A DNA stretch of 51,012 bases from Escherichia phage tonn: the sequence record NC_049815.1, one strand, 5' to 3'. The notes beneath the pieces were generated by a model, which was not told the origin of the DNA, did not search any database, and was given only the letters and a program-made list of their open reading frames with translations. Shown piece after piece: positions 1 through 51,012 of the stretch. How positions within the stretch are numbered: position 1 is the first letter of the stretch; each line of letters opens with the position of its first letter. The position numbers and the translations under genes were made by a program.

Positions 1-666
1 AAATTCTACCGCGCCATCAAGCTTAATTTTTACTGTCATTTCCTCATCTCCTTTGTCATTTAGAACCTCGTCACTATACGGAAAATCTTGCTCGCTATCA
101 AGATTTAATTTAGCAATGCCAGCACGACCACGAAAGACAAGTGCAATGTGATTAACACGGATATTCGTCTGAATGGCGTCAAATTTAACCCAATCAGGAG
201 AATCAGGCTTCCAGTCTTCTTTAAGGTCTTCCTCAAATAAGTAATCACCAGTTTTATTATTACCCCAGCCTGGCTTGTCAATATCAACCGATGTGTAACC
301 AACTGAAATTTCCGCCGCGTCTTTCTTTTTTGCACTCTCAATTGCTCGCTTTGAGTAAATACTTAACGGAACTTCAACGCCAATCCCATTTGGAACACCA
401 GCGCCAGCACAAGAACCAACTACAACCTTTTCGGCGTTTTCTGGCGTTACCGTGACGTGACCAACCGTGACCGGCTTCCCTGCAAAGGTGGCGAGCGAGT
501 CGGCCTTGAATACTTCTGACGCAGGGCGAAATTCTCGGCGCTCACCGAAAGGAGTCTGATAGACTTGTAAACCAATTCGCGCCACGATAGGGCGATCAAC
601 TAAAAACCCGTTATCATCAAAGTGCGCCTTTACTTTGGCGCTATCAAATCTTTGTTTTGCCTTCAT
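1..666 (-). CDS. putative head maturation protease/scaffold-type head assembly protein, 5' part (ORF runs off the window start)
   Basis: ATG at 666-664 followed by 222 sense codons with no stop down to position 1 (own manual translation); directly downstream of the head morphogenesis gene; frame-continuous with 50581..51012 if window ends are joined. Confidence 0.4.
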   Translation of the reverse strand, partial: MKAKQRFDSAKVKAHFDDNGFLVDRPIVARIGLQVYQTPFGERREFRPASEVFKADSLATFAGKPVTVGHVTVTPENAEKVVVGSCAGAGVPNGIGVEVPLSIYSKRAIESAKKKDAAEISVGYTSVDIDKPGWGNNKTGDYLFEEDLKEDWKPDSPDWVKFDAIQTNIRVNHIALVFRGRAGIAKLNLDSEQDFPYSDEVLNDKGDEEMTVKIKLDGAVEF

Positions 667-676
667 TTAATACCTC

Positions 677-1432
677 TTAACTGTTCCAATCTGGTATGGC
701 CCAACAACGACAACCGAAAGGCTCACCAGGAAAATCATGTTCAGAATCTAGCGCAATGCGCTTACCTTCCCATTGTACATGCTGCAATCGCTCTCTGTCA
801 TCAAGCATACCATGCCAAAAATAATGAGTTACTTTTGAATCATAAAGACGCTGGCGCATGAGTCTACTATTCCAAGCGCCTATGATGTTTTCCGCCCTTG
901 TCTTACCCCAAGAGCTATACACTGCGAACCTCTTACCAGCCAATTCATTAACCTGGCTATCTCTCATTCCGCGAAAGTTTGCCAATCTAATATTGGTTGA
1001 CCAGTCAGACACGATGTTTCCAAATAGCTTTTGAAGAGATGCGATCGTCATGTCATGCCATTGACCGTATAGCGTCCTATACCAACTCTCATTCGCATTG
1101 GCCCCAATAGCCATAAGGATGATAACGGCTGAATTTGACTTGCCTCCCGTTGATTTGGCTACGTTAATAAATTGCTTCGCGTTGAATTTATAAACAGCAA
1201 GACCGATAGCCGGAAGTGATGCGGCGATGCCAGCTATTAGCTTTAACGCGAAGCTACTAATCTCATCCTCTGCGGCGTTGATTTCTTCGGTGTCCGCGTC
1301 AAATTTCATTTCCTTTGTTTTGCTGCGCATCAGCACAACAAGATCCCTTATCGCCTCCTGAATTGAGCGGCGCAATTGCCGCTCGCTTGCTTCAGGAAAG
1401 CGCCATTGTTTAACGACGCCTTTCACTATCAT
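677..1432 (-). CDS. phage head morphogenesis / minor head protein (Mu F / SPP1 gp7-like)
   Basis: 251 aa; position right after portal with ATGA overlap; sequence character of Mu F-like minor head proteins (recognised by eye). Confidence 0.7.
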   Translation of the reverse strand: MIVKGVVKQWRFPEASERQLRRSIQEAIRDLVVLMRSKTKEMKFDADTEEINAAEDEISSFALKLIAGIAASLPAIGLAVYKFNAKQFINVAKSTGGKSNSAVIILMAIGANANESWYRTLYGQWHDMTIASLQKLFGNIVSDWSTNIRLANFRGMRDSQVNELAGKRFAVYSSWGKTRAENIIGAWNSRLMRQRLYDSKVTHYFWHGMLDDRERLQHVQWEGKRIALDSEHDFPGEPFGCRCWAIPDWNS

Positions 1433-2727
1433 TGATTGCTACCCTCTGTTGTTCCTGGCTCCGGCTCTACGTCTTGCTCAGGTAATTTAATGTCATTGCC
1501 GTCTTTTAGTTTAACGTTAGGCGCAATGGCTCGCAATGTGTCGCGCGCCTCTTCTGCATCCATGAATTGACCGTCAATAGCCTTACTCAAAGAATCAATG
1601 TTCTTGTTCAAGATTTCGGCCTGGTCCTTTTCGCTTGGAACGCTTAACGGCGCAAACTGAATGCTCCATTCTTCCTCTTGAATAAGGAACGGGATCAGAA
1701 ATTCAAGGATTGGTTTGTATTCTTCCTTTCGCTTTCGGTCGATCAGCTTGTAGAAGGTTTCAAGCGCCGTGTTTTGGCTCGCGCTAACACCGCCAACGTT
1801 CTTGTTTTTGAGGATGATTTCATGGATGCCGGAAAGAGATACAATGCGATCCATCTTCTTTTCCAAGAACGAATCGACGGCAGAAATATCAGAATTTAAA
1901 ACATCATATTCCTCATCTTCCGCATCAATGCCGATCGCACGGCCTACGCCACCCTCATCATCAACTTGAGCAAGTCGCAAACGTGCGGCACTAACACCAT
2001 CATCATCATCACAAAGATCAGCAAGACCTTTAACTTTCCATACCGCCTGTTGCTTACGTCGCAACAATTGAGTTGCTAAGTTTTCGCAGTAGTTATAATC
2101 ACAAATAGCCTCAACAAGTCTCTTATTCAGGATCGACTCACCCCACCCATCATTTGATTGACGCCGCTGATTTGGTAGCCGCTCACCGTCGATAATACAG
2201 ACTCGCGAATAGTGAACCTGGTATTCTGGCAAGTCGACACCAGGTGAAATGGTGTAAATTAATGGCTCACCATATCTTACCTTGCGTGGATTAGTTTCGC
2301 GCTTTTCTACCCTAACCTGAAAGCGATCGTAAACGCGAACATCTTCAAGGATTGCACCAGGCGCTACAGGTGACTTTAACGACCTGCCATCCTGGACGAT
2401 TGCCACGATTGCAGCGCCACCAAAAAGACGCGACCAGCAAAGCGCATCAATGATTTTATCGTTTAGTCGCTTCTCATCCCACAAAGATCTAAAACTTTCC
2501 TCATCTTCCACGCCATCAATATTAAATCCAGGCGTCACCATTTCTTCTGGAACAACGTCGATGATTCGTTTTGCTAGGCCGTCACGAATGTAAAAATCAG
2601 CGTGCGTGGTGTATTCGAACCCCTGCATAAAGAAAGGCAACTCTACACACCCATTGCCCTTACTACCCTTGAAAATCTCGTTGTATCCATCGGCCTTAAC
2701 TAGCCTTGTTTTTTCGCTCATCGTCAA
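1429..2727 (-). CDS. portal protein
   Basis: 432 aa, acidic C-terminus, located between terminase large subunit and head morphogenesis gene. Confidence 0.8.
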   Translation of the reverse strand: MTMSEKTRLVKADGYNEIFKGSKGNGCVELPFFMQGFEYTTHADFYIRDGLAKRIIDVVPEEMVTPGFNIDGVEDEESFRSLWDEKRLNDKIIDALCWSRLFGGAAIVAIVQDGRSLKSPVAPGAILEDVRVYDRFQVRVEKRETNPRKVRYGEPLIYTISPGVDLPEYQVHYSRVCIIDGERLPNQRRQSNDGWGESILNKRLVEAICDYNYCENLATQLLRRKQQAVWKVKGLADLCDDDDGVSAARLRLAQVDDEGGVGRAIGIDAEDEEYDVLNSDISAVDSFLEKKMDRIVSLSGIHEIILKNKNVGGVSASQNTALETFYKLIDRKRKEEYKPILEFLIPFLIQEEEWSIQFAPLSVPSEKDQAEILNKNIDSLSKAIDGQFMDAEEARDTLRAIAPNVKLKDGNDIKLPEQDVEPEPGTTEGSNQ

Positions 2728-2734
2728 ATCTCCA

Positions 2735-2768
2735 TAATAAAAAAGGCTGGAAAAATCCAGCCTTGATT
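2735..2768 (-). terminator. hairpin AAGGCTGG-n6-CCAGCCTT followed by T-run (- strand) between terL and portal
   Basis: inverted repeat plus T6 on the coding strand; likely partial terminator or RNA stability element. Confidence 0.4.
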
Positions 2769-2776
2769 ATATAACT

Positions 2777-2798
2777 TTTTAGCAATTAGTGCTATTTA
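2777..2798 (-). promoter_or_regulatory. variant copy of the 21-bp intergenic motif (AAATAGCACTAATTGCTAAAA), followed by TATAAT
   Basis: motif match; its TAG is the terL stop codon. Confidence 0.45.
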
Positions 2799-4360
2799 TT
2801 GCGTAGACCAGCCAGCTTTTTCATCCTTGCTACCGGATCATCTGCCAAGTTCATTTCGACGTTAACAGCATCAACTATATTATCGACAATATCATCATGG
2901 GGATGAGAATCGTCAAAAGTGAACGCTGCAACCTCTGCCATTATCTCAGGTAACATGGGATGACTTTCTGGCAGTGCCACACGTCCGGCCCTCATTACTG
3001 GCGCGGCGTCCATTGCTCGCGTTACCTTGTCATTGCTTCGCTGAACGGGATTTATATCAATCGGGATCTTCTTTTTGGCCCCCTGAATCAAACCCGTGCC
3101 GCTGGCCTTATCCTCAATGTGGATACGTCGCAAGCTGCCACACTCCTTATTGCGCTTCCAGCACTGATTAACGAAGGCAATAAAATTTAATTCAAGATCC
3201 GGCGCTTCCCACTTTCCGCGAATGCCATCAATGAAGTAAACGCGATTCTTATACATCCCCCAATAACAAAAAACTGAATAGTCGTTAAGCTCTCCGGCCT
3301 TCTGCGCGGTATCACCAGTAATAAATGTGTATTCAAAGCGATCCGGTTTAGGAAGTGCGCATTTTTCGCCGCTGCCGTAATACTGGAACCACTCTGTTTT
3401 AAACACGTTGCCGCCAAGCGCGATGGGTTGCTGTTGGTACTGACTGGCGAACGTATAAGGATCTGCATTGCGCAATGCAAGCAATTCCTCCGCGCTTTCC
3501 TTCGCAGGCCAAAATGAATAATGAGCAACGCCATCTATCATCACTGGCTTACTTGACAACACATCACGATCAAATTCAGGCTTCAACCAATCAGGAAGCG
3601 TTTCGCGGTATTCTTTCGTAACCAGCGCCGGAATACTCACAACTTTAAACTCAATACCACCCATCCCGCCATTAAGCATAAACCAGGTGGAATCATTAAC
3701 GTGTAGTCGCTGTTGCACCATAACAATCGGCGTAGTGTCTTTCATTCGACGCGATCGCACTGTGTTTTTTAACCGCATGTGGATCGCCTCACGCTTGACC
3801 TTAGAAAGCATATCATCCGGCTTGTCTGGATCGTCCAGAACCAGCATACCAGTAAAACCATCGTCCATATAGCCGCCACGCAAACCTGTTACCTGTCCGC
3901 CAATAGAACGTGAGTTAACTTGCAATTTAACCTTGCCGCCATCCGTAACTATGAGATCTTTTGCGCTCGCCTTTGCCAGTTTTCCTGGCCATAGCTCTTG
4001 CCACTCAGGAGAACCGATAATCTCCTTTATCCTGTTGCTGTTTTGCTGGACAAGTCCATCACTAAACGAAAGGTTAAGGTTTCTCACCTTCCGACTTTTC
4101 AATGACGCGTAGGGTGACATGTGGATCGAGAAAATCTCAGTCTTACCGCTACCTGGCGTAATGTTGAAAATCACATTCTGCGACTCTCCATTGATGATCT
4201 TCTCTACCTCACTGCACAATAAGCTAAAATGCCAGTTGCTCTGGAATTTTTGCCCCTGCAATAACTGAAACCAGATTCTGATCATCTTTTCGAATGAATG
4301 CTCACTGATTTCTTTAATGGCTCGCTTTTGCGCCGCCGTCAAATCTTCCCATATGATCAT
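2792..4360 (-). CDS. terL: terminase large subunit
   Basis: 522 aa; Walker A-like NITPGSGKTE near N-terminus, C-terminal RNaseH-like nuclease region with acidic residues; TAATG overlap with upstream terS. Confidence 0.9.
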   Translation of the reverse strand: MIIWEDLTAAQKRAIKEISEHSFEKMIRIWFQLLQGQKFQSNWHFSLLCSEVEKIINGESQNVIFNITPGSGKTEIFSIHMSPYASLKSRKVRNLNLSFSDGLVQQNSNRIKEIIGSPEWQELWPGKLAKASAKDLIVTDGGKVKLQVNSRSIGGQVTGLRGGYMDDGFTGMLVLDDPDKPDDMLSKVKREAIHMRLKNTVRSRRMKDTTPIVMVQQRLHVNDSTWFMLNGGMGGIEFKVVSIPALVTKEYRETLPDWLKPEFDRDVLSSKPVMIDGVAHYSFWPAKESAEELLALRNADPYTFASQYQQQPIALGGNVFKTEWFQYYGSGEKCALPKPDRFEYTFITGDTAQKAGELNDYSVFCYWGMYKNRVYFIDGIRGKWEAPDLELNFIAFVNQCWKRNKECGSLRRIHIEDKASGTGLIQGAKKKIPIDINPVQRSNDKVTRAMDAAPVMRAGRVALPESHPMLPEIMAEVAAFTFDDSHPHDDIVDNIVDAVNVEMNLADDPVARMKKLAGLRNK

Positions 4361-4887
4361 TAAAGTTGCTCCAGAATATCAATAACAGCCTCTTTCACCT
4401 CATCGGCAGTTACTGCGTCAATGCTTGCATTAGCTGCCGCGCTAGCTTCAACGCTCACTGTTGCTGGCTTCTCTACGCCGATCTCTTTACCGATAAATCC
4501 AGCATTAATCATGTTATTTGCCGCAAGCTGGAATTTTTGCTCGTAAATTACTTTATCAACAAACTCCATCACATCGCAGAATCCAGGCTCTTTACGCCAT
4601 TTGCTTACGGCAGCCTCAGTCACGCCGAGATACAAGCTGAATCCGTTAACCGTGAAAACGCGAGGCTTGTAAACTCTGCTCTCGTACACGTCACCCTGAA
4701 AGGAAGCAGTTTCAGCCGCCTGGATGTGATTCTCTTCGGCCCAAGTGAAATAGCGGATCGCCATATCAAAAACCTGTTCCGGCGTGTACTTGTGGCGGTT
4801 GTTTAGCGTGACAATATCGCCATAAGTTTTATTATATAACTCTTTGAAATTTAATGCCTTTACAGCAGGCTCAACGTTTTTAGCCAT
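4360..4887 (-). CDS. terS: terminase small subunit (putative)
   Basis: 176 aa from ATG at 4887 with AAGGAGG 7 nt upstream; immediately upstream of and overlapping terL; listed ORF start 4929 is a TTG inside the promoter. Confidence 0.6.
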   Translation of the reverse strand: MAKNVEPAVKALNFKELYNKTYGDIVTLNNRHKYTPEQVFDMAIRYFTWAEENHIQAAETASFQGDVYESRVYKPRVFTVNGFSLYLGVTEAAVSKWRKEPGFCDVMEFVDKVIYEQKFQLAANNMINAGFIGKEIGVEKPATVSVEASAAANASIDAVTADEVKEAVIDILEQL

Positions 4888-4909
4888 TGTTAATCCTCCT
4901 TTGGTTAGA

Positions 4910-4935
4910 TGCCTGATTATACCAAACAACGGGCA
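4910..4935 (-). promoter_or_regulatory. sigma70-type extended -10 promoter (TGGTATAAT) for the packaging/head operon
   Basis: TGGTATAAT on - strand at 4924..4916, ~20 nt upstream of the terS RBS and just downstream of a terminator hairpin. Confidence 0.4.
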
Positions 4936-4936
4936 A

Positions 4937-4968
4937 TAAAAAACCCGCCGTGCGGCGGGTAATTTTTA
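4937..4968. terminator. rho-independent terminator hairpin ACCCGCCG-tg-CGGCGGGT flanked by A-run and T-run
   Basis: perfect 8-bp GC-rich stem with flanking A6/T5; separates early arm from terS. Confidence 0.55.
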
Positions 4969-5190
4969 AGCTGTATATTTTACTTTTCCATCTTTGGCTC
5001 GAATGGAATTTAGGATCTTGCTGCCGATCATCAGGTATTGACCACGTACAAGCCATTTCTTTTGTTTTTCGCTCCAGATGGCAGAAGCGTACCAACCTTT
5101 ATTAATCACGAACTTATAAGCAAAGCGCATGACAACGGAAAAGATAATGATAGCCATGATAAAACCAATGCAGAAAGATAATGCGATCAT
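4966..5190 (-). CDS. small membrane protein
   Basis: 74 aa, N-terminal hydrophobic helix (IALSFCIGFIMAIIIFSVV). Confidence 0.45.
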   Translation of the reverse strand: MIALSFCIGFIMAIIIFSVVMRFAYKFVINKGWYASAIWSEKQKKWLVRGQYLMIGSKILNSIRAKDGKVKYTA

Positions 5191-5468
5191 TGTAAAGCCC
5201 TCACAAGATTAATTGAAAATTGATGTGTTTCAGGATTAGCGCCCGATTGCTCTTTTGCTTTTGCTACTGCTTCCAGTTCATCAAGAGCATCAACTACGCA
5301 TTCATATTCCTGTTTGCATGATTGGCAGTTACGCCCCATTCGCCGGATCGTCATCTTCACTTTGTAATTCATCAGCGACAACCTCACGCTTAATGCTGGT
5401 AATGTTGTGAATCGGATAAGCAACATTGCCGATAGAAATGCAAGTTTCGTCACCGCCAAGCTGATCAC
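5187..5468 (-). CDS. hypothetical protein (start uncertain, probably an internal ATG at ~5339-5372)
   Basis: ORF overlaps 5329..5562 by 140 nt in another frame; C-terminal part contains CxxC..C cluster. Confidence 0.3.
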   Translation of the reverse strand: MISLAVTKLAFLSAMLLIRFTTLPALSVRLSLMNYKVKMTIRRMGRNCQSCKQEYECVVDALDELEAVAKAKEQSGANPETHQFSINLVRALQ

Positions 5469-5562
5469 TTGTCGCTTCTACTGTAAAGCTGTTAACAAAG
5501 CTATTGTAGAAAGGATGAATAACGGTATCACGGAAAGAAACGGTTAATTTGTATTTAATCAT
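5329..5562 (-). CDS. hypothetical protein
   Basis: 77 aa ORF with GGAG RBS upstream of ATG. Confidence 0.4.
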   Translation of the reverse strand: MIKYKLTVSFRDTVIHPFYNSFVNSFTVEATSDQLGGDETCISIGNVAYPIHNITSIKREVVADELQSEDDDPANGA

Positions 5563-5576
5563 TTTGGATCTCCATT

Positions 5577-5635
5577 AAAAAAGGCGATACGTCTTACGGA
5601 TTATTTTGCATTGCAAAAACCTCCTGCATATCGCC
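5577..5635 (-). other. structured intergenic element: stem GGCGATA/TATCGCC enclosing a 39-nt loop with inner palindrome TTTTGCA-t-TGCAAAA, followed by T-run
   Basis: inverted repeats read directly; sits between two - strand genes. Confidence 0.35.
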
Positions 5636-5724
5636 GTTGTTGTGTGACTATCGCGTCACGCGTTCGGACAAAGCCGCTCTTATGTAAACGACGCCATGCT
5701 AACCAATCAGGAAAGAGTTGTCAA

Positions 5725-5976
5725 TCATTCCCTGTCGAAAGCGTTCCCCCAACGTCCGCGCAAGTAACCACATAGCCAAATGAATTGAGTGATCGTCAAC
5801 ATTGGCGCGATTGGCTGGTAGTGTTCTGCAATGATTCCCTTCATTACTTCATCAACATACTTCCCGCGCTTTTCCACATCCGCTTTCATTGCCTCGCCGC
5901 ACTTTTTAGCCTGGCGTTTAGCTGCGTTGAATTGCGCCTCGTTCATGCCGAACATCAGTATCCTCTCCCCTTCCAT
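5725..5976 (-). CDS. hypothetical protein (alternative start at 5955)
   Basis: 83 aa ORF; lysine-rich N-terminal half. Confidence 0.45.
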   Translation of the reverse strand: MEGERILMFGMNEAQFNAAKRQAKKCGEAMKADVEKRGKYVDEVMKGIIAEHYQPIAPMLTITQFIWLCGYLRGRWGNAFDRE

Positions 5977-6083
5977 TCTTCCGCAAGTTTGAAATAGTTC
6001 ATAGCTTCTTCTACATCTCCGCGCTCAAGTGCTTCCTCCTGCTTCTCTTTGCACCATTGCGAGGGTTGTTTGTACTCATCCAT
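5955..6083 (-). CDS. small ORF (42 aa), stop overlaps possible start of downstream gene (TGATG)
   Basis: manual translation MDEYKQPSQW...; below the ORF-track size cutoff. Confidence 0.25.
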   Translation of the reverse strand: MDEYKQPSQWCKEKQEEALERGDVEEAMNYFKLAEEWKGRGY

Positions 6084-6153
6084 TAAATCACCTTACCAGA
6101 AAAATAGCTCGTTAGAATGCGATTGAGGCGCTCTAACGGCTATGCGTTTTTAA

Positions 6154-6468
6154 TTAAAAACCGTCGAGAATCTCTCGAAAGTTGTTTAGCGTCTTAACTT
6201 TGGCCTTATCCCACGTTACAGATCCTGCATCTTCCCACGGGGAACCAGGGCCGTGATTTGTCATATCATCAATCAAGCAAGAGATCTCATCAATAACAAC
6301 ATCTTTTAAATGCTCGCGGTACTCAATATCTTCTACAGGCTCAAAAGCCTGAATGACACCGCCTAAAACCTGTTGCTGTGCCTTTGCCTTGTCCAAATCA
6401 TCATGGATGAAACGATGCTCTTTCTTGTTCTCGTTAGTTCCGATTTGGTAGTAGTGAATATAAATCAT
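6154..6468 (-). CDS. hypothetical protein
   Basis: 104 aa ORF in early arm. Confidence 0.5.
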   Translation of the reverse strand: MIYIHYYQIGTNENKKEHRFIHDDLDKAKAQQQVLGGVIQAFEPVEDIEYREHLKDVVIDEISCLIDDMTNHGPGSPWEDAGSVTWDKAKVKTLNNFREILDGF

Positions 6469-6716
6469 AAACCTGATTCCTCCATAGTCTCGTTTATGCG
6501 CTTCCAGTCTTCAATAGCTTTCTGGATGTATCCAGCCTCGTTGCGCCATGCGGCAGTTTCTGCCGCTCGCGTTGGTGCTGGTGTAAGTTGACGGCAAATC
6601 TGATCCGCAACTTCACCCATAGCGCCTTCCATACCAAAGCCAGAAATGTAGCGCATCACTTGATATGCTTGCTTCTCTGAAAGGTTAATCGTGATCATTC
6701 TTCTACTACCTCGCAT
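6465..6716 (-). CDS. hypothetical protein
   Basis: 83 aa ORF, 4-nt overlap with neighbour. Confidence 0.5.
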   Translation of the reverse strand: MRGSRRMITINLSEKQAYQVMRYISGFGMEGAMGEVADQICRQLTPAPTRAAETAAWRNEAGYIQKAIEDWKRINETMEESGL

Positions 6717-6907
6717 TCGTCATGGTTAACACTAATATTGTCGCCAGCCTTGATAAACTCGCTGTTGCGCGGCGCAATAACACAATAAGATCCGTCGCTG
6801 AAATGTCCGTCAACTTCCAGCACATCACCAACAACCAAGCCACATTGCTCAAGAGTGATTGATCCGTCGCCGTTGATAGTGTCGATTTTGGTGATTTTGA
6901 TTTTCAT
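6695..6907 (-). CDS. small acidic protein
   Basis: 70 aa, strongly acidic (D/E rich) with Cys residues. Confidence 0.45.
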   Translation of the reverse strand: MKIKITKIDTINGDGSITLEQCGLVVGDVLEVDGHFSDGSYCVIAPRNSEFIKAGDNISVNHDECEVVEE

Positions 6908-6964
6908 TGCGCTTTCCTCTGTTTCGCTTCAATAAGGGCACTTTACCAAATGCCCTTGCGGAAG

Positions 6965-6986
6965 TTTTAACAAAAAGTGCTATTAA
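6965..6986 (-). promoter_or_regulatory. 21-bp intergenic motif copy
   Basis: TTTTAACAAAAAGTGCTATTA on + strand = motif on - strand; contains stop of upstream gene. Confidence 0.5.
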
Positions 6987-7273
6987 CTCAGATAGTAAAG
7001 CTCATCGCGCGCGAAGCCGTCAAAATCTCGCTGTGTCAGCGGTCGATCCTCTCGCGCCGCTTCCTCTATCATGTTGATCAAAAAATCGTTCATCACCCCT
7101 AGTCCGCCATCCGGCATATAGCAAGCTGCGAAAGCTCGCGCCCATGAACGAGTATTTTTGAATCCGGCGCGCTTCATTGTGATTGGCGAGTGTTTAGAGT
7201 CGTTCCACTTGTTACACTGCGCGATGTTTTCAAAAGCGTTAACCAGTAGTTTGCGGTAAGTTTTGTTTGCCAT
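6983..7273 (-). CDS. hypothetical protein
   Basis: 96 aa ORF ending inside motif copy. Confidence 0.5.
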   Translation of the reverse strand: MANKTYRKLLVNAFENIAQCNKWNDSKHSPITMKRAGFKNTRSWARAFAACYMPDGGLGVMNDFLINMIEEAAREDRPLTQRDFDGFARDELYYLS

Positions 7274-7284
7274 TTCATATCCCC

Positions 7285-7488
7285 TTATTTTTGTTTAAGC
7301 CCCATCAGCATCTTGCGCACACCATCCTTTTTCCCGTCAGAGTAGCCAGCAATTGAACCAGCGGCAAACATCATCAAGTTGCCCCAAAAGGCCATAATGC
7401 CCTCATAGTTAATGGTTAAATGACTGCCGAAAAGAATCAGGAAAAGAATAATAATACCAGTTTTCATTTTCACCTCAGTAACAATCAT
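7285..7488 (-). CDS. small membrane protein
   Basis: 67 aa, two hydrophobic segments. Confidence 0.45.
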   Translation of the reverse strand: MIVTEVKMKTGIIILFLILFGSHLTINYEGIMAFWGNLMMFAAGSIAGYSDGKKDGVRKMLMGLKQK

Positions 7489-7723
7489 TAACGTGAATCA
7501 GCACGGAAAAACGACACTTGCGTAAGCGGTGGCGCTTCTTGACGTACATATAAGCATCGCTGTAATACTTAAATTCAGTGGCAATGATGCCGAAAAAGTC
7601 GTCTGTAACATAGTGCCAATTGCCGCCTAAGCTGCGTCGCTGCACATGATAAGTAGAACAGTCGCGGCAAAATACGATCCGGTATTCCGGCTTAAACAGT
7701 CGTTTCAATGCGTTAAAAACCAT
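7475..7723 (-). CDS. hypothetical Cys-containing protein
   Basis: 82 aa; CRDC...C motif. Confidence 0.45.
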   Translation of the reverse strand: MVFNALKRLFKPEYRIVFCRDCSTYHVQRRSLGGNWHYVTDDFFGIIATEFKYYSDAYMYVKKRHRLRKCRFSVLIHVNDCY

Positions 7724-7822
7724 AGTAGCGCCCTCATGCTATAAAGAAAAAGTAGCATTGATAATACCGCAATCATTGCGGAATGAAAATCAAAAGGTGG
7801 CTTAGGATTCGTTGCGTTATTG

Positions 7823-8269
7823 TTATTTCCCAGCATTGCGCGCAATCCCCTTATACATGCCGTAAAAATCATCGCCAGGCTTTTTGAACTTGATCGCATT
7901 TCGCGCAAGTCGGCGCATACGTCGCGCATCGTATCTCGCTCGCTGAAATGGTGTTTTCATTGCCTTAACATGACGACCGAGATGATCGCTGATTCTCTTA
8001 AGCTCAATCAAAACTCCTTGAGTCGCCACTACGCAATAATTATCAAAGCCAATACGGCGAGTAATGATATAGCCATTATTGATGCGCGGACGGCAAAAGT
8101 CACCACTAACACCACGATAAATACTATCCACCGCAACAACCTGGCCCTTGCTAACGCCACAATATTTATCTGCCCAGGTTACGCGAAATTTTGTTCCAAC
8201 GCGAATGTCGTTTAACTCCACCATGATTGTTTCCTCTCGTTGATTGGTGTTTGCATTATAGCGAGGCAT
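7823..8269 (-). CDS. hypothetical protein
   Basis: 148 aa ORF; preceded by a TATAAT-containing cassette. Confidence 0.5.
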   Translation of the reverse strand: MPRYNANTNQREETIMVELNDIRVGTKFRVTWADKYCGVSKGQVVAVDSIYRGVSGDFCRPRINNGYIITRRIGFDNYCVVATQGVLIELKRISDHLGRHVKAMKTPFQRARYDARRMRRLARNAIKFKKPGDDFYGMYKGIARNAGK

Positions 8270-8280
8270 TGCGCCCCGCG

Positions 8281-8301
8281 TTTAGCAATTCGTGCTATTT
8301 A
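8281..8301 (-). promoter_or_regulatory. 21-bp intergenic motif copy (variant AAATAGCACGAATTGCTAAA) with TATAAT 22 bp downstream
   Basis: motif match; TAG inside motif is stop of kinase gene. Confidence 0.5.
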
Positions 8302-8885
8302 ATCTTTGTGTGCTTCCATTTGACAGCATTGACGATCTCGTTTACAGCCAGTTCCGGCTTGCCGTCCTGCAAGTGGAAGTCATAGTGATGGATTCGATAG
8401 TGATAACCGCTCAGGTCAATGTAGTCTCTCGAATCGCCAGCAAACGTGAAGCCGTCGCGATGCAATCGGCAAATATGCACATCATGCCCTGCCTTAACAA
8501 GCGGCTTGACTTCTTCGGGGAATCCTCCATCACTGATCACAACCGCCAAATCTCGGTACATCTCGTGAATCTCTTCAACCATGCGACGCCCGAAATAGTG
8601 ATCCCCAAAGACTGGCTTCATTACATCCTCGCTAATCCAGATCATGAATTGTCGAGGTGACTTGCCTCCTAAGATAACTTGAGGCTTTTCTTTTTGCTCA
8701 CGGTCGTTGTACAGGTCAATAAACTCATCATATCGAGTCGGGCCAAGCATGGAAAACGCAATATCGAACATCGGCTGTTTGAATGACGCCTTAACCGCTG
8801 GGTAACGATGGCCCGTTAGGTAAGCTGCAATAGTGTCCTTCCCGCAACCTGGCGGCCCATTAAGGATGATAATGTCTCGTTTCAT
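8295..8885 (-). CDS. P-loop kinase (T4 dNMP kinase / polynucleotide 5'-kinase-like)
   Basis: 196 aa; N-terminal Walker A NGPPGCGKDT resembling the GKDT P-loop of T4 gp1 and the GSGKST of T4 Pnk. Confidence 0.6.
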   Translation of the reverse strand: MKRDIIILNGPPGCGKDTIAAYLTGHRYPAVKASFKQPMFDIAFSMLGPTRYDEFIDLYNDREQKEKPQVILGGKSPRQFMIWISEDVMKPVFGDHYFGRRMVEEIHEMYRDLAVVISDGGFPEEVKPLVKAGHDVHICRLHRDGFTFAGDSRDYIDLSGYHYRIHHYDFHLQDGKPELAVNEIVNAVKWKHTKIK

Positions 8886-8887
8886 GA

Positions 8888-9037
8888 TTAATGATCTCCA
8901 TAGCGAAAAATCGCATTAAATTTTTTCCCGCGCTTCTTGTCTTCGTTGCGCTTCTTGCGTTGCTTTTTCACAAGCTCCACATGCTCATCGTACCCGCGAC
9001 GCTTCTTTTTGGTAATGATTTTTTCAAAGTTACGCAT
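8888..9037 (-). CDS. small highly basic protein (49 aa)
   Basis: manual translation MRNFEKIITKKKRRGYDEHVELVKKQRKKRNEDKKRGKKF...; GGGGGAG RBS; ends 2 nt before kinase ATG. Confidence 0.3.
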   Translation of the reverse strand: MRNFEKIITKKKRRGYDEHVELVKKQRKKRNEDKKRGKKFNAIFRYGDH

Positions 9038-9096
9038 CGTCTCCCCCTTTAGGTTTTCTCAACATGGCGCACTGCATGAATGCGCCATAGCAAGAA

Positions 9097-9282
9097 TCAC
9101 CACTCAAATTTCTGTTTGTCTCTGATGATCTCGTAAATTGCTAACCACACCCAAACAAACCAGAAAGCGAGAACGATTTTATCGTCCTTGTCTGTCGCGC
9201 CAGAATATTTCACAAACGCGCGGAACGTGAATAAGCCTGAAATGTAAAGAAAAACAACCAAAAAAGCAAGTAACAAAATCAT
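9097..9282 (-). CDS. small membrane protein
   Basis: 61 aa, two hydrophobic helices. Confidence 0.45.
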   Translation of the reverse strand: MILLLAFLVVFLYISGLFTFRAFVKYSGATDKDDKIVLAFWFVWVWLAIYEIIRDKQKFEW

Positions 9283-9542
9283 TTATTTTCTCCCTCTACT
9301 ACCAGAGTGTAAAGCAGAACAGGCTCTACCATGTCGCGGCGGCGCGGCTCTCGTGGCGAATCGAGCCATGCGCATTTCCCGTTTGACACAATATGGCCTA
9401 CCAGGTCACTAATTTTTGATATTCCATCTCGACGGATAACGTTGTACCCAATATCCTTGCCGTCAATAGAATGGATAGCAAAGAAGCTAGGCTCGCCGTC
9501 GATAATGTCTACAGCTTTAAAAAACTCGATCTTGTTAGCCAT
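9279..9542 (-). CDS. hypothetical protein
   Basis: 87 aa ORF with RBS GAGGA. Confidence 0.5.
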   Translation of the reverse strand: MANKIEFFKAVDIIDGEPSFFAIHSIDGKDIGYNVIRRDGISKISDLVGHIVSNGKCAWLDSPREPRRRDMVEPVLLYTLVVEGENK

Positions 9543-9600
9543 GATTTAATCCTCGTTTGTTGTTGATGGGCTTACTATACAGCAAGCCCGATGATCTGTT

Positions 9601-9621
9601 TTTTGCAAAAAGTGCTATTTA
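9601..9621 (-). promoter_or_regulatory. 21-bp intergenic motif copy (AAATAGCACTTTTTGCAAAA) with TATAGT downstream inside a hairpin loop
   Basis: motif match. Confidence 0.5.
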
Positions 9622-9776
9622 CGAACGCATAACGCTGTTACATCCTTCCCACTATCTGACATGTGGAGAATAACTTGCTTTCGCGCTTCCTGGCATCTTG
9701 ATTCGCCGTGGAACTCCTGCGACTCAATAGCTGCGGAGTTGTAACTTGTGACAAAGATTAAAAGCAACCAAGTCAT
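9615..9776 (-). CDS. small ORF (53 aa) with N-terminal hydrophobic segment, ATGA-coupled to phosphatase gene
   Basis: manual translation MTWLLLIFVTSYNSAAIES...; stop is the TAG of the motif copy, as for many neighbouring genes. Confidence 0.3.
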   Translation of the reverse strand: MTWLLLIFVTSYNSAAIESQEFHGESRCQEARKQVILHMSDSGKDVTALCVRK

Positions 9777-10327
9777 TTTAAACACTCCACGCCGTGAGAT
9801 TGCAGGTGAGCGTGCGGCTTGTCGTATTCAGTGACCTGATAGGTTGTGATCCCCAGGCTGCGGAAGTGCTTAACAACGTTCGGAGAATCGTCAAAGGCGC
9901 AAACAATATTGTCCAGGCCAATATCGCGCAAGGCTTCTTCTTTAATAACCGTATCCTTTCGGTTGTCCTCCTGGCGGCGCATGATGATTTCGTCAAACTT
10001 CACGCCGTTCTCATTCAACCATTTGCATGTTTCATAGCGCACTTCGTCGCTGCGTCCGGTCAAGATGACGATGGCAAATCCCGACACCCACAAACCGTTA
10101 ATAACCGCGATCGTGCTTTTAATCGGTGAATCTCCGGCGGCGGCCCTGTTAAATTCGCTCCACGATTCCGTAAGGTGTAAGTTTTCAGTTGGCAGCAAAT
10201 GCAAACGATGCGATCCGTCCGATAGTGTGCCGTCCAGGTCAACGATAACAATCGGCTTGCTGGTGATTAATTCGTACTTCTTGCCCCATAGTTCGAAAGT
10301 GTATTTTTTCATTATAAAACCTATCAA
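9773..10327 (-). CDS. HAD-family phosphatase, T4 Pnk 3'-phosphatase domain-like
   Basis: 184 aa; DLDGTL motif I and C-terminal RQEDNRKDTVIKEE / AFDDSPNVV blocks closely resembling the T4 polynucleotide kinase phosphatase domain (from memory). Confidence 0.7.
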   Translation of the reverse strand: MIGFIMKKYTFELWGKKYELITSKPIVIVDLDGTLSDGSHRLHLLPTENLHLTESWSEFNRAAAGDSPIKSTIAVINGLWVSGFAIVILTGRSDEVRYETCKWLNENGVKFDEIIMRRQEDNRKDTVIKEEALRDIGLDNIVCAFDDSPNVVKHFRSLGITTYQVTEYDKPHAHLQSHGVECLK

Positions 10328-10545
10328 TTAAAATGGATTTGCTTGTATTCTATTTCATCTGCCAGATCATTTAACTTATCTGCCAGCTTGCGCACTTGGT
10401 CAACGGTAAGTATCGACCTAAAATCCGGCCTACGCCCACCTTCAAACGTGCCATCAATAAAAACTCGATCGCCAAACTTGTATACATCAATCGCGTCGCC
10501 GTGGTTATCAGTAAACCTGTGCTTGACGCGCTTATTTGTTTTCAT
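10324..10545 (-). CDS. hypothetical protein
   Basis: 73 aa ORF. Confidence 0.5.
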   Translation of the reverse strand: MKTNKRVKHRFTDNHGDAIDVYKFGDRVFIDGTFEGGRRPDFRSILTVDQVRKLADKLNDLADEIEYKQIHFN

Positions 10546-10777
10546 CTTTCACTTCCTCAAATTCCGCGTCTGTAATCTGCTCAAACTCGGCAACTACGTT
10601 TTCAAACGCAACGATCTCTGTTCCATTCTCGCCGTTAAGGTAAAACTTGTATCCGTTGTTGCAGTGAACATGATAAGAGTGACCATCTCTTGTGTCCTTC
10701 TTGCCCTGGTACACCTTGCCAGGCGTGAAGAATGGTCTATTGCTCTTAACGCAAAGAAAATTGTTTTCAATGATCAT
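10532..10777 (-). CDS. small protein, member of intragenomic paralog family
   Basis: 81 aa; shares F.PG..Y...FLNG..GT...AEFE pattern with 10774..10995. Confidence 0.5.
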   Translation of the reverse strand: MIIENNFLCVKSNRPFFTPGKVYQGKKDTRDGHSYHVHCNNGYKFYLNGENGTEIVAFENVVAEFEQITDAEFEEVKDENK

Positions 10778-10995
10778 TGTTTCACTTCCTCAAATTCAGC
10801 CATTACCATAGCGTGTGCCATAACCTTAGTGCCTTCGCCGCCGTTCAGGAACATGCGATGCCCCTTACTATTGCTCACGTAAAAAGATCCGGTTGATGAT
10901 TTCAGTTTTTTCGCTGTATAGATTTCGCCAGGCTTGAACATACCAGAGCAAGCATAGTTAACGGAAACGCATTTCATCTTCTTTTTAATGTACAT
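10774..10995 (-). CDS. small protein, paralog of 10532..10777
   Basis: start moved to ATG at 10995 (GAAGGAG RBS); listed longer ORF would run into the promoter cassette. Confidence 0.5.
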   Translation of the reverse strand: MYIKKKMKCVSVNYACSGMFKPGEIYTAKKLKSSTGSFYVSNSKGHRMFLNGGEGTKVMAHAMVMAEFEEVKQ

Positions 10996-11049
10996 CGTTT
11001 TATCTCCTTCGTTGAAAGTAGGGCCATTATACCTGGCCCCACATTTGAG

Positions 11050-11071
11050 TTTTAACAATTCGTGCTATTTA
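11050..11071 (-). promoter_or_regulatory. 21-bp intergenic motif copy with TATAAT 21 bp downstream inside hairpin GGGGCC..GGCCC
   Basis: motif match; TAA of motif is stop of upstream gene. Confidence 0.5.
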
Positions 11072-11962
11072 CACTTTGACCTTCCACTTAACCATCGTTC
11101 CGCGCTTAATGCTGATCTCACCTGCAATCGTCCGGTTTTTATAGCCGCCGTAGTGAAGCAGAAGGATAACAACGTCATCATGAATCTCGATCGTCTTTGG
11201 TGTTGCCGTTACTTCATACCAGGTGCCGTCATCAAGCCGGACTCCTTTTAGAGTGGCTGCAACTGGCATATCTTCAATTGCGCCCTGCGTTACGATTTCT
11301 TGATTTGCAAATGCGCTCTTGTCAATGCGCCAGCCTCCAGGCGCTTTCATTTCGGCAGCCGCTTTGTGGATCTCATCGCCAATGATTTTTTGAATTGACG
11401 TCTTACCGCCGCCGAATGGAGTTTCTCCAAATAAGTGTTTTGTAATATCTTCCACGTAATACACTTTATCTTTTTCGTTGTGCGGATTGTATCTATTGTG
11501 ACCGTTGACAAAGAAATCAACTTTCAACTCTGATTTCGTACCATCGCTATAAACGCCATTGTCGCGCGATGTGAATCGAATCGTTGAATTACCAACCGTG
11601 TAGAACGTGATCGGATACTTGATATTGTCAACACTTAAGCACCACAGCTTTTTATAGTCGCATGTTTTCATCTCGACCATCGGAATCTCTGCGCGTTCCG
11701 GTGAGCGCACTGGCAACACCTGGCCTTTATATGGCTTGTAGTGGAAGCTGGTATATCCTGGCATTGCATAGCCATAGTCTTTAAGTGCGTTGTACTGCGT
11801 ATTGTGCGCATCAATAAAGTGTTCAATCTCCATGTCTGATGGGCTTAGTTTGTCGCTATTCATATCAACCTTATGGCATGTTTTTTCATCGGTAAAAATG
11901 TAATGACCAATGCCGCGAGATTCGAAGGTGATCGGGAATTTAATGTCAGCAAGTTTTAACAT
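11069..11962 (-). CDS. hypothetical protein (297 aa)
   Basis: long ORF with RBS GGAGAAAG; no recognisable motif. Confidence 0.55.
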   Translation of the reverse strand: MLKLADIKFPITFESRGIGHYIFTDEKTCHKVDMNSDKLSPSDMEIEHFIDAHNTQYNALKDYGYAMPGYTSFHYKPYKGQVLPVRSPERAEIPMVEMKTCDYKKLWCLSVDNIKYPITFYTVGNSTIRFTSRDNGVYSDGTKSELKVDFFVNGHNRYNPHNEKDKVYYVEDITKHLFGETPFGGGKTSIQKIIGDEIHKAAAEMKAPGGWRIDKSAFANQEIVTQGAIEDMPVAATLKGVRLDDGTWYEVTATPKTIEIHDDVVILLLHYGGYKNRTIAGEISIKRGTMVKWKVKV

Positions 11963-12041
11963 GGTGCTTTCTCCTGATTGGTTTTGTGGGCGACGCCGTG
12001 CCGCCCTATGTGATTTATTATGCCTGGTTATCGTTTTCGAG

Positions 12042-12063
12042 TTTTAACAAAAAGTGCTATTTA
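12042..12063 (-). promoter_or_regulatory. 21-bp intergenic motif copy with CATAAT 22 bp downstream
   Basis: motif match. Confidence 0.5.
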
Positions 12064-12246
12064 GAATTTGACCTCTTCCACAAGCTCAACCATCTTGTAA
12101 CCAAGACGATAAGAGTCACCGAACAACAAGATCCCCATAAATTCATCGTGGATTATTGACTCCTTGCCAACCGTTCTAAGCTCGCCGTTGTGAATCACAG
12201 TATCGCCGATCTTGATTTCTGACTTATGGACTAGTTTCGTTTTCAT
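12061..12246 (-). CDS. hypothetical protein
   Basis: 61 aa ORF. Confidence 0.45.
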   Translation of the reverse strand: MKTKLVHKSEIKIGDTVIHNGELRTVGKESIIHDEFMGILLFGDSYRLGYKMVELVEEVKF

Positions 12247-12261
12247 CTATTCACCTGCTAA

Positions 12262-12447
12262 TTAAAAGAACGCTACATAGTTTGCAATGCCTTTGGCGTC
12301 ATCGTTTGGCATTGCTTTTACAGCCAGGTCATAACCTGCCTCTACCTTCTGCTTTGCTGTTTCTTCGTTGTAGCCCCAGATAACCAGGATTTTAACTACG
12401 TTTTCTTTGTTCAGGACTTTAAGGTCTTTGGTGATGCGACGTGCCAT
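12262..12447 (-). CDS. hypothetical protein
   Basis: 61 aa ORF. Confidence 0.45.
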   Translation of the reverse strand: MARRITKDLKVLNKENVVKILVIWGYNEETAKQKVEAGYDLAVKAMPNDDAKGIANYVAFF

Positions 12448-12504
12448 TTTTGTTTCCTCAATCTCGTTTCGATGAGGCTATTATGCCAGGCTTTGCGCCT
12501 GGCG

Positions 12505-12526
12505 TTTTAACAAAAAGTGCTATTTT
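12505..12526 (-). promoter_or_regulatory. 21-bp intergenic motif copy with hairpin CCAGGC-n5-GCCTGG and CATAAT
   Basis: motif match; leader contains CATCGAAACGA. Confidence 0.5.
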
Positions 12527-12792
12527 GTCTCTACGGTCATATGTTCTGTCTTCGTGCCTTTGCCATTGCTTTTCGACACTTCCCAGCTAGTCGTGCCCTT
12601 ACAGTTGGTGAAGTAAACAGTGCGATCGTCATAGAATCGGTAAACGGTGCAACCGTCAGCGGTGAATAGCTCCCTTACGCTGTAGTCATCGCCAGGGTTA
12701 GCCATCTGCACATTGCCAACATGCGCGCCATCTTCTTTGCATCCGGTCAGGAATGCCATTGCCGCCAAAACGCTGATTAATGCCTTTTTCAT
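12520..12792 (-). CDS. lipoprotein (signal peptide with lipobox LTGC)
   Basis: MKKALISVLAAMAFLTGC N-terminus; ATGA overlap with upstream gene; second gene of the consensus-promoter operon. Confidence 0.55.
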   Translation of the reverse strand: MKKALISVLAAMAFLTGCKEDGAHVGNVQMANPGDDYSVRELFTADGCTVYRFYDDRTVYFTNCKGTTSWEVSKSNGKGTKTEHMTVETK

Positions 12793-13250
12793 TGCTCTTC
12801 CTCTTTGATGATTTCGCGGATCATATCCTGGTAGCGGCTTACGCCCTCGCAAGCCCCAGCCAGTTTATCCCCTTCCAGGTCAACGATATTCGGGATTGCT
12901 GCCAGTAAGCGATCGGCAAACTTTTTGATCGCCCTTGCCTTGATTGCTGGCAATTCTTCGGGTGTGATGATTTTCCTTTTCGATTCGCGCACCATGCGGA
13001 AAACGTAAAATTTATCATCTTCCGTTTCCTCTACCTTGATGCTTACCCGACCTGCGGCCCTTACTTCTGGAACGCGGTTGATAATGGTCCGGCTGTAGGA
13101 TGAACTGCGCGTGATCTTGTAGCAGTCGTCACCGCTTAACATTCCGGCCAGGTCAATTAGTGACATTTTATACTCTTCAATATCGCCACTAGCCAGGCGG
13201 CGACCAAGCTCGCGAAGCCAATCGCAATAGTCCTTAGTGGTCTTCTGTTC
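12789..13250 (-). CDS. hypothetical immediate-early protein
   Basis: ATG at 13250 with GGAGGAAAGGAA RBS, just downstream of consensus promoter. Confidence 0.5.
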   Translation of the reverse strand, partial: EQKTTKDYCDWLRELGRRLASGDIEEYKMSLIDLAGMLSGDDCYKITRSSSYSRTIINRVPEVRAAGRVSIKVEETEDDKFYVFRMVRESKRKIITPEELPAIKARAIKKFADRLLAAIPNIVDLEGDKLAGACEGVSRYQDMIREIIKEEEQ

Positions 13251-13284
13251 CATTTCCTTTCCTCCAGTTGTTGACTGTTGGCGC

Positions 13285-13312
13285 ATTATAAAAGCTATTT
13301 GGTGCGTGTCAA
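13285..13312 (-). promoter_or_regulatory. consensus sigma70 promoter TTGACA-16-TATAAT (leftward early promoter)
   Basis: perfect -35 (13312..13307) and -10 (13290..13285) hexamers on - strand with 16-bp spacer. Confidence 0.6.
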
Positions 13313-13419
13313 TGTTTTTGTTGTATTCAAAACGTTACCAATATCGAAAAACTACAAAATCATGCGCAAGTTATTGATTTCAGGGCTGTTATTTTTCTGT
13401 TCACGCTGTTAACGCAATC

Positions 13420-13630
13420 CGCCGGAAAAAGTATATATACATATGCAATCCGCCGCGCGCGCAACTATCCATATATACCCACACACAACCACACCATAAC
13501 CAACAAAAAGCACTGTAACAGTGAGAACAAAAAGAAAACATTATAGATATATATAAATAAATAATCTTTATTTTCAATGTATTATAAAGGATTTTTTTTG
13601 TTTTTTCCGTTTTCGATACACCGGAAAACC
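13420..13630. repeat. AT-rich noncoding element, copy A (homologous to 34036..34280)
   Basis: shared ordered blocks CGCCGGA..TATATACATA, CACAAACAACCAAAACCACAA-like CA-rich run, ATAAATAAATAA, TCGATA(A)CACCGGAAAAC. Confidence 0.55.
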
Positions 13631-13748
13631 GCGCGGAAACACGCCGCCTGAAATCGGTAACAGGGGTGAACAAAAGACAACAACCGCTGACAGCCAGGCG
13701 GAAAAGTGAGGCAAGAGGGGAAGGTTTCACTATCTCCCCTGCAACCAA

Positions 13749-13840
13749 TGATTAAACGTGATTACTTTTCTCATCAAATTTGCAAAGGCAATCATCATTT
13801 TGACGAGATTTGATTACGAATGATTACTTTTGATTATTTC
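13749..13840. repeat. iteron-like direct repeats of TGATTAC(TTTT) (5 copies)
   Basis: TGATTA at 13749, 13759, 13811, 13821, 13831. Confidence 0.5.
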
Positions 13841-13865
13841 GATCGCAATCCTGGCGATAACCGTC

Positions 13866-13886
13866 AAATAGCACTTTTTGTTAAAA
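13866..13886 (+). promoter_or_regulatory. 21-bp intergenic motif copy (rightward) with TACATT 22 bp downstream
   Basis: exact AAATAGCACTTTTTGTTAAAA; leader CATCGAAACGAAC at 13917..13929. Confidence 0.5.
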
Positions 13887-13946
13887 CCCAGGCCGCCTGA
13901 TCGGGTACATTACACACATCGAAACGAACCGCTCAGGAGATAGTAA

Positions 13947-14219
13947 ATGAACATCAGCAAAACCACTTTCAATTTCGCTAAGCGTCACGGTCTGGATCTG
14001 ACTGTTGAAGATTTTGGCGATGTTCTGCAACTCTGCATATGGGAAGCAGATAACGATTGCGAGTGGCTTTGCTCTTATCGCATTAACTACGATTGCTTGA
14101 CCTGGCACTGCAATATCTATCTGCCGCAAGAAGTGAAAGAAGAATTGCCAGCGACTATCAACAACGAAGTTTTCTTGCGCCAGGTGCTGAAATTTATCAG
14201 TAAGGAGATCAAGAAGTAA
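13947..14219 (+). CDS. hypothetical protein (Cys-rich)
   Basis: 90 aa; GGAGATAG RBS. Confidence 0.5.
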   Translation: MNISKTTFNFAKRHGLDLTVEDFGDVLQLCIWEADNDCEWLCSYRINYDCLTWHCNIYLPQEVKEELPATINNEVFLRQVLKFISKEIKK

Positions 14220-14485
14220 TGGCGGTGATTACCGAAAATGATTTGGATCTGGCGGAGGCGTTTTGCAGGGCCGCCAGGGCTAACCTGGATGTGACCACTA
14301 AATTTCTTCCGGCGCGACCACTCTTTTCGTGTGCGCCCGTGAATAAACCGACTCGCGTAATGATCGTGATTGAAGGTGATGGCCTGTACGCTGAAAAGAC
14401 GTTCCACATCAGCAACATTAAGGGCCGTGCTGATTTTATCAATGATGTTTGCTTATTGCAGGAGAAGAAAAAATGTTGGATGTGA
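14219..14485 (+). CDS. hypothetical protein
   Basis: 88 aa; TAATG coupling with upstream gene. Confidence 0.5.
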   Translation: MAVITENDLDLAEAFCRAARANLDVTTKFLPARPLFSCAPVNKPTRVMIVIEGDGLYAEKTFHISNIKGRADFINDVCLLQEKKKCWM

Positions 14486-14682
14486 TCAAGAAAGCACATG
14501 AGATGGGTATGGATGTTTCAATCTGCGACGCTTCCGCGCGTCACCCGTCAGCGCCTGAAAATATGGTTGTTGTCATCGTGCATAATCACCGCTATGAGTG
14601 CCGTGCGATGTTTGAGAAGCAGGATAAAGAGTATCAACGCTGTTTTATCAACGAAGTTTGCGATCTGTATGGGAGGATCTGA
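14473..14682 (+). CDS. hypothetical protein
   Basis: start set to ATG 14473 (AGGAGAAG RBS). Confidence 0.45.
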   Translation: MLDVIKKAHEMGMDVSICDASARHPSAPENMVVVIVHNHRYECRAMFEKQDKEYQRCFINEVCDLYGRI

Positions 14683-14683
14683 A

Positions 14684-14896
14684 ATGTTCAAGAAATTGTT
14701 ATGGCTGTACCGCTCCAGGCGCAATAAGGGATATTGCATGGGCACGGAAAGGAATCTTGACCGCGCTTATAAATACTGCCTGTTGTTGCTCGCCAGTCTG
14801 CCGGAAAACAGGAAGGAATATATTGCACTGCGAGAAATAACAATGCGGATATATAGTTACCGCAATAAACTATACGTCTTTAAATCTTTACGATAA
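14684..14896 (+). CDS. small basic protein
   Basis: ATG 14684 with GGGAGGA RBS; 70 aa. Confidence 0.4.
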   Translation: MFKKLLWLYRSRRNKGYCMGTERNLDRAYKYCLLLLASLPENRKEYIALREITMRIYSYRNKLYVFKSLR

Positions 14897-14908
14897 GGAG
14901 TAATAACC

Positions 14909-15172
14909 ATGAAAATTAATGCACCTATTCCAGTTAAGCGCAAAGCACGTTTGCTCAATAACGGGTGTTACGCCCTGCGGCCTGCATTTAAGGATCGCAC
15001 ATTTCCGGTTATCGTTAACGTGTCTCACGTAAGCCGTAGCGGAAATCTGGTATTCGTTAAAGGTGAAGATCTGGCGGCGCTTGGATTCTATGGCGGTGTT
15101 CACGGCGAACCGCTCGGATTCTGGCTTGTGGATCCGTTAACTGGAGAGCGTGAAATCGAATTCCTGGACTAA
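14909..15172 (+). CDS. hypothetical protein
   Basis: 87 aa, TAAGGAG RBS; stop TAA is first triplet of motif copy. Confidence 0.5.
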   Translation: MKINAPIPVKRKARLLNNGCYALRPAFKDRTFPVIVNVSHVSRSGNLVFVKGEDLAALGFYGGVHGEPLGFWLVDPLTGEREIEFLD

Positions 15173-15191
15173 ATAGCACTTTTTGTTAAAA
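15171..15191 (+). promoter_or_regulatory. 21-bp intergenic motif copy with TATAGT 22 bp downstream in hairpin loop
   Basis: exact motif. Confidence 0.5.
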
Positions 15192-15247
15192 ACGATGCGC
15201 TGCTGATTGGTATAGTAAGCGCATCGACAACAAACGAGGATTTAAAG

Positions 15248-15445
15248 ATGGAAAATCAGGTTGATGTTAAAGTTGTTAAGCGCGACAAGTCTCACGAAAA
15301 AGGTTTGTTTAAGAAAGGTGCTGAAATCACCATTGACCTTGATGATATGGAGGCGTACCACTCAGGGCTAACTTGGAATGTGCGCAAATGTGAAAACGGC
15401 CTGTTCAAGTTAAATGGCTTTGAAACATACATGGAGATCATCTAA
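15248..15445 (+). CDS. small protein (possible paralog family member)
   Basis: 65 aa. Confidence 0.5.
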   Translation: MENQVDVKVVKRDKSHEKGLFKKGAEITIDLDDMEAYHSGLTWNVRKCENGLFKLNGFETYMEII

Positions 15446-15657
15446 TGGCAAAGCAATTAAAAATTAAATGCGTAGAAACTTATGACTCAACTTGGAGATT
15501 TACGCGCGGAAAAGAATACCCGCTAATGGGAAATCTCAAAGAAGATCCTCATGTAATTTCAGATAATGGCCTTCACCTTTATTTAATGGAATACAACGAT
15601 GGATATATTGGTGCTGGTGTTCCAGGTCATAAATTTAAGATGAAAAATAAGAAATGA
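15445..15657 (+). CDS. small protein (possible paralog family member)
   Basis: 70 aa; pattern FTRGKEY...NG..LYL similar to 10532..10777. Confidence 0.5.
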   Translation: MAKQLKIKCVETYDSTWRFTRGKEYPLMGNLKEDPHVISDNGLHLYLMEYNDGYIGAGVPGHKFKMKNKK

Positions 15658-15765
15658 GGCTATTTATTTTCAAAAATGCCTGGATGGTAGCGGTTGCAAA
15701 TGACCATTACGGCGGCGACGGAAAAAGAGCACGACGCCATTCATATTTCAATTGAGGATATTTAA

Positions 15766-15993
15766 ATGAAAGCAAAAGTTTTAAACATTATGGCAACTAT
15801 TGACGCTCATCACCGCGTGGCTGTAAAACTTGATAAGTCTTGCGGAATTAGCCAAATCACTATCACCGAGGGCAAAGGCGGCTATCTTATTGGTATCCAT
15901 CCAGGCGGTAAGGTGCGCAAATACAATAAAGATCAGTTAAAAGAATTACTGGAAGAAAACGCTTTCTATATTCAAAGTTGGCGTGCTCTTTAA
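15766..15993 (+). CDS. hypothetical protein
   Basis: 75 aa; followed by hairpin GGCGGC-gtttt-GCCGCC. Confidence 0.5.
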   Translation: MKAKVLNIMATIDAHHRVAVKLDKSCGISQITITEGKGGYLIGIHPGGKVRKYNKDQLKELLEENAFYIQSWRAL

Positions 15994-16034
15994 TTAATAT
16001 GGCGGCGTTTTGCCGCCTTTTAAATGAGGTGGAA

Positions 16035-16151
16035 ATGATAGATAAGGCTATTGATTTCTTTTTTTATTCGATTATTGGCGCGGTTGGCTTTTTGGTTACT
16101 GCTGCTGGCCTGGCTATTATCTTGGCTGTTATTAAGGGGATTATGCGATGA
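16035..16151 (+). CDS. small hydrophobic peptide (38 aa, one TM helix)
   Basis: manual translation MIDKAIDFFFYSIIGAVGFLVTAAGLAIILAVIKGIMR; GAGGTGG RBS; ATGA overlap with next gene. Confidence 0.3.
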   Translation: MIDKAIDFFFYSIIGAVGFLVTAAGLAIILAVIKGIMR

Positions 16152-16372
16152 GTCAAGACGGATTTTTTGAGCGCCTTCAAATGGCAGAAGATGCCGGACT
16201 AAATAAAGAGGCGGCGCTTGAAGTGGCATATAAAATTAAGCCTCTTGATGAGGCTTTAGGTGATATGGATATGGATCTTGAATCAAGCGCAATATTTGCA
16301 GATCCCACTATGATTGTTAATGATTGTGGATGCGATTTCGATCCTGGTTGTCCGCGCTGTTTTCCGTTTTGA
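16148..16372 (+). CDS. small acidic Cys-rich protein
   Basis: 74 aa; C-terminal CGCDFDPGCPRCF cluster. Confidence 0.5.
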   Translation: MSQDGFFERLQMAEDAGLNKEAALEVAYKIKPLDEALGDMDMDLESSAIFADPTMIVNDCGCDFDPGCPRCFPF

Positions 16373-16383
16373 GGTAATGACGA

Positions 16384-17093
16384 TGTATAAAGGTTTAATA
16401 TTCTCCCTATTTGATGGATCTGGTAAAGCAGTTAAAGATTGGGCTGATAATGGATATAAGTGCATTTGCTTTAATGCTGACGGCGGCGATCACGGTGATT
16501 ACCAGTCAGTGCGCATACAGCATGAGAATATCGAATACGTTAACGTCTGGATTGATGATGCTTTTTATGTTAAGGCAATCAATAATGAGTTGGGCAATCC
16601 TGATTTTATTATGGCGTTCCATCCTTGCACCGACCTTGCAAATAGCGGATCTCGCCATTGGGCCAAAAAACGCCTTGAGAATCCATCGTTCCAGGATGAG
16701 GCCGCCGACACTTGCAGAATCGCGGCTGATATAGCTGATTATTTCGGTGTTCCTTACATGATCGAAAATCCGGTTGGCAAGTTGTCAACGTTATGGCGTA
16801 AGCCTGATTATACGTTCCATCCGTGCGATTACGCTGGCTATCTGCCGGAAGATGATAAACATCCCGACTTCCCTGATATTATTCCGGCGCGTGATCGCTA
16901 TTTTAAGAAAACGTGCCTCTGGACTGGCAACGGCTTTGTTATTCCTCCACGCGCTTTAATCCTGCCGAAAGAGGAAGACAAAGATAATCCAGGCTGGGCC
17001 AAAACTGGAGGCAAGTCATCGCGCACAAAGATGATCCGCTCCCTCACTCCGCGCGGATTTGCTCGCGCCGTCTTTGAGTCAAACTCAAAATAG
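16384..17093 (+). CDS. DNA cytosine-5 methyltransferase-fold protein, atypical and without a normal target recognition domain
   Basis: 236 aa from ATG 16384 (GAGG RBS); FSLFDGSG (motif I-like), HPC-T at residues 80-83 (motif IV-like), ENPVG (motif VI-like), PARDRYF (motif VIII-like) at M.HhaI-like spacing. Confidence 0.55.
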
Positions 17094-17108
17094 CACTTTT
17101 TGTTAAAA
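17088..17108 (+). promoter_or_regulatory. 21-bp intergenic motif copy with hairpin GCCAGGT-n6-ACCTGGC then CATAAT
   Basis: exact motif; TAG in motif is stop of methyltransferase-fold gene. Confidence 0.5.
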
Positions 17109-17162
17109 GCCAGGTGTAAAAACCTGGCATAATCACATCGAACAAACAAAGGAGATCTGATC

Positions 17163-17549
17163 ATGAATGTTATCTGTAATGAAACCAACGTATTGATGAA
17201 AGGCCGTTTTAAAACGGTTTATCAGAAGATTGCAGGAAGTGATGATGTGATCGAGGTGGAAGAGTTCCAGGTTAAGACGCTTGTTAAGGGTAGCCGCTGG
17301 CTTCCAGCAAACCGAGATGATTACCGCGCCATTAACACAAAAACCGTTCTTTGCACGTTTGTAGATCATAACATGCCGTGCAAAAAGCACTTTAAGCAGG
17401 GCAAGCGATACCAGATCGAGAAAGGGCGACCGCTTGGAAGCGTTGCGGGTTATGTTTTTGATGAGTGCGGCGACCGCTGGAACCTGTACCGTGAAGAGGT
17501 AGGATTCTCTGCTGGCGGCTGTTATCTGTTTGAGGGCAAATATCTGTGA
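17163..17549 (+). CDS. hypothetical protein
   Basis: 128 aa; GGAG RBS. Confidence 0.5.
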   Translation: MNVICNETNVLMKGRFKTVYQKIAGSDDVIEVEEFQVKTLVKGSRWLPANRDDYRAINTKTVLCTFVDHNMPCKKHFKQGKRYQIEKGRPLGSVAGYVFDECGDRWNLYREEVGFSAGGCYLFEGKYL

Positions 17550-17767
17550 TAAACAGTGAAAACCGTTACAAAGTAACGCATTCTACCACAAAGACTTTCA
17601 AGCCTGGCGATATAGTCAGGCCCATCAAAAAAACGGCGGTAGGTTGGCTGATTGGTTTTTCATATCATAAGGCGCTTTACTTTACGTTTAAGGATGGGAT
17701 TACAGGAGAATGCTACAGCGACCGCCAGCCTGATCGACTTCTGGTTGCAATAGAGCGGATCAAATAG
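17546..17767 (+). CDS. hypothetical protein
   Basis: 73 aa; ATGA-type overlap upstream. Confidence 0.5.
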   Translation: MINSENRYKVTHSTTKTFKPGDIVRPIKKTAVGWLIGFSYHKALYFTFKDGITGECYSDRQPDRLLVAIERIK

Positions 17768-17782
17768 CACTTTTTGACAAAA
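17762..17782 (+). promoter_or_regulatory. 21-bp intergenic motif copy (TTGACA variant) with TAAAAT in hairpin loop
   Basis: AAATAGCACTTTTTGACAAAA. Confidence 0.5.
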
Positions 17783-17835
17783 CGGGGTAGTATTGGGCCG
17801 TTAAAATTTACGGCCCACAAAGGAGAAGCTAACGA

Positions 17836-19416
17836 ATGTTTTCATTAGAAACGAACAAATTAACTCCACAACAAATAATCGCTATGGCTGAAAGCCAGAA
17901 CCTTTCGCCAGTTCGCGTATCAATTCAGGCTAACGGCTATCGCCAGTCGTCCAGCTTTTGGGGCGACGTAAAGGATGTGAATAGCGGTCACGATCGCTAC
18001 CCCGTTATTTCTCTTGGTAATGATATTGATGTTGTCGGCAAGTTATCACGCAGCATTGCGCGATCCGTTCAATTCCCTGAATCATCGGCTTACATGCACT
18101 TTATCGGCTGCATTTCTGCCGCTATGCTTGGACGCTTTACGGTTGACTATCACGGAACCGATCAGCCGACTGCGCTTTACGTCGTTACAAGCCAGCCGCC
18201 GTCAACTGGTAAATCTGCGATCAACAGCATGGCTATTGCTCCGATGATTGCGGAAGTTGAGAAGATCAACGAGCAACGCCGCAAGGAAAGAAAGAAAATA
18301 CAGGCAAAGCTGGCAGGTCTTGCAAAGGAGATGAAAAGCGAAAGATCCGGCGCTGATATGGAATCTCTATACCAGGAAAAAGAGGATCTGGAGGAAAAGC
18401 TGGAAAAAATGTGTGATATAACTTTTCCTGTTTCAGATACAACTCCAGAAGGCTTGGCGAAAATCAACAACAAGCAAGGTAACTTTGCCGTAATATCTGA
18501 TGAAGCAACAAGTATTAACAGTCTGTTAGGCTTGACCTATGCAAATAGCGAAAGGAAGACTAACAGTGAGTTAGTGCTTAAGGCGTGGGATAATGGTCAC
18601 GTATCAATTGCCCGTGCTAATGCTGACAATAATATGAGTTTTCGCGCGCTTGGATGTATGAGCGTCATAGCCCAGGATGAAACGATAAGCGGAATCATGG
18701 ACGCTGGATCGCGAGGCATCGGTGTTAGTGAGCGTTTTTTGTTGGTCCGAGAGGAATCATTCTTAGGCCGTCGCTCATTCATTGATGAAAATGGTGATTC
18801 TACCTATGAGGCGGTGGATTCTGAATTGAAAGCCCAATATTATCAATTGGTGCATAACATCATGAGCGAATCAAATATATCGCTGAAAATAAGCCGTTCA
18901 GCTATGCGAGTGCTCAACATTGCTCGCCAGGATATGGAACCGCATCTTGCAGACGGAGGAAAGTATTCTCATACAATGTTACGCGGTGCGCTGGGTAAAA
19001 TGGATAAACAGGTGATCAGGCTTGCTTCCGTCCTGCATGTTATCCGTAACTGGTTTAATCCTGCCGGATACCCGCAGAAGTCGAAAGAGATCGACGTGGA
19101 AACAATGCAAGAGGCGTTGATCATGTTTCAGGAATTGAGCAAAACATACATTAGCGCCGCCAATGCTTCTGGTTATGCTGGTGATGATGCTGAAATGGGT
19201 AAATTGATTGAATTGATCACGAGGCACGGCAAGGCTAATAAAGGGATTCTGAATATCCGCGCCCTGTACGAATCAGCGAGAAAGGTAAAACCTTTCGTTG
19301 GTCAGGCTGGCGTAATGAAAAGGATAGAAGGGCACTTACTGCCAATGCTGGAAGAAAGAAATTATGTTTGTGTGATTAATGGTGTTATTTTTGTCAATCC
19401 AATACTGCTGGGATGA
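17836..19416 (+). CDS. P-loop NTPase of unknown function (526 aa)
   Basis: Walker A-like SQPPSTGKSA (~res 120), charged coiled-coil-like insert, Walker B-like FAVISDEATS (~res 215); AAGGAG RBS. Confidence 0.6.
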   Translation: MFSLETNKLTPQQIIAMAESQNLSPVRVSIQANGYRQSSSFWGDVKDVNSGHDRYPVISLGNDIDVVGKLSRSIARSVQFPESSAYMHFIGCISAAMLGRFTVDYHGTDQPTALYVVTSQPPSTGKSAINSMAIAPMIAEVEKINEQRRKERKKIQAKLAGLAKEMKSERSGADMESLYQEKEDLEEKLEKMCDITFPVSDTTPEGLAKINNKQGNFAVISDEATSINSLLGLTYANSERKTNSELVLKAWDNGHVSIARANADNNMSFRALGCMSVIAQDETISGIMDAGSRGIGVSERFLLVREESFLGRRSFIDENGDSTYEAVDSELKAQYYQLVHNIMSESNISLKISRSAMRVLNIARQDMEPHLADGGKYSHTMLRGALGKMDKQVIRLASVLHVIRNWFNPAGYPQKSKEIDVETMQEALIMFQELSKTYISAANASGYAGDDAEMGKLIELITRHGKANKGILNIRALYESARKVKPFVGQAGVMKRIEGHLLPMLEERNYVCVINGVIFVNPILLG

Positions 19417-19808
19417 TTATGTTTTTGCTTGATCTGTATAAATGGTGTGAGTCATACGATTGGTTTAACAGGCAGCACATAGCCAAATTTATCTATCAGC
19501 ATAGAGAATGTGAGCGGCTCGCACGGGCCGCCGGACTTACGCCGCGAATGTTCGCCAGCCTTGCATCTAAGGAATTTTGCGCAAGAATGATGACGGCTGG
19601 TTATATAGATGGAGTCTGCGGAAAATACTGGTCCAAAGGATCGTCAAAGCGGCCTTTCGGATTCGAATTGTATAGCCTGGATGGTATGCGCAACGACTGG
19701 ATCAGGGATATAGCTAGAATAGGGGAGATGGGCGATGATGAATTGTTCCAGGCAAAAGCTAATAGACAAGATCTTGAAGCACTGCGCCGTAAATTCAATA
19801 TCACATGA
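19413..19808 (+). CDS. hypothetical protein
   Basis: 131 aa; ATGA overlap with NTPase gene. Confidence 0.5.
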   Translation: MIMFLLDLYKWCESYDWFNRQHIAKFIYQHRECERLARAAGLTPRMFASLASKEFCARMMTAGYIDGVCGKYWSKGSSKRPFGFELYSLDGMRNDWIRDIARIGEMGDDELFQAKANRQDLEALRRKFNIT

Positions 19809-19929
19809 TGATTTTATTCATGCTTTACTTACGCTACTTTATTCAGATATGCGAGCTTTTAGCACCACTGAACACGTTTTATGCAATGATGATGGTGTGT
19901 TATTGGTTACAGTAAAGCGTATGGAATAG
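19735..19929 (+). CDS. hypothetical small protein (overlaps 19413..19808 out of frame; start uncertain)
   Basis: ends with the TAG inside a motif copy. Confidence 0.3.
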   Translation: MMNCSRQKLIDKILKHCAVNSISHDDFIHALLTLLYSDMRAFSTTEHVLCNDDGVLLVTVKRME

Positions 19930-19944
19930 CATTTTTTGTTAAAA
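19924..19944 (+). promoter_or_regulatory. 21-bp intergenic motif copy with hairpin CCCGAC-n6-GTCGGG then TATATT
   Basis: GAATAGCATTTTTTGTTAAAA; leader CATCGAAACGAAC at 19975..19987. Confidence 0.5.
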
Positions 19945-20006
19945 CTCCCGACCTTGTGTCGGGTATATTTGTTTCATCGAAACGAACCAACCAAAAAGGA
20001 AAAATT

Positions 20007-20231
20007 ATGTCCAGCAAGTTTTTAGTAGTTCGCGTATACAATCATGCAAATGGATCTTCTTCTGAAATTCCGACAGTTTACGATAAGGATTCAGGCTGGA
20101 GTGAGCAATCGGCGGTTGAAAATGAGCGCAAGATTGCAGAAATGTACGGCGACACTTGCAGCATTGAAGTAAGGCAGTACGACGAATCGAACAAGCCAAC
20201 AAACGAAACTCATATGTGGCCCGACGCATAA
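20007..20231 (+). CDS. hypothetical protein
   Basis: start moved to ATG 20007 (listed start lies inside the promoter cassette). Confidence 0.5.
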   Translation: MSSKFLVVRVYNHANGSSSEIPTVYDKDSGWSEQSAVENERKIAEMYGDTCSIEVRQYDESNKPTNETHMWPDA

Positions 20232-20265
20232 AAATAAAGGAGGCATTAAGCCTCCTTTTTCTTTT
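20231..20265. terminator. bidirectional rho-independent terminator between convergent genes
   Basis: stem GGAGGC/GCCTCC with A-run before and T-run after. Confidence 0.6.
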
Positions 20266-20641
20266 CTCTCCAGTAAAGACAAATCAGCACAAGAAACACA
20301 ACAACGCATATGATTACTGGATCGTACCATCTGCCGTTATTACCCTGCACGACCTGAATTTTGTCTGCCTTGATGGTATTGGCCTGAATGGTTGATGTTG
20401 TGAAATCCTTCTTGCTGGACGTGTCCACCTTGTCAACCGCAGATTCCTTTATTGTGGTTTCCTGTTTTGTGCTGGCGTCCTGCTTTGCTGTAATGCCAAC
20501 TGTCTGCTTCACGTTCTCCGCTCCAGCCTGTGCTGTGATTTCCGGCTTACTGCCGATTAATCCGGTCAGTGGCGTAACGCTTGAACATCCAGACAAGATC
20601 ACCGCCATTGCGATTGGTGTAAGTAAAAAATTCTTCATCAT
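20246..20641 (-). CDS. unimolecular spanin (T1 gp11-like)
   Basis: 131 aa; N-terminal lipoprotein signal (AVILSGC) plus C-terminal TM helix ([16 protein letters not shown]); ATGA overlap with endolysin gene. Confidence 0.7.
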
Positions 20642-21129
20642 TTCAGATCCATTGTGCAATATTTGTATTCGACCTTGCGCCTGTTAAGTAAGCCTTTAGA
20701 CTTCTCGCGCTTTCCTGTTTTTGGGTTATGGTAATAAGTCCAACGATAAAGCTGATCGCAAGCCTCGTTTAATTTCCCCTGGTTGATGAGTTTCAGCATT
20801 GTTGAATTTCTGAAAGCTCCCACACCTGCATTGTAAGTGAATGAGTACATTGCTGCACGCATACTATCAGGAATATCAACCTTAACTTGCTTGTCAACTT
20901 CCTTTTTAGCAACCTGGATATGCTTAGCCAACAAAGCATCACACTCTTTTTTAGTGTACGTTTTCCCCAGGATAACATCTGGTCCGGTGATTCCTGCGCA
21001 AACCGTCCATACTCCAGCAATATCTTTGTATGGCTTGTATCTTACCCCTTCGATCTCTTCAAGAAGTGGAGAAGTCAAGGCAACCGCAACGCCAAAGGCC
21101 GCCGCCGCTACCCTGTTCTTTATGCTCAT
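20638..21129 (-). CDS. SAR endolysin (T4-lysozyme-like muramidase)
   Basis: N-terminal weakly hydrophobic Gly/Ala-rich SAR segment followed by E-x8-D-x5-T catalytic triad. Confidence 0.75.
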
Positions 21130-21344
21130 TACTTGCCCCTGATTTCAATAGCTTTTTGAATATCACCTTTTTCGATCGCCTCGTGGAATTTTTTACTATC
21201 ACGCCAGCGAAGGTAAGCGCCCCATGCACCGAATGCAGCCATTAAAACAAAGCTGGCAATAGCAATGGTTAACTGCCCTGTAGCGGCGCTTGCGATAGAT
21301 GAACCGCCAGATCCAGCGGTAGCTGCGTTAATAAAATCTTTCAT
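21129..21344 (-). CDS. holin (pinholin-like)
   Basis: 71 aa, Gly/Ala/Ser-rich first segment and hydrophobic second helix, charged C-terminus; TAATG coupling to endolysin. Confidence 0.6.
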
Positions 21345-21489
21345 TTTTATTCTCCATATTAATTAAAGTCAATATATTGACCGCATGATAAACGTACATG
21401 GTAAAAAATTAAACAAAAAAAAGAGGCGACAAACGCCGCCCCTTTGCAAGTTTTTGATTTAATTTGTCATTGATTTAAATAAAAATTCA

Positions 21490-22605
21490 TCAATTCATCA
21501 TTTCTGGATAGTGAACAAATCGCCCCACCTCTCCATGCTCTTTGTCGTAAATGATAACCGCCGCACGGCGTCGAGATCGCCAGCCACCGCGCGCGGCGTA
21601 TGCGTCTTTTGCCGCCAGGGTGCTATGCACCTCAACGATGCCAAGCGACGTTTCTGTCACGGTCTGGTGATGCCAGTGCCCTACGTGCGCATACATCGTT
21701 TTTGAGTTTCCGAAGTCCTCCCGCCAATCTGACGCGCACATCATTAGCAAAGCCTCCGGTTTACGCACTGTGTGCCCGTGATGGTACGCAAGGAAAGTTT
21801 TTCCGTATTGCGTGTGGTGCACAACGCGAGGGGAAACATCAACGTAAACGCGCGGCTCGTTTTCATATGCTGCCGCCATTGCTGCGCGTAGCCAAATCAT
21901 TCCTGATTGGTCATGATTGCCCTCTACGATCTGGACTTCAACATGTTTATGCTTTAACAACATTTTATTGATTGCGCGTCGCATTGCACGGATGGCAACG
22001 TAAACCAATTTTGCATATCGACTATCTTGATCCAGTACGTGACCGCTTGCAGGTGTAACCGCCTCCAGGCCGTCGCTATGCAGCATATCGCCACCAATCA
22101 GGATGACAGCCTTTTCGCTATCCGGTGCGCACATTAAAGCATAGTCGATAAAGTTATTCATAACGCGCTCTGCCGTGGCAGTATCCCAATTTTCGCCGCA
22201 TTCGTGCTTATGGGCCATAGCGCCTAAGTGCATGTCAAAGATCGGATACAAGGAAAGCGTTTCGTTATAGTCGCGCTCCTGTAATGGAACCGGATCTAAT
22301 CGCGGCACTTCCTCGCTAAATGCCTCCATTGCTGCGCGCATTAATGCTTCTAATTGCTCTTTATCCTTGCTGGTTTTAGTCCACTTTAGGATTATGTTGC
22401 CTTCTTTGTCAGTCATTACTGACTCACCATGAACGCCAAAACCAGGCGCTCCAATGGTGGATACCTGGCCTTGCTTTGCAAGTCGCGCCGCGCGACGCTC
22501 GACGCTTCTCACATTCATTCCGTACTCTTGAGCGATCTGTTTATATGTCTTACCCGCCGCCCGTTCGATCTTGAATTGCTCATCTGTAATTTTTACATTT
22601 TTCAT
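21490..22605 (-). CDS. calcineurin-like metallophosphoesterase (Mre11/SbcD-like) with N-terminal HTH
   Basis: start at ATG 22605 (MKNVKITDEQ); DMHLG, GDMLHSDG and GNHD motifs. Confidence 0.6.
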   Translation of the reverse strand: MKNVKITDEQFKIERAAGKTYKQIAQEYGMNVRSVERRAARLAKQGQVSTIGAPGFGVHGESVMTDKEGNIILKWTKTSKDKEQLEALMRAAMEAFSEEVPRLDPVPLQERDYNETLSLYPIFDMHLGAMAHKHECGENWDTATAERVMNNFIDYALMCAPDSEKAVILIGGDMLHSDGLEAVTPASGHVLDQDSRYAKLVYVAIRAMRRAINKMLLKHKHVEVQIVEGNHDQSGMIWLRAAMAAAYENEPRVYVDVSPRVVHHTQYGKTFLAYHHGHTVRKPEALLMMCASDWREDFGNSKTMYAHVGHWHHQTVTETSLGIVEVHSTLAAKDAYAARGGWRSRRRAAVIIYDKEHGEVGRFVHYPEMMN

Positions 22606-22699
22606 TCTGCTACCTATCTCATCACTATATGGTACATAACTGTAACAGCGATGATAACTGGTAACGGTAGAACAAACAAGCGCCACATGATAACTATCC

Positions 22700-22963
22700 T
22701 CATTTATAATATTTGCGAGGCTCTCGGATTTTAGCCATTGCCTCTTTGAAATCAATTTTTGTTGGAACTGCTGGAACTCTTACCATTTTTCGCGGCCTTT
22801 CCTTGAGGAAAGTCATCTTATCACCGCTAATTATGCTCACATCTGCAATATCAAAGTATTGCGCGATCTTCTTTATATCGTCTGCTATTCCGCATTCTTT
22901 AGCGTGATTCCATACCGCCTCTCTACCTTGTTCAACCTTCATGCTTATAATATGCCTCCGCAA
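22700..22963 (-). CDS. hypothetical protein
   Basis: 87 aa. Confidence 0.45.
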   Translation of the reverse strand: MRRHIISMKVEQGREAVWNHAKECGIADDIKKIAQYFDIADVSIISGDKMTFLKERPRKMVRVPAVPTKIDFKEAMAKIREPRKYYK

Positions 22964-23117
22964 ATTCTAATGGGTAGTGACCATATGCAACGCGAAGTAG
23001 AATCATTGCAGCGCCCCAATCAAGCTGCATATTGTTTTTCGTTCCACCTTTTACCGCCTCGCGTGCGGCTTGTTGCGCCTGGTCAAATGCTTTCTTGCTA
23101 TATACTACCATTTTCAT
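22932..23117 (-). CDS. hypothetical protein
   Basis: 61 aa; preceded by motif cassette and GAGGAAATGAAA RBS. Confidence 0.4.
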   Translation of the reverse strand: MKMVVYSKKAFDQAQQAAREAVKGGTKNNMQLDWGAAMILLRVAYGHYPLEFAEAYYKHEG

Positions 23118-23168
23118 TTCCTCACGTTCGTTTCGATGAAATAATTATGCCCGACAAAATGCCGGGCG

Positions 23169-23189
23169 TTTTAACAAAAAGTGCTATTA
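23169..23189 (-). promoter_or_regulatory. 21-bp intergenic motif copy with hairpin and CATAAT; leader CATCGAAACGAAC
   Basis: motif match. Confidence 0.5.
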
Positions 23190-23444
23190 GTGGATCATTC
23201 CGTTCTGAAAATTCCACGAATCGACAAACTCTTGCATGTCATTTCTTATTTGTTCGTGCCATTTTTCAAGATGTAGTTTTCTTGTATCCTCAAAGCTCAT
23301 ATCTAATGCGCTTGAAAATTCCCACGGATCGCAATCAATCATCTTTTTCACGTTAGGGTTTTTATCAAGTGCATCGCACACCATAGCGCGAAATAACAAC
23401 CACTCGCCAGTTTCATTTAAATAAACGCTTCTCTCTTTTTTCAT
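23187..23444 (-). CDS. hypothetical protein
   Basis: 85 aa. Confidence 0.5.
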   Translation of the reverse strand: MKKERSVYLNETGEWLLFRAMVCDALDKNPNVKKMIDCDPWEFSSALDMSFEDTRKLHLEKWHEQIRNDMQEFVDSWNFQNGMIH

Positions 23445-23448
23445 CGTG

Positions 23449-24174
23449 TTAGCTCCGTTTGCGCGCGCGGCGTTCGGTTACAGAAGGGCAAATATCGCTG
23501 ATCTTAACGTATCGCGTTTTCTGCTCTTCGCCTTCTTTAAGTTTACGCATGACAAAAATCACGCTCCCCTTATTGTTGCCCTGTACAGGCTCGCCAGTCA
23601 ATCCAGACACAAAGGCGATTCTTCCGGTGCGGGAATATTCCACTCCCCCCTCTTCGTAAACCTCGCCAGTGATCCAGATGATTTCAGCCGCGTTTTTCTG
23701 CGCCTCATAAAACCATGCTGTAGAGTTGTCGGATGGCAACAAAACATCAATTTGGTTGTTGTGCTCCATTTGCTCAATTGCTTTCTTGATAAATGGAGTT
23801 GGGTTGCTGTGCGGCGGGTTAAGCCATACGTGCTTGTTGCTACCCCACCAACGCTTTAAGCAATTTGTTTCCTTGCTGTAGAACTTCTCGCAAACTGCGT
23901 TTTCCTGGCTTGCTGCCGCGTCGAGATCGTATTCACCAAATTCTGATTCCATCCACTCCACGATCTCTTGAGGCGTGCTCCACATATCGCGCACAACGTC
24001 CGGCGTAGTGCTTCCAGCGTATCGGTTGCCGCTTACCTTATAATATTGATTTGGCTTTACTGCCTGGTAATGGCCTCCAGTTGCAAGAGCATTTCCTATA
24101 AACGTTTCTCTCTCCAACTGCTCAAAGCTAACGAATGCGTCATATGTGTCTTTATCTAAAATATCTTTAGCCAT
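23449..24174 (-). CDS. dam: DNA N6-adenine methyltransferase (phage Dam family)
   Basis: W-x-TP motif near N-terminus and NPPHS (DPPY-type) catalytic motif. Confidence 0.7.
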   Translation of the reverse strand: MAKDILDKDTYDAFVSFEQLERETFIGNALATGGHYQAVKPNQYYKVSGNRYAGSTTPDVVRDMWSTPQEIVEWMESEFGEYDLDAAASQENAVCEKFYSKETNCLKRWWGSNKHVWLNPPHSNPTPFIKKAIEQMEHNNQIDVLLPSDNSTAWFYEAQKNAAEIIWITGEVYEEGGVEYSRTGRIAFVSGLTGEPVQGNNKGSVIFVMRKLKEGEEQKTRYVKISDICPSVTERRARKRS

Positions 24175-24239
24175 TTTCATTTCTCCGCTATTAAAAGCCA
24201 TCTCGTGTTATTGAATTATGGCGCAATCCATCGCGCCAG

Positions 24240-24261
24240 TTTTAACAAAAAGTGCTATTTA
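24240..24261 (-). promoter_or_regulatory. 21-bp intergenic motif copy with hairpin GGCGCG..GCGCC and CATAAT
   Basis: motif match. Confidence 0.5.
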
Positions 24262-24674
24262 AGCATGTATTCAATAGCTAACTTAAACTGATTAAATCCG
24301 TAGGCGACCGCAGCGAATCCTCCTAAGCTGCGAACGCGACGCAAAAAAGACTTTTGTTCATCGCTGACTGGTGATGCTTTCCCCTTGCCTGATTTATTAA
24401 CTCGTTTGATCTCAATCGCTGCAAAGGGGTATTTTCCGTTTGAACCAATCAGGATGATGAAATCGCTTACCCCCTTAACCAAGCCGGACTGCTGATCAAT
24501 CATCGCCGTTACTTTCGACTTCTCATTCTCGTTTACCGTATGCCACGCTAGCAAATAAGGATGAGCATAAGTCAACCACTGAAAGCTATCTATCTGGTGA
24601 TTAACTTCCTTTCTCGTGTCGGTTGGATCTCTTTCGTAAAACTCAAGATAATCTCCTTTATCAGTTATAGCCAT
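24255..24674 (-). CDS. VRR-NUC domain nuclease
   Basis: 139 aa; D-x(n)-E-x-K PD-(D/E)xK-like core (DFIILIG...AIEIK). Confidence 0.55.
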   Translation of the reverse strand: MAITDKGDYLEFYERDPTDTRKEVNHQIDSFQWLTYAHPYLLAWHTVNENEKSKVTAMIDQQSGLVKGVSDFIILIGSNGKYPFAAIEIKRVNKSGKGKASPVSDEQKSFLRRVRSLGGFAAVAYGFNQFKLAIEYMLK

Positions 24675-26671
24675 TAAACAAACTCCCGTTTTGCAATGTT
24701 ATCCTCACCTTTGCCGTTTTTGCGATGCGTTACGCGTACAGGCGGCATGATGTGATGAGCGTATGACATTATTTTACGAGCATTTCTATAGCTCGCCACC
24801 ATACCAGCAATCTTGCGATCCGGTATGTGCTGCAATGCTATTTTTCTCCATATCGTCCGGCAAATGTTGCTTTCTGACTCAGGGAAAAATCTTTCGTATG
24901 CCTTGAACGTGTCTCCGTTGGCCTCAAGCTCATAGCAAAAAATAATTCCTTTCTGGTTTTTCGTCATATCAACGAGGAAAGATTTAACGTTGCACCAATC
25001 GTTTTTGGTGTAGTGCTTACCGCTTAACTTCTCGTTAGGATCGACAAGAGAAATATCGCAACAACGGCATACTCTCGCCACTACGTCGTTTTTTGTTCCG
25101 CAACCGCGCTTGATTATCTTTTTCGTTCTCTGATCTACCTGGTCCTCGCAAATTCTGTAAGTCCAAAAATGCTCACATCGCTTCCCGTTATCGTCTACGT
25201 GCATACATCGGCGAGCGTAAAAGCTGTTTAGCGTTCCACATATCGGACAAGTCTTAGGCTCTTTCCCGTTTGTAAATCTCTTTTGGAATTGCGCTTGCTC
25301 AAGGATTGGATCGAAATACAAATCACCTAACTCATCCATAGTACCTGCAAAATCCAATACAAGATGATCTTTTTTCTTGAATCCCTGCTCAATGTGCCAT
25401 TGCTTAAGCAGTCGCATGCCGCGCCCCAAAAGCTGGATAAGCAATGTTAGAGATCCTATCTTTCTCAGTATTACAGAAGTATCCCAAAACGGAACGTTAA
25501 CGCCAGTGGTAAGCGCCTGTACCTGGAAGATGTATTTTACTTTTCCCTCGTATGCCTCCCTCAGCCACTCTTTACGCTGATTATCTCCAGTCTTGCCAGT
25601 TATGATCCTGTATTCAACGCCTGGCGGCAGTGCGGCGGCGGCCTCCTTGCAGTGCCTTTCCCCTGCGCATGTAACTAAAACTCCGTTCCTGTCTTTGCAT
25701 ATCTCATGGACTTTAGCCATGATTTTCTGTGTCATTGTTGCGTCTTGATGGATCTTTTCTTCCATCTTGCGCAATGTTTTAGCGTCAAAGTCTGAAACGC
25801 CATCCTCGCTACTGGCTTCGAACTCTGAAAGGTCATAACCCAGGTCGCCTACGTCGCCGAAGTTTGTTGGCACTACCGAACCGAATTTGATTAAGTAGTT
25901 TGTGTCTATGTTAGTCACCTGCTCACGCCAGAATCCCTTTTTGTTCTTATCTTCAACCAGTATTGGAACCACGCCGCGAAACTCAGATCCAGTCATGCCG
26001 AATATTCGCAATTCGTGCCCGTATGCCTCGCGACACCTACGCATCATTTCCATGATTATTACGGTGTACTGTGTGCGCCCTGTTCCGAACATTGGATCGC
26101 CATTGGAATCAAATTGCTGTTCTTCTCCAATCAGTACAGGCAAATCCTTCTTAGTGGTCATCTGCTGGTAAGATTCATTATTTTCTATCGCGTCCGCGAG
26201 ATCCTCCCAATCCACCTGGTGACATTCATCAATACCGATAACGTGCGGAACATAGTCACCTAACGACTTAAACAATCCGTTTACTACAGTGCCCTCAGAA
26301 CCGACTACGATCGGAAAGTATGCGCTTTTTGTTTTCAGTCCTGCGCAATAGATTGAGTTTGGCACGCCAAGATTGCTGATCTCTTCCGAATCCTGATCAA
26401 CAATTTCAGCCTGGCGAGCAAGGACCATCATTTTCAATCCCATTTTGCGGCATTGCGCCGCAACCATCGCAAACATCAATGTTTTGCCAGCCGATACAGA
26501 AGCCTTAACAAAGAAAGGATGCTCATAGTTTTTCATGCGCTTTGCGATCTCAGCATACGCAACGCACTGATAAGGATAAGGCACTATATTGCCAACCGTG
26601 AATCGCTCTTGGATGCTTTTTATTACTGCCTCGCCTAACGCTGATATTTGTTTTTCGATATTTGGAATCAT
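24674..26671 (-). CDS. SF2 DNA helicase
   Basis: 665 aa; Walker A VSAGKT, DEAD-like GIDECH, C-terminal Cys-rich zinc-finger-like region. Confidence 0.8.
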   Translation of the reverse strand: MIPNIEKQISALGEAVIKSIQERFTVGNIVPYPYQCVAYAEIAKRMKNYEHPFFVKASVSAGKTLMFAMVAAQCRKMGLKMMVLARQAEIVDQDSEEISNLGVPNSIYCAGLKTKSAYFPIVVGSEGTVVNGLFKSLGDYVPHVIGIDECHQVDWEDLADAIENNESYQQMTTKKDLPVLIGEEQQFDSNGDPMFGTGRTQYTVIIMEMMRRCREAYGHELRIFGMTGSEFRGVVPILVEDKNKKGFWREQVTNIDTNYLIKFGSVVPTNFGDVGDLGYDLSEFEASSEDGVSDFDAKTLRKMEEKIHQDATMTQKIMAKVHEICKDRNGVLVTCAGERHCKEAAAALPPGVEYRIITGKTGDNQRKEWLREAYEGKVKYIFQVQALTTGVNVPFWDTSVILRKIGSLTLLIQLLGRGMRLLKQWHIEQGFKKKDHLVLDFAGTMDELGDLYFDPILEQAQFQKRFTNGKEPKTCPICGTLNSFYARRCMHVDDNGKRCEHFWTYRICEDQVDQRTKKIIKRGCGTKNDVVARVCRCCDISLVDPNEKLSGKHYTKNDWCNVKSFLVDMTKNQKGIIFCYELEANGDTFKAYERFFPESESNICRTIWRKIALQHIPDRKIAGMVASYRNARKIMSYAHHIMPPVRVTHRKNGKGEDNIAKREFV

Positions 26672-26738
26672 CTTAAACCTTTAAAAAATGCCATTTGGAG
26701 TATATAATAGACTCATTACAATAAACTGTTTTAACAAA

Positions 26739-26758
26739 AAATGCTATGAGGTGACTAG
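26739..26758 (-). promoter_or_regulatory. 21-bp intergenic motif copy (variant) with TATTAT 22 bp downstream; promoter candidate for helicase operon
   Basis: CATAGCATTTTTTGTTAAAA on - strand. Confidence 0.45.
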
Positions 26759-27235
26759 ATGAAAGATGCACGAATTGCAGTTTCTACGGGTGAGATCGAC
26801 AAGCGCACTATTAACGGTAACAACGGAACGCGACGAGGTAAAGACAAAAAGCCACGAAAACACCGAACCGGATTTCTTATCCTGCGAGATGAGGTAAAAG
26901 CAAGCCTGAAATCTCGCCTGGATATTCTGATCGAGTATTATGGCGGTGTTCCTGCTATGGCTCGACGTCTACGCGTATCTCAGCAAGTCGTTAACCAATG
27001 GCGAAAGCGTGGTATGATTTCAGCCGCTGGAGCACAAAAGGTGCATAACGACTACAAATATAATGGATGCAAAGGATACCGCGCATCATTTTGTCGTCCA
27101 GATCTGCGGTTTGATTCTAACGGTAAGCCTCTTACTACCCGTTGCGACAAATACGAGATGTTGCGCGTAGTCAAAAATTCAGACTACGAACCAGGCGGAC
27201 GATTCTACAAAGGTGATAACAGCACAAATAGCTAA
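26759..27235 (+). CDS. Cro/YdaS-like HTH DNA-binding protein (putative regulator)
   Basis: HTH-like segment GGVPAMARRLRVSQQVVNQWRKRG. Confidence 0.5.
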   Translation: MKDARIAVSTGEIDKRTINGNNGTRRGKDKKPRKHRTGFLILRDEVKASLKSRLDILIEYYGGVPAMARRLRVSQQVVNQWRKRGMISAAGAQKVHNDYKYNGCKGYRASFCRPDLRFDSNGKPLTTRCDKYEMLRVVKNSDYEPGGRFYKGDNSTNS

Positions 27236-27290
27236 TGATAAGGCTCAGCGAAATGATAATATTTGCTGGGCTTTTTTATTGAGGTTTGCC

Positions 27291-28220
27291 ATGAATACTG
27301 AAAACTTTATGACCTATCAGAAAGAAGATGTTTTGCCATATATGAAGGGGTTATGGCGTGAAGCACTACAAAGCATTTGCGGACTGCATAGCGATGTTTT
27401 CAACAAAAAGCATCAGCCTTGCCCACACTGCGGCGGTAAGGATCGTTTTAGGTGGACTGATAAGCTAAATGAAGAGGGCGACGGCGGCGCGATCTGCAAC
27501 GTATGCGGCAACGACACGGGGATCGGTTGGTTAATGAAATTAACTGGCGAACCTTACAGCGAGGCCATCAACATTTTGGGCCGCTTCCTCGGAAAAGTGC
27601 CACAAGATTACAGAATCAGAGCAAACAAACGCGCTTCGCGTTCTTCTGGTTACTCGTTCGGGAAACAGGCAAGTCATGAATGTTGCGAAAAAGTGATGGC
27701 AAAAACATTAAAATTCGATCGCACACCTTTAAGCGTTTATGAGGGGATATATCCGCCGGAAGATTGTCATTATGATTGCGGCGTCAAGGATGGTCGATAC
27801 ATTCACGCGCTACCTTGTCACCTGGTGCATGATGACGGGCTGGATGATGAAATGTGTAACGTGCTTTTCATTGATGAGGATGGAAAGGATTGGTTTTTAG
27901 CTCGCGACTACACGCGCGGATCTGTTGTTAAAACAGGTAGCACAGATAAGACGATCTATTTGTGCCTTGATTGGGTTGATTCTCAGCATGTTCATTTATC
28001 AACTGGTCAAGAGGTGTGGGCCTGTTTTACTCCTTCAAATCTTGAAATGGTTGCGCATAGATATAAAGGAGAAAGAAGAATGCGCGTAGTCTGCCGGAAA
28101 GATGATCGTGATGTGATAATCGCGGCAGAGGAAAGAGGGCTTGACATAATGATGCCTGTTAACGATAATTTTAAACATGGCGTAGAAAGAAAAATCTACA
28201 AGCCTGAATCACTGCTATAA
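27291..28220 (+). CDS. DNA primase (zinc-binding domain)
   Basis: CPHCGG...CNVCGN zinc-ribbon near N-terminus; start set to ATG 27291 with GAGG RBS. Confidence 0.6.
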   Translation: MNTENFMTYQKEDVLPYMKGLWREALQSICGLHSDVFNKKHQPCPHCGGKDRFRWTDKLNEEGDGGAICNVCGNDTGIGWLMKLTGEPYSEAINILGRFLGKVPQDYRIRANKRASRSSGYSFGKQASHECCEKVMAKTLKFDRTPLSVYEGIYPPEDCHYDCGVKDGRYIHALPCHLVHDDGLDDEMCNVLFIDEDGKDWFLARDYTRGSVVKTGSTDKTIYLCLDWVDSQHVHLSTGQEVWACFTPSNLEMVAHRYKGERRMRVVCRKDDRDVIIAAEERGLDIMMPVNDNFKHGVERKIYKPESLL

Positions 28221-28236
28221 AACTCCGCTAGTATTG

Positions 28237-28261
28237 CCCCGCTTATGCGGGGTTTTTTTTT
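28237..28261 (+). terminator. rho-independent terminator after primase gene
   Basis: CCCCGC-ttat-GCGGGG followed by T9. Confidence 0.65.
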
Positions 28262-28326
28262 GCATTTAAAAATGCTATTATCTGAATTGTCATTGGCAAA
28301 AAGTGCTATTTAGGAGGATTTTACAA

Positions 28327-30321
28327 ATGGCGATTTACAGACAAGGCCAAGCGTCTATGGACGCGCAAGGTTATGTAACTGGTTACGGTACAAAATGGCG
28401 TGAGCAATTAACCTTGATTCGCCCAGGTGCAACTATTTTCTTTCTTTCTCAACCTTTGCAAGCTGCTGTGATTACGGAAGTGATTAGCGATACAAGCATT
28501 CGCGCAATTACTACTGGCGGCGCGGTAGTACAGAAGACAAATTACCTGATCTTGCTTCATGACTCGTTAACGGTTGACGGTCTTGCGCAAGACGTAGCGG
28601 AAACGCTGCGTTATTACCAGGGGAAGGAATCGGAGTTTGCTGGATTTATTGAGATCATCAAGGATTTTGATTGGGATAAGCTACAGAAGATCCAGGAAGA
28701 CGTAAAGACAAATGCTGATGCAGCATCAGCAAGCAAGCAGGCAGCTAAAACCAGCGAGAATAACGCGAAGACAAGCGCAACAAATGCAGCGAATAGCGAG
28801 AAAGGTGCTGATACTGCAAAGGCTGCCGCTGAATCCGCGCGCGACGCTGCAAACACTGCAAAGACTGGAGCTGAAACAGCAAAGTCTGGCGCTGAATCCG
28901 CGCGTGACGCTGCGAACACTGCAAAGGCAGGAGCTGAAAGTGCGCGAGATCAAGCGGAGGAATACGCAAAGCAGGCCGCAGAACCTTACAAAGATTTATT
29001 GCAACCGTTGCCGGACGTGTGGATACCGTTTAATGATTCACTTGATATGATAACTGGTTTTGCGCCTGGGTATAAAAAGATAAAAGTTGGTGATGATGTG
29101 ATCAATATGCCGTCAGATAAAGTTGTAAATTTTAAGCGAGCATCAAAGGCGACATACATTAATAAGTCGGGATTTCTTACTGATGCTGACATTGACGAAC
29201 CGCGTTTTGAACGTGAAGGCTTGCTAATTGAGGGGCAGAGAACAAACCTTCTCATAAATAGTACCAATCCTTCAAAATGGAACAAGTCATCAAACATGGT
29301 GTTAAGCCAATCAGGAGTTGATGATTTCGGTTTTTCATTTGGCAAGTTTACATTAAAGCCAGAAATGGTAGGGAAAACATCGGCTATTAACATAGTTACA
29401 GTATCTGCTAATAAGGGTTTTGATGTTACTGGTGAAGAAAAAAGAGTAACAATCTCATGCAGAGTCAAGGGTGGTGAAGGAAACATAAGATGCAGACTTA
29501 AATTTGAAAGTTATAATGATAGCGGATATACCTTTCTAGGTGGTGCTTATCTCGGTCTTGAGGATTTGTCAATAGAAAAAACCGGCGGCGCTGCAAACAG
29601 GATAACAGCAAGAGCGGTAATGGATGAGTCAAGCAAATGGATATTTTTTGAGGCTACGATCACAGCATTAGAACAGGAAAGCATGATTGGTGCAATGGTG
29701 CAATATGCCCCGCGAAAAGGAGGAAGCACAGAAGTTGATGATTACATATACATCTCAACACCTCAATTGGAAGGTGGTGCGTGCTCGTCGTCATTTATCG
29801 TCACAGAGGGAACTCCTGCGACAAGGGCTAGTGACTTAGTTAATGTCGTGTCATTTAATAATTTAATATCTCACCCGCTTAGTTTTTTGCTTGAGGTAAA
29901 TAAAACATGGACTACCTTACCAAATTCATCGCCGAGGATATGGGATATTGGTGCGCCTGATGTTGGCGAGTCAATGGTATGCTCAATAAGAAGCGATAAA
30001 CATTCAACATACTGGAATATTGCTAGATATGGCGAGTCACCAACCGTATACATTTCCACTGAAATAAAGAATAATTATGATTCTGCTCAGGGAGCAATAA
30101 CAGTTGGCGGAGTATACGACGGGAGTTATGCGTATATCTTTTCAAATTCCGTAAAAGGGAACAAAGCAGAGGTTAAGCATGGTTTTAAGCCAACAACCAG
30201 TAAGATAATAAGATTCGGTGGCGCAGGATCTGATGGTGCTCGTCACTTTTTCGGACACTTAAGAAACTTCCGCATATGGCACAAGACACTAACAGATCAC
30301 CAAATGGGGGAAATTGTATAA
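28327..30321 (+). CDS. tail fibre protein
   Basis: ATG 28327 with AGGAGG RBS; Ala-rich 21-aa tandem repeats typical of fibre shafts; C-terminal beta-rich domain. Confidence 0.8.
   Translation: MAIYRQGQASMDAQGYVTGYGTKWREQLTLIRPGATIFFLSQPLQAAVITEVISDTSIRAITTGGAVVQKTNYLILLHDSLTVDGLAQDVAETLRYYQGKESEFAGFIEIIKDFDWDKLQKIQEDVKTNADAASASKQAAKTSENNAKTSATNAANSEKGADTAKAAAESARDAANTAKTGAETAKSGAESARDAANTAKAGAESARDQAEEYAKQAAEPYKDLLQPLPDVWIPFNDSLDMITGFAPGYKKIKVGDDVINMPSDKVVNFKRASKATYINKSGFLTDADIDEPRFEREGLLIEGQRTNLLINSTNPSKWNKSSNMVLSQSGVDDFGFSFGKFTLKPEMVGKTSAINIVTVSANKGFDVTGEEKRVTISCRVKGGEGNIRCRLKFESYNDSGYTFLGGAYLGLEDLSIEKTGGAANRITARAVMDESSKWIFFEATITALEQESMIGAMVQYAPRKGGSTEVDDYIYISTPQLEGGACSSSFIVTEGTPATRASDLVNVVSFNNLISHPLSFLLEVNKTWTTLPNSSPRIWDIGAPDVGESMVCSIRSDKHSTYWNIARYGESPTVYISTEIKNNYDSAQGAITVGGVYDGSYAYIFSNSVKGNKAEVKHGFKPTTSKIIRFGGAGSDGARHFFGHLRNFRIWHKTLTDHQMGEIV
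28828..28953 (+). repeat. two tandem 63-bp direct repeats inside the tail fibre gene
   Basis: GCTGAATCCGCGCG(C/T)GACGCTGC(A/G)AACACTGCAAAG... repeated at 28828 and 28891. Confidence 0.7.
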
Positions 30322-30599
30322 TGCGTGATTTAACACTGAAATTTGTAGACAAGGCGGAGTTTTCCGCCTTTATTGAAAAAATCGAATGGAAAGAAAACGA
30401 AAATATTCAGAATGCAATCCTGCTCGATGTAATCGGTACTACTTACACAGTAGTTGCACGATCTGACGATGGCGATGAGATTGCACAAAAGAACGACGGT
30501 TATTTTGTCAATGTTCGAATCATTGATAATAAGTTTGATTCCGTAATTTTTAATGATTATGTTGTTGAGTTGGATCAGCCGATTAGAGAATGGGCTTAA
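30321..30599 (+). CDS. hypothetical protein (fibre-associated?)
   Basis: 92 aa; TAATG coupling to tail fibre gene. Confidence 0.45.
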   Translation: MRDLTLKFVDKAEFSAFIEKIEWKENENIQNAILLDVIGTTYTVVARSDDGDEIAQKNDGYFVNVRIIDNKFDSVIFNDYVVELDQPIREWA

Positions 30600-30605
30600 G
30601 GAGTT

Positions 30606-31286
30606 ATGAAAATGGCTACAGTTACTAATATTCCTGGTGATATAACGAAGCTGAAAAGTGATGTTTCGACACTAAAACAGGATGTTGCAGGAAAAGCATC
30701 AACTACTGATGTTGACAATAAGTTGAAGCTGTATCTAAAACAAACTGATCTATCATCCGAGTTGGATAGCGGAAGGTATAGTGGGAGTTTTTACCCACTA
30801 ACTGGTAACGATGCATTTTATTTATTTAATCTTAACACAACCGCTCAATCAGCAAACTTATGGCTTGATCCAAATGCTGGAGTGTCGCAAGTTTTACGCT
30901 CCACTTCCTCTTCTCGTTATAAGCGCAGCGTAGAATCGGTTATTGATGAATATGCGGATCTGATGCTTGAAATGCGTCCTGTGTGGTATCGGTCAACTTG
31001 TGAAAGCGACCGTAAAGATTGGGGATGGTACGGGCTAATCGCGGAAGAGGTTGGAGAAATTGCGCCGGAGTACGTTCACTGGCGACCGCTGCAAGAAGGA
31101 GAAGATCCTGCCATTGCTTCAAGTAATGGCATGGTAGCGGAAGGCGTTATGTATGACCGCCTCACTGTTCCACTGATTCACCACGTTAAGAAACTGAAAG
31201 CGGAAAACGATGAGATGAGAAAAGAAATTGACGAGCTAAAAGCGGTTGTAGCGGCACTGGTAAACAAACCAACCACGTTAGACTAA
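30606..31286 (+). CDS. protein with peptidase S74 / intramolecular chaperone-like domain (fibre accessory)
   Basis: S.RYKRSVESV..EY..LMLEMRPVWYR...WYGLIAEEV.EIAPEYV pattern resembling the autoproteolytic chaperone domain of endosialidase-type fibres. Confidence 0.55.
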   Translation: MKMATVTNIPGDITKLKSDVSTLKQDVAGKASTTDVDNKLKLYLKQTDLSSELDSGRYSGSFYPLTGNDAFYLFNLNTTAQSANLWLDPNAGVSQVLRSTSSSRYKRSVESVIDEYADLMLEMRPVWYRSTCESDRKDWGWYGLIAEEVGEIAPEYVHWRPLQEGEDPAIASSNGMVAEGVMYDRLTVPLIHHVKKLKAENDEMRKEIDELKAVVAALVNKPTTLD

Positions 31287-31315
31287 AAAATGCCCCGCAT
31301 ATGCGGGGCTTTTTG
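31285..31315. terminator. bidirectional rho-independent terminator between convergent fibre and SSB units
   Basis: GCCCCGC-atat-GCGGGGC with flanking A6 and T5. Confidence 0.65.
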
Positions 31316-31318
31316 TTA

Positions 31319-31771
31319 TCAGAATGGTATATCGTCGTCAAAGTCAATCGGAGGCTGATTGCTTTGCTGCGGCTGCTGTTGAGTATTTTGTTTCTGTTGC
31401 TGTTGTGGTTGCCCCCAGCCTCCTTGCGTTCGCTGCTGATATTGTTGCTGGCTTTCACCTCTCTGGCTAAATAGCAAGTTTGCAAATCCGCCAGGCTGCA
31501 CGGTGCTGTAAATCTTTCCGTTGTATTCTCGCGTTTCAACTCGCAAGGTATCGCAGGAAACAGAAACAACCTTTCCTACCTGGAACGCCTCGGCATACCA
31601 ACCATTCAGGCCGTCTGTTTTCGCATTAAAGAAAAACACATAGTTTGTATACTGCCAATTTCCTTCTCGGTCTTTGTATCGCTCGGAAAGCTCAATAACA
31701 TATAGCGTGCTGCCGTTAGGCATTTGCTTTACTTTTGGCTCTTTTCGAATCTCACCTGTAATAACGTGCAT
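31319..31771 (-). CDS. ssb: single-stranded DNA-binding protein
   Basis: OB-fold-like N-terminal domain, Gly/Gln-rich linker and C-terminal acidic tail DFDDDIPF; AGGAGAAAACAAA RBS before ATG 31771. Confidence 0.85.
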   Translation of the reverse strand: MHVITGEIRKEPKVKQMPNGSTLYVIELSERYKDREGNWQYTNYVFFFNAKTDGLNGWYAEAFQVGKVVSVSCDTLRVETREYNGKIYSTVQPGGFANLLFSQRGESQQQYQQRTQGGWGQPQQQQKQNTQQQPQQSNQPPIDFDDDIPF

Positions 31772-31814
31772 TTTGTTTTCTCCTATGACAAAAGGGGCGC
31801 AAGCGCCCCGTTTA

Positions 31815-32471
<657 letters not shown>

Positions 32472-32729
32472 TTATTCCTTCTCGCTTTCAAGCATTTTAA
32501 TAAATTCTTCTGTTGATTCAGCAACCAACCTCTCGCGCTCTTTGTTTCCCTTGCTCATCGTTGCAACAAGGATAACGTTGTCAATGGATGCAACCACGTC
32601 CTTGATGTAAGTCTTCATTTCTTCCGACTCTTTAATGTTCATCGGCTTAATAAATTCTTTCATTGCAATGGTTACTCGATCAATGAATCGTTCTAAATGC
32701 AATAATGTGGCATTGTCTTTGTCTGTCAT
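32472..32729 (-). CDS. hypothetical protein
   Basis: 85 aa. Confidence 0.5.
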   Translation of the reverse strand: MTDKDNATLLHLERFIDRVTIAMKEFIKPMNIKESEEMKTYIKDVVASIDNVILVATMSKGNKERERLVAESTEEFIKMLESEKE

Positions 32730-32804
32730 TTCTCATTCTCCCGTTATCTGGTTGGCGAATTATATCACCAACCATTATAAAAGTTTAGCTATTTGTTTAG
32801 TTTA

Positions 32805-33860
32805 TCAAAGATAATGCCTGAATTGAGCACGAACCCAATCAGGAGTATCAAGATCAATTTCCGGTTGCCCGTTTGCATACGAAGGCCATTCGTCTAACTG
32901 CTGGCAAACGTTGAACTTGTTGATCACGCTCATGTACTGGATGCGCCCGATCTTCAATTGCTCAATATTCATGCGGAAAGCAAGCGGCAAGTAAGGCTCT
33001 TTCTTCTCCTGCGCAAGCAATCTTACAATTACTGGCCTTTCCTCGTCTGGATACGCCTTTTTGAATAAGTCATGTTGCAAAGCCATTTTAAGATAATAGC
33101 CGTGATTGTAAGCCAGGCGCTGGAAGTCAACCGGATTTGCGCTAACCGTTGTTTTGTAGTCAGTGATAATCACCGCTTCTGGATAGGTGACTTCTTCATA
33201 AATCGGCCTGCCTTTTTCGTCGTAACCGTTAATGATTGTTGCCTTTACATCCTTGTTTACGTCAACGTGATCAAGACGCACTTTTACTTTTACGCCGTTG
33301 ATGATCCCAAATATTGACATTTCACGCTGCGCGGTTGGGCTGTTCATGCAAGCGTTATGCTCCGGTATGGCCTCAAGTACGCGCCGCATCGCTACACAGG
33401 CATCATAATCTTTAGCGTCTATTAACTGCACTCCGTCCGCTGCGGCCTGGCATTCTGCCATCATTTCGATAAGCCACCACACATTGAGATCCTCGCCGCA
33501 CTTGTACAGCATTTCCAGTAATTCAGGGTATTGTTTACCCGTTGTACCTTTCAGGCCAAAAGATTTCAGCTTTGATGCTAACGCCGTTTGACTAGTGATC
33601 AGATCTTTAAAATCATCCTGCGACGGTGCGCGGCGATATGTTTTTTCGAATAGCTCCTTGCTTTCAAAGTTGGTATGCGACTGCGTACCGAAAACAAGTG
33701 CTTTAGTTTCCTGGCGCGGCTTGTACTTCCAGTACGCCGGGCAAGTGCTGTAAATCTCCGCCAGGCTGGAACCGCTGACATATTCAGCCGTCCACGCGTT
33801 AGGATCATGATAAAGCTCGTTGCTCATTTCTTCGCTAGTGTAGGCTTTAAAATCACTCAT
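32805..33860 (-). CDS. PD-(D/E)xK recombination exonuclease (RecE/YqaJ/Cas4-like)
   Basis: 351 aa; D...E.K-type block IITDYKTT; strong AAGGAG RBS. Confidence 0.6.
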   Translation of the reverse strand: MSDFKAYTSEEMSNELYHDPNAWTAEYVSGSSLAEIYSTCPAYWKYKPRQETKALVFGTQSHTNFESKELFEKTYRRAPSQDDFKDLITSQTALASKLKSFGLKGTTGKQYPELLEMLYKCGEDLNVWWLIEMMAECQAAADGVQLIDAKDYDACVAMRRVLEAIPEHNACMNSPTAQREMSIFGIINGVKVKVRLDHVDVNKDVKATIINGYDEKGRPIYEEVTYPEAVIITDYKTTVSANPVDFQRLAYNHGYYLKMALQHDLFKKAYPDEERPVIVRLLAQEKKEPYLPLAFRMNIEQLKIGRIQYMSVINKFNVCQQLDEWPSYANGQPEIDLDTPDWVRAQFRHYL

Positions 33861-34035
33861 CTTTAATGCTCCTTGTTGCTTTATGCGTGCATTGTAGCCA
33901 TTTGGTTGATTTAGTCAATAGCTGTTTTGTTTTTTTCTGTTTTCTAAACGTTCTCAGATGGCAAGAAAACAGATTTGACTCATAAGTTAATGATTAATAT
34001 GTGTTATTTTTCTTGTTCCCCTGTTCTCTCAGATA

Positions 34036-34280
34036 CGCCGGATTATATACATACACATGAATGATGGCACATACAGATACTCAGAAAGAAAAATCACCAC
34101 AAACAACCAAAACCACAAGAAACGCAGATAACAAGAAAAAACAAATATACATACATAAATAAATAAACTATTGATTTTATATGTATATATCTATTTTATT
34201 GATTGTTTATTGATCTTATGTTGTCTAAATTTTGCGCTAAATTTACGCCGTCTTAAATTCGATAACACCGGAAAACAAAA
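34036..34280. repeat. AT-rich noncoding element, copy B (homologous to 13420..13630)
   Basis: same ordered sequence blocks as copy A, same orientation. Confidence 0.55.
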
Positions 34281-34286
34281 AATAAC

Positions 34287-34306
34287 AAATAGCACTTTTT
34301 GCTAAA
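34287..34306 (+). promoter_or_regulatory. 21-bp intergenic motif copy (AAATAGCACTTTTTGCTAAA) with TATAGT 21 bp downstream
   Basis: motif match. Confidence 0.5.
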
Positions 34307-34362
34307 CGCGATGCCCAAGATCGTGTATAGTTGCATCCAACAACAACTAAGGAGTATTGAAG

Positions 34363-34632
34363 ATGAAAAAGTTAATCGCAGTTATCGCCACTGTAGCCGC
34401 TCTGACAGGATGCGCAGCGTCGCCTACTGGCAACTTCAAGGAGATCGATTGCACGGCAAAATTTAACGTTAAAACATTCCCTGTTAACGGATTCCATGAA
34501 GTCAAAATTAATGCAGTCCGCGAAAACAGATTCAGCCAAAAGCAATACAGGTTGAGCGTTGACAATAAAGAAGTTAAATTTATCAACCGTTGGCAAAATG
34601 AAAGTAAATTTATTGATTTGAGGTGTAATTAA
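34363..34632 (+). CDS. lipoprotein (possible Cor/Llp-like superinfection exclusion protein)
   Basis: MKKLIAVIATVAALTGC lipobox; AAGGAG RBS; next to tail tip gene. Function is inference. Confidence 0.5.
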   Translation: MKKLIAVIATVAALTGCAASPTGNFKEIDCTAKFNVKTFPVNGFHEVKINAVRENRFSQKQYRLSVDNKEVKFINRWQNESKFIDLRCN

Positions 34633-34910
34633 TGGCGCAATATGGTTATGCAATATATGACGATCGAGGAAGGGAAGTTACAGGACTTTTAACGCCTGTT
34701 TTCTTCCTTGATAAATTCACTCAGCCATCAGGTAGCAAGACTTACCAAAACAGGCCGCCAGGTAAATCATTGAAAGCAATATATGTTGGCATGAATTCCT
34801 GGCGTGGTGGCGACCCTGGCGCACCAAACTTAGGGGTAAGTGGCGACACCGTTACATGGAGTGGGCTTTCTGGATCTGATTCAAGATATATATATACTTT
34901 TTGGGGGTGA
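34632..34910 (+). CDS. hypothetical protein
   Basis: 92 aa. Confidence 0.45.
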   Translation: MAQYGYAIYDDRGREVTGLLTPVFFLDKFTQPSGSKTYQNRPPGKSLKAIYVGMNSWRGGDPGAPNLGVSGDTVTWSGLSGSDSRYIYTFWG

Positions 34911-35527
34911 TAATGTACGGGATGAGTATAAAAAAATCAGACGGATCGTTATGGTTAAGTCCAGATTTCACTCCAGTTAATCTAATTGATCGGGCCGTAA
35001 TATCTGCTAATACCGGAACCGTTTTTACTTCGTCAATTCCTGTTGATAGGGTATGTTTTTTCTTTGTTAGATTGACCGCTAAATCATACATATCATTCAC
35101 GCAATTTAACAATGGTGGAAGGCACGCAATAAGACTTGATAGATCTGATAATCAGGGTGAGGTTATTGTTTATGCTTTTAGTAATATGGTGACTCCCCCA
35201 GGTAGTCACGGCATAGCGTTTTATAATGCTCATGGTGAAATGGTTTATCATGGAAAAATGAGGCCGCTAGATGCAAAGCAAGTAGGCGTAAGCGGGATCG
35301 CATTTGATGTTAACATGGGCTATCCTTGCGCCATAATGCCATCACTGACAGCATTAAACTCTGTTCCTAATCCGGCTTTAGGTGGATTCATGATTTTTGA
35401 GTCTCAAGCTGCCGCGTATGGTAACGGGATCTACTCTTTTTCTAGGCAGGTTGCACAAACTCCTGGACCTGTTGGTATTTACACCGCTTCATCTGTTTTG
35501 GTTATAAATGCATCACACTATGATTAA
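34901..35527 (+). CDS. hypothetical protein
   Basis: 208 aa. Confidence 0.5.
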   Translation: MGVIMYGMSIKKSDGSLWLSPDFTPVNLIDRAVISANTGTVFTSSIPVDRVCFFFVRLTAKSYISFTQFNNGGRHAIRLDRSDNQGEVIVYAFSNMVTPPGSHGIAFYNAHGEMVYHGKMRPLDAKQVGVSGIAFDVNMGYPCAIMPSLTALNSVPNPALGGFMIFESQAAAYGNGIYSFSRQVAQTPGPVGIYTASSVLVINASHYD

Positions 35528-35555
35528 AATTAAAGGGGGCTATGCCCCCTTTTTT
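35527..35555. terminator. bidirectional rho-independent terminator
   Basis: GGGGGC-tat-GCCCCC flanked by A-rich and T6. Confidence 0.6.
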
Positions 35556-38500
35556 ACCAGCTTCCGGTAATCCTTCCGACTTCAACCCTCAATACTCCGT
35601 TTGCATCTTTTACCTTCAATCCCTCATTGGTGAATTTAGTAGCTCCTTCTCCTGGCGTTGATCCGTAATTCTCAAAGATTCCGTTTTTATCAAGCCTCCA
35701 TCCTTGCTGGTTTTGAACAAAGTTGTTTGACTGAATCACATTACCAATCATGGCATTAGTGATTGAACCGTTCTTCACCAAAAGACTATTAATGAAAACC
35801 TGATTATTCTCAACCACGAAAGGCAAAGTAAAAGTCCCTCCAGTAGAGCTAGTCATAATGGCGAACCTGTTAGCATCAAACAAAATTTGCGAGATAAGGC
35901 CGGATGAACCCTGCGAAAGCTGCATCACCATTCCTGCGCTGTATTGCTGGCCTTTGTAAGTAAGGCCAAGTTTCATAGCGTATTTAGCGCCAACTGAATC
36001 AACGCTCGCCCAAGAATCCAACTTTTCAACCAATGCAGATTCAACGTCGCCAAATCGTGCTGTTAATGCCTGGTCAGCCTGAACCCTTGCCTCTGTCTCA
36101 TTGGCGATCGCCTGTTTCACTTCTGAGATGTTAGCCTCGACTTCTGTTTTGATAACTCCGTCAAGGTCGTTTATCTCTTTCGTGAACTTAGCGTCAAGCT
36201 GCTGAACGGCCTGAGCGCGCGCTTCTGACTCGTTAGTGATTGTCTGCCTTACATCGCTAATGCTTGCAGAAGTATCCTTGCGCACGCCGTCGATTTCTTT
36301 TGTGAATTTAGAATCAAGCTGCTGAATTTGAGTCGCTCGCGTCTCTGATTCAGTGGCAATTGCCTCCTGCACTGTCTTGATGCTTGATGTTATCTCGCCA
36401 TCAATTGATGCCCTTAACTCTTCGATTTGAGTTACGCGCGCTTCTGTTTCATTGGCGATAAGCTCAAGAGCATGACCATATTCAGCCTTGCGCTTTCCGT
36501 TTTGCACTCGCGTCCACTTCACATCTGCATCATTTGCCAACGCGTTCTGTATGATTGATTGTGCCTGGTCTTTGATTTTATTGGCGCTGTCTATGGCGTT
36601 CTCTTTGATTTCTTGACCAGCTTCTGTATCAAAAATCTTGTCCAGAATGTCGCCCAAAACAGATTCAACATCATCTGACGCCATACCGCGAACAAAGTCA
36701 GTCCAACTGGAAACGTTGCCTATTCTGTCAACGCTGCGGATTCTATACCATACAACTTGCCCCGCTGGTAACGTGCTATGCCAATACTCATATTGAGGAT
36801 ATGGAATCAGCGTAAGCAGACTTGAGTTTTCAACCGTTCCGTCTGGCGATTGGTGAAGCTCAATGTAAGCCGTATCGCCTGATCCTTCCGGCATACCCCA
36901 TTTGACACGAATGCCAAAAACTTCATTATCAGAAGCCGTAAGATTAATCGGCGCTCCTGGCTCGCCAACTTTACCTGTCAGAGTGGCGGTTGCAATCTTT
37001 GACCACGGGGAAGCGTTACCGCTTGCAGAAACGGATCTCACCCTTACTTGGTAGTTGCCAGAGTAAATCCCTTCTACCTCTATCTCTTTGTTAGCGGTCT
37101 GCGGCGTATTCAGCCAGTTACCATCACCTTTTCGCCACTGCATTTCATAAAGCGATGCGTAAGGAACCTTATCCCATGAAACAACCATAGTCTCAACGCT
37201 AACACCCTGCACGACGCGAGAATAAGATGAGATCTTAACGTTCTCAGGCGCTGCCATCACGTCAGGCTGAACAATTGAAATCGGTCTGTCATCAATGTTT
37301 ACTCCATAATCAATCTCGTCGTATTTGTTCGGATCGTACTCTACAGCCGTGATTGAATAGGTAAACTCGTTTTCGTCATCACCCTTGCTGATGGTTGTCA
37401 CAACGTATTGCTGCAACGCAAGATCAGTACGGTCAATCGCAAAAACAGTATCAGGCTTAACATCAAAACCAAATCCAATATTTAACTCAATGGTTTTTCC
37501 GTCTGCGCTAACCTTTGAGATCGTGCGCTTAACTGGCTTGCCGTCCGGCTTGTTGATGATAATAAAATCACCAGGGCGAGCATCAACCTTAAACGGAACG
37601 AAAACCTGCAATCCTGAAACTTCCATCACTCGGCCCGATAGGTTTAACGTTAGGTTGCTGCTCTGAAAATTATCAGCGATAGCAATCACATCACCTATTG
37701 ATGGAATCATCCCCTCTAGTCCGGTAGCAAAGTTTACAGTAGTGCTTCTAAGGTTTGTTTTCAAAACCCACCGACCGCGACGATTCGCTTCGCTCCTGCG
37801 TGTACAACCGATCGCTGTAATGCTTGTTGGATTGTATCCAAATCGTAATGCAGCCTCAGTATCAAAAACCCCCTCTACGTCCTGCTGATACATGTTTTGT
37901 TCGTCGTCAAACGTCACGTTACACTGCGTGTACATGCTTTTTTCGCTTGCGTTTGTGTACTGAAAATCACCGTTGATGACGTTTTCATTAGTAAACACGT
38001 ATGATGGATCGCGCGGCTTATCAATCACGATTGATAAGCTCTCACCATTCCAAAAACTCATTCCGCGAAAGATTGAGCAAATGTCACGGATTAGCTGATA
38101 AGCCTCAACTTGATTCTGAATCACCACATCGCATAGGTAGCGAGGCTCTGTACCACCCTTGCCGTCTGGAACTTTCTGATCACAGTAAACGCCCGCCTCG
38201 TATAAGCTCCACTTGTCGATCTGTATTCCTAACTCTCGCTGATCAAGTCCGTAACGCTGATTTGTCACCAGATCATAAAGAACCCAAGCCGGATTATTTG
38301 ACCACGCTTTTTTAAAAGTCCCATCCCATGACCCGTGATATTCTCTTGATATTGGATCATAGTTGCTTGGCACATTAATAATCTTCCATTTCTTTTTTAT
38401 AGAAATGTTAGGGATTTGCGTAGGAAACAATTCGCTGTCAAATTCTACGAATACAAGGCCAGTCAGAGGATAACGGAATTTTGCATCAACAACCTCAGCG

Positions 38501-39132
38501 TAACTTTGCAGCTTGATTTTATCAGTCACCTTTGAAGATGTGCTGTCTGGAGTCAGTCGCTTTACTCGGATTAAAACGCGCTCATCAAACTTAGGAAGAT
38601 CAATCCTTCTGCTGCGGTCGTATCCTGATCTTGTCTTGCCGTCAATTACATCTCTCATAACCTCGCTATAAGAACCGCCATCAATAGCCATATCTACGGC
38701 ATACTCAACCCTTACGCCAACAAGATCGCCGTTATCCTCCTGTTTTATGCCAACTGGCATCAGAATCTTGATTCTTATTGCAGAAAGATTTTTGTTTGTC
38801 ACAGAGATAATATAGGGATTGTCTGTTGTAATGTCTCGCGAAACTGTCACCTCGCTTGATGTGTCAGTAAACCCCTGGATGTAATCTTGCGTCTGTGTGC
38901 CTGGTCTATATTCAGCCGTAACTCCCTCGTAGTTAACAGTGCCATCGCTGGCAATAACCGGAACATCATCAAGATAAAGATCGCGCAACGTGAAATCTGG
39001 ATCGCACTCGCCATCAGATACAGCCAGCAAAACTTTAATCTTGTTTATCGAGATCAGGTTATCTTCCATCTCTTTTGGCACGTATGGCTTTTTGCTTCCG
39101 CCCTTACTGCCGCTTATCATATATTTAGCCAT
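35554..39132 (-). CDS. tail tip / host specificity protein (lambda J-like)
   Basis: ~1192 aa from ATG 39132; last gene of M-L-K-I-J-type tail tip cluster. Confidence 0.85.
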   Translation of the reverse strand: MAKYMISGSKGGSKKPYVPKEMEDNLISINKIKVLLAVSDGECDPDFTLRDLYLDDVPVIASDGTVNYEGVTAEYRPGTQTQDYIQGFTDTSSEVTVSRDITTDNPYIISVTNKNLSAIRIKILMPVGIKQEDNGDLVGVRVEYAVDMAIDGGSYSEVMRDVIDGKTRSGYDRSRRIDLPKFDERVLIRVKRLTPDSTSSKVTDKIKLQSYAEVVDAKFRYPLTGLVFVEFDSELFPTQIPNISIKKKWKIINVPSNYDPISREYHGSWDGTFKKAWSNNPAWVLYDLVTNQRYGLDQRELGIQIDKWSLYEAGVYCDQKVPDGKGGTEPRYLCDVVIQNQVEAYQLIRDICSIFRGMSFWNGESLSIVIDKPRDPSYVFTNENVINGDFQYTNASEKSMYTQCNVTFDDEQNMYQQDVEGVFDTEAALRFGYNPTSITAIGCTRRSEANRRGRWVLKTNLRSTTVNFATGLEGMIPSIGDVIAIADNFQSSNLTLNLSGRVMEVSGLQVFVPFKVDARPGDFIIINKPDGKPVKRTISKVSADGKTIELNIGFGFDVKPDTVFAIDRTDLALQQYVVTTISKGDDENEFTYSITAVEYDPNKYDEIDYGVNIDDRPISIVQPDVMAAPENVKISSYSRVVQGVSVETMVVSWDKVPYASLYEMQWRKGDGNWLNTPQTANKEIEVEGIYSGNYQVRVRSVSASGNASPWSKIATATLTGKVGEPGAPINLTASDNEVFGIRVKWGMPEGSGDTAYIELHQSPDGTVENSSLLTLIPYPQYEYWHSTLPAGQVVWYRIRSVDRIGNVSSWTDFVRGMASDDVESVLGDILDKIFDTEAGQEIKENAIDSANKIKDQAQSIIQNALANDADVKWTRVQNGKRKAEYGHALELIANETEARVTQIEELRASIDGEITSSIKTVQEAIATESETRATQIQQLDSKFTKEIDGVRKDTSASISDVRQTITNESEARAQAVQQLDAKFTKEINDLDGVIKTEVEANISEVKQAIANETEARVQADQALTARFGDVESALVEKLDSWASVDSVGAKYAMKLGLTYKGQQYSAGMVMQLSQGSSGLISQILFDANRFAIMTSSTGGTFTLPFVVENNQVFINSLLVKNGSITNAMIGNVIQSNNFVQNQQGWRLDKNGIFENYGSTPGEGATKFTNEGLKVKDANGVLRVEVGRITGSW

Positions 39133-39424
39133 GACTTTTAACCTTTTGTGCTGTTTCTTGGTTTGCACATTATAAATGCACAAAAAAACCAGCGCAATGC
39201 TGGTTAAATCTACTTTCCGTGGTTTATGTGGAATTTGTTTAAAACTTCAATCTCTATCATCTTTTCTGCCGCTTCCTGCCTCACTTCCTTTCTTTATCCT
39301 TCTTCCTACGTCTACAGCCCAAAATAACTTACCGTCATTATAATAAAAAATATCACGCCACATGATCACATCCTTAATTAATTGTAAAGCGAAAATCCGT
39401 TTTCGCTTTAACATATTGTGCTAT

Positions 39425-40021
39425 TTATGCTTTGTCCTCTGCGTAGCTGCCAGCCGACCAGATCGCGCCGCCTACTGTCCTATATCCATATGGCAAAGGA
39501 ACCGGATAACCTGCCGCCGTGGTATTTACTGCGCCTCCGAAAGCGTAAGAAGGCTTATTTTCTGCTGATTGGCTTTGCAGTTTCATTCCGCCCTGCTGCG
39601 GCGAGATCATTTGCATGACACCGCCAAGCGCGATAGCACCACCCATCATAAATGCGGAAGATGCAAAAGCGCCCATAGCCGCCAGGCTTGCACCGCCAGT
39701 AATGAACGCAGTAGCCATAATTACAGCACCAAAAACAACATTGAACAGGCCGCCGGACTTAGAACCAGTTGGAACAGGAACTATTCGAACCTCTCGCGCG
39801 CACTTCCATGATTTTTCATCATGCTGACCAACGTTTTTTCCATCAACGAATACAGCGTACTTCATGCGCGATCCTACTTCGCTTTGCATGTAGTCTTTGA
39901 ACCCTTCAACCTGGGAAGATAACGCACGTATTGCTTCGGGGTATGAGTCAACCGCCATTTTGTGAAAGACGCCAAATCTACGCCCCAGTGAACCAGATAG
40001 CTTAATTACTTTCAATGTCAT
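39425..40021 (-). CDS. tail assembly protein (lambda I-like)
   Basis: 198 aa; Gly/Ala-rich hydrophobic C-terminal half; downstream of K-like gene. Confidence 0.7.
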   Translation of the reverse strand: MTLKVIKLSGSLGRRFGVFHKMAVDSYPEAIRALSSQVEGFKDYMQSEVGSRMKYAVFVDGKNVGQHDEKSWKCAREVRIVPVPTGSKSGGLFNVVFGAVIMATAFITGGASLAAMGAFASSAFMMGGAIALGGVMQMISPQQGGMKLQSQSAENKPSYAFGGAVNTTAAGYPVPLPYGYRTVGGAIWSAGSYAEDKA

Positions 40022-40733
40022 ATTTCAGATCCTTATGTCGGCAAATTTTTACAGTGTGCTCCTGATACCATCCAGAATACAAGTCGATGCGAGATAGCTT
40101 TCCAAACGCATGATGTAATAGCTGGTTGTTACCCAAATAAATTCCCGCATGATTCCAGACTGGTGATGATAGTTGCATAATCACCATATCACCAGGTTTT
40201 GGAGGCTCGTTAGTTTCAACAAATCCCTCTTTCAAATAATTATCCTGGTAAAGATTTTCACCATATTCTGACTTCCACCACTCGTAAGGCTTTCGGAAGT
40301 CATTCAATACTACTCCGTGCTGTTTATGCCATGCCATGATAAGACCCCAGCAATCGAACGACCCCAGCGACCACGGGCGACCGATAAGCGGCCTCTCCTG
40401 CGGCTCGACAATTCTCATATCACCTTCGGGCCATGAAACTATAATCCACGACACACCCATTTCATCGCACATACATGAGTCGTGCGCGCTCGGTATCGTA
40501 CTAGCACCATCACCGCAATGGGAATGCACCACCGCGATTAATTCGCCTTTGTCGAGCGATTCAGCGTATTCTACGGCGTCCATTTCAAAGTGATTTTCTG
40601 GATCGTCATGCACGTTGGTTATGCGGTGATATTTCTGTACCCGTGACTTTTGAGTTATGACGCCGCAAGCCTCTTTAGGGTATTCCTCTTTAACGTGCTG
40701 CATTATTTCAAGTTTAATTTTTGCACTAATCAT
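40002..40733 (-). CDS. tail assembly protein (lambda K-like; JAMM/MPN plus NlpC/P60)
   Basis: HSHCGDGASTIPSAHD JAMM-like motif; C-terminal Cys/His peptidase-like region; TAATG coupling to L. Confidence 0.75.
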   Translation of the reverse strand: MISAKIKLEIMQHVKEEYPKEACGVITQKSRVQKYHRITNVHDDPENHFEMDAVEYAESLDKGELIAVVHSHCGDGASTIPSAHDSCMCDEMGVSWIIVSWPEGDMRIVEPQERPLIGRPWSLGSFDCWGLIMAWHKQHGVVLNDFRKPYEWWKSEYGENLYQDNYLKEGFVETNEPPKPGDMVIMQLSSPVWNHAGIYLGNNQLLHHAFGKLSRIDLYSGWYQEHTVKICRHKDLKYDIESN

Positions 40734-41494
40734 TATTGATTCCTCCGTAGCAGTGACGCCACCGCGCAACCGCCGAAATCCAACTCGTTTTGCTGACCGA
40801 ATCTCAATTTGCAAGCCGTTACAGTTCCGGCGCAATAGTCTTGTGATGGATCTGTTACTGGCTTATTGTCTTTATCGAACATTGCCGATCCGTTATAAGA
40901 GCAACCCTTTCCGCTCCTGTACCATCCCCTTTGCGCCCAATAGCAAACGCTTTGAGTGATGCGCGGCGGGATCATCAGTCCATCCATATCGTAAGGCGAT
41001 GTTAGATCAAATTTCGCTATCTCTCTATTGTACTGGCTTGGGCGCTCAATGTAATAAACCAATTTTCTGTAAGCGCCATCTTTGATTGCTCCGCCTTCTC
41101 CGATAAATTCCTTTGCCGTTATCCAGAAAGTCACCTTTGCTTGCATCATGCCATTGTAATTTCTGATCATGGCGCTCACCCTGCTGTCAAGGTTTGACAC
41201 TATAAGCTGAGGCTTATCTGCCCTGCCGTTACTTGTGAAGTTAATACCGCTCACACCGAAAGGCCGCGCTCCGTAAACCTCACCCTGAAAAATAATATCT
41301 TTCGGCGGCAATATTCCGGTTTGCTGCGCTTGCATTAATTCTTCGGCAGTATAAGAGATGTTCTCATTGTGAAATCGGTAAATATTTGCTCCGAACTTCG
41401 TCCCGTCAATCTCTACAAGCGTTATAATTTCGCCTGGGTACAAACTTTGTAGGCAGTTCTCAAATTCAACTCTACCTGATTCTTTATTAGCCAT
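40733..41494 (-). CDS. minor tail protein (lambda L-like)
   Basis: 253 aa; between M-like and K-like genes. Confidence 0.7.
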   Translation of the reverse strand: MANKESGRVEFENCLQSLYPGEIITLVEIDGTKFGANIYRFHNENISYTAEELMQAQQTGILPPKDIIFQGEVYGARPFGVSGINFTSNGRADKPQLIVSNLDSRVSAMIRNYNGMMQAKVTFWITAKEFIGEGGAIKDGAYRKLVYYIERPSQYNREIAKFDLTSPYDMDGLMIPPRITQSVCYWAQRGWYRSGKGCSYNGSAMFDKDNKPVTDPSQDYCAGTVTACKLRFGQQNELDFGGCAVASLLRRNQ

Positions 41495-41556
41495 TTTCTA
41501 CCTCCTTTTTGCTCATTGTAACATCAAGAAAAAAGCCGCACAAAGGCGGCTTTAAA

Positions 41557-41913
41557 TTACTGCATTGATGTAAATTGTTCCGTAAAAGTGGCTTTTACTT
41601 CCTGAACGGTTGGCGACAATGGAGTAAGGCCGACGCTACCGCTTTTCACCCTAAACAATCCAGGGCTTCCATCTGGCATGATCCACAAGAAAGGTTTTAG
41701 CCTGTGCTCATTCAGGAACTTGACAACATCTCTGTAATCAAGCCCAGCGTAAACAATGCTGAACTCTCGCCGGATTGTGTTAAAACCTCCAGATGCTACC
41801 TGTGTGTATCCGTTACCGAATGCAATCTCTCGATCGTTATTCGATGACGTCATGGCCCCGCCACCATTCTGAACCTGCGTACACCACTTAAACTGATCCA
41901 GCTTCATTATCAA
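41557..41913 (-). CDS. minor tail protein (lambda M-like)
   Basis: 118 aa; immediately downstream of tape measure gene with 4-nt overlap. Confidence 0.65.
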   Translation of the reverse strand: MIMKLDQFKWCTQVQNGGGAMTSSNNDREIAFGNGYTQVASGGFNTIRREFSIVYAGLDYRDVVKFLNEHRLKPFLWIMPDGSPGLFRVKSGSVGLTPLSPTVQEVKATFTEQFTSMQ

Positions 41914-44591
41914 CCTCGCTTGCTCATAACAAATTCGTAAACCTCGCCGCCCTGCATACAGGAACGTTTAATCATATCAGTAAAGATCATCTTAACACCA
42001 GTTTCGATGCCCTTCGGATCGTTTCCGTTAGTGATGCTAACATCAATCCCGCCGATGTTAAATTGAGGTGCTCCACCAGTTACAGCGCCACCGCCAGTAT
42101 AGCCGGAACTACCAACAACGCCGCCGTTAGCATAGCCTCGCATCATGCGGTACAAGTTTCCTACCCCGATACGCTGCGTCGCCTCCTTCGTCATGACAAA
42201 TTCACCTTTATGGACAATTCCGGCTGGCTCATACTTCCCGCCGTCTCCAGTGTATCCACCGCCAGCAAATCCGCCAATATTCTTAAGCAAGCTCCCCATC
42301 GTCCAGGTTTGACCACCCATCAGGCCAGATAACGCATTAAAGACGACCATTTTCGTGATCATCTGAATAATCATTTTGATGATAGCCGTCGAGAAGTCTT
42401 TAAAGTTTGCCTTGCCAGTAGCGATAAAATTCGCTAATTGGTTTGTAAGGCCGTTTAACGCCTCGCTTGCGATCTGCTGAACATTGCCATAGGCATTGTT
42501 TGCATCTTCCGCGAACATCTCCCATGCGTTTTTTGCTCCTGCCAACCAGTTGCCTTGAACCTCATCCTGTGTCTGATAATACTGCTTAAGTTTCGCCTCC
42601 ATTTGCTGAAAAACTTCATCGCTAACGCTTCCGCCTTGCGCCTCGTAGTCGGTGCGCAGCTTGCGTAACTCTAGCTCACGCTCGATCTGCTTTTCAGTGT
42701 AGCCAAGTTGCTTAAGGCCAAGCACATCAATAGCCGCCTGAGTTTCACGGATAAACTTAATGCTATCTTGCTCCAGCTTGTTTTTGCGCTCCTGTAAAAC
42801 AATCTGATCCCCTAGCTCCGCTTTTTGCCTTGCCATTTCAAGAACGGCTTTTTGCTCGTTTAGTAGCGCCTGTTCCGCTCCGGTCAATTTACGCTTGCTC
42901 TGCGCTTCCTCCAGGATCTCGATCTGCTTTTCGATACTCCATAATGATTTACGCTGGCGAGAAATAACATCGTTAACAGTGCGATGCTCTTTAAGCATCT
43001 CCAGTTGCGCTTTTAAAACGTACAACTCTTTATCAAGCTGCTCAGTCGGGCCGCGAACTATTCCACCTTTAGCCTCTTTCTTTTTCTGCTCCTGCTTCTT
43101 GATTTCCTCAAGCTCTTTGCGCCTAAACTCCACGTTTTCAGCCGCTCGCTTTTTCAGTTCTTCATCAGCCGAACGCGCCACATTTTTCTGATCCTCAATG
43201 GCTTTGTTTAAAGCCTCCTGTGCTGCGCGCACTCTGTTTAAGGCCAGGTTTTCTTTGTCGATTCGCTCCGCTCGTTCAGCCATGTCCTTATTCGCATCTT
43301 TTACGACCTTTCCAATGTCTTCATAAGTGTTAAGTGCAAACTTAAGCATAGGGTTAACATAGCCAAGCTCCTTACCTAACAGGCCGCCGGACGGGGAAGC
43401 GTAATCACGCTTCGCTTTCAAAACCTCATACCACGAATCGCCCAACTCAAGGACTTTGTTTTTGTGGTTTGCAATTTCGTTATTCAAGCTGACAAAGCTA
43501 GACGCGCCCTTGTACTCGTTGACTTTCTTTTTTGCGTCATCATAAGTCATGCCAACGTCAACCAGTTTTTTAATCGCCTCGCTCGCGCCGTCTTTCGTGG
43601 TGATGTAAGCCTTTGCCAGATCTTCGGCGCTTTCGCCTGTCTTGTCGGAAAGCTCCTTGATTCCTATAGCAATCTTTTCGGCAAACTCACCACTCAAGCC
43701 AGTTGTTTCCTGAACTGTTTTTTTAATTTCCTCAAGCTCTGTCTGTGCTTTGTAGGCATTATATGCAGCAATTGCCAGCGTGCCTGAAAGTAAGCCAAAC
43801 GCCACGTTTACCGGATTCAGGAAAGATAGCAACGCTTTTAAAGCATTGGATGCGCCACCAAAAGAATCCTTAATCTGTCCGCCCTGCTGGATTGCGACCA
43901 ACCAAACAGGCATTCCAGAAGCAAGTGAAGTCACCACGTCTGTGATCTGCATTGGCAATTGCGCCATTGCTTGTTTGTATTGGCCCGTAGAAATTCCAAG
44001 TTTTTGGATCTGCTTTTCCTGCTCTTTCAGCCTTGCGATGTAAGGCGCTGCCTCCTGGCTAACACCAAGCTGTGCCGCTTTCATTTCCAGCAATTCAGAC
44101 TTGCTTTTTCCGGCTGCTTCTTCCTGCTCACGCAAAGCCTGGACGAATTTTTTAGCCTCTTCCGCTGCACGCGCTTTGTTCTTTGATTCCTCAAGCGCCG
44201 CGCGGCCTTCCTCCGTCATCGCTTTTTTTGTTGCGATCAGCTTGTTTTGCTGCGTCTCAAGAATTGCCCCAAGCTCAAAAAAAGTCTGATCAGGAACAAT
44301 GCCCTTTTTCCATAGCGCATCAAGCTGTGTCGCTGCCTTTCGCAGCTTATCCATCTTTGACGCTGTGGGATCAATTGACTCCTGGATTTTCTTAAATTCT
44401 GCTTTCTGGCGCGCCAGTTCTTCGGCAAGCTGTTTTGCTTGCTGTCGGGCCACAACCTCAGAATCAACAAATTCATTAACGCTTTTTTTTGCGTCGTCGT
44501 TTGCCTTCTTGAATTGCTGCAATGATTTAACAGCATTGTTGACCTGCGACACGTCAACGCCTAGCGTTAGGCCAGCGTATTTTTCAGCCAT
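41910..44591 (-). CDS. tail tape measure protein
   Basis: 893 aa, long alpha-helical/coiled-coil charged repeats, Gly-rich C-terminal region. Confidence 0.85.
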   Translation of the reverse strand: MAEKYAGLTLGVDVSQVNNAVKSLQQFKKANDDAKKSVNEFVDSEVVARQQAKQLAEELARQKAEFKKIQESIDPTASKMDKLRKAATQLDALWKKGIVPDQTFFELGAILETQQNKLIATKKAMTEEGRAALEESKNKARAAEEAKKFVQALREQEEAAGKSKSELLEMKAAQLGVSQEAAPYIARLKEQEKQIQKLGISTGQYKQAMAQLPMQITDVVTSLASGMPVWLVAIQQGGQIKDSFGGASNALKALLSFLNPVNVAFGLLSGTLAIAAYNAYKAQTELEEIKKTVQETTGLSGEFAEKIAIGIKELSDKTGESAEDLAKAYITTKDGASEAIKKLVDVGMTYDDAKKKVNEYKGASSFVSLNNEIANHKNKVLELGDSWYEVLKAKRDYASPSGGLLGKELGYVNPMLKFALNTYEDIGKVVKDANKDMAERAERIDKENLALNRVRAAQEALNKAIEDQKNVARSADEELKKRAAENVEFRRKELEEIKKQEQKKKEAKGGIVRGPTEQLDKELYVLKAQLEMLKEHRTVNDVISRQRKSLWSIEKQIEILEEAQSKRKLTGAEQALLNEQKAVLEMARQKAELGDQIVLQERKNKLEQDSIKFIRETQAAIDVLGLKQLGYTEKQIERELELRKLRTDYEAQGGSVSDEVFQQMEAKLKQYYQTQDEVQGNWLAGAKNAWEMFAEDANNAYGNVQQIASEALNGLTNQLANFIATGKANFKDFSTAIIKMIIQMITKMVVFNALSGLMGGQTWTMGSLLKNIGGFAGGGYTGDGGKYEPAGIVHKGEFVMTKEATQRIGVGNLYRMMRGYANGGVVGSSGYTGGGAVTGGAPQFNIGGIDVSITNGNDPKGIETGVKMIFTDMIKRSCMQGGEVYEFVMSKRG

Positions 44592-44630
44592 TTTAAAACC
44601 TCCAGATATTAAAAAAGCGCCTCGCGGCGC

Positions 44631-45265
44631 TTATGTTTTGTTTGAATGAATCATTTCTAGCGCCTTTTGTTCCATGATGCGCAAATCATTTAGCGCCATC
44701 TCCCGATCCTCAATCTTGTAAATGTCAAAAAGCATAGGCAAAACGTTATAGTCGAACCCATACACACTGCCGCTAGTCGATCTCCATTGCGTCTGCATAG
44801 CGCAAAACAGATCCCAAGATTGAAACATTGATTCATCAAAAATTACCTCCGGCGGCTCCTCCCCTTCGTAGTCTGAACGGGATAGGCCGACGGCCTCTAA
44901 TTGTGCGTCAGTTGGCGGCTTGAGGTAAAACAGGTAAACCGCCCGCTTTAGTTTTTTACCCGCTGCCCCGCAAGTGCTTTCATATAATGACCAGTCAGCG
45001 ATAATGACGCAGACGGGTAATAATCCAGCAATTTAGCAACGTTTTCCTCGTTAAATTCATCTTCCAGATCCCAACCGGAAGCAAGGAAGGTGATCATTTC
45101 TACGTCGCTCATCGGCTTTTCTGCCGTGTATCGTTCGTGAATTTCGCTTGCCTTCTTGTGGCGCACGGTAAAAACAATAACTTGCTCATCACCATTTGGA
45201 AGCACGAAAGAAACAGGCAGCTTAAAATCAGGCAGTGGGCCTAACGTTAGTTTCATCTTTGCCAT
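44631..45265 (-). CDS. tail assembly chaperone GT-like fusion made by -1 programmed frameshift
   Basis: -1 frame after A_AAA_AAC continues open for ~106 codons to stop at 44631 (manually translated ...KLKRAVYLFYLKPPTDAQLEAVGLSRSDYEGEEPPEVIFDESMFQSWD...). Confidence 0.5.
44948..45265 (-). CDS. tail assembly chaperone (lambda G-like)
   Basis: 105 aa ORF directly upstream of tape measure gene; ends at slippery site. Confidence 0.7.
   Translation of the reverse strand: MAKMKLTLGPLPDFKLPVSFVLPNGDEQVIVFTVRHKKASEIHERYTAEKPMSDVEMITFLASGWDLEDEFNEENVAKLLDYYPSASLSLTGHYMKALAGQRVKN
44951..44957 (-). other. slippery heptamer A AAA AAC (programmed -1 ribosomal frameshift site)
   Basis: codons GTA AAA AAC TAA at end of the G-like ORF; X_XXY_YYZ pattern. 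Confidence 0.55.
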
Positions 45266-45277
45266 CTTAAGATCTCC

Positions 45278-45298
45278 TTATAGCACTTTTTGTTAAAA
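45278..45298 (+). promoter_or_regulatory. 21-bp motif copy in antisense orientation within the tail module
   Basis: TTATAGCACTTTTTGTTAAAA on + strand while flanking genes are on - strand. Confidence 0.35.
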
Positions 45299-45337
45299 GT
45301 GGAATTAATTTATTTGATAGATTGATTTTACAGGAAT

Positions 45338-45366
45338 GAAAAAAGGGGCGCAACGCCCCTTGTTTT
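45338..45366. terminator. rho-independent terminator immediately after major tail protein gene
   Basis: GGGGCG-caa-CGCCCC flanked by A7 and TTGTTTT. Confidence 0.6.
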
Positions 45367-46027
45367 ACTTAACGTCGGAAGGTAAGAACGTGAATCGGCC
45401 TTTCAGAGATACAGAAAGGGAAACAGTTTCCATTTCGTTCATAGTTGTTTGCGGAATGTCATTAAAAGACAATACGCCAGCCCAGCAACGCATCTCTTTA
45501 GCTTTCGGCACGTACATACGCAAAGCGGTTACGTCGCCGGATTCCTCAGCCTCGCGCAAGATCGGATAAATCGGATTATCATATTCATGCGCGAAAGTAT
45601 AGGTAAGAGAAACGGCGCTCTTGTAGGTCGGCAACTGCTGTTCCTGGTCATCAGCCAAACACTGATAAGTGTAATACTGTTGCTCGCCGCCGTCCTGCGC
45701 AAGATCCTGTACGCAAGGAACCTCTACCCAAGATTTCACCTCTCGGAAAGTTGCTGTATTAGAACCAGCCGGAAATACGTTTTGATCGATTGTGTCTACA
45801 CCTTCAAGAGTTACGCTTGCGTTATCAGATACTTCTTTTACCCGCAACACACGACTAACCAGTTTACCCCAGGAAGACGTTTCAATCAGAACATAAGCAC
45901 CTTTTTTGATCTGCTGTGAATTACTAACAGTAAAAACCGGATCTTTAGCGTTTGAAATATCAGTAGCGCTAATTGGCTCACCCATATTAACGCCGATGAA
46001 AATTTGAGAACCATTAGGCAAGTGCAT
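45365..46027 (-). CDS. major tail protein
   Basis: 220 aa; upstream of G/GT chaperone and followed by terminator, the usual arrangement for the abundant tail tube protein. Confidence 0.65.
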   Translation of the reverse strand: MHLPNGSQIFIGVNMGEPISATDISNAKDPVFTVSNSQQIKKGAYVLIETSSWGKLVSRVLRVKEVSDNASVTLEGVDTIDQNVFPAGSNTATFREVKSWVEVPCVQDLAQDGGEQQYYTYQCLADDQEQQLPTYKSAVSLTYTFAHEYDNPIYPILREAEESGDVTALRMYVPKAKEMRCWAGVLSFNDIPQTTMNEMETVSLSVSLKGRFTFLPSDVK

Positions 46028-46029
46028 GA

Positions 46030-46464
46030 TTATTCCTCCTTTGTGTCAAGCCTAACACTGAAACGGATCGGTAAGAACCAACCTGTTTCACTTTTTAGTA
46101 ATGTGTGGACCTTTGCCCCATCGCTAATATAGCCAGTTTCAAACATTCTACCATCATAGAAAAATCTCGCAATCTCTTTAGCCAGCAAACGCGCTTTATC
46201 AGTGCCGCCGCCAGGAGGCATAACAATTCCAACCTGAACCAATCCGATATAAGAAACGCATTTTCTATCAAGAGATATGCGATCTGTGTCGGCTTCCATG
46301 TATTCAAATTTTAACCACATCGAACCATCACCAGGCGGAACAAAATCAACGTTTTCATAGGCGATCTTGAATCGTGATTCATATTCCGCCGCCAGCGCCT
46401 TACGCGCCGATAGCATTAATTCATAGTGACTCATGTTGAACTCCGTGATTTTTGTGGTATCCAA
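46030..46464 (-). CDS. tail terminator / tail completion protein (putative; start probably internal)
   Basis: position immediately upstream of major tail gene. Confidence 0.45.
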   Translation of the reverse strand: MDTTKITEFNMSHYELMLSARKALAAEYESRFKIAYENVDFVPPGDGSMWLKFEYMEADTDRISLDRKCVSYIGLVQVGIVMPPGGGTDKARLLAKEIARFFYDGRMFETGYISDGAKVHTLLKSETGWFLPIRFSVRLDTKEE

Positions 46465-46930
46465 AATTTAATTCTGCATCTTTTCTTGCTTTAGCAGCCT
46501 CATCAAAGCTAACAAAGAAACCTAAGTGCAACCTCTTTTTGTTGTGCATTATTTGAGCGTACCATTTCTTGTTTTTTCGATGATAGTAAACACCGGTAAC
46601 TCCGCTTGAGTTTCTTTTGTCGATTGTTTTGTTTCTCATGTTTCCAGATCTATCAACAATCCTTAGATTCTCAATTCTGTTGTCAGTTGTGTCGTGATTA
46701 ATATGGTCAATCTCCATGCCGTCAGGAATTGGCCCGTTGTGCATCTCCCAAACTATGCGATGAACCCTAAACTGACCGCCAAACATATTAACAACAACGT
46801 ATCCGCGATTATTTACATTTCCAGCTACGTCGCCAACAGAACAAGGATACTTACATTTTGACTGATCTTTAATCTGAATCTTCCAGTAAATAAGTCCATC
46901 TTTGTATGTGAATATATCATCATAGTGCAT
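46421..46930 (-). CDS. HNH homing endonuclease with AP2-like DNA-binding domain
   Basis: HNH block IDHINHDTTDNRIENLRIV...N, and YYHRKNKKWYAQI...LGFF AP2-like block; overlaps both neighbours. Confidence 0.8.
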   Translation of the reverse strand: MHYDDIFTYKDGLIYWKIQIKDQSKCKYPCSVGDVAGNVNNRGYVVVNMFGGQFRVHRIVWEMHNGPIPDGMEIDHINHDTTDNRIENLRIVDRSGNMRNKTIDKRNSSGVTGVYYHRKNKKWYAQIMHNKKRLHLGFFVSFDEAAKARKDAELNFGYHKNHGVQHESL

Positions 46931-47363
46931 TTTTATCCCTCGACTCTTTTATTGCTTCAGCCATATAAGATCTCAACTTAACCGCGACAATCCCAAGCAC
47001 ACCCGCTGGCGCTTGTTTTGAATGACCGTACTCAAGTACGTTAGCGTAAATAAGCATATTTGAAAAATAAATGGCCCTTACTGCGCCGCCACCTCGTAAC
47101 ATTGCGTATATAGCTCGCTTACCTTCCGCGATCGTTTTGTCGCCGTGCTTATCGTACTGGTTAAGCGCATACAATGGCGGCTTGTTTGCTGTTACCTGCC
47201 AGTTTGCACGGTAACGACCAGTATCAACCGGAGAACGCTTAACAAGGTCTGTATGCACTTTTTCGGCGAATAACTCCACGCAATCCTTTAGTCCACTATC
47301 AACGGCGTTTATCCACGCATCAATGTTGCCGTGAAATTCCCTTATCGTATAGTTTTTAGCCAT
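46920..47363 (-). CDS. head-tail joining / tail completion protein (putative)
   Basis: 147 aa; position in connector module. Confidence 0.45.
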   Translation of the reverse strand: MAKNYTIREFHGNIDAWINAVDSGLKDCVELFAEKVHTDLVKRSPVDTGRYRANWQVTANKPPLYALNQYDKHGDKTIAEGKRAIYAMLRGGGAVRAIYFSNMLIYANVLEYGHSKQAPAGVLGIVAVKLRSYMAEAIKESRDKNAL

Positions 47364-47733
47364 GCACAGAAATCCTTCTCAAAATAGGCCGATAAGCAAC
47401 TGTGACATTGGTTTGTCTGATTGGTCTTGCTTCAACTACAACATATAATTCACCATCAACATCAATATGATACCCGTTCTTAATTTCAACTTTATTGTTA
47501 AAAGCTCCCAACTTATCAGTTACTCGTATTGTTTCTCCGTCAACCTCGCGTACTTTTGGTGAGCGAATTAAACCCTTAATCATTACACTGATCTCTGGCT
47601 TTTCTACTTCTTCGCCTCCGATGATTTCAACGCTTCCACGCTGCGTTATGCACTTAAACTCACCGTTGCCATCACTAAAGAAGTTAATTCCTTCAGTTGC
47701 CATTCTTGCGATCTCGTTATAGTTCATTTGCAA
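47356..47733 (-). CDS. head-tail connector protein (putative)
   Basis: 125 aa; overlapping neighbours in connector module. Confidence 0.45.
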
Positions 47734-48140
47734 CGCCTCCTAAATCCAGTCACAAGACCAAATCCACCGCCTTTCTTACGATTTAGCGTTTCGTACATTT
47801 TCCCCCAGGGAGTTTGTCTAATATCTTTTCCGCCAGAGTCGCCTGACACTCGATCAAAAGTCTGGCTAAATTCACCAGTCAGTGAAAATGACGCAACTCG
47901 CCGCGAGTAACTTTCTACGCTTTCCCCTTCTTGCTTCATGGCTCCATCAAGCGTCATAAGGTGCAACGTATAAAGAGCAACCGCTTTAGGATATGACTCT
48001 TTAAACCGCTTCTTGCAAACAAATTCCTTTGCAAGCTCAATCCATGACACCATTAAATCTGGATCAATCTGCTTCATCGGTGGCGCTAATTTCACGATTT
48101 GCTGCGTGATTTCTGCGTCAGTGAAAAATTCATCAACCAT
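47724..48140 (-). CDS. head-tail connector protein (putative)
   Basis: 138 aa. Confidence 0.45.
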
Positions 48141-48187
48141 TGTGTTTCCTCCAGATATGACAAAGGGCGCTTATAGCGCCCTCTTTA

Positions 48188-48460
48188 TTAATAGATGCCG
48201 CCGTCTTCAAGTTCGGCTTTGCTCTTGCCCTCTCGCGGGTCTTTTTTACGTTTGCTTGCTGCGCTCTGTTTGATTTCTTCGTTCAATGCGGAGTTATCTT
48301 TAACCTCCAGATCGCCTTTTGCAATTAGATATTCAAACGCGCTTGTTTTCAATTTTGATTCTTCTACGTCAAACTCTTTGCCTGGATGATAATGCTCACC
48401 ATCAACAATAATAAGGCATACGCCGGAAACCTTTAGCGTTACAGTTTTTTCTTTAGCCAT
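48188..48460 (-). CDS. hypothetical structural protein
   Basis: 90 aa; between major capsid terminator and connector genes. Confidence 0.45.
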   Translation of the reverse strand: MAKEKTVTLKVSGVCLIIVDGEHYHPGKEFDVEESKLKTSAFEYLIAKGDLEVKDNSALNEEIKQSAASKRKKDPREGKSKAELEDGGIY

Positions 48461-48474
48461 TTTATAACCTCCAA

Positions 48475-48503
48475 TAAAAAAGGGAATCCAGTTAAGGATT
48501 CCC
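48475..48503 (-). terminator. rho-independent terminator after major capsid gene
   Basis: GGGAATCC-agttaa-GGATTCCC followed by T6 on the - strand. Confidence 0.55.
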
Positions 48504-48516
48504 CAATGTTATACGA

Positions 48517-49491
48517 TTAACTTGATTTTTTCAAGCCAGTAATAAGCACTAGCGTAAACGGACGGTAAATCGTCAGGCCAGTACATTTTGAAGTGCAGGG
48601 AACTTTGAAATGCAGATCTTTTGGTTGCGCCGGAAGCATGTTAAATGCTTCTGGAATTTCGATCGACATGTTCATCGGGTCTTTCTCATATACCAGACAG
48701 CCTTTCGTTCCTGTGCCGTCAATATCCTCAAGCTCTGCGATCGAGTCAATGGCGATTCCGCTGTTTTGTTTCTGGAAGTATTCCAGATAACTTTCAGTGG
48801 TGTTTTCCATTCGAACGGAAAGAACCTTGCGCATAGACGGCGGAATCAGGATATTGGTTGCGCGGTGCTGACCATTGGTAATGGTCTGAATGGTTTCAAT
48901 AGCCTTTTCCAGTTCATCAGATGCCGCCTGTGGGAACTTGGTGTTTTCATCAGCGCTTAACCAGCCAGCTGACGTAATTTTTGTCAGGTTAGGATGTTCA
49001 AACACCGAAAGAATCTTATGCGGCTTTGAACCCTTAAACACCAGGCGGTTAACTTCCTGATCATGAGCGTTTTGCGCTGCGTTTGCCTTGCGAGTGGAAA
49101 GGCTCTTACCAGTACGCTGACCAGACTTGATTTCGTCAATTGAGATCAAGAACGCGTTACCCAAGCGGAAAACTTTACCGAATTCGCTAGACATCAGCGC
49201 GTCAACGGTCGGCAGGTCGTCGGTGTAATCAGCGATAATTTTTGCGTAACCAACTTTGTCAAACATCTGATATTCAAAAGTCTTATCAGTATCAGAAAGC
49301 TCATTAGTTACAGGGAATACACGAAGCGCAGAACCTGCCGGATATTCTTTCTCGTAAGCATCAGAGCGAATCTTATGCAGTTCTTTAGCGGCCCAAATAC
49401 CCATGTCGTACGCATCACCTTTAACGCCGCGAGTAGCCAGATAGCTAGAAACAATATCCGCATCTAGCTGATCAAATTTTTCTTTTTCCAT
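48517..49491 (-). CDS. major capsid protein
   Basis: 325 aa from ATG 49491 (GGAGGAAGAAA RBS); position after two small head genes; followed by terminator. Confidence 0.65.
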   Translation of the reverse strand: MEKEKFDQLDADIVSSYLATRGVKGDAYDMGIWAAKELHKIRSDAYEKEYPAGSALRVFPVTNELSDTDKTFEYQMFDKVGYAKIIADYTDDLPTVDALMSSEFGKVFRLGNAFLISIDEIKSGQRTGKSLSTRKANAAQNAHDQEVNRLVFKGSKPHKILSVFEHPNLTKITSAGWLSADENTKFPQAASDELEKAIETIQTITNGQHRATNILIPPSMRKVLSVRMENTTESYLEYFQKQNSGIAIDSIAELEDIDGTGTKGCLVYEKDPMNMSIEIPEAFNMLPAQPKDLHFKVPCTSKCTGLTIYRPFTLVLITGLKKSS

Positions 49492-49536
49492 TTTCTTCCT
49501 CCATATATAAAGGCTGTTAGTATGTAACGCCACAAT

Positions 49537-49555
49537 GATAGCATTTTTTGTTAAA
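49537..49555 (+). promoter_or_regulatory. degenerate 21-bp motif copy in antisense orientation upstream of major capsid gene
   Basis: GATAGCATTTTTTGTTAAA on + strand. Confidence 0.3.
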
Positions 49556-49574
49556 CGTGCAACATAATTTTGTG

Positions 49575-50021
49575 TTATGCGTTAATGCTTACCCCGACAA
49601 TATATGAATCATGATCAACCTTTACATGTTCGCCAGTAAAGATCCAACCAATCAGCAAGTCGCCTTCACTGTATGCTGCATCTCCATCTTGCGTTACAAA
49701 TACTTTGTCTCCATATTCTGGCGCTTCGCTCTCAGAAGTTAAGCACCACACAATACCTCGACTAACAACACTAACTGGATCGCCATCCTCATATATGCAC
49801 GAGCCCAGCGGCCTTACTGCCACGCCAATAACAAGATCCCCATTAATACTGGCTATTTTGTATCCATTTGTTATATGTGATAGTCGAACAATCTTACCTG
49901 GCGCAATAAATTCATCTCCGCACACGAAAGAACCGTTAATCACCATTATTGAAGAATCGACCATGCACCCTGGCGACTCAGCGCCAACAATGACTGAATA
50001 ATCACTCATAAGAAACTCCAA
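49575..50021 (-). CDS. head structural protein (paralog of 50056..50568; decoration-like?)
   Basis: shares GVAV, G.VW.L..E..AP.(F/Y)G.K and W(I)(A/F)TG blocks with upstream gene. Confidence 0.5.
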   Translation of the reverse strand: MEFLMSDYSVIVGAESPGCMVDSSIMVINGSFVCGDEFIAPGKIVRLSHITNGYKIASINGDLVIGVAVRPLGSCIYEDGDPVSVVSRGIVWCLTSESEAPEYGDKVFVTQDGDAAYSEGDLLIGWIFTGEHVKVDHDSYIVGVSINA

Positions 50022-50025
50022 ATAT

Positions 50026-50048
50026 AAAAAAGGCGCTCAGTGAGCGCC
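50026..50048 (-). terminator. terminator-like hairpin GGCGCTC-agt-GAGCGCC followed by T-run on - strand
   Basis: between the two paralogous head genes. Confidence 0.45.
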
Positions 50049-50055
50049 ATATTTA

Positions 50056-50568
50056 TTAACCTGCTGAAGATGCAGGAACTTTTTGCACCTGAACCTCTAC
50101 CAGCTTCAAGTCTTGAAACTTGGTAAAGTCACCAGTTGCGATCCAGTTTGTTTCGATAGTGCCAGACCCGGTATCAACCTGACCATCATCAGACAGTTTG
50201 ATTTTAGTGCCGAACGCTGGCGCGGTGGCGTCTTCAGCCAACATCCAAACACGCCCTTCAGTCATTACGTTGATTCCGCCGCCAGATTCATAAATCATTC
50301 GGCCGTCAGACGAAGTTGTCTGAAAGTGAGATCGAATTGCAACGCCGTAAGCCTTGCCGCTTGCCGCCATCGGCTTAATTAGCTTATTGCCCATAGCATC
50401 AACGCCGCCATGCTGGACTGCAACACCAACAAAAATGTTTTTGTTCTGGTTGCCTTGCGCATTCTCAAGAACACAAGCGCCATCAATATTATAAGCTGAA
50501 GTGTCAGAAACCTGACCAGGTAACGCACGAGACATTACAGCAAAATAACTTGCTCCAATTGTAGCCAT
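50056..50568 (-). CDS. head structural protein (paralog of 49575..50021)
   Basis: 170 aa; see paralog blocks above. Confidence 0.55.
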   Translation of the reverse strand: MATIGASYFAVMSRALPGQVSDTSAYNIDGACVLENAQGNQNKNIFVGVAVQHGGVDAMGNKLIKPMAASGKAYGVAIRSHFQTTSSDGRMIYESGGGINVMTEGRVWMLAEDATAPAFGTKIKLSDDGQVDTGSGTIETNWIATGDFTKFQDLKLVEVQVQKVPASSAG

Positions 50569-50580
50569 GTTTATTTCTCC

Positions 50581-51012
50581 TTATTTAAGTTTTTTCAAAC
50601 GCGCAGTCGGATCAAGGGAGTCGGTTTTTTCACTCTTGCCAGATTCGAAAGAATCGCCCTTAACAGATTTACGCTGCGCCGCCATTTTATCAGACTGCTT
50701 CGCAAGGTCAAAAGCTGTTTCAATATATGCATCGGCTTTTTCTGAAATATCGGCGCCGGTGACTTCTTTGACGTAAGCAACTTTGATCGCTTTGGCGTCC
50801 AAGCCGTCACACTTGATGCCAATTTCAGTTGCATCTGCAACCAGCTTGGCGTGTTCTTCTGCGTCAGTCTTTGCCTTCTTAACAGCTTCTGCAATCTGCT
50901 CCGGAATGCCATCGACTTTAGTTTTCAGGGCGTCGCGCTCGGCCTCAAGGCCATCAGCTTTTTCGGTTGCAGCTTTTGCATCTGCCTTTAACGCCTCAAT
51001 ATGATCAGCAAC
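50581..51012 (-). CDS. scaffold-like head protein, 3' part (ORF enters from beyond the window end)
   Basis: frame open from 51012 to stop at 50581 (144 codons); Ala/Lys/Glu/Asp-rich helical composition typical of scaffolding proteins. Confidence 0.5.
   Translation of the reverse strand, partial: VADHIEALKADAKAATEKADGLEAERDALKTKVDGIPEQIAEAVKKAKTDAEEHAKLVADATEIGIKCDGLDAKAIKVAYVKEVTGADISEKADAYIETAFDLAKQSDKMAAQRKSVKGDSFESGKSEKTDSLDPTARLKKLK

What the first reader, a model, noticed from the sequence alone, without database searches (positions are those of the whole stretch)
12520..12792. Two phage-encoded lipoproteins, one in the immediate-early operon: candidate superinfection exclusion factors
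Both 12520..12792 (MKKALISVLAAMAFLTGC, second gene behind the consensus sigma70 promoter) and 34363..34632 (MKKLIAVIATVAALTGC, next to the tail tip gene) have textbook lipoprotein signal peptides. In T1, phi80, N15 (Cor) and T5 (Llp), small lipoproteins block the outer-membrane receptor against superinfection; the same may apply here, possibly to two different receptors.
Basis: partly seen in the sequence, partly recalled or inferred. Interest (0 to 1): 0.5.

Follow-up and report, generated by a model that had tools for sequence, protein, structure and literature searches.

The report
Two phage lipoproteins: one Cor-like, one unknown
This T1-like E. coli phage encodes two small exported lipoproteins: one is the expected receptor-blocking "Cor-like" protein beside its BtuB-recognition genes, and the other belongs to a widespread phage lipoprotein family of unknown function (DUF4884) that does not behave like a blocker of the phage's own receptor.

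Summary
Both ORFs are real, at the stated coordinates, and have textbook lipoprotein signal peptides. The window is a Warwickvirus (Drexlerviridae), 99% identical to phage tinuso.

**Lpp2 (34363..34632, +)** is the first gene of a three-gene cassette between the J-like tail tip and exonuclease VIII. The cassette is 99% identical to that of phage FritzSarasin, whose receptor is BtuB. This is the known "RBP plus superinfection-exclusion" locus. Lpp2 shares the position, size and terminal cysteine pair of Cor and Llp. Its mature domain has no detectable sequence similarity to T1-type Cor, and its "Cor" HMM hit comes from the signal peptide.

**Lpp1 (12520..12792, −)** is the second gene behind the only perfect sigma-70 promoter in the window.
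- It belongs to Pfam DUF4884, with about 1,800 clusters, found in phages and prophages wherever context was checked.
- Its model is a five-stranded beta sheet with no structural neighbour, Llp included.
- Its mature domain is swapped as a cassette between near-identical phages.
- Its alleles do not track the receptor (BtuB, FhuA or LptD).
- It never sits beside tail genes.

A Cor/Llp-type self-receptor block is therefore unlikely for Lpp1, and its function remains open.

The parts
13285..13312 (-). Perfect sigma-70 promoter (TTGACA-16-TATAAT) driving p154 and Lpp1
   Evidence: It is the only 12/12 match in the window. It is 100% conserved in FritzSarasin. An equivalent TTGACA-17-GATAAT lies upstream of the homologous pair in PeterMerian.
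12789..13253 (-). First gene of the operon: a 154-aa protein of unknown function (DUF7174, phrog_4841)
   Evidence: The Rtp homologue is rtp1. The gene is itself allelic among Warwickviruses, at 100/63/34/28% identity.
12520..12792 (-). Lpp1: a 90-aa prolipoprotein of family DUF4884 (PF16225, phrog_6360). The signal peptide and lipobox are codons 1-18 (12739..12792). The mature protein has about 20 residues of linker followed by a 50-residue beta-sheet domain.
12525..12743 (-). Hypervariable cassette, the mature-domain codons of Lpp1
   Evidence: Against FritzSarasin, identity is 97-100% on both flanks and 23-77% per 30-nt bin (7/30 to 23/30) over 12743..12509, recovering to 100% from 12508. 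At least three alleles and one chimera exist.
12485..12524 (-). 21-nt motif AATAGCACTTTTTGTTAAAAC followed by a GC hairpin and CATAAT. This is a promoter-like element that begins the next transcription unit directly after the Lpp1 stop codon.
34288..34331 (+). The same motif class (3 mismatches) followed by TATAGT. Candidate promoter of the Lpp2 cassette.
34363..34632 (+). Lpp2: an 89-aa prolipoprotein, the Cor-like candidate exclusion factor of the BtuB-type RBP cassette. Cysteines lie at mature positions 14 and 72 (precursor Cys30 and Cys88; lipidated Cys17 = mature 1).
34632..34910 (+). 92-aa cassette protein (phrog_557, 'outer membrane protein'), a putative RBP component
   Evidence: It is 99% identical to FritzSarasin bas04_0024. 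T1 ST32 is in the same PHROG.
34913..35527 (+). 204-aa cassette protein (phrog_425, 'membrane associated protein'), a putative RBP component
   Evidence: It is 99% identical to FritzSarasin bas04_0023. T1 ST31 is in the same PHROG.
35554..39183 (-). J-like tail tip protein, convergent with the cassette
20246..20638 (-). Third lipoprotein of the phage: the u-spanin of the lysis cassette. It is not part of the finding but serves as a control.
   Evidence: phrog_1804 at E 3e-47. It also hits the Cor PHROG at 7e-5 through its signal peptide.

Best explanation
The two genes are different things.

**Lpp2**
- It is the exclusion lipoprotein of a BtuB-specific host-recognition cassette (Lpp2, phrog_557, phrog_425).
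- It is inferred to be exported by Sec, lipidated at Cys17 and sorted to the inner leaflet of the outer membrane (Ala at +2).
- There, like Llp on FhuA, it is inferred to bind the periplasmic face or plug of the TonB-dependent transporter BtuB. This would keep related phages and the phage's own progeny from adsorbing to infected cells and debris.

**Lpp1**
- It is a member of DUF4884, a large family of small lipoproteins found in phages and prophages wherever context was examined.
- It is transcribed from the strongest host-type promoter at the genome end, so it is probably made first.
- It is inferred to be lipidated at Cys18 and sent to the outer membrane (Lys at +2).
- It presents a roughly 50-residue five-stranded beta sheet on a roughly 20-residue tether. 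A Cys48-Cys64 disulfide probably staples the sheet.
- Its core motif (LFxxDGCTVYRFxD...YFTNC) is nearly invariant across phages of many Gram-negative hosts, and its alleles ignore the phage's own receptor. It therefore most likely binds a conserved envelope component rather than the terminal receptor.
- The physiological outcome is not established. My best guess is exclusion of, or competition with, other phages, or some other envelope conditioning.

**Shown:** the genes, the signals, family membership, context, allele behaviour and the predicted fold.
**Inferred:** lipidation, localisation, expression timing, binding targets and the exclusion phenotype.
For: **Lpp2**
- The cassette proteins are 99% identical to those of FritzSarasin.
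- FritzSarasin and KarlJaspers (Lpp2 56% identical) both use BtuB (S5 Table of PMC8594841).
- The FhuA phage PeterMerian carries a T1-type Cor at the same locus.
- The partner genes are the same PHROGs as T1 ST32 and ST31.
- The cysteine pair near the two ends matches T1 Cor and the Llp Cys11-Cys58 clamp (PMC9586334).
- The literature treats this locus as RBPs plus exclusion factors.

**Lpp1**
- Pfam DUF4884 scores 31.8 bits against a cut-off of 30.
- The profile search finds 1,795 representative clusters at E<=1e-3.
- The lipobox is conserved, and F53 and D55 are invariant.
- The AF2 model has pLDDT 87.7.
- It lies behind the only perfect sigma-70 promoter.
- The pair rtp1/rtp3 sits at the extreme left end of Rtp.
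- Every context examined is phage or prophage, among early, replication, methylase or integrase genes.
- Alleles are uncoupled from the receptor.
- The swap is cassette-sized.
Against: - No experiment or expression data exist for either protein.
- The mature domain of Lpp2 has no significant similarity to Cor, so homology to a proven exclusion factor is not shown.
- For Lpp1 nothing identifies a target. The neighbourhood survey used a crude ORF caller and only the largest flanking ORFs.
- A chromosomal DUF4884 protein is expressed in Bacteroides thetaiotaomicron (BT_3183; PMC8931616), so the family may not be purely viral.
- T1 lacks Lpp1, and one natural variant is frameshifted (P0004). The gene is therefore dispensable.
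- Allele swapping also affects about 10% of the other genes between these phages. It is not unique evidence of diversifying selection.
Confidence: 0.6

Rival explanations
1. One reading: Lpp1 is also a Cor/Llp-type receptor blocker. It would act on the phage's own receptor BtuB, or on a second outer-membrane receptor used by competing phages.
For: - It is a small early outer-membrane lipoprotein with a disulfide, as Llp is.
- Its mature domain is exchanged between near-identical genomes. That fits a gene involved in phage-phage or phage-host conflict.
- In temperate relatives the gene often lies near integrases, in moron-like positions.
Against: - Alleles A, B and C all coexist with the same BtuB cassette, and allele B also occurs with FhuA.
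- LptD phages carry the gene too.
- The core is nearly invariant across phages of Escherichia, Serratia, Pantoea, Pseudomonas and Xanthomonas. This is unlike receptor-matched blockers.
- No similarity to Cor or Llp was found.
- It is never adjacent to RBP genes.
Confidence: 0.15
2. Lpp1 is not an exclusion factor. It is an envelope-acting accessory protein with another role. Examples are counteracting an envelope-associated host defence or stress response, protecting the infected cell from premature lysis or lysis from without, or tuning lysis timing.
For: - It is promoter-proximal at the genome end, where anti-defence and host-takeover genes of lytic phages typically sit.
- It lies next to Lar-like and methyltransferase genes in other phages.
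- It is dispensable and patchy in distribution.
Against: - No similarity was found to any known anti-defence, lysozyme-inhibitor or lysis-regulator family.
- The phage already has a complete holin, endolysin and u-spanin cassette elsewhere.
Confidence: 0.2
3. Lpp2 is not an exclusion factor. It is a structural or assembly component of the receptor-binding module, for example a chaperone or a virion-associated lipoprotein.
For: - It is co-transcribed with the two putative RBP genes.
- Its mature domain is not demonstrably homologous to Cor.
Against: - A lipid-anchored periplasmic protein cannot reach cytoplasmic virion assembly.
- Position, size and cysteine topology parallel Cor and Llp.
- In T1 and PeterMerian the lipoprotein at this locus is transcribed separately, on the opposite strand from the RBP genes.
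Confidence: 0.07

Closest known systems
Cor of T1, phi80, N15 and HK022 (phrog_1119; NCBIfam NF047972 'phage exclusion lipoprotein Cor')
   Same: Lpp2 shares these features:
- It is a small outer-membrane-type lipoprotein (73-residue mature form against 59 in T1).
- It has one Cys close to the mature N-terminus in a D/T-C-T-A context and one Cys 2-3 residues from the C-terminus.
- It is encoded between the J-like tail tip gene and exonuclease VIII.
- It sits together with phrog_557 and phrog_425 genes.
   Different: - The mature domain gives no hit to phrog_1119 at E<=1, whereas true Cor mature domains score 3e-19.
- NF047972 scores 19 bits against a cut-off of 31.
- hhalign probability is 1%.
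- The predicted target is BtuB, not FhuA.
- The gene is co-oriented with, and upstream of, the two RBP genes instead of opposite to them.
- Lpp1 shares nothing with Cor beyond being a lipoprotein.
Llp of phage T5 (FhuA blocker; PDB 8A60)
   Same: - Llp is an early-expressed, lipidated, periplasm-facing small protein encoded next to the receptor-binding protein gene.
- A disulfide constrains its termini, and it jams a TonB-dependent transporter from the periplasmic side (PMC9586334).
- Lpp2 matches the genetic logic and the cysteine topology.
- BtuB is also a TonB-dependent transporter.
   Different: - No sequence similarity was found.
- The fold of Lpp2 was not tested.
- The two cysteines of Lpp1 are internal (48 and 64) and staple one hairpin rather than the termini.
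Pfam DUF4884 (PF16225), phrog_6360 and phrog_902
   Same: - Lpp1 passes the Pfam gathering threshold.
- It shares the family's length, lipobox and core motif.
   Different: - The Warwickvirus allele A has lost the family's second cysteine pair (CGKxC).
- No function is known for any member.

Membership tests
Bacterial lipoprotein precursors (signal peptidase II substrates) | Positively charged n-region, uncharged hydrophobic h-region, and a lipobox [LVI][ASTVI][GAS]C with Cys at residues 15-35 | tested here: met
   - Lpp1 reads MKK-ALISVLAAMAF-LTGC18.
- Lpp2 reads MKK-LIAVIATVAA-LTGC17.
- Only three such ORFs occur in six frames.
- The lipobox is conserved in relatives.
Bacterial lipoprotein precursors (signal peptidase II substrates) | Actual diacylglyceryl modification, globomycin-sensitive cleavage, and outer-membrane sorting (no Asp at +2) | not testable with these tools
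   The +2 residues are Lys (Lpp1) and Ala (Lpp2). By the E. coli +2 rule (established knowledge) these predict outer-membrane sorting. No SignalP or LipoP was available.
Cor exclusion lipoproteins (phrog_1119 / NF047972) | Sequence similarity of the mature domain to the family profile | tested here: not met
   - Lpp2 full length scores E 8e-8, but its mature part gives no hit at E<=1.
- NF047972 scores 19.2 bits against a cut-off of 31.
- hhalign probability is 1.2%.
- The spanin also hits phrog_1119 at 7e-5, which shows a signal-peptide artefact.
- Positive controls, the mature domains of T1 and PeterMerian Cor, score 3e-19.
- Lpp1 gives no hit.
Cor exclusion lipoproteins (phrog_1119 / NF047972) | Encoded in the cassette downstream of the J-like tail tip gene, with phrog_557 and phrog_425 genes | tested here: met
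   - Met for Lpp2.
- Not met for Lpp1, which lies 22 kb away in the early left-end operon.
Cor / Llp exclusion lipoproteins | Cysteine pair joining the N- and C-terminal ends of the mature protein | tested here: met
   - Lpp2 has mature Cys14 and Cys72 of 73 (precursor Cys30 and Cys88; lipidated Cys17 = mature 1).
- T1 Cor has mature Cys9 and Cys57 of 59 (precursor Cys25 and Cys73).
- Llp has Cys11-Cys58.
- This rests on sequence only; the bond itself is not shown.
- In Lpp1 the cysteines are internal (48 and 64), so the feature is not met.
Cor / Llp exclusion lipoproteins | The lipoprotein type co-varies with the terminal receptor of the phage | tested here: met
   - For Lpp2, the Lpp2 type occurs in BtuB phages (FritzSarasin 99%, KarlJaspers 56%) and the T1-Cor type in the FhuA phage PeterMerian.
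- For Lpp1 the feature is not met. Alleles A, B and C all occur with the BtuB cassette, allele B also occurs with FhuA, and relatives occur in LptD phages.
Cor / Llp exclusion lipoproteins | Expression blocks adsorption through, and transport by, the cognate receptor | not testable with these tools
   This needs plating, adsorption and B12 or colicin assays.
Llp (T5) fold | Structural similarity to Llp (PDB 8A60) | tested here: not met
- BFVD returns only DUF4884 relatives.
Pfam DUF4884 (PF16225) | Score above the curated gathering threshold, with the shared core motif | tested here: met
   - Lpp1 scores 31.8 bits against GA 30.
- 22 of 23 first hits carry PF16225.
- The profile finds 1,795 clusters.
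- F53 and D55 are invariant.
Spanins (o-spanin / u-spanin) | Lipoprotein encoded in the lysis cassette. A u-spanin has a C-terminal transmembrane segment; an o-spanin has a partner i-spanin. | tested here: not met
   - The u-spanin is a different gene, 20246..20638, next to the endolysin and holin.
- Lpp1 and Lpp2 have hydrophilic C-termini and lie elsewhere.

The most novel reading that the evidence does not exclude
Lpp1 would represent a new, structurally unrelated class of phage envelope-acting lipoprotein (DUF4884).
- It would be made first after infection, or from prophages.
- It would bind a conserved periplasmic or outer-membrane component common to Gram-negative hosts. Through that target it would exclude heterologous phages or disarm an envelope-linked defence.
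- Its surface would be diversified by cassette exchange of the mature domain, while the signal peptide and the downstream promoter element serve as recombination arms.
Probability: 0.25. Interest if true: 0.65.

Novelty: new member of a known kind. Interest (0 to 1): 0.4.

Why it matters
**Lpp2**
- It is a ready test case for whether the Llp "plug-jamming" mechanism extends from FhuA to BtuB with an unrelated sequence. This matters for predicting cross-resistance among therapeutic coliphages.
- It also shows that database "Cor" annotations of such proteins can rest on the signal peptide alone.

**Lpp1**
- It is the more open question. The family has about 1,800 sequence clusters, occurs in phages of many Gram-negative genera, and sits behind the strongest early promoter of this phage, yet no function is known for any member.
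- If it proves to be an exclusion or anti-defence factor with a conserved target, it would add a widespread mechanism.
- If it does nothing detectable, it is one more accessory moron.

Tried and rejected
1. **Homology of Lpp1 to solved structures.** The profile search against PDB sequences hit only designed "Cake" propeller repeats, with no single stretch significant. This is a blade-like beta-meander resemblance amplified by repeats. It was rejected as uninformative. BamB and other PQQ-like lipoproteins were not among the hits.
2. **First AF2 model from 24 sequences.** It had pLDDT 65 and its Foldseek hits were meaningless. It was replaced by a model from 141 sequences.
4. **Cor membership of Lpp2 by HMM.** The apparent hit vanished once the signal peptide was removed.
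5. **A conserved partner gene for Lpp1.**
   - The upstream DUF7174 gene is conserved in Rtp but not in Serratia phage MTx.
   - Its alleles assort independently of Lpp1.
   - In the three-genome comparison, the only other genes with the same allele pattern are cytoplasmic-looking proteins and a head-gene block. No partner was identified.
6. **Spanin hypothesis.** Rejected.
7. **Literature.** No paper links DUF4884 or SECphi27 to a lipoprotein function. The Rtp genome paper (PMC1367250) is not held.
8. **Genome-collection scan.** It used a single exact peptide pattern and returned nine Pseudomonas loci and one Deltaproteobacteria MAG. It says little about the true taxonomic range.

Full report
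**What the window is.** The region around the finding is 99% identical to Escherichia phage tinuso and 97% identical to SECphi27 (Drexlerviridae, Tempevirinae, Warwickvirus). The window is a whole, circularly permuted T1-like genome.

- Lpp1 (12520..12792, minus strand, 90 aa) and Lpp2 (34363..34632, plus strand, 89 aa) are ATG ORFs with good Shine-Dalgarno sequences.
- Both have MKK n-regions, uncharged hydrophobic h-regions and the lipobox L-T-G-C.
- A strict six-frame scan finds only three such ORFs in the 51 kb. The third (20246..20638, −) is the u-spanin of the lysis cassette (phrog_1804, E 3e-47). A looser PROSITE-like rule gives a few false positives in non-coding frames.
- The promoter claim is correct. 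TTGACA-16-TATAAT at 13312..13285 (−) is the only 12/12 sigma-70 match in the window.
- That promoter is followed by a 154-aa gene (DUF7174) whose stop overlaps the Lpp1 start (ATGA).

**Lpp2: context.**
- Lpp2 is the first of three co-oriented genes, followed by a 92-aa and a 204-aa protein. The three converge on the J-like tail tip gene and lie between it and exonuclease VIII.
- The 92-aa and 204-aa proteins belong to phrog_557 and phrog_425. T1 ST32 and ST31, which accompany cor at the syntenic position in T1, belong to the same families.
- Maffei et al. 2021 and Humolli et al. 2025 describe this locus in small siphoviruses as encoding the receptor-binding proteins together with cognate exclusion factors, with alleles that predict the receptor (PMC8594841, PMC11990801).

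**Lpp2: receptor assignment.**
- All three cassette proteins are 99% identical to those of FritzSarasin (Bas04). Its experimentally determined terminal receptor is BtuB (S5 Table).
- KarlJaspers (Lpp2 56% identical) also uses BtuB.
- The FhuA-dependent Warwickvirus PeterMerian carries a T1-type Cor at the same place.
- The lipoprotein type therefore tracks the receptor, as expected of a cognate blocker.

**Lpp2: is it a Cor?**
- The full-length protein hits the Cor PHROG at E 8e-8. After removing the signal peptide there is no hit at E<=1.
- The mature domains of T1 and PeterMerian Cor score 3e-19.
- The unrelated spanin also hits the Cor PHROG at 7e-5 through its signal peptide.
- NCBIfam's Cor model gives 19 bits against a cut-off of 31.
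- Mature-only profile-profile comparison gives 1% probability.
- What Lpp2 does share is size and cysteine topology: one Cys near the mature N-terminus in a D/T-C-T-A context, and one Cys 2-3 residues from the C-terminus. Llp has the same termini-clamping arrangement, Cys11-Cys58 (PMC9586334).
- I therefore file Lpp2 as a positional and architectural analogue of Cor and Llp, specific to the BtuB cassette, and not as a demonstrated homologue.
- By analogy with Llp on FhuA, it would bind the periplasmic face of BtuB, another TonB-dependent transporter. This step is inferred.

**Lpp1: family and fold.**
- Lpp1 passes the Pfam threshold for DUF4884 (31.8 against 30 bits) and matches phrog_6360, a family of unknown function.
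- A word-indexed search found 23 relatives. An exhaustive profile search found 1,795 representative clusters at E<=1e-3 and 752 at E<=1e-10.
- Members are about 80-95 aa, nearly all have a lipobox, and share the core LFxxDGCTVYRFxD...YFTNCxG. F53 and D55 are invariant. C18, C48, C64, Y51, R52, Y60, G77 and K78 are at least 90% conserved.
- With 141 sequences AlphaFold gives pLDDT 87.7: signal helix, unstructured linker (residues 15-39), and five antiparallel strands (40-89).
- In the register implied by strands 48-54 and 58-62, Cys48 and Cys64 face each other, so a hairpin-stapling disulfide is plausible (inference).

**Lpp1: where the family lives.**
- Named phage hits are Tempevirinae, Rtp, Serratia myoviruses, a Pantoea phage and a Xanthomonas jumbo phage. 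Several records labelled Campylobacter phage (about 50 kb) also match. They look like coliphages; I did not check the labelling.
- Metagenomic members sit in a phage contig of about 124 kb, next to a Lar-like gene among small early genes, and in a 71-kb deazaguanine phage.
- The Pseudomonas chromosomal copy examined (L008) lies in a prophage-like region.
- In 80 IMG/VR loci, the most frequent large neighbours are integrases, DNA methyltransferases, primase/helicases and exonucleases, with some terminases. No tail-fibre or lysis family is among the top 25 (crude gene calling).
- In Rtp the pair rtp1 (DUF7174 homologue) and rtp3 (Lpp1 homologue) is the first operon at the left genome end.
- T1 lacks both genes.

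**Lpp1: allele behaviour.**

| Phage | Receptor or cassette | DUF7174 identity to window | Lpp1 allele |
|---|---|---|---|
| Window | BtuB cassette | – | A |
| FritzSarasin | BtuB | 100% | B (46% to A) |
| PeterMerian | FhuA | 28% | B (98% to FritzSarasin) |
| tiwna, atuna | BtuB cassette | 28% | B |
| Jahat | BtuB cassette | 63% | C |
| Fulano1 | not determined | 34% | B/A chimera |
| JeanPiccard | LptD (experimental) | not determined | 41% to window |
| Rtp | LptD (predicted) | 27% | 44-45% to window |

- Against FritzSarasin, DNA identity is 97-100% on both sides. It falls to 23-77% per 30-nt bin over 12743..12509 and returns to 100% from 12508, so the drop covers the mature-domain codons. 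The signal-peptide codons and the downstream 21-nt motif stay conserved.
- A receptor-matched blocker of the Cor/Llp kind should not behave like this. A near-invariant core across phages of different genera also points to a conserved target.
- Mosaicism is not unique to Lpp1. About 10% of genes differ between FritzSarasin and the window.

**Verdict.**
It is already the standard reading of this locus, though it is untested for the BtuB type and the sequence is not that of a Cor.
- My best mechanistic guess for Lpp1 is an early, outer-membrane-tethered binder of a conserved envelope component, with an exclusion or competition role. I give the exclusion role roughly 25-35%.

Noticed in passing
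window 6964, 9599, 11049, 12041, 12504, 23168, 24239, 26728 (-); 13867, 15172, 17089, 17763, 19925, 34288, 45279 (+): A 21-nt motif, AATAGCACTTTTTGTTAAAAC, occurs 15 times against 0 expected by chance. It is always oriented with local transcription. In 14 of the 15 copies (all but 45279) it is followed after 17-18 nt, usually a GC-rich inverted repeat, by a -10-like hexamer and then an RBS and start codon. The motif's TTGTTA lies 21-22 nt from the -10 hexamer, too far for an ordinary sigma-70 promoter. This looks like a phage-specific promoter or operator class. Read on the opposite strand, hairpin plus T-run, it would terminate antisense transcription. From memory, the Rtp paper's conserved repeats for regulator Rtp52 may be the same thing.
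   Followed up: partly
window 20246..20638 (-): The phage has a third lipoprotein, the u-spanin, next to the endolysin (20638..21129) and holin (21129..21344). It also matches the Cor PHROG at E 7e-5 purely through its signal peptide. This is a caution for automatic 'Cor' annotations.
   Followed up: yes
window 12789..13253 (-): The first gene of the early operon (DUF7174, 154 aa) is also strongly allelic among otherwise near-identical Warwickviruses, at 100/63/34/28% identity. It assorts independently of Lpp1.
   Followed up: partly
window 34632..34910 (+): The 92-aa cassette protein matches phrog_557 ('outer membrane protein') at E 4e-20. A 2026 survey (PMC13164509) reported that BtuB-targeting Tempevirinae lack this component of the cor cassette. 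Their HMM may have missed it.
   Followed up: no
public records matched (e.g. MG065636, MG065657): Several records named 'Campylobacter phage' (about 50 kb, host C. jejuni) match this coliphage's DNA and both of its lipoproteins (about 36-52% protein identity). They are probably mislabelled or contaminant Drexlerviridae.
   Followed up: no
protein P0004 (46-kb contig): This is a natural frameshift variant of Lpp1 allele A. Residues 1-38 are intact and unrelated sequence follows. It indicates that the gene can be lost without killing the phage.
   Followed up: no
window ~48190..50570 versus FritzSarasin/PeterMerian: A block of head genes (decoration protein and neighbours) is only 41-63% identical to FritzSarasin, while FritzSarasin and PeterMerian are 93-99% identical there. 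This is a separate mosaic replacement in the structural module.
   Followed up: no

What the first reader, a model, noticed from the sequence alone, without database searches (positions are those of the whole stretch)
13285..13312. Single perfect-consensus sigma70 promoter likely defines the immediate-early unit
TTGACA-16-TATAAT on the - strand is the only perfect consensus promoter noticed. It drives a two-gene unit (153-aa protein plus lipoprotein) before the first motif cassette, whereas nearly all downstream genes on both arms carry the 21-bp motif instead. This suggests a temporal cascade in which an immediate-early product enables the motif promoters. The late packaging operon has its own extended -10 (TGGTATAAT, 4916..4924) right after a terminator.
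Basis: partly seen in the sequence, partly recalled or inferred. Interest (0 to 1): 0.4.

Follow-up and report, generated by a model that had tools for sequence, protein, structure and literature searches.

The report
Consensus early promoter beside marbox-type promoters
The perfect host-type promoter is real and conserved at the start of a T1-like phage's early genes, and the repeated 21-base motif in front of the other early genes is a perfect copy of the binding site for the bacterial stress regulators MarA, SoxS and Rob, which points to the phage borrowing a host activator, not making its own.

Summary
The window is a T1-like coliphage (Warwickvirus, Drexlerviridae; 99% identical to phage tinuso). 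TTGACA-16-TATAAT at 13312..13285 (-) is present, is the only 12/12 site in the window (0.02 expected), and sits before an SD and a DUF7174 gene translationally coupled to a lipoprotein gene. A TTGACA-type promoter lies at the same place in 10 of 12 other Drexlerviridae examined, including T1 and TLS (its published P01). The hexamers are kept while the spacer diverges, so it is very probably a functional, activator-independent early promoter.

The "21-bp motif" is the known Drexlerviridae repeat, whose function a 2024 paper lists as an open question. All 19 copies here match the E. coli marbox (gcannwwntgnnaaa) exactly. They point forward, and 15 of 19 lie 18 nt from a YAnnnT -10 hexamer. This is the same geometry as the class II MarA/SoxS/Rob promoter of micF.

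No MarA-like protein is encoded by the phage, and DUF7174 is not AraC-like. The motif promoters are more likely served by host Rob/MarA/SoxS than by an immediate-early phage product. The "two-gene unit" has no terminator. All of this is sequence inference with no expression data.

The parts
13313..13320 (-). A-tract (caaaaaca) directly upstream of the -35, resembling a proximal UP-element subsite
   Evidence: Sequence. An A-rich run precedes TTGACA in most homologous promoters aligned.
13307..13312 (-). -35 hexamer TTGACA of the consensus promoter
   Evidence: TTGACA is kept in 9 of 12 other Drexlerviridae at the same position (TLS has TTGACG, ESP2949-1 TTTACA, Henu7-type phages TTGTGG).
13285..13290 (-). 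-10 hexamer TATAAT, 16-nt spacer
   Evidence: MatMar and Jahat also score 12/12 although their spacers differ at 5-10 of 16 positions.
13278..13278 (-). Predicted transcription start (A, 7 nt after the -10)
   Evidence: Inference from hexamer position. Not measured.
13261..13265 (-). Shine-Dalgarno GGAGG for the first gene
12789..13253 (-). Gene for a 154-aa DUF7174 protein, first gene of the leftward early arm
   Evidence: Pfam PF23796, E 3e-51. Homologues are first or second gene of the same arm in TLS (gp01), T1 (ST77, distant) and other genera. The model has pLDDT 83 and weak winged-helix-like similarity only.
12520..12792 (-). Gene for a 90-aa lipoprotein (DUF4884), start overlaps the upstream stop (ATGA), stop TAG lies inside the first motif
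   Evidence: Lipobox LTGC read from the sequence.
12504..12523 (-). First marbox-type motif of the left arm (ATAGCACTTTTTGTTAAAAC). Its -10 CATAAT is at 12485..12480 and the predicted start at A12473.
12041..12060 (-). Marbox cassette (18-nt gap, CATAAT)
11049..11068 (-). Marbox cassette (17-nt gap, TATAAT)
9599..9618 (-). Marbox cassette (19-nt gap, TATAGT)
8279..8298 (-). Marbox cassette (ATAGCACGAATTGCTAAACG, 18-nt gap, TATAAT)
6964..6983 (-). Marbox cassette (18-nt gap, TAAAGT)
13868..13887 (+). First marbox cassette of the rightward early arm (18-nt gap, TACATT). No sigma70-consensus promoter precedes this arm.
15173..15192 (+). Marbox cassette (18-nt gap, TATAGT)
17090..17109 (+). Marbox cassette (18-nt gap, CATAAT)
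17764..17783 (+). Marbox cassette before the helicase gene (18-nt gap, TAAAAT)
19926..19945 (+). Marbox cassette (18-nt gap, TATATT)
23168..23187 (-). Marbox cassette in the middle region (18-nt gap, CATAAT)
24239..24258 (-). Marbox cassette before the Dam methylase operon (18-nt gap, CATAAT)
26728..26747 (-). Marbox cassette before the 665-aa helicase gene (18-nt gap, TATTAT). It lies in the leader of the divergent Cro-like HTH gene.
34289..34308 (+). Marbox cassette (17-nt gap, TATAGT)
39405..39424 (-). Marbox cassette in the tail region (18-nt gap, TACAAT)
45280..45299 (+). Marbox cassette antisense to the late operon (18-nt gap, TAGATT), pointing into a bidirectional terminator
   Evidence: Homologous copy in T1 at 18850(-).
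49538..49557 (+). Marbox copy antisense to the late operon, just upstream of the capsid gene SD, with no good -10 in register
   Evidence: Homologous to T1 15086(-) and TLS DR7.
2776..2795 (-). Marbox copy overlapping the large-terminase stop codon and followed by a terminator. No -10 in register.
4916..4924 (-). Extended -10 TGGTATAAT before the small-terminase gene, with no -35
4943..4960 (-). Intrinsic terminator closing the leftward early arm
13313..13867 (.). 555-bp AT-rich non-coding divergent region between the two early arms
   Evidence: In T1 the homologous region is the left end of the record and the start of the annotated terminal repeat.

Best explanation
13312..13285(-) is a genuine, activator-independent sigma70 promoter: A-tract, perfect -35, 16-nt spacer, perfect -10. 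Host RNA polymerase can use it the moment the DNA enters. It starts leftward early transcription with the DUF7174 gene and a coupled lipoprotein gene. With no terminator in the way, it probably also reads into the rest of the left arm.

The other early and middle operons, on both arms, start from a second promoter type. This is a 20-bp marbox at -50..-31 in forward orientation, an 18-nt gap, a sigma70 -10 hexamer (often with G at -14), and a conserved start region CATCGAAACGA. That is the architecture of class II MarA/SoxS/Rob promoters such as E. coli micF. In those, the monomeric two-HTH activator sits at about -41, takes the place of the -35 contact, and touches sigma70 region 4 and alpha-CTD.

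The phage encodes no such protein. The most likely activator is therefore a host one: Rob, MarA or SoxS in E. coli, and RamA as well in Klebsiella, Salmonella and Enterobacter.

Shown: the sequence features, their statistics, their conservation, the identity of geometry with micF, and the absence of a phage MarA homologue. Inferred: that the sites are used as promoters, where transcription starts, and which protein binds.
For: Consensus promoter:
- It is the only 12/12 site, with 0.02 expected.
- SD and ATG are in register.
- A TTGACA-type promoter lies upstream of the DUF7174 homologue in 10 of the 12 other phages with no gene in between, 25-39 nt from the ATG in most and about 70 nt in T1 (window, MatMar and Jahat 12/12; KarlJaspers and PeterMerian 11/12; TLS, DanielBernoulli and PMBT35 10/12; T1 and aaroes TTGACA plus a TG-extended -10). 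The spacers differ between phages.
- TLS P01, one of only three sigma70-like intergenic promoters reported for TLS, is this promoter.

Motif:
- 19 exact matches to the published marbox definition gcannwwntgnnaaa against 0.52 expected.
- In 80 unique copies from 16 sources, the variable columns (8-10, 14) are the degenerate marbox columns. W and Y preferences are obeyed. The gap is 18 nt in 67 of 80, and G is at -14 in 63 of 80.
- micF reads ACAGCACTGAATGTCAAAAC-18 nt-TAGAAT, which is 15/20 identical to the motif and has the same gap.
- Published structures put the micF site at about -41, describe it as CACT-7X-AAA, and show Rob contacting -47G and -45A and occluding the -35. The phage G and A fall on those positions.
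- Class II means forward orientation overlapping the -35.

No phage activator of this type:
- A profile built from MarA, SoxS and the Rob N-terminal domain finds nothing in the six frames of the window or of T1 (best E 0.075).
- No AraC HTH appears in the ~26 window proteins and 2 T1 proteins scanned with Pfam.

Constancy: the motif is the same in phages of Escherichia, Klebsiella, Salmonella and Cronobacter whose DUF7174 proteins are only 30-45% identical. This fits a slowly evolving host partner.
Against: - There are no expression data. No start site has been mapped for any Drexlerviridae, and I found no transcriptome.
- The marbox consensus is degenerate, and MarA-family activators give only 2-4-fold activation at micF-type promoters. 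That is modest for a phage's main promoters.
- Rob is thought to be largely inactive without inducers, and MarA and SoxS are scarce in unstressed cells. Classical T1-resistant mutants map to fhuA and tonB, not to rob, marA or soxS (all my own knowledge).
- The repeat is more strongly conserved than host marboxes: ATA at positions 1-3, T at 11, AC at 19-20. This could mean a more specific binder, although ATAG also serves as the upstream stop codon.
- Most cassettes carry GC-rich inverted repeats that this model does not explain.
- A conserved phage Cro-like HTH protein exists.
- A 16-nt spacer is one short of the optimum.
Confidence: 0.55

Rival explanations
1. The consensus promoter makes an immediate-early phage protein (DUF7174 or a read-through product) that is itself the motif-binding activator, or is needed to switch the motif promoters on. 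It could do this by releasing or activating latent Rob, or by remodelling sigma70 region 4 in the manner of T4 AsiA/MotA, so that -35-independent promoters take over.
For: - Two promoter classes are real, and the right arm has no activator-independent promoter.
- DUF7174 is always first or second behind the conserved promoter.
- Motif promoters and the terminase promoter both lack a -35, whereas the first promoter has a perfect one. That is the pattern expected if a region-4 inhibitor is made early.
Against: - DUF7174 has no significant structural or sequence match to any transcription factor (Foldseek E >= 0.027, no AraC fold).
- DUF7174 proteins diverge to 30-45% identity while the motif stays the same.
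- The motif matches a host factor's site exactly, which makes a phage activator unnecessary.
- No terminator isolates an 'immediate-early unit'.
Confidence: 0.18
2. The motif is the operator of a phage-encoded HTH protein, the Cro/YdaS-like 158-aa protein at 26759..27235 (T1 gp23 'transcriptional regulator'). This protein would activate, or like a stoperator repress, transcription at each copy. The marbox match would be convergent or coincidental.
For: - The protein is conserved, 58% identical to the T1 protein with a similar recognition helix.
- The motif contains an imperfect palindrome, TAGCA-N5-TG(C/T)TA, centred near -42.
- A motif copy lies in the leader of this very gene.
- Antisense or out-of-register copies (49538, 2795; T1 8362) look more like binding sites than promoters.
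- The TLS authors proposed stoperator-like or enhancer roles.
Against: - The conservation pattern is asymmetric and follows the marbox columns, not a palindrome. The C of TGCTA varies freely (T 43, C 34, A 3), while AAA, AC and ATA, which lie outside the palindrome, are kept.
- The fixed 18-nt distance to a -10 and the forward orientation in 17 of 19 copies are the properties of a class II site.
Confidence: 0.12
3. The motif promoters need no activator. The T/A-rich motif acts as an UP-like element or weak -35 surrogate (TTAAAA at a 19-nt spacer), together with a good -10 and G at -14. All promoters then fire at once, and the consensus promoter is simply the strongest.
For: - -10 hexamers are near consensus and G-14 is frequent.
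- The TLS authors noted a resemblance to UP elements.
- T1-like phages grow well on unstressed laboratory strains (my own knowledge).
Against: - ATAGCAC is not an A/T tract, yet it is the best-conserved part.
- TTGTTA lies 22 nt from the -10, and TTAAAA lies 19 nt away.
- A 20-nt motif kept unchanged across subfamilies implies a sequence-specific reader.
- The match to the marbox, in both sequence and register, is unlikely by chance.
Confidence: 0.1
4. The consensus match at 13312..13285 is a chance occurrence in an AT-rich spacer and is not used.
For: The overall count of promoter-like sites in the window is no higher than in shuffles.
Against: - 0.02 expected for an exact match.
- Correct distance to the SD and ATG.
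- Both hexamers are conserved across genera while the spacer varies.
Confidence: 0.03

Closest known systems
Class II MarA/SoxS/Rob(/RamA)-dependent promoters of enterobacteria, e.g. micF
   Same: A 20-bp asymmetric marbox (GCAC ... AAA) in forward orientation overlapping the -35 position, 18 nt from a sigma70 -10 hexamer and centred at about -41. It is 15/20 identical to the micF box. The consensus gcannwwntgnnaaa is met by all 19 copies.
   Different: - It occurs in a virulent phage genome, in about 19-20 near-identical copies that drive most early and middle operons.
- It is much less degenerate than host marboxes.
- It forms part of a larger cassette: stop codon, marbox, GC-rich inverted repeat, -10, and a conserved 5' UTR.
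- Binding by the host factors is untested.
TLS promoter P01 and the 21-nt direct repeats DR1-DR18 of phage TLS (also noted for T1, Rtp and Rogue1; PMC11447400)
   Same: These are homologous features. P01 precedes the TLS DUF7174 homologue gp01, and the DR consensus aaATAGCACnnnTTGnTAAAA is the motif seen here.
   Different: The TLS paper leaves the function open, suggesting stoperator, enhancer or UP-like roles, and lists it as an unanswered question. It does not report the fixed 18-nt distance to a -10, the conserved start region or the marbox match. In this window the first promoter is a perfect consensus, whereas TLS has TTGACG-15-GATAAT.
T4 middle promoters (MotA box at -30 plus sigma70 -10; MotA/AsiA sigma appropriation). 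Recalled from my own knowledge.
   Same: The logic is the same: a normal -10, the -35 replaced by an activator site, and early sigma70 promoters that come first.
   Different: The MotA box sequence and position differ (9 bp centred at -30). No MotA or AsiA homologue was seen among the proteins scanned. Here the site matches a host activator.
Strong early sigma70 promoters at the leading end of virulent coliphages (T7 A1-A3, T5 pre-early and early promoters). My own knowledge.
   Same: A near-consensus host promoter that needs no phage factor and heads the first genes. In T1 the homologous promoter lies about 470 bp from the annotated genome end.
   Different: It is a single promoter. No first-step-transfer type of entry control is known for T1-like phages, and the entry polarity has not been established.
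PeSL (promoter-early stem-loop) mobile regulatory cassettes of T4-type phages. My own knowledge.
   Same: Repeated intergenic cassettes that combine a stem-loop and a promoter and flank small accessory genes. They are likely recombination points for module shuffling.
   Different: PeSLs carry ordinary early sigma70 promoters with a terminator-like stem-loop upstream. Here the stem-loop lies between the activator site and the -10, or around the -10.
Stoperators of mycobacteriophage L5 (cited by the TLS authors)
   Same: Many copies of an asymmetric site, oriented with transcription.
   Different: L5 sites are repressor sites inside transcription units of a temperate phage. The sites here sit at a fixed promoter register in a virulent phage.

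Membership tests
sigma70 (RpoD) consensus promoter | -35 TTGACA and -10 TATAAT separated by 17 +/- 1 nt | tested here: met
   12/12 with a 16-nt spacer at 13312..13285(-).
sigma70 (RpoD) consensus promoter | Placed upstream of a gene in the right orientation, and conserved in relatives | tested here: met
   SD and ATG lie 20-32 nt after the -10. A TTGACA-type promoter is at the same place in 10 of the 12 other Drexlerviridae compared directly.
sigma70 (RpoD) consensus promoter | Transcription starts there with host holoenzyme alone | not testable with these tools
   No start-site or transcriptome data for Drexlerviridae were found.
Class II MarA/SoxS/Rob (marbox) promoter | Asymmetric 20-bp marbox matching the consensus (gcannwwntgnnaaa; GCAC and AAA elements) | tested here: met
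   19 exact matches against 0.52 expected. The column-by-column profile of 80 copies follows the consensus. The consensus is taken from PMC12052159. The A site GCAC and B site CAAA come from PMC9178005.
Class II MarA/SoxS/Rob (marbox) promoter | Forward orientation, overlapping the -35 position, centred near -41 | tested here: met
   17 of 19 copies point with the downstream gene. The motif spans -50..-31 if the hexamer is -12..-7.
Class II MarA/SoxS/Rob (marbox) promoter | Fixed distance to a sigma70 -10 hexamer, as in a proven member | tested here: met
   micF has marbox, 18 nt, then TAGAAT. The phage cassettes have an 18-nt gap in 15 of 19 copies in the window and 67 of 80 overall, followed by YAnnnT.
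Class II MarA/SoxS/Rob (marbox) promoter | Bound and activated by MarA, SoxS or Rob | not testable with these tools
   This needs EMSA or footprinting, in vitro transcription, and infection of rob marA soxS mutants.
Phage-encoded AraC/XylS (MarA-like) activator | A protein with the two-HTH AraC-type DNA-binding domain encoded by the phage | tested here: not met
   A profile of MarA, SoxS and the Rob N-terminal domain against all six frames of the window and of T1 gives a best E of 0.075. Pfam finds no HTH_AraC or HTH_18 in the ~26 window proteins and 2 T1 proteins scanned. The DUF7174 model has no AraC fold.
T4-type middle promoter (MotA/AsiA) | MotA box (a/t)(a/t)(a/t)TGCTTtA centred at -30 (recalled from memory) | tested here: not met
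   The motif has a different sequence and spans -50..-31.
sigma54 promoter | GG at -24 and GC at -12 with invariant spacing (TGGCAC-N5-TTGC; recalled from memory) | tested here: not met
   The motif reads TAGCAC-N3-TTG(C/T), so GG is replaced by AG and the spacing is two nt short.
L5-type stoperator | Repressor-binding sites inside transcription units of a temperate phage, with no promoter register | tested here: not met
   The copies lie at a fixed register to a -10 hexamer and to a conserved start region. Three copies (49538, 2795, T1 8362) lack the register and could act as plain binding sites.

The most novel reading that the evidence does not exclude
T1-like phages run most of their early and middle transcription through about 20 near-perfect class II marboxes. 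They would thereby use the host's own stress regulators (Rob, MarA and SoxS; RamA in Klebsiella and Salmonella) as their general transcription activator, so phage development would be tied to the host's bile, envelope or oxidative stress state. The single -35-dependent consensus promoter would supply an immediate-early function that tips the cell towards -35-independent promoters (the marbox promoters and the extended -10 promoter), for example by activating latent Rob or blocking sigma70 region 4. This would answer the question the TLS authors explicitly left open about the 21-base repeats.
Probability: 0.4. Interest if true: 0.8.

Novelty: new variant of a known kind. Interest (0 to 1): 0.55.

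Why it matters
The consensus promoter on its own is ordinary: a strong host-type promoter at the head of a phage's early genes, homologous to TLS P01.

What matters is the contrast it exposes. The 21-base repeat of T1-like phages has been noted since the T1 and TLS genomes, and a 2024 paper lists its function as an unanswered question. Reading it as a class II marbox turns that question into simple experiments. It predicts that a classical coliphage family depends on, or is tuned by, the MarA/SoxS/Rob regulon, which also controls antibiotic tolerance.

If true, this would link phage susceptibility to antibiotic or bile stress and to mar/ram mutations common in clinical isolates. That is relevant to phage therapy and to T1 contamination control. 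It would also give a compact set of activator-dependent promoter cassettes for engineering.

Tried and rejected
- **sigma54 reading of the motif** (TAGCAC...TTGC): rejected. The spacing is two nt short and GG is replaced by AG.
- **TTGTTA as a -35:** rejected, because the spacer would be 22 nt.
- **Dimeric-operator reading** (TAGCA-N5-TGCTA): not favoured, because the conservation profile is asymmetric.
- **IHF, Fis, CRP and FNR consensus sequences,** compared by eye from memory: no fit.
- **Phage-encoded MarA-like protein:** none found.
- **Rfam on the whole window:** no family.
- **Literature:** no Drexlerviridae transcriptome or start-site map was found. A 2026 PNAS paper with RNA-seq concerns a T5-like phage only. 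No paper in the library links marboxes to phage repeats.
- **pac-site position in TLS:** it could not be tied to the promoter from the text, so the 'first DNA to enter' argument rests only on the T1 record's terminal-repeat annotation.
- **Searches left unused:** I judged that the large protein searches and the metagenome scans would not bear on the question.
Full report
**What the window is**

A megablast of 11000..16500 finds 162 phage records. The best is Escherichia phage tinuso at 99.1% over the full length. FritzSarasin (BASEL Bas04) is classified as Drexlerviridae, Tempevirinae, Warwickvirus. The window is therefore a whole, circularly permuted genome of a virulent T1-like coliphage.

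The gene layout is as follows:
- A 555-bp non-coding divergent region lies at 13313..13867.
- A leftward early arm runs on the - strand from 13253 down to 4966 and is closed by the terminator at 4960..4943.
- The packaging and structural operon follows on the same strand.
- A rightward early arm runs on the + strand from 13947 to about 20231.

**The observation**

TTGACA (13312..13307), 16 nt, TATAAT (13290..13285) is on the - strand as reported.
- It is the only 12/12 site in three scans that cover the window.
- An exact TTGACA-N15-19-TATAAT is expected 0.02 times in shuffles.
- It is preceded by an A-tract (caaaaaca).
- It is followed by a likely start at A13278, SD GGAGG (13265..13261), and ATG 13253.
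- The first ORF (154 aa) is Pfam DUF7174 (E 3e-51) and PHROG 4841, unknown function.
- The second ORF (90 aa) overlaps it by ATGA. It has a lipobox and matches DUF4884. Its TAG stop is part of the first motif copy.
- The extended -10 TGGTATAAT at 4924..4916 after the terminator is also there, with no usable -35.

**Is the promoter more than chance?**

I took the DUF7174 homologue as an anchor (231 phage records by tblastn) and fetched 14 loci from other genera, plus T1.

In 10 of the 12 where no extra gene intervenes, a TTGACA-type promoter lies upstream of the ATG, 25-39 nt away in most and about 70 nt in T1:

| Phage | -35 | spacer | -10 |
|---|---|---|---|
| MatMar, Jahat | TTGACA | 16 | TATAAT |
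| PeterMerian | TTGACA | 17 | GATAAT |
| KarlJaspers | TTGACA | 17 | AATAAT |
| DanielBernoulli, PMBT35 | TTGACA | 17 | TAACAT |
| TLS | TTGACG | 15 | GATAAT |
| aaroes, T1 | TTGACA | 17 | TG-extended weak -10 |

Henu7 and JohannLBurckhardt have only a weak TTGTGG-17-CATAAT there. Most have an A-rich run just upstream.

The spacer sequences differ at many positions between phages while the hexamers and spacing hold. The TLS site is that paper's P01, one of only three sigma70-like intergenic promoters its authors accepted. I conclude that the site is a functional, conserved, activator-independent promoter. The perfect 12/12 form is peculiar to part of Warwickvirus.

**The "unit"**

No terminator-like structure lies between 13285 and the first motif, nor, convincingly, anywhere on the - strand before 4960. 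The two-gene unit is therefore not insulated. Transcription from the consensus promoter can run on into the left arm. The right arm has no sigma70-like promoter at its head at all. It begins with a motif cassette at 13868.

**The motif**

A search with ATAGCACTTTTTGTTAAAAC, allowing up to 3 mismatches, gives 16 copies against 0 expected. A regular-expression scan brings the total to 19.

Each typical copy has the following parts:
- It follows or overlaps the stop codon of the upstream gene (TAA-ATAG, or the TAG inside ATAG).
- An 18-nt gap comes next.
- A hexamer of the form YAnnnT follows (CATAAT, TATAGT, TATAAT and others).
- Five nt later comes the conserved string CATCGAAACGA, whose A is where a start would be expected.
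- A CA-rich leader, an SD and an ATG complete the cassette.

With the hexamer at -12..-7 the motif spans -50..-31. TTGTTA is then 22 nt from the -10 and cannot be a -35.

This is the 21-nt direct repeat that the TLS re-annotation paper describes (aaATAGCACnnnTTGnTAAAA). That paper also notes it in T1, Rtp and Rogue1, and lists its function among the unanswered questions on T1-like phages.

**What the motif matches**

From memory it resembled the marbox of MarA/SoxS/Rob, so I checked the literature.
- PMC12052159 defines the marbox as 5'-gcannwwntgnnaaa-3'. It defines class II promoters as those with a forward marbox overlapping the -35.
- PMC9178005 describes the 20-bp site in micF, with an A site GCAC and a B site CAAA overlapping the -35. 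Rob contacts -47G and -45A and keeps sigma70 region 4 off the -35.
- PMC8811837 places the micF site at about -41 and writes it as CACT-7X-AAA.

The evidence in the sequences:
- All 19 window copies match gcannwwntgnnaaa exactly, against 0.52 expected.
- I read the micF promoter from E. coli K-12. It is ACAGCACTGAATGTCAAAAC, 18 nt, TAGAAT, then the annotated start. This is 15/20 identical to the phage motif with the same gap, so the phage G and A fall on the positions Rob contacts.
- T1 itself has about 20 copies with the same layout.
- In 80 unique copies from 16 sources, the columns that vary (8-10 and 14) are the degenerate columns of the consensus. W and Y preferences are kept. The gap is 18 nt in 67 of 80, and G occupies -14 in 63 of 80.

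The cassettes therefore have every sequence feature of class II MarA/SoxS/Rob promoters.

**Who binds?**

- A profile of MarA, SoxS and the Rob N-terminal domain, taken from the K-12 genome, finds nothing in any frame of the window or of T1 (best E 0.075).
- Pfam finds no AraC-type HTH in the ~26 window proteins and 2 T1 proteins scanned.
- The phage does encode a conserved Cro/YdaS-like HTH protein (26759..27235; T1 gp23; 58% identity). It remains a rival binder.

The motif is the same in phages of Escherichia, Klebsiella, Salmonella and Cronobacter whose DUF7174 proteins have drifted to 30-45% identity. This is what a conserved host partner would impose. I therefore favour host Rob/MarA/SoxS, and RamA where present, as the activator, at roughly even odds.

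The inference that an immediate-early product enables the motif promoters is not supported by anything in the sequence. A host activator would let the motif promoters fire at once, without phage protein synthesis.

A cascade is still possible. MarA-type activation is modest (2-4-fold). Rob is largely latent and MarA and SoxS are scarce in unstressed cells (my own knowledge). There is also a suggestive pattern: the first promoter depends on a perfect -35, while the motif promoters and the terminase promoter are -35-independent. That is the pattern expected if an early product disabled -35 recognition, as AsiA does in T4. This is speculation.

**Unexplained**

Most cassettes contain a GC-rich inverted repeat. 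In 26 of 36 window and T1 cassettes the fold is more than 2 SD more stable than shuffles. The repeat either fills the 18-nt gap or puts the -10 in its loop. The stems differ in sequence between copies. No U-tract follows them. The marbox model does not account for them.

Three copies are not in promoter register (49538, 2795; T1 8362). Two copies are antisense within the late operon and are conserved in T1 and TLS.

**Verdict**

The promoter is real but ordinary, and already on record for TLS. The cascade is only partly supported.

The more interesting result is that the repeat next to it is a class II marbox. I found no paper in the library that reports this. It makes a published open question directly testable. 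All functional statements are inferences from sequence.

Noticed in passing
window cassettes, e.g. 12502..12484, 17110..17128, 23166..23149, 6975..6950, 9607..9585; T1 (L016) 1450, 2269, 3535, 4344, 4864, 6531: GC-rich inverted repeats lie inside nearly every cassette. They either fill the gap between marbox and -10 or hold the -10 in the loop. Stem sequences differ between copies. 26 of 36 fold with z < -2. No U-tract follows, and the function is unknown.
   Followed up: partly
window 45280..45368 (+); T1 L016 18850..18770 (-): A marbox cassette antisense to the late operon (TAGATT at an 18-nt gap) points straight into a bidirectional terminator. It would give an RNA of about 40-50 nt. The sequence and arrangement are conserved between this phage and T1.
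   Followed up: partly
window 49538..49557 (+); T1 15086 (-); TLS DR7: A reverse-oriented marbox copy lies just upstream of the major capsid gene's SD, with no -10 in register. It is conserved in three genera and could be a plain binding site or roadblock within the late operon.
   Followed up: partly
window 26680..26760: Face-to-face overlapping promoters. A + strand TTTAAA-17-TATAAT for the Cro-like HTH gene shares its -10 with the - strand TATTAT of the helicase marbox cassette. The marbox lies in the transcribed leader of the HTH gene.
   Followed up: no
window 13291..13306 (spacer of the consensus promoter): The spacer contains AAATAGC, the first seven bases of the repeat. MatMar and PeterMerian have AAATAGCA there. 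It is not a full marbox, and it may be chance or a remnant.
   Followed up: no
window 13313..13867; T1 L016 1..520: The 555-bp AT-rich non-coding divergent region has CACAC-rich direct repeats (13477..13509). In T1 the homologous region carries three GATTAACAC repeats and is the start of the annotated 2.8-kb terminal repeat. It is a possible pac or origin region next to the promoter.
   Followed up: no
window 21490..22755 (-): A 371-421-aa protein in a marbox-driven operon has a weak, sub-threshold N-terminal hit to sigma70 region 4 and HTH models (E 0.002). It is a possible late regulator.
   Followed up: no
motif copies at 12523, 17090, 17764, 19926, 24258, 2795 and others: The ATAG at the start of the repeat, or a TAA just before it, serves as the stop codon of the upstream gene. 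Each cassette thus brings its own stop signal, as expected for a portable regulatory module.
   Followed up: partly
window 33918..33891 (-); T1 30319 (+); TLS P51: A second conserved sigma70-type promoter (TTGACT-16-TACAAT or TATAAT) precedes the RecE-like exonuclease / Erf recombination module in all three phages.
   Followed up: partly

What the first reader, a model, noticed from the sequence alone, without database searches (positions are those of the whole stretch)
16035..17093. Atypical TRD-less cytosine-5 methyltransferase-fold gene in a three-gene translationally coupled operon
The 236-aa protein (16384..17093) has C5-methyltransferase catalytic motifs at M.HhaI-like positions: FSLFDGSG (motif I, second Gly replaced), HPC-T at residues 80-83 (motif IV with Thr in place of the usual Gln), ENPVG (motif VI) and PARDRYF (motif VIII). 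Only about 60 residues follow, so there is no room for a normal target recognition domain, and motifs IX/X are rearranged or absent. It is preceded, without an intervening motif cassette, by a 38-aa hydrophobic peptide (16035..16151) and a 74-aa acidic protein with a CGCDFDPGCPRCF cluster (16148..16372), coupled by ATGA overlap and an 11-nt gap. The genome also encodes a conventional Dam. The protein could be a non-specific or short-site cytosine methylase, a different base-modifying enzyme on the same fold, or an inactive DNA-binding derivative (anti-restriction role).
Basis: partly seen in the sequence, partly recalled or inferred. Interest (0 to 1): 0.7.

Follow-up and report, generated by a model that had tools for sequence, protein, structure and literature searches.

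The report
Known compact phage cytosine methyltransferase (Dcm-like)
This gene is the small "Dcm-like" cytosine-5 DNA methyltransferase of T1-family coliphages, whose 89%-identical counterpart has already been shown to make 5-methylcytosine and to set off the bacterial retron Ec86 defence, so the finding is real but already known.

Summary
The three ORFs are real. The methylase starts at 16383, not 16384. The window is a Warwickvirus-type Drexlerviridae coliphage, 99.8% identical to vB-Eco-KMB46. GenBank relatives annotate this gene as a Dcm-like C5 cytosine methyltransferase.

The protein is 89% identical, without gaps, to the KarlJaspers (Bas06) Dcm. C82, E128, K175 and K176 are identical. 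A relative of that phage, K42, carries the 711-bp dcm shown by LC-MS to put 5mC on retron Ec86 msDNA and to trigger that defence (Wang et al., bioRxiv 2023; Cell Rep 2024).

The family is large: 1,493 phage records, most members 210-260 aa.

Sequence specificity was only assumed to be CCWGG. The 74-aa acidic protein with a Cys cluster lies directly upstream of dcm across Drexlerviridae but is absent beside dcm in other phage families. The 38-aa peptide is lineage-specific.

Verdict: already known, low interest.

The parts
16001..16021 (+). Terminator-like hairpin (GGCGGCG-TTT-TGCCGCC) followed by TTTT, between the upstream gene (stop at 15993) and the 38-aa ORF
   Evidence: Pattern scan. KarlJaspers has a hairpin plus T-run of different sequence at the same position. 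No sigma-70-like promoter lies between it and the 38-aa ORF.
16035..16151 (+). 38-aa hydrophobic peptide (p38), probably a single-pass membrane peptide. Function unknown.
   Evidence: ORF with GAGGTG 5 nt upstream. GRAVY 1.63. tblastn finds it in only 62 phage records, all close relatives. KarlJaspers has a diverged 37-aa counterpart with the same ATGA overlap. No PHROG or Pfam hit.
16148..16372 (+). 74-aa acidic protein (p74). It has an N-terminal three-helix region, an acidic linker and a C-terminal C-x-C-x5-C-x2-C cluster. Function unknown.
   Evidence: PHROG 9323 (unknown function), E=5e-36. pI 4.05. Found in 447 phage records. The AF2 model is poor (pLDDT 64.5, helices 6-15, 20-27, 33-38). 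The Cys cluster co-occurs with a directly downstream dcm in 43 of 44 IMG/VR loci.
16371..16375 (+). Shine-Dalgarno GAGGT for dcm, overlapping the p74 stop codon
   Evidence: Sequence; the same element is present in KarlJaspers. Published retron-escape mutants of K42 carry a C-to-A change 9 bp upstream of the dcm start. Because the gene is on the minus strand of the KarlJaspers record, this is G-to-T in GAGG on the coding strand. This is an inference.
16383..17093 (+). dcm: 236-aa compact orphan C5-cytosine DNA methyltransferase. Motif I 10-14, motif IV P81-C82, motif VI E128-N129-P130, motif VIII-like 170-180, variable insert about 183-212, motif IX 219-231.
   Evidence: It is 89% identical to KarlJaspers Dcm. 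Experimental data come from the K42 orthologue.
17109..17128 (+). Inverted repeat GCCAGG-N8-CCTGGC just after the dcm stop. It has no T-run and holds two CCWGG sites in the stem.
   Evidence: Sequence and fold. Conserved in KarlJaspers. CCWGG positions 17110 and 17123. Role unknown.
23449..24201 (-). Phage Dam (N6-adenine methyltransferase), the second orphan methylase of this genome
   Evidence: Pfam PF05869, E=3.2e-60. Annotated dam in swan01.

Best explanation
The ORF at 16383..17093 encodes the Drexlerviridae 'Dcm-like' orphan DNA cytosine-5 methyltransferase.

It is a single-domain, minimal member of the C5-MTase superfamily. It consists of a Rossmann-type catalytic domain, a variable insert of about 35 residues in place of a target recognition domain, and a C-terminal motif IX helix.

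The inferred chemistry is the standard C5-MTase mechanism. Cys82 attacks C6 of a flipped-out cytosine, Glu128 protonates N3, and the methyl group of S-adenosylmethionine goes to C5.

Shown for an orthologue: expression of the K42 enzyme alone gives 5mC on retron Ec86 msDNA and activates that abortive-infection system. Mutating C82, E128, K175 and K176 abolishes both effects. K42 is a relative of KarlJaspers, whose Dcm is 89% identical to this protein.

Inferred: in infection the enzyme methylates phage (and host) DNA to blunt m5C-sensitive restriction whatever the host's dcm status, at the price of being sensed by retron Ec86.

Its sequence specificity is probably CCWGG-like but has not been measured directly.

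The upstream p74 is a Drexlerviridae-specific companion that is not needed for activity. p38 is an unrelated lineage-specific membrane peptide in the same rightward gene array.
For: - Orthology. The protein is 210/236 identical, without gaps, to KarlJaspers Bas06 Dcm, with C82, E128, K175 and K176 identical and the same p38-p74-dcm layout.
- Experiment. Preprint 10.1101/2023.08.16.553469 reports escape mutants in the 711-bp dcm, LC-MS detection of 5mC, loss of function in the quadruple mutant, and loss of defence when the CCTGG in the msDNA is mutated. It was published as Cell Rep 43:114857.
- Conservation. The motif I, IV, VI and IX residues are invariant in 29 homologues.
- Annotation. PHROG 757 'DNA methyltransferase' matches at E=2.7e-83, and GenBank names it Dcm-like.
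- Circumstantial support for CCWGG-type protection. The genome purges many restriction sites: 16 of 64 six-base palindromes are absent, and CCSGG occurs 3 times against 20 expected. It keeps CCWGG (135 against 124) and GATC (298 against 299), the two motifs its own methylases could cover.
Against: - There is no Pfam PF00145 or NCBIfam hit even at E<=10.
- Profile searches against PDB sequences reach only E=0.27, for DNMT3B motifs I-IV.
- hhalign against E. coli Dcm and M.HhaI is insignificant. The name 'Dcm' does not reflect orthology, and CCWGG specificity cannot be transferred by homology.
- Motif X was not found, and the second Arg of motif VIII is not conserved.
- In the published work the host was dcm+ MG1655, yet control msDNA had little 5mC and the retron stayed silent. 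This fits poorly with simple Dcm-like CCWGG specificity.
- This window's protein carries private W70L and P80H changes. P80H lies two residues before the catalytic Cys, and its effect is unknown.
- No experiment was done on this exact sequence.
Confidence: 0.87

Rival explanations
1. It is an active C5-methyltransferase whose minimal insert gives a short, relaxed or structure-dependent specificity, for example CC, CCW or hairpin DNA, rather than true CCWGG.
For: - Only about 35 variable residues lie between motif VIII and motif IX.
- The best structural neighbours are DNMT3A/B. From general knowledge, these read only CpG and work as dimers.
- There is no detectable homology to the E. coli Dcm recognition domain.
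- Host Dcm in MG1655 did not methylate or trigger the msDNA, whereas the phage enzyme did.
- CCWGG was assumed from the name, not mapped.
Against: - Expression was not toxic in McrBC+ MG1655 lacking the retron. Using general knowledge of McrBC specificity, this argues against widespread methylation of cytosines preceded by a purine.
- Mutating either C of the msDNA CCTGG abolished defence.
- Six-base palindromes containing CC are purged from the genome as if unprotected.
Confidence: 0.25
2. p74 and Dcm form a two-protein enzyme or a regulated pair. The p74 Cys knuckle or acidic region would supply DNA recognition, zinc-dependent stabilisation or inhibition.
For: - p74 variants with the Cys cluster have dcm directly downstream in 43 of 44 IMG/VR loci. 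This holds even where p74 is only 32-37% identical.
- The gap is usually 7-23 nt, and the dcm Shine-Dalgarno overlaps the p74 stop.
- Tunavirus p74 lacks the Cys cluster. There dcm is absent (T1) or sits elsewhere as the first gene of the array.
Against: - Dcm expressed alone methylated DNA and triggered the retron.
- dcm occurs in 1,493 phage records against 447 for p74. It has other neighbours in Dhillonvirus and Krischvirus.
- In L045 a Cys-bearing p74 is followed by an HNH endonuclease instead of dcm.
- The Cys-less cases all belong to one clade, so they amount to a single evolutionary event.
- Conserved synteny within one phage family is weak evidence of interaction.
Confidence: 0.1
3. 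It transfers a group other than methyl, for example carboxymethyl from Cx-SAM as the phage CmoX enzymes do.
For: - The family's motif IV, FPPC, resembles the CmoX SPPC signature. E. coli makes Cx-SAM itself, so no phage cmoA would be needed.
Against: - LC-MS found 5mC for the orthologue.
- The Arg defined for CmoX (R350, in the motif X region) has no counterpart, because motif X is missing.
- The swan01 annotation of the homologous region shows no CmoA- or CmoY-like genes.
Confidence: 0.03
4. It is a catalytically dead, DNA-binding remnant of a methylase with an anti-restriction role.
For: - Small size, no motif X, and no Pfam hit.
- The private P80H change lies next to the catalytic Cys in this window.
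Against: - All catalytic residues are invariant across a family of more than 3,000 cluster representatives.
- The orthologue is active, and the mutant carrying C82A with three other substitutions lost function.
Confidence: 0.03

Closest known systems
Phage K42 / KarlJaspers (Bas06) 'Dcm', the trigger of retron Ec86 (Wang et al., bioRxiv 2023; Cell Rep 2024)
   Same: Same 236-aa length. It is 89% identical without gaps, and the residues mutated in that study are identical. The p38-p74-dcm layout and the Shine-Dalgarno are the same.
   Different: The source phage belongs to a different genus (Hanrivervirus against Warwickvirus-like). There are 26 substitutions, including this window's private W70L and P80H. 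This exact protein has not been tested.
DNMT3A/DNMT3B catalytic domain
   Different: Only about 14% identical. DNMT3 keeps motif X and, from general knowledge, works in DNMT3L-containing oligomers on CpG. Sequence-level similarity is not significant (E=0.27).
Classical bacterial C5-MTases (M.HhaI, M.HaeIII, E. coli Dcm; Pfam PF00145)
   Different: No PF00145 hit. There is no 80-200-residue TRD and no motif X. Motif IV has Thr instead of Gln, motif VI is ENP instead of ENV, and motif VIII is Lys-rich instead of QxRxR. It is not an orthologue of E. coli Dcm (hhalign probability 1.2%).
Split C5-MTases (M.AquI, M.EcoHK31I), from general knowledge
   Same: A small polypeptide is encoded next to a truncated-looking C5-MTase.
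   Different: In those enzymes the second polypeptide supplies missing conserved motifs. p74 contains no C5-MTase motif, and Dcm alone is active.
CmoX, phage DNA cytosine C5-carboxymethyltransferase (PMC12783734)
   Different: No counterpart of its Cx-SAM-binding Arg was found here, and no CmoA or CmoY genes are annotated nearby. The orthologue makes 5mC.

Membership tests
C5-cytosine DNA methyltransferase superfamily | Class I SAM-MTase fold with C5-MTases as nearest structural neighbours | tested here: met
C5-cytosine DNA methyltransferase superfamily | Motif I F-x-G-x-G (SAM binding) | tested here: met
   F10-D11-G12-S13-G14. D11 to G14 are invariant in 29 homologues.
C5-cytosine DNA methyltransferase superfamily | Motif IV Pro-Cys with the catalytic cysteine | tested here: met
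   P81-C82 are invariant. The weak hhalign pairing puts C82 opposite HhaI C81. C82 was one of four residues changed in the loss-of-function mutant of the orthologue.
C5-cytosine DNA methyltransferase superfamily | Motif VI E-N-V (Glu that protonates N3) | tested here: met
   E128-N129-P130 are invariant. The motif reads ENP rather than ENV.
C5-cytosine DNA methyltransferase superfamily | Motif VIII Q-x-R-x-R | tested here: inconclusive
   The segment R170-D171-x-Y173-x-K175-K176 lies before strand 177-182. D171, Y173 and K175 are invariant, but the second Arg is not conserved. No residue-level superposition was available.
C5-cytosine DNA methyltransferase superfamily | Separate target recognition domain between motifs VIII and IX | tested here: not met
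   Only about 35 variable residues (about 183-212) lie there. 192 of 236 residues align to the DNMT3B catalytic domain.
C5-cytosine DNA methyltransferase superfamily | Motif IX (R-x-L-T-x-R-E-x-A-R-L-Q-like) | tested here: met
   R219-S-L-T-P-R224-G-F-A-R-A-V-F; R219 to R224 are invariant. The correspondence to motif IX is by pattern, from general knowledge.
C5-cytosine DNA methyltransferase superfamily | Motif X (G-N-[S/A]-V helix) | tested here: not met
   The protein ends 5 residues after the motif IX helix. No GN[SA]V is present; only an invariant N234.
Pfam PF00145 DNA_methylase / NCBIfam C5-MTase models | Match to the curated HMM | tested here: not met
   No Pfam or NCBIfam family at E<=10. 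None of the 120 listed homologues carries a precomputed Pfam domain.
PHROG 757 / Drexlerviridae Dcm-like methyltransferase family | Full-length profile match and orthology to the characterised K42/KarlJaspers enzyme | tested here: met
   PHROG 757 E=2.7e-83, covering residues 2-235. 89% identity to KarlJaspers Dcm in conserved synteny.
PHROG 757 / Drexlerviridae Dcm-like methyltransferase family | SAM-dependent formation of 5-methylcytosine in DNA | not testable with these tools
   Reported for the K42 orthologue by LC-MS. Not measured for this sequence.
E. coli Dcm / EcoRII-type CCWGG methylases | Homology to the Dcm protein, including its recognition domain | tested here: not met
   hhalign of the family profile against E. 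coli K-12 Dcm aligns only 25 columns around motif IV, with probability 1.2%.
E. coli Dcm / EcoRII-type CCWGG methylases | Methylation of the inner C of CCWGG | not testable with these tools
   Assumed, and supported only indirectly by msDNA mutants. The genome keeps CCWGG (135 observed, 124 expected) while purging other sites.

The most novel reading that the evidence does not exclude
The enzyme may not be a true CCWGG 'Dcm'. Instead it could be a minimal, DNMT3-like methylase whose short variable insert gives a short or structure-dependent specificity. The tightly linked acidic p74 protein, with its C-x-C-x5-C-x2-C knuckle, could be its partner or regulator. Together they would form a two-gene module specific to Drexlerviridae, on a protein family that Pfam and NCBIfam do not yet model.
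Probability: 0.2. Interest if true: 0.5.

Novelty: already known. Interest (0 to 1): 0.22.

Why it matters
The gene matters mainly as context. It belongs to a very common phage methylase family, present in about 3% of deposited phage genomes. It is a documented trigger of retron Ec86, so its presence predicts that this phage is sensitive to that defence.

What is still worth knowing:

- The real recognition sequence of such a stripped-down C5-methyltransferase.
- How it recognises DNA without a recognition domain or motif X.
- Whether the always-adjacent p74 protein has anything to do with it.

The absence of any Pfam or NCBIfam model for a family this large is a practical annotation gap.

Tried and rejected
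1. Pfam and NCBIfam scans of all three proteins gave nothing, even at E<=10.
2. phmmer of the protein against PDB sequences gave only a spurious kinase hit. The family profile reached only E=0.27, for DNMT3B.
3. hhalign of the family profile against E. coli Dcm and against M.HhaI (sequence verified identical to 10mh_A) was insignificant. It covered only motifs I-IV or motif IV. Motif VIII and X correspondences could therefore not be settled by sequence.
5. p74 alone gave a low-confidence model (pLDDT 64.5), so no fold search was run on it.
6. The published Cell Reports version could not be read. Only the preprint was used.
7. Literature searches found nothing for a measured methylation motif in Drexlerviridae, nor for a description of a TRD-less phage C5-MTase.
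8. Comparing CCWGG density with dcm-less T1 was only weakly suggestive: 83 sites against 100 expected in T1, and 135 against 124 in the window, from just two genomes. I do not rely on it.
9. The idea that p74 supplies a missing methylase motif was rejected, because p74 contains no such motif and Dcm alone is active.

Full report
**What is in the sequence.** The region holds three co-directional ORFs on the + strand.

- p38 is a 38-aa hydrophobic peptide at 16035..16151.
- p74 is a 74-aa acidic protein at 16148..16372.
- The third ORF encodes 236 aa and ends at 17093.

The 236-aa ORF starts at 16383, not 16384; translating from 16384 gives five stop codons. The gap to the p74 stop is 10 nt and contains GAGGT.

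Two details need correcting. Motif I is an intact F-x-G-x-G. A clear motif IX (RSLTPRGFARAVF, 219-231) is present; only motif X was not found. The Dam gene exists at 23449..24201 on the minus strand (Pfam PF05869, E=3e-60).

**Where the window comes from.** The region is 99.8% identical to Escherichia phage vB-Eco-KMB46 and 97-99% identical to swan01, tunzivis and FritzSarasin. These are Drexlerviridae, subfamily Tempevirinae, genus Warwickvirus. In those records the gene is already called 'dcm', 'DNA methyltransferase' or 'Dcm-like C5 cytosine methyltransferase'.

Several records start it 63 nt further upstream, giving 257 aa that overlap p74. Three things favour 16383: the homologue alignment, the Shine-Dalgarno sequence, and the published 711-bp gene length.

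**It is already characterised.** A preprint on retron Ec86 (10.1101/2023.08.16.553469) was later published as Wang et al., Cell Rep 43:114857. It used phage K42, a relative of KarlJaspers (Bas06), and reported the following.

- All four escape mutants hit a 711-bp dcm gene.
- Expressing Dcm alone arrested growth of cells carrying the retron.
- LC-MS showed 5mC on the msDNA.
- A C82A/E128A/K175A/K176A mutant was inert.

I fetched KarlJaspers. Its Dcm is 236 aa and 210/236 identical to the window protein, without gaps. All four mutated residues are identical, and the same 37-aa and 74-aa genes lie upstream.

Two of the published escape mutants carry a C-to-A change 9 bp upstream of the start. 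The gene is on the minus strand of the record, so on the coding strand this is a G-to-T change in the GAGG that I take to be the Shine-Dalgarno. That is an inference, but it supports the 16383 start.

**Is it really a C5-methyltransferase, and is it TRD-less?** Sequence libraries are nearly blind to it.

- Pfam and NCBIfam give no hit even at E<=10.
- phmmer against PDB sequences gives nothing meaningful.
- The family profile reaches only E=0.27, against DNMT3B motifs I-IV.
- hhalign against E. coli Dcm and M.HhaI is insignificant, although it pairs motif I with motif I and C82 with HhaI C81.
- PHROG 757 'DNA methyltransferase' matches at E=3e-83.

- then DNMT3A, M.HhaI and M.HaeIII.

Foldseek agrees. 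The protein is therefore essentially a bare catalytic domain. About 35 variable residues (about 183-212) stand where other enzymes have an 80-200-residue recognition domain. The chain ends right after the motif IX helix.

The closest resemblance is to DNMT3 (SLFDG, PC-x-DL), which from general knowledge also has a minimal recognition insert.

**Size of the family.**

- The protein search returned 3,028 cluster representatives, mostly 227-260 aa, and none of the 120 listed carries a Pfam domain.
- An exhaustive profile search found 2,083 clusters at 50% identity with E<=0.001, mostly 210-260 aa.
- tblastn finds the gene in 1,493 of 50,697 phage records. These include Drexlerviridae, Dhillonvirus, Krischvirus, large (130-170 kb) coliphage genomes, and Vibrio and Arthrobacter phages.

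The small size is a family trait, not a truncation.

**The 'three-gene operon'.** p38 is found in only 62 records, all close relatives, plus a diverged 37-aa version in KarlJaspers.

p74 (PHROG 9323, unknown function) occurs in 447 records, which appear to be Drexlerviridae. In 57 IMG/VR loci with p74 relatives:

- Forty-four loci have a p74 with the C-terminal Cys cluster. Forty-three of these have dcm directly downstream, usually 7-23 nt away, even where p74 identity falls to 32-37%.
- The exception, L045, has an HNH endonuclease in place of dcm.
- Tunavirus phages have a p74 without the Cys cluster. There dcm is absent (T1 has no dcm anywhere in its genome) or sits about 3 kb away as the first gene of the array (LeonhardEuler).

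This pattern is suggestive, but the Cys-less cases are a single clade. dcm has other neighbours in Dhillonvirus (a helicase and an HNH endonuclease) and in Krischvirus. Dcm alone was active in the published assays.

p74's N-terminal region also occurs in larger proteins of 155-kb phages that have no dcm nearby. The p74 AlphaFold model is poor: three short helices followed by disorder.

The trio is also part of a much longer rightward gene array. A terminator-like hairpin precedes p38, and it is conserved in position, though not in sequence, in KarlJaspers.

**Mechanism and open points.** I take the standard C5-MTase chemistry as inferred and 5mC formation as shown for the orthologue.

Specificity is not settled. 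The preprint assumed CCWGG from the name. It showed only that changing the CCTGG in the msDNA stem abolished defence. The host in those experiments was dcm+ MG1655, yet control msDNA had little 5mC.

Two observations favour a CCWGG-like pattern, or at least one that E. coli K-12 tolerates.

1. Expression was not toxic in MG1655 lacking the retron. From general knowledge, MG1655 has McrBC.
2. Site usage in this genome is skewed. It has lost many restriction sites: 16 of 64 six-base palindromes are absent, EcoRV occurs 0 times, EcoRI 3 times against 15 expected, and CCSGG 3 times against 20. It keeps CCWGG (135 against 124) and GATC (298 against 299).

These are circumstantial. The carboxymethyl rival is unlikely, because no counterpart of the CmoX Arg was found and the orthologue yields 5mC.

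**Verdict.** But this is a known, annotated and experimentally studied phage gene. The residual interest lies in its undetermined specificity, its minimal architecture, the missing Pfam and NCBIfam model, and the unexplained p74 linkage.

Noticed in passing
whole window (1-51012): Restriction sites are strongly avoided. 16 of 64 six-base palindromes are absent. Counts: EcoRV 0 (about 14 expected), EcoRI 3 (15), PstI 0, BamHI 1, HindIII 1, and the EcoKI site 0. Some 5-mers are nearly absent (GGTTC 0 against 17; CCSGG 3 against 20). GATC and CCWGG are not depleted. The BASEL paper reports that the closest relatives (FritzSarasin, PeterMerian) are unusually resistant to restriction-modification systems for unknown reasons. 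Site avoidance may be that reason.
   Followed up: partly
window 16590-16592 and 16620-16622 (Dcm residues 70 and 80): Compared with its four closest relatives, this window's Dcm has two private amino-acid changes. They are W70L (TGG to TTG) and P80H (CCT to CAT). P80H lies two residues before the catalytic Cys82, at a position that is Pro in about 90% of homologues. It could be neutral, or a hypomorph that lowers retron triggering.
   Followed up: partly
window 17109-17128: A conserved inverted repeat, GCCAGG-N8-CCTGGC, lies directly after the dcm stop codon. It has no T-run, and each arm contains a CCWGG site. It is also present in KarlJaspers. Its role is unknown.
   Followed up: no
window 16001-16021; L010 (KarlJaspers) about 11143-11189: A terminator-like hairpin plus T-run lies just upstream of p38. 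KarlJaspers has one at the same position with a different stem sequence. This suggests a real terminator or attenuator in front of p38, p74 and dcm.
   Followed up: partly
window 16320-16382: Many GenBank records start dcm 63 nt upstream, giving 257 aa that overlap the end of p74 in another frame. The homologue alignment, the Shine-Dalgarno sequence and the published gene length indicate that this extension is an annotation artefact.
   Followed up: yes
L005 (phage welsh) 2489-3519; L045 3232-3798: In Dhillonvirus the dcm homologue overlaps a downstream HNH endonuclease gene. In one Webervirus-like contig an HNH endonuclease replaces dcm after p74. Homing endonucleases seem to target this locus repeatedly.
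   Followed up: no
search results: About 20 records named 'Campylobacter phage' (47-50 kb, for example MG065636 and MG065679) match this coliphage region. Their p74 is about 85% identical to the window's. They look like Drexlerviridae coliphages with a mislabelled host.
   Followed up: no
L060-L065 (155-kb phage contigs), around 3001-3190: The N-terminal helical region of p74 (AGL..E..VA...L.DALGDMDM) also occurs at the start of 166-206-aa proteins in large phages (PHROG 4823). These have no Cys cluster and no dcm nearby.
   Followed up: no

What the first reader, a model, noticed from the sequence alone, without database searches (positions are those of the whole stretch)
17836..19416. 526-aa P-loop NTPase of unknown function in the rightward early arm
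Largest non-structural ORF without an obvious role: Walker A-like SQPPSTGKSA about 120 residues in, a ~50-residue highly charged helical insert (EVEKINEQRRKERKKIQAKLAGLAKEMK...), a Walker B-like hhhhDE (FAVISDEATS), and a further ~300 residues with no recognised motif. The architecture does not match the helicase (24674..26671), terminase or primase already present. Candidates include an accessory replication ATPase (e.g. DUF3987/primase-associated type), an anti-defense ATPase, or an abortive-infection/exclusion factor.
Basis: partly seen in the sequence, partly recalled or inferred. Interest (0 to 1): 0.6.

Follow-up and report, generated by a model that had tools for sequence, protein, structure and literature searches.

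The report
T1-like phage MCM-like replicative helicase (DUF3987)
The 526-aa "unknown P-loop NTPase" is the DUF3987 helicase that all T1-like phages carry: an MCM-like AAA+ motor with a winged-helix tail that most likely unwinds DNA at the phage replication fork. Public records already annotate it as a helicase, so it is ordinary.

Summary
It is not an orphan. It matches Pfam DUF3987 (E 1.7e-44) and PHROG 2373 "DNA helicase" (E 2.6e-244). It is 100% identical to the swan01 protein, and RefSeq relatives call it "DNA helicase". The window is a T1-like Drexlerviridae coliphage; 924 phage records, including T1 itself, carry an ortholog.

Relatives are fused to DnaG zinc-finger, PriCT-2 or DnaB N-terminal domains. 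In distant phages the gene sits next to a primase, an SF2 helicase and recombination genes. One DUF3987 protein (AgaPH) is a proven 5'→3' helicase.

Best reading: the phage's hexameric replicative helicase, working with the phage primase and host polymerase. This is already known at family level and untested in T1-like phages. Low interest.

The parts
17836..19416 (+). Complete gene for the 526-aa DUF3987 / MCM-like AAA+ helicase (stop codon included)
   Evidence: ORF and translation. Pfam DUF3987 E 1.7e-44 over residues 81-430. PHROG 2373 'DNA helicase' E 2.6e-244 over the full length. 100% identical to the swan01 protein and 99-100% to other Warwickvirus proteins annotated 'DNA helicase'.
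17820..17825 (+). Shine-Dalgarno AAGGAG, 10 nt upstream of the ATG
   Evidence: Read directly from the sequence.
17836..18126 (+). N-terminal helical region (residues 1-97): a small three-helix bundle, a linker with invariant W42, and two helices leading into the ATPase. There is no OB-fold or zinc domain.
   Evidence: Secondary structure of the AF2 model. No Pfam hit when scanned alone. In relatives this end carries fused DnaG zinc-finger, PriCT-2 or DnaB_N domains.
18190..18216 (+). Walker A / P-loop SQPPSTGKS (residues 119-127), catalytic K126
   Evidence: Q120, P121, P122, G125, K126 and S127 are invariant in 34 homologs. K126 is 140/140 in diverse representatives. The equivalent K213A mutation kills AgaPH helicase activity.
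18241..18420 (+). Charged helical hairpin insert (residues ~136-195) that extends the helix after the P-loop and returns before strand beta2
   Evidence: AF2 helices 126-168 and 172-191. 48% of its residues are charged. The Walker A Lys to Walker B Glu spacing is 97 here, with a median of 98 (range 54-115) across 140 relatives, so the insert is family-wide although poorly conserved in sequence.
18484..18504 (+). Walker B strand FAVISDE (residues 217-223), catalytic E223
   Evidence: AF2 strand 217-221. E223 is 143/143, S221 is 134/144, and D222 is D in only 53/144. The equivalent E297Q mutation kills AgaPH helicase activity.
18598..18645 (+). Beta-hairpin before strand beta4 (residues 255-270) with invariant R260. 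It sits where MCM has its pre-sensor-1 beta-hairpin, so it is a candidate DNA-contacting pore loop.
   Evidence: AF2 strands 255-258 and 267-270. R260 is 144/144. The assignment as a pre-sensor-1 hairpin is inferred from topology and the MCM/clade-7 fold matches.
18652..18681 (+). Strand beta4 plus the 'IAQDE' motif (residues 273-282). Q280 is the sensor-1 candidate.
   Evidence: AF2 strand 273-279. Q280 is 142/143.
18727..18738 (+). 'SERF' motif (residues 298-301). R300 is the arginine-finger candidate, at the position and with the look of the MCM 'SRF' motif.
   Evidence: R300 is 142/142 and E299 is 132/144. It lies just before strand 301-305. The comparison with the MCM SRF motif rests on general knowledge, not on a computed alignment.
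18766..19155 (+). Post-beta5 insert and helical lid (residues 311-440), with near-invariant R313, G384 and K388 (sensor-2 candidates R383/K388)
   Evidence: AF2 helices 329-343, 354-371, 380-387, 389-405 and 421-445. K388 is 141/141 and R313 is 133/144.
19156..19413 (+). C-terminal winged-helix domain (residues ~441-526)
19413..19808 (+). Translationally coupled downstream gene (ATGA overlap) for a 131-aa winged-helix protein found only in Drexlerviridae. It is a possible accessory or DNA-binding partner.
20236..20258 (.). Bidirectional intrinsic-terminator-like hairpin that closes the rightward arm holding the helicase
   Evidence: A 9-bp stem with T-runs on both strands.
27213..28220 (+). 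Phage primase with a T7 gp4/P4-type zinc ribbon. It is the inferred functional partner. The true start is probably the ATG at 27291.
   Evidence: Pfam Zn_Ribbon_Prim E 4.9e-15. PHROG 510 'DNA primase' E 8.7e-109. A DnaG-type primase lies next to the DUF3987 gene in distant relatives.
24674..26671 (-). SF2 (ResIII/Helicase_C) helicase. It co-occurs with DUF3987 in every lineage examined and probably acts in recombination or fork remodelling.
   Evidence: Pfam and PHROG 16 hits. It is adjacent to or near DUF3987 in L003, L004, L006, L007 and L008.

Best explanation
The gene encodes the replicative DNA helicase of this T1-like phage. It is a DUF3987-family AAA+ ATPase whose motor domain has the MCM (clade-7 AAA+, 'superfamily 6') fold. 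Inferred mechanism: subunits assemble into a ring. ATP binds at subunit interfaces between the P-loop (K126) and Walker B E223 of one subunit and the 'SERF' arginine R300 of its neighbour. Hydrolysis moves the beta-hairpin carrying invariant R260 along single-stranded DNA in the central channel and so unwinds the duplex. By analogy with the only characterised family member (AgaPH), the polarity is probably 5'->3'. That would put the ring on the lagging-strand template, where the phage zinc-ribbon primase (27.2 kb) can prime. The phage encodes no polymerase, so DNA synthesis would be done by host DNA polymerase III. The C-terminal winged helix, and perhaps the translationally coupled 131-aa winged-helix protein, would supply DNA or partner binding for loading. 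Shown here: family membership, fold, motif conservation, domain fusions and synteny. Inferred: oligomeric state, helicase activity, polarity, partners, and that this protein rather than the SF2 helicase or host DnaB is the fork helicase.
Against: No experiment exists on any Drexlerviridae member. The family literature I could read (the TLS re-annotation, PMC11447400) names only the SF2 helicase as 'the helicase'. In this window the gene is not adjacent to the primase (about 7.8 kb away, with the lysis genes and several leftward genes in between). AgaPH is a distant member whose similarity to this protein I could not measure. Sequence-level searches do not reach MCM or any solved structure, so the MCM link rests on a predicted model. 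MCM relatives also include recombination helicases (MCM8/9, ComM), and the conserved neighbours include as many recombination genes as replication genes. I could not retrieve the classical data on T1's dependence on host dnaB or dnaG. No iterons or origin-like repeats were found near the gene.
Confidence: 0.72

Rival explanations
1. It is a recombination or fork-restart helicase rather than the fork helicase. On this view it is an MCM8/9- or ComM-like ring translocase that drives branch migration or recombination-dependent replication together with ExoVIII, Erf and SSB, while host DnaB or the SF2 helicase unwinds the fork.
Against: Fusions are to primase modules and to the DnaB N-terminal (primase-binding) domain, not to recombinases. 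A primase is the immediate neighbour in three of the five compact modules examined (L004/L005, L006 and L008). The characterised member stimulates strand-displacement synthesis by its primase-polymerase. The SF2 helicase with VRR-NUC is the more typical recombination or fork-remodelling pair.
Confidence: 0.13
2. It is an initiator or loader-type AAA+ protein. On this view it recognises and melts the phage origin through its winged helix, or recruits host DnaB as lambda P or DnaC do, but does not travel with the fork.
Confidence: 0.1
3. It is an anti-defence, abortive-infection or superinfection-exclusion ATPase unrelated to replication.
For: Only circumstantial. It lies in an early arm rich in small accessory genes, and a gene two positions upstream (a 128-aa ORF) appears to be the reported SECphi27 trigger of Mokosh type I.
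Against: There is no PADLOC hit. It is a strictly conserved core gene across 924 phage genomes, whereas counter-defence genes are usually variable. Its fold, motifs, fusions and synteny all point to DNA replication. It was not reported among the SECphi27 escape loci in the passages I read.
Confidence: 0.02

Closest known systems
AgaPH (PriCT-DUF3987 helicase of a Seonamhaeicola mobile element; PMC11724360)
   Same: Same Pfam family (DUF3987). Both have a Walker A Lys and a Walker B Glu separated by a long spacer (K213 to E297 is 84 residues there; K126 to E223 is 97 here) and a small C-terminal domain. AgaPH is oligomeric and is associated with a primase.
   Different: AgaPH has an N-terminal PriCT domain and partners with an AEP primase-polymerase. 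The phage protein has a short helical N-terminus, and the phage primase is of the zinc-ribbon type encoded about 7.8 kb away. I could not measure the direct sequence identity. The activity and 5'->3' polarity are shown only for AgaPH.
MCM helicases (archaeal MCM, eukaryotic Mcm2-7, MCM8/9)
   Different: There is no detectable sequence similarity (no Pfam MCM hit at E<=1; 9-18% identity in structural alignments). The MCM N-terminal tier (OB-fold and zinc finger) is absent. There is an extra ~60-residue charged helical hairpin after the P-loop helix. The Walker B Asp is not conserved. The one assayed DUF3987 member has 5'->3' polarity, opposite to MCM's 3'->5'.
N4 dns protein and mycobacteriophage Corndog SF6 helicase (Kazlauskas et al. 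2016, PMC4889955)
   Same: They are phage DUF3987 proteins proposed as replicative helicases. N4 dns is genetically essential for replication, as cited in that paper.
   Different: N4 dns carries a C-terminal AEP primase domain, whereas the T1-like protein is a stand-alone helicase. I made no direct comparison here.
MGE initiator-helicases: SCCmec Cch, SaPI Rep/primase-helicase (DUF927), P4 alpha
   Different: They belong to different families and score clearly lower than MCM. Their origins with iterons lie next to the gene, and no such repeats were found here.

Membership tests
DUF3987 (Pfam PF13148) | Scores above the curated gathering threshold of the family HMM over most of the model | tested here: met
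   152.9 bits against a cut-off of 27, E 1.7e-44, residues 81-430 on model positions 3-350 of 364.
DUF3987 (Pfam PF13148) | Conserved Walker A (GK[ST]) and Walker B Glu, the residues required for AgaPH activity | tested here: met
   K126 is 140/140 and E223 is 143/143 in diverse relatives. K213A and E297Q inactivate AgaPH.
DUF3987 (Pfam PF13148) | [quoted passage not shown] | tested here: met
   [not shown]
DUF3987 (Pfam PF13148) | Association with an AEP or DnaG-type primase, fused or encoded nearby | tested here: met
   Fusions in relatives. A primase is adjacent in L004/L005, L006 and L008. In the window itself the primase is present but about 7.8 kb away.
DUF3987 (Pfam PF13148) | ATP-dependent 5'->3' DNA unwinding by an oligomer | not testable with these tools
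   Known only for AgaPH. It needs biochemistry on the phage protein.
MCM family proper (Pfam PF00493; archaeo-eukaryotic replicative helicase) | AAA+ core of the MCM / clade-7 type | tested here: met
   [not shown]
MCM family proper (Pfam PF00493; archaeo-eukaryotic replicative helicase) | Sequence-level match to the MCM profile | tested here: not met
   No PF00493 hit at E<=1, and no MCM chain in PDB sequence or profile searches at E<=10.
MCM family proper (Pfam PF00493; archaeo-eukaryotic replicative helicase) | N-terminal tier with an OB-fold and zinc-binding subdomain | tested here: not met
   Residues 1-97 are all-helical in the model and have no Pfam hit.
MCM family proper (Pfam PF00493; archaeo-eukaryotic replicative helicase) | Helix-2 insert beta-hairpin between Walker A and Walker B | tested here: inconclusive
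   The space between Walker A and B is filled by a long alpha-helical hairpin (126-168 and 172-191), not a beta-hairpin. I had no model coordinates and so could not superpose it on MCM.
DnaB / SF4 RecA-fold replicative helicases | RecA-type DnaB_C motor domain | tested here: not met
   No DnaB_C hit, and the structural neighbours are AAA+ proteins, not RecA-fold helicases. One relative fuses DnaB_N to DUF3987 in place of DnaB_C.
Known anti-phage defence / abortive-infection ATPases (PADLOC-DB) | Match to any model of a defence-system protein | tested here: not met
   0 families at E<=1.

The most novel reading that the evidence does not exclude
T1-like phages may run a hybrid replisome. In it an MCM-type AAA+ ring that lacks the MCM N-terminal tier translocates 5'->3', the opposite direction to MCM. 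It would be coupled directly to a bacterial-type zinc-ribbon primase and to the host Pol III holoenzyme. The adaptor would be the family-specific ~60-residue charged helical hairpin and/or the N-terminal three-helix bundle, and the coupled 131-aa winged-helix protein would act as a dedicated loader or origin factor. This would give a tractable E. coli system for studying how an MCM-like motor can be rewired in polarity and in its partners.
Probability: 0.2. Interest if true: 0.55.

Novelty: already known. Interest (0 to 1): 0.2.

Why it matters
It matters little as a discovery. The same protein is in GenBank and RefSeq as "DNA helicase". The family was predicted to be a replicative helicase in 2016, and one member was confirmed biochemically in 2025. 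There is some practical value. About half of the deposited T1-like records listed here still call the gene "hypothetical protein". The 2024 TLS re-annotation names only the SF2 helicase, so the likely fork helicase of one of the classic T-phages is overlooked. No DUF3987 protein was detectable in the PDB by sequence or profile search. T1-like phages grow on E. coli K-12, so this protein would be a convenient model for the structure, polarity and host-polymerase coupling of MCM-like bacterial and phage helicases.

Tried and rejected
- NCBIfam and PADLOC scans gave no hits.
- PDB sequence searches with the single protein and with the 34-sequence profile gave only spurious coiled-coil matches. 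The MCM link therefore had to come from the predicted structure.
- A second word-indexed homolog search with the alignment added only seven new distant sequences.
- I searched for an origin near the gene. Tandem repeats, direct and inverted repeats within 12.5-21.5 kb, and GC skew gave no iteron array. The skew simply follows the coding strand.
- I tried to link the gene to the classical T1 DNA-synthesis-negative genes 1 and 2, and to T1's dependence on host dnaB and dnaG. The relevant papers (Roberts 2004 and the older genetics) are not held, and searches found nothing usable. The supplement of Kazlauskas 2016 is not held either.
- I looked for defence-escape or sensor data implicating this protein, in Stokar-Avihail 2022 and the 2026 Avs paper. 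Neither mentions it.
- The GC-rich hairpin just upstream of the RBS folds only marginally better than shuffled sequence (z -1.9). T1 has no intergenic space upstream of its ortholog, so the hairpin cannot be there, and I did not pursue it.
- I considered and rejected the anti-defence/Abi reading and SF3 or SF4 helicase membership (see the rivals and membership table).

Full report
**Observation**

It has an AAGGAG ribosome-binding site 10 nt upstream. The three features described are present: SQPPSTGKSA at residues 119-128, a highly charged helical stretch from about 139 to 191, and FAVISDEATS at 217-226. The gene sits in a rightward block of + strand genes (about 13.9-20.2 kb) that ends at a bidirectional terminator-like hairpin at 20236-20258. 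Its stop codon overlaps the start of the next ORF (ATGA).

**What genome this is**

The window is a T1-like coliphage of the Drexlerviridae, genus Warwickvirus. A 3.5-kb stretch around the gene is 99.9% identical to phages vB-Eco-KMB46 and tunzivis and 99% identical to SECphi27. The protein is 100% identical to that of swan01. RefSeq records of these phages already call the gene "DNA helicase", for example SECphi27 gp11 and swan01 gp70. About half of the GenBank records listed still say "hypothetical protein". By tblastn, 924 phage records hold a homolog and 910 of them cover at least 80% of the query. T1 itself has a 58%-identical ortholog, labelled "hypothetical protein" in the T1 record MK213796.1. 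It is therefore a core gene of the family.

**Family**

- The protein matches Pfam DUF3987 (PF13148) at 152.9 bits against a cut-off of 27 (E 1.7e-44, residues 81-430).
- It matches PHROG 2373 "DNA helicase" over its full length (E 2.6e-244).
- NCBIfam and PADLOC give nothing.
- An exhaustive profile search of 1.84 billion cluster representatives found 6,207 relatives at E<=1e-3 and 403 at E<=1e-30.

**Fold**

An AlphaFold2 model built from 34 homologs (down to 34% identity) is confident: pLDDT 88.1, pTM 0.86.

- Foldseek against the PDB returns only MCM subunits in the top 50.
- The N-terminal 97 residues are helical, with no OB-fold or zinc module.
- No sequence-level link to MCM or to any solved structure was detectable. 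No DUF3987 structure was detectable in the PDB by sequence.

**Motifs**

I aligned the 144 further diverse representatives from the exhaustive search to the family profile.

| Residue | Conservation | Assigned role |
|---|---|---|
| K126 | 140/140 | Walker A lysine |
| E223 | 143/143 | Walker B glutamate |
| R260 | 144/144 | in the beta-hairpin 255-270 preceding beta4, where MCM has its pre-sensor-1 hairpin |
| Q280 | 142/143 | end of beta4, sensor-1 candidate |
| R300 | 142/142 | in "SERF" just before beta5, arginine-finger candidate |
| K388 | 141/141 | in the lid, sensor-2 candidate |

The family signature is therefore S-x-E rather than D-E. The charged insert is not special to this phage. 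The Walker A Lys to Walker B Glu spacing is 97 residues here and has a median of 98 (range 54-115) across the family. In the model the insert is an alpha-helical hairpin (helices 126-168 and 172-191) that extends the helix following the P-loop. Its sequence is poorly conserved, but it is consistently charged (median 39% charged residues; 48% here). I could not determine where it would sit in a ring.

**Functional context**

- *Domain fusions.* Longer relatives carry, in front of the DUF3987 domain, a DnaG-type CHC2 zinc finger, a PriCT-2 domain, an NrS-1 polymerase helix-bundle domain or the DnaB N-terminal domain. In the last case DUF3987 occupies the place of DnaB's RecA-type motor.
- *Synteny.* In four metagenomic phage lineages and in Klebsiella phage KlebP_265 (33-37% identity) the gene heads a compact module. 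The order is DUF3987, a small ORF, a DnaG-type primase, an SF2 ResIII helicase, an HNH or VRR-NUC nuclease, ExoVIII/DUF3799, Erf or AAA_24, and SSB. T1-like genomes contain the same set, only dispersed. In the window these are the primase (27213..28220, zinc ribbon of the T7 gp4/P4 type), the SF2 helicase (24674..26671, - strand) and VRR-NUC (24255..24674, - strand). ExoVIII, Erf and SSB are annotated in the 99%-identical swan01 genome.
- *No polymerase.* No DNA polymerase gene is annotated in these phages, as the TLS paper also states.

**Literature**

- Kazlauskas et al. 2016 classified phage DUF3987 proteins as divergent SF6 (MCM-related) helicases with a C-terminal wHTH. They noted that these are usually fused to or encoded next to AEP or DnaG primases, and proposed them as replicative helicases. 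The replication-essential N4 dns protein is a member.
- Kazlauskas et al. 2018 made the same prediction for MGE primase fusions.
- In 2025 the PriCT-DUF3987 protein AgaPH was shown to be an oligomeric, ATP/dATP-dependent 5'->3' helicase. It binds its primase-polymerase, stimulates its strand-displacement synthesis, and is inactivated by K213A or E297Q. These correspond to K126 and E223 here.
- A 2021 genome paper on the related Pantoea phage AAS23 already called its DUF3987 protein a putative helicase.
- The 2024 TLS/T1 re-annotation discusses only the SF2 helicase and the primase as the replication pair.

**Interpretation**

The best-supported reading (confidence about 0.7) is that this is the phage's ring-shaped replicative helicase. 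It would be an MCM-like AAA+ motor working with the phage zinc-ribbon primase and host Pol III, probably with 5'->3' polarity, and using its winged helix for loading or partner binding.

- *Shown here, by computation:* family, fold, motif conservation, fusions and synteny.
- *Inferred:* ring assembly, unwinding, polarity, partners, and that this protein rather than the SF2 helicase or host DnaB is the fork helicase.

The main rival (about 0.13) is a recombination or restart translocase like MCM8/9 or ComM. The structural neighbours and the recombination-rich neighbourhood make this plausible. A pure initiator or loader role (about 0.1) is less likely, given the translocase-type conserved hairpin arginine and the DnaB_N fusion. 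An anti-defence or Abi role (about 0.02) has no support.

**Comparison and novelty**

The protein is a bona fide DUF3987 member, and all the sequence-testable features are met. It works like MCM but is not an MCM. There is no profile match and no N-terminal OB/zinc tier. It has an extra helical hairpin and a non-canonical Walker B. The one assayed family member has the opposite polarity to MCM. Identical proteins are already deposited and annotated, and the family function is published, so the finding is already known. What remains of interest is modest. The likely fork helicase of the classic phage T1 group has never been tested, and no DUF3987 structure was detectable in the PDB.

**Side observations**

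- The 128-aa ORF two genes upstream (17163..17549) corresponds to SECphi27 gp13. It is probably the "128-aa protein of unknown function" reported as the trigger of Mokosh type I.

Noticed in passing
window 17163..17549 (+): This 128-aa ORF (PHROG 2684, unknown function, no Pfam hit) lies two genes upstream of the helicase and corresponds to SECphi27 gp13. [quoted passage not shown] It is the only 128-aa CDS in the 19-kb SECphi27 stretch I examined. I did not check the rest of that genome or the paper's tables.
   Followed up: partly
[not shown]
   Followed up: yes
window 17794..17817 (+): An 8-bp GC-rich hairpin (UGGGCCGU-N8-ACGGCCCA) sits in the 68-nt intergenic space immediately upstream of the helicase Shine-Dalgarno, with no T-run after it. 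The region folds only marginally better than shuffles (z -1.9). T1 has no intergenic space upstream of its ortholog, so it cannot carry this hairpin. It could be an RNA stability or processing element, or chance.
   Followed up: partly
window 13285..13312 (-) and 13290..13946: A perfect consensus sigma-70 promoter (TTGACA-16-TATAAT, 12/12) points leftward at the edge of a ~650-bp divergent intergenic region that also holds TGATTA-containing direct repeats (13749-13769 and 13811-13831). No comparably strong rightward promoter for the arm carrying the helicase was found by the consensus scan.
   Followed up: no
window 28799..28939 (+), inside ORF 28303..30321: A 63-nt tandem repeat (2.2 copies, 85% matches, score 212) lies within the 672-aa gene that follows the primase. 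That gene is annotated 'tail protein' in swan01. The repeat is in frame (21 codons).
   Followed up: no
phage records MG065641.1, MG065636.1 (Campylobacter phages A14a/A16a) and OR786094.1 (Streptococcus phage MBBL140): Records attributed to Campylobacter jejuni and Streptococcus agalactiae phages carry this helicase at 80-88% amino-acid identity to the coliphage protein, within ~47-50-kb T1-like genomes. Their host assignments look doubtful and may reflect T1-like contaminants.
   Followed up: no
window 27213..28220 (+): The mechanical primase ORF starts at GTG 27213 (335 aa), but relatives annotate shorter products (T1 306 aa, swan01 228 aa). The ATG at 27291 (309 aa) is the more likely start. 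Pfam detects only the zinc ribbon. PHROG 510 aligns it to the N-terminal half of a 667-position primase profile, so longer members of that family may carry a further domain.
   Followed up: partly
loci L003, L004/L005, L006, L007, L008: In distant relatives the DUF3987 gene is the first or second gene of the rightward early operon, directly after a 450-700-bp divergent intergenic region and next to the terminase genes on the other strand. In the T1-like window about 4 kb of small genes plus a cytosine methylase are inserted between the divergent region and the helicase.
   Followed up: no

Follow-up and report, generated by a model that had tools for sequence, protein, structure and literature searches.

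Organization of the locus

The lysis region described here lies on the minus strand of the genome of Escherichia phage tonn (NC_049815.1), which was analysed at its full length of 51,012 nucleotides, hereafter the window. From the open reading frame list and the translations, three consecutive genes, assigned to a holin, a lysozyme and a spanin, were found to occupy positions 20246-21344 (Table 1). An earlier reading made from the sequence alone (the sequence-only reading) had described three overlapping minus-strand genes at this place, and the same coordinates, lengths and overlaps were read from the open reading frames of the window. A GGAG sequence precedes the start codon of the holin gene by 7 nt. 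The stop codon of the holin gene and the ATG of the endolysin gene share one base in a TAATG junction, and the spanin ATG overlaps the endolysin stop codon in an ATGA junction, overlaps that indicate translational coupling across the cassette. A 137-aa form of the spanin reading frame with a TTG start was rejected as a mechanical extension by the ORF lister; the 131-aa form is the one annotated for near-identical phages in GenBank.

Table 1. Coordinates of the lysis genes of phage tonn, of the segments recognized in their products and of the flanking elements
Feature	Position	Strand	Description and basis
Holin gene	21129-21344	-	71 aa, ATG...TAA; T1 gp13 homologue, putative pinholin
Holin residues 4-23	21276-21335	-	Gly/Ala/Ser/Thr-rich, weakly hydrophobic segment, candidate releasable first helix; conservation, hydropathy
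Holin residues 25-45	21210-21272	-	Predicted strongly hydrophobic membrane helix, then charged C-terminal tail; hydropathy
Endolysin gene	20638-21129	-	163 aa; probable SAR-type, T4-lysozyme-like muramidase; homologue of T1 gp12 and phage 21 R21
Endolysin residues 7-23	21061-21111	-	SAR-like segment; aligns with the R21 SAR domain; Kyte-Doolittle 2.01
Endolysin E27/D36/T42	21004-21051	-	Catalytic triad, E-x8-D-x5-T; aligned with E35/D44/T50 of R21 (phmmer)
Spanin gene	20246-20641	-	131 aa; putative unimolecular spanin; T1 gp11 homologue
Spanin L16-S17-G18-C19	20585-20596	-	Lipobox, then Ser20; read from sequence
Spanin residues 108-124	20270-20320	-	Predicted C-terminal membrane helix, basic tail REKKKEA after it; hydropathy
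Intrinsic terminator	20236-20258	both	Bidirectional, overlaps the stop codon of the spanin gene; RNA fold -17.1 kcal/mol, z -4.4
Intrinsic terminator	21420-21445	-	Between exonuclease and holin genes; 11-bp stem, then T run; -17.9 kcal/mol, z -3.9
T1 exonuclease ST16 homologue	21496-22605		Directly upstream of holin; 56% identity; PHROG 704 at 7.5e-149
T1 ST10 homologue	19416-19763	+	Convergent; 52% identity
T1 helicase ST9 homologue	17836-19413	+	Convergent; 58% identity

The bidirectional terminator at the end of the spanin gene is common to the cassette and to the convergent plus-strand genes. A promoter scan returned two sites, against 3.4 expected from shuffled sequence, and none above chance upstream of the holin gene. 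Because the count is at chance level, and because the start codon would coincide with the -10 hexamer of the site upstream of the holin gene, no promoter is claimed.

The 1.4 kb around the cassette was found to be 99.0-99.9% identical at the nucleotide level to 18 deposited coliphage genomes, among them those of vB-Eco-KMB46, JLBYU01, tunzivis, swan01 and JK16. The first two of these are classified as Drexlerviridae, Tempevirinae, Warwickvirus, and phage tunzivis encodes a 131-aa protein 100% identical to the spanin of the window. Family and pairwise E-values across the three proteins range from 1e-29 to 1e-80, far beyond chance. The proposal that the DNA comes from a T1-like phage is thus upheld by synteny with T1 together with near-identity to Warwickvirus genomes. 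Overall, the three genes very probably constitute the late lysis cassette, of holin, SAR endolysin and u-spanin, of a T1-like siphophage of the Drexlerviridae, subfamily Tempevirinae, genus Warwickvirus; no result spoke against this reading of the cassette as a unit.

The 131-aa putative spanin

The product of the last gene was found to match PHROG 1804 'Rz-like spanin' over its full length (E 2.6e-47) and to align, again over its full length, with T1 gp11 at 44% identity (BLASTP, E 6e-38). The defining features of u-spanins and of the T1gp11 family, which include the absence of periplasmic Cys residues, unlike in two-component spanins, have been set out by Kongari and colleagues in a survey (PMC6139136). 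The same survey also records the experimental finding by which the u-spanin is defined, complementation of lambda Rz/Rz1 by T1 gene 11 (PMC6139136).

The N-terminus of the 131-aa protein contains a basic residue (K3), a hydrophobic stretch and an LSGC motif with Cys19, followed by S20-S21 rather than by Asp; the lipoprotein signal was judged by this motif check and not by a predictor score. Under the sorting rule for E. coli lipoproteins, a residue other than Asp after the lipidated Cys directs the protein to the outer membrane. By this rule, the Ser-Ser pair after Cys19 would send the spanin to the outer membrane. At the other end of the chain, residues 108-124 form the most hydrophobic stretch of the protein, with a Kyte-Doolittle value of 3.49 in the 15-residue window 109-123. 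Cys residues occur only at positions 19, 112 and 121, and since the latter two lie inside the C-terminal helix, none is predicted to be periplasmic. The sequence-only reading had ascribed to this protein both an LSGC lipobox and a C-terminal transmembrane helix, and both were located, the lipobox at residues 16-19 and the hydrophobic segment at 108-124 with a basic tail behind it.

These signals are shared by the family. Conservation was counted over the best 120 homologues from a large protein collection, in which the lipobox reads L/ISGC in 116/120 and LPGC in 3/120, the remaining sequence being a fragment. The lipobox Cys is followed by Ser in 115 homologues, by Ala in 1 and by Asp in none. 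A periplasmic Cys is absent from 115 of 116 homologues, the net charge of the tail lies between +1 and +4 in 118/120, and a hydrophobic C-terminal helix is present in all full-length homologues. When 39 homologues are aligned, 25 columns are invariant in the well-conserved periplasmic domain, and the sequences of the signal peptide and of the membrane helix are replaced even among close relatives. This replacement of the helix explains why many tblastn matches of the spanin end at residue 103-108, and it fits the published view that the helix acts merely as an anchor (PMC7830690).

In an AlphaFold2 model of the spanin built with the 39 homologues, only the two terminal helices, those of the signal peptide and of the membrane segment, were modelled, the C-terminal one spanning residues 107-129 with pLDDT up to 88. 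Residues 20-105 of the monomer appeared without secondary structure, at pLDDT 40-50. The periplasmic domain of u-spanins has been predicted in print to consist mainly of beta strands, a prediction that the low-confidence model neither reproduces nor contradicts.

The spanin gene is the last of the cassette, adjoining the endolysin gene and followed by the terminator, which is the same place as in T1. A search of the spanin gene for an Rz1-like nested frame returned a single embedded ORF, at 20314-20436 (40 aa), which carries no lipobox.

Several GenBank records label the 131-aa protein only 'lipoprotein' or 'hypothetical protein', and weak matches to other lipoprotein families were seen alongside a weak PHROG match to Cor (E 6.8e-05, residues 2-66). 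On that footing the protein might have nothing to do with the lysis genes beside it and be some other lipoprotein, such as a superinfection-exclusion protein of the Cor kind. A Cor-like identity was rejected because the weak match is confined to the signal peptide region, whereas the matches that run the full length of the protein are those to the spanin family and to T1 gp11, the latter with the complementation record given above. Moreover, the gene is translationally coupled to that of the endolysin, and Cor is not known to have a C-terminal helix in the inner membrane. An unrelated lipoprotein is therefore a vanishingly improbable reading. The identification of the 131-aa protein as a T1 gp11-type unimolecular spanin, already put forward in the sequence-only reading, is supported by gp11 homology, the PHROG match, the predicted topology signals and the last-gene position.

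The 163-aa SAR-type endolysin

The second protein was found to match the Pfam family Phage_lysozyme (PF00959, E 3.6e-39) and to align over its full length with T1 gp12 at 66% identity (E 1e-80). Among proteins of known structure, residues 2-159, thus with the N-terminal domain included, align with lysozyme R21 (PDB 3HDE; phmmer, E 4.8e-47), and the same residues align with RrrD, the DLP12 copy (4ZPU; about 1e-46 to 1e-47). A lysozyme with an N-terminal SAR-like segment and an E/D/T triad had been proposed, and the alignment to R21 from residue 2 onward, in which the triad is kept, agrees with that description.

Ala and Gly abound in the SAR-like segment, which has K4 and R6 ahead of it and contains no Cys; the Cys residues of the protein are found only at positions 44, 63, 124 and 158. 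Endolysins of the P1 Lyz type are disulfide-caged SAR endolysins with a Cys in the anchor. The anchor of the window endolysin being free of Cys, the protein is predicted to be of the R21 kind and not of the disulfide-caged P1 Lyz kind. Relative to R21, the stretch from the anchor to the catalytic Glu is shorter by six residues (TGPSGN), so that the Glu stands four residues past the end of the anchor. With the enzyme tethered, the active site would lie against the membrane.

The hydrophobic stretch comprises only the 17 residues V7-L23, and A15-V16-A17 followed by L18 fits the -3/-1 rule for signal-peptidase cleavage. These two properties would also suit a cleavable Sec signal peptide, in which case the lysozyme would be a soluble periplasmic enzyme under some other control. 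Cleavage after A17 would leave merely about 8-10 hydrophobic residues ahead of the site. In addition, the alignment with the SAR domain of R21 takes in the entire N-terminus, and R21 is an enzyme that is membrane-tethered after export, is released on depolarisation and then refolds (PMC6139136). The Ala/Gly richness resembles that of known SAR domains, and the Kyte-Doolittle value over 17 residues falls between that of RrrD/R21 (2.29) and that of T1 gp12 (1.68); T1 gp12 and TLS gp68 are themselves classed in print as SAR endolysins (PMC11447400). The homology to R21 thus makes a cleaved signal peptide highly unlikely, and the assignment of the 163-aa protein as a SAR endolysin of the R21 type is supported by its sequence relationships.

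The 71-aa holin and its topology

The first protein of the cassette was found to match PHROG 2877 'holin' over its full length (E 3.8e-32) and to be 55% identical to T1 gp13, again over its full length (E 4e-29). In a large protein collection, 26 homologues were found, almost all of them 71 aa long and encoded on phage contigs of roughly 50 kb. These homologues carry a precomputed, unnamed Pfam accession (PF27028), which the local Pfam search did not report, and NCBIfam returned no specific model for either the holin or the spanin. The partner encoded in the adjacent gene is the R21 homologue with a SAR domain. That the 71-aa protein is a holin serving a SAR endolysin is settled by homology and context.

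What kind of holin serves this endolysin? Pinholins are defined as holins that make many small holes, of about 2 nm, which depolarise the membrane and are too small for a folded soluble endolysin (PMC6139136). The holins of the T1 family have been classed in print as pinholins (PMC6139136, PMC11447400, PMC13164509) and described as having two segments (PMC6139136, PMC11447400). The term pinholin in the sequence-only reading agrees with this classification, and for the window holin it is an analogy. The cassettes of the T1gp11 family have been described as a pinholin plus a SAR endolysin (PMC6139136), and likewise those of TLS and of T1/KanT1 (PMC11447400, PMC13164509). No relevant experimental study of the T1 holin was found in a search of the literature.

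A Gly/Ala-rich first segment had been noted in this protein, and residues 4-23 are indeed rich in Gly, Ala, Ser and Thr; G/A/S/T account for 63% of the first 30 residues. Over 17 residues, the Kyte-Doolittle value is 0.72 for the first segment and 2.03 for the second. In an alignment of 24 sequences, A8, T9, G14, A20 and Q24 are invariant in the region of the first segment, as are F38, G39, G42, A43 and Y44 in the second helix.

Even at E 100, BLASTP gave no alignment of the holin with the DLP12 homologue of the phage 21 pinholin, EssD; no Pfam match to the phage 21 holin family was obtained at E up to 1, and the dual-start motif is absent from the holin. Because neither search gave a match, membership of the phage 21 pinholin sequence family was rejected; a functional analogy is possible.

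This lack of detectable similarity would also suit a different architecture, in which the holin is a single-pass protein with its N-terminus outside and its C-terminus inside, and in which the Gly/Ser-rich first 24 residues are periplasmic or interfacial instead of forming the first helix of a two-helix, phage-21-type pinholin. Such a holin, though differently built, would likewise depolarise the membrane and set the SAR endolysin free. Only residues 25-45 are clearly hydrophobic, the two segments are about 2-3 residues (TGQ) apart, and the N-terminal tail has a net charge of zero (K2, D3), which would permit its translocation. The RefSeq note on T1 gp13 likewise reads 'contains single transmembrane domain'. 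In the AlphaFold2 model of the holin, a helix at residues 2-10 is followed by a break at GSGGS and then by one continuous helix at 16-58, and no two-helix hairpin is formed; however, the pLDDT is about 50 in the N-terminal region, compared with 73-85 in helix 16-58 around residues 25-45. The weakness of the first segment is matched by EssD, whose first helix scores 0.56-0.68 on the same scale and whose second scores 2.02. Since the first helix of EssD is as weak as the first segment of the holin, low hydrophobicity is to be expected of a releasable helix. The strong conservation of the N-terminal segment, the SAR endolysin as partner and the published two-segment description of T1-family holins also argue against the single-pass architecture, which is possible although rather doubtful. 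A two-helix pinholin is the likelier reading and is favoured with some reservation. If the single-pass architecture were true, the gp13-type holin would represent a second, independent design of depolarising holin for SAR endolysins.

Proposed lysis pathway

By analogy with the studied homologues of phage 21 and T1, the source from which export and tethering, release on depolarisation and fusion of the membranes are all inferred, lysis may proceed in three steps. First, the 163-aa lysozyme would be exported by the host Sec system and would stay tethered by its SAR anchor until release. Second, the 71-aa holin would build up in the inner membrane and trigger at a set time, depolarising the membrane, upon which the anchor would exit the bilayer and the lysozyme would refold to its active form and degrade the peptidoglycan. 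Third, the 131-aa spanin would span both membranes, with the lipid anchor on Cys19 in the outer membrane and the C-terminal helix in the inner membrane; freed from the peptidoglycan mesh, it may collapse or oligomerise, fuse the two membranes and so allow the phage to be released.

Comparison with known systems

The nearest systems are the cassettes of other Warwickvirus genomes, from which that of the window shows essentially no difference besides the labels. In the records of these relatives, the first two genes are named holin and then endolysin or lysozyme, and the names of the third vary among 'putative unimolecular spanin', 'u-spanin', 'Rz-like spanin', 'RzlA', 'lipoprotein' and 'hypothetical protein'. 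The cassette is an ordinary, previously annotated T1-type lysis module, and nothing in it is new. The reservation on the topology of the holin applies to the whole T1 family, and the same classification is already in print. The significance of the present analysis is small beyond consistent names for three genes that go under 'lipoprotein' or 'hypothetical protein' in some near-identical records. The topology of gp13-type holins and the way in which a beta-type single-chain spanin fuses membranes are matters of the T1 family as a whole.

In T1 (Tunavirus, Drexlerviridae), genes 13-12-11 stand in the same order as in the window, with matching product lengths of 71, 162-163 and 131-133 aa. The comparison with T1 gp11-13 suggested by the sequence-only reading gave the identities of 44%, 66% and 55% to gp11, gp12 and gp13, respectively, that are quoted above. 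Both spanins carry an LSGC lipobox, and both genomes have a terminator overlapping the spanin gene at its end, the one of T1 being annotated in its RefSeq record. The wider order is also shared, running from the exonuclease through holin, endolysin and spanin to the convergent helicase operon. The exonuclease gene lies directly upstream of the cassette, and this module has been reported in 508/522 members of the Drexlerviridae (PMC13164509).

The two phages differ in the sequence of the spanin membrane helix and in what surrounds the cassette. Only in T1 are the exonuclease and holin genes separated by the HNH endonuclease gene ST15 and by ST14, which encodes a 58-aa DUF7244/SH3 protein (E 8.8e-29); in the window this interval consists of just 145 non-coding bases. 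No DUF7244 relative was found anywhere in the window (best tblastn E 2.6). A 2026 paper assigns the SH3-like gene to the accessory 'shell' of the lysis module in the Drexlerviridae and reports it in 188/522 genomes, mainly of the Tunavirinae, Braunvirinae and Rogunavirinae (PMC13164509). Given this distribution, its absence from a Tempevirinae genome is unsurprising. Conversely, the interval from the ST10 homologue to the spanin gene contains two small plus-strand genes (19735-19929 and 20007-20231) only in the window.

A further system for comparison is that of phage 21 and DLP12, with the holins S21 68/EssD and the endolysins R21/RrrD. R21 is a true homologue of the window endolysin with the same triad. 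The holin of the window resembles EssD in its length of 71 aa, its weak first and strong second segment and its basic C-terminal tail, but differs from the pinholin of phage 21 and DLP12 in having no detectable sequence kinship to it, virtually no periplasmic loop and no dual-start motif. Finally, DLP12 encodes a nested Rz/Rz1 pair (rzpD/rzoD), whereas the window encodes what is predicted to be a single-protein spanin.

Spanin membrane helix and periplasmic repeat

The periplasmic domain of the 131-aa unimolecular spanin, the homologue of T1 gp11, was found to be about 88–91% identical to that of its close relatives among spanin homologues P0024–P0057 from a large protein collection, whereas the C-terminal membrane helix is very different. 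In one close relative, for example, IIYCAAIFSGLLSMLYFSY was observed in place of the 16-residue stretch of the window protein. With the periplasmic domain kept and the helix divergent even in close relatives, the helix appears, judging from the sequences, to have been swapped between relatives as a module. This difference in the helix also explains the termination of many spanin tblastn matches at residue 103–108.

Upstream of the helix, the spanin contains a stretch with a period of five residues, (I/V)-x-A-x-x, repeated three times. Residues I85, A87, I90 and A92 were found to be invariant across 39 homologues, and the matching position of T1 gp11 reads IQANT-VNAES-ITVTK. The repeat may be part of an element driving spanin collapse or oligomerisation.

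About 20 GenBank records titled "Campylobacter phage", e.g., MG065649.1 (Campylobacter phage A143), carry this coliphage-type lysis cassette, with a spanin about 91% identical to that of the window over residues 7–108. Their stated host is Campylobacter jejuni, for which such a cassette is odd; the records may be contaminated or mislabelled.

Features in and around the lysis cassette
Feature	Position in window	Strand	Details
Small gene	19735–19929	+	64 aa; PHROG 9539 (listed as unknown function)
Small gene	20007–20231	+	74 aa; PHROG 27210 (listed as unknown function)
Spanin C-terminal membrane helix	20270–20320		residues 108–124
Spanin five-residue-period stretch	20345–20389		residues 85–99
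Non-coding gap, exonuclease/holin	21345–21489		145 bases, terminator inside
Exonuclease frame	21490–22755	-	421 aa, if extended to TTG at 22755

Holin family and flanking genes

Precomputed Pfam accession PF27028 is present on all 26 holin homologues (P0121–P0146). This accession was not reported for the window holin with the local Pfam copy, the sole match being a weak one to DUF3262, below the cut-off.

Homology of the exonuclease to T1 ST16 begins only at 22605, and the products annotated in relatives are shorter (371–398 aa) than the fully extended frame. The N-terminal part gave weak helix-turn-helix matches, to Sigma70_r4_2 and HTH_23 (E about 0.002–0.007).

The spanin gene is separated from the homologue of T1 ST10 by the two small plus-strand genes, both of which converge on a terminator shared with the spanin. 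Near-identical GenBank records label this stretch inconsistently, as a plus-strand gene in JLBYU01 but a minus-strand ORF in KMB46. Unlike the window, T1 has no counterpart of either gene at this position.

No DUF7244 relative was found in the whole window, where only non-coding bases separate the exonuclease and holin genes. In T1, by contrast, this gap holds an HNH endonuclease gene and the DUF7244/SH3 gene, the latter recently proposed to encode an accessory lysis factor (PMC13164509).
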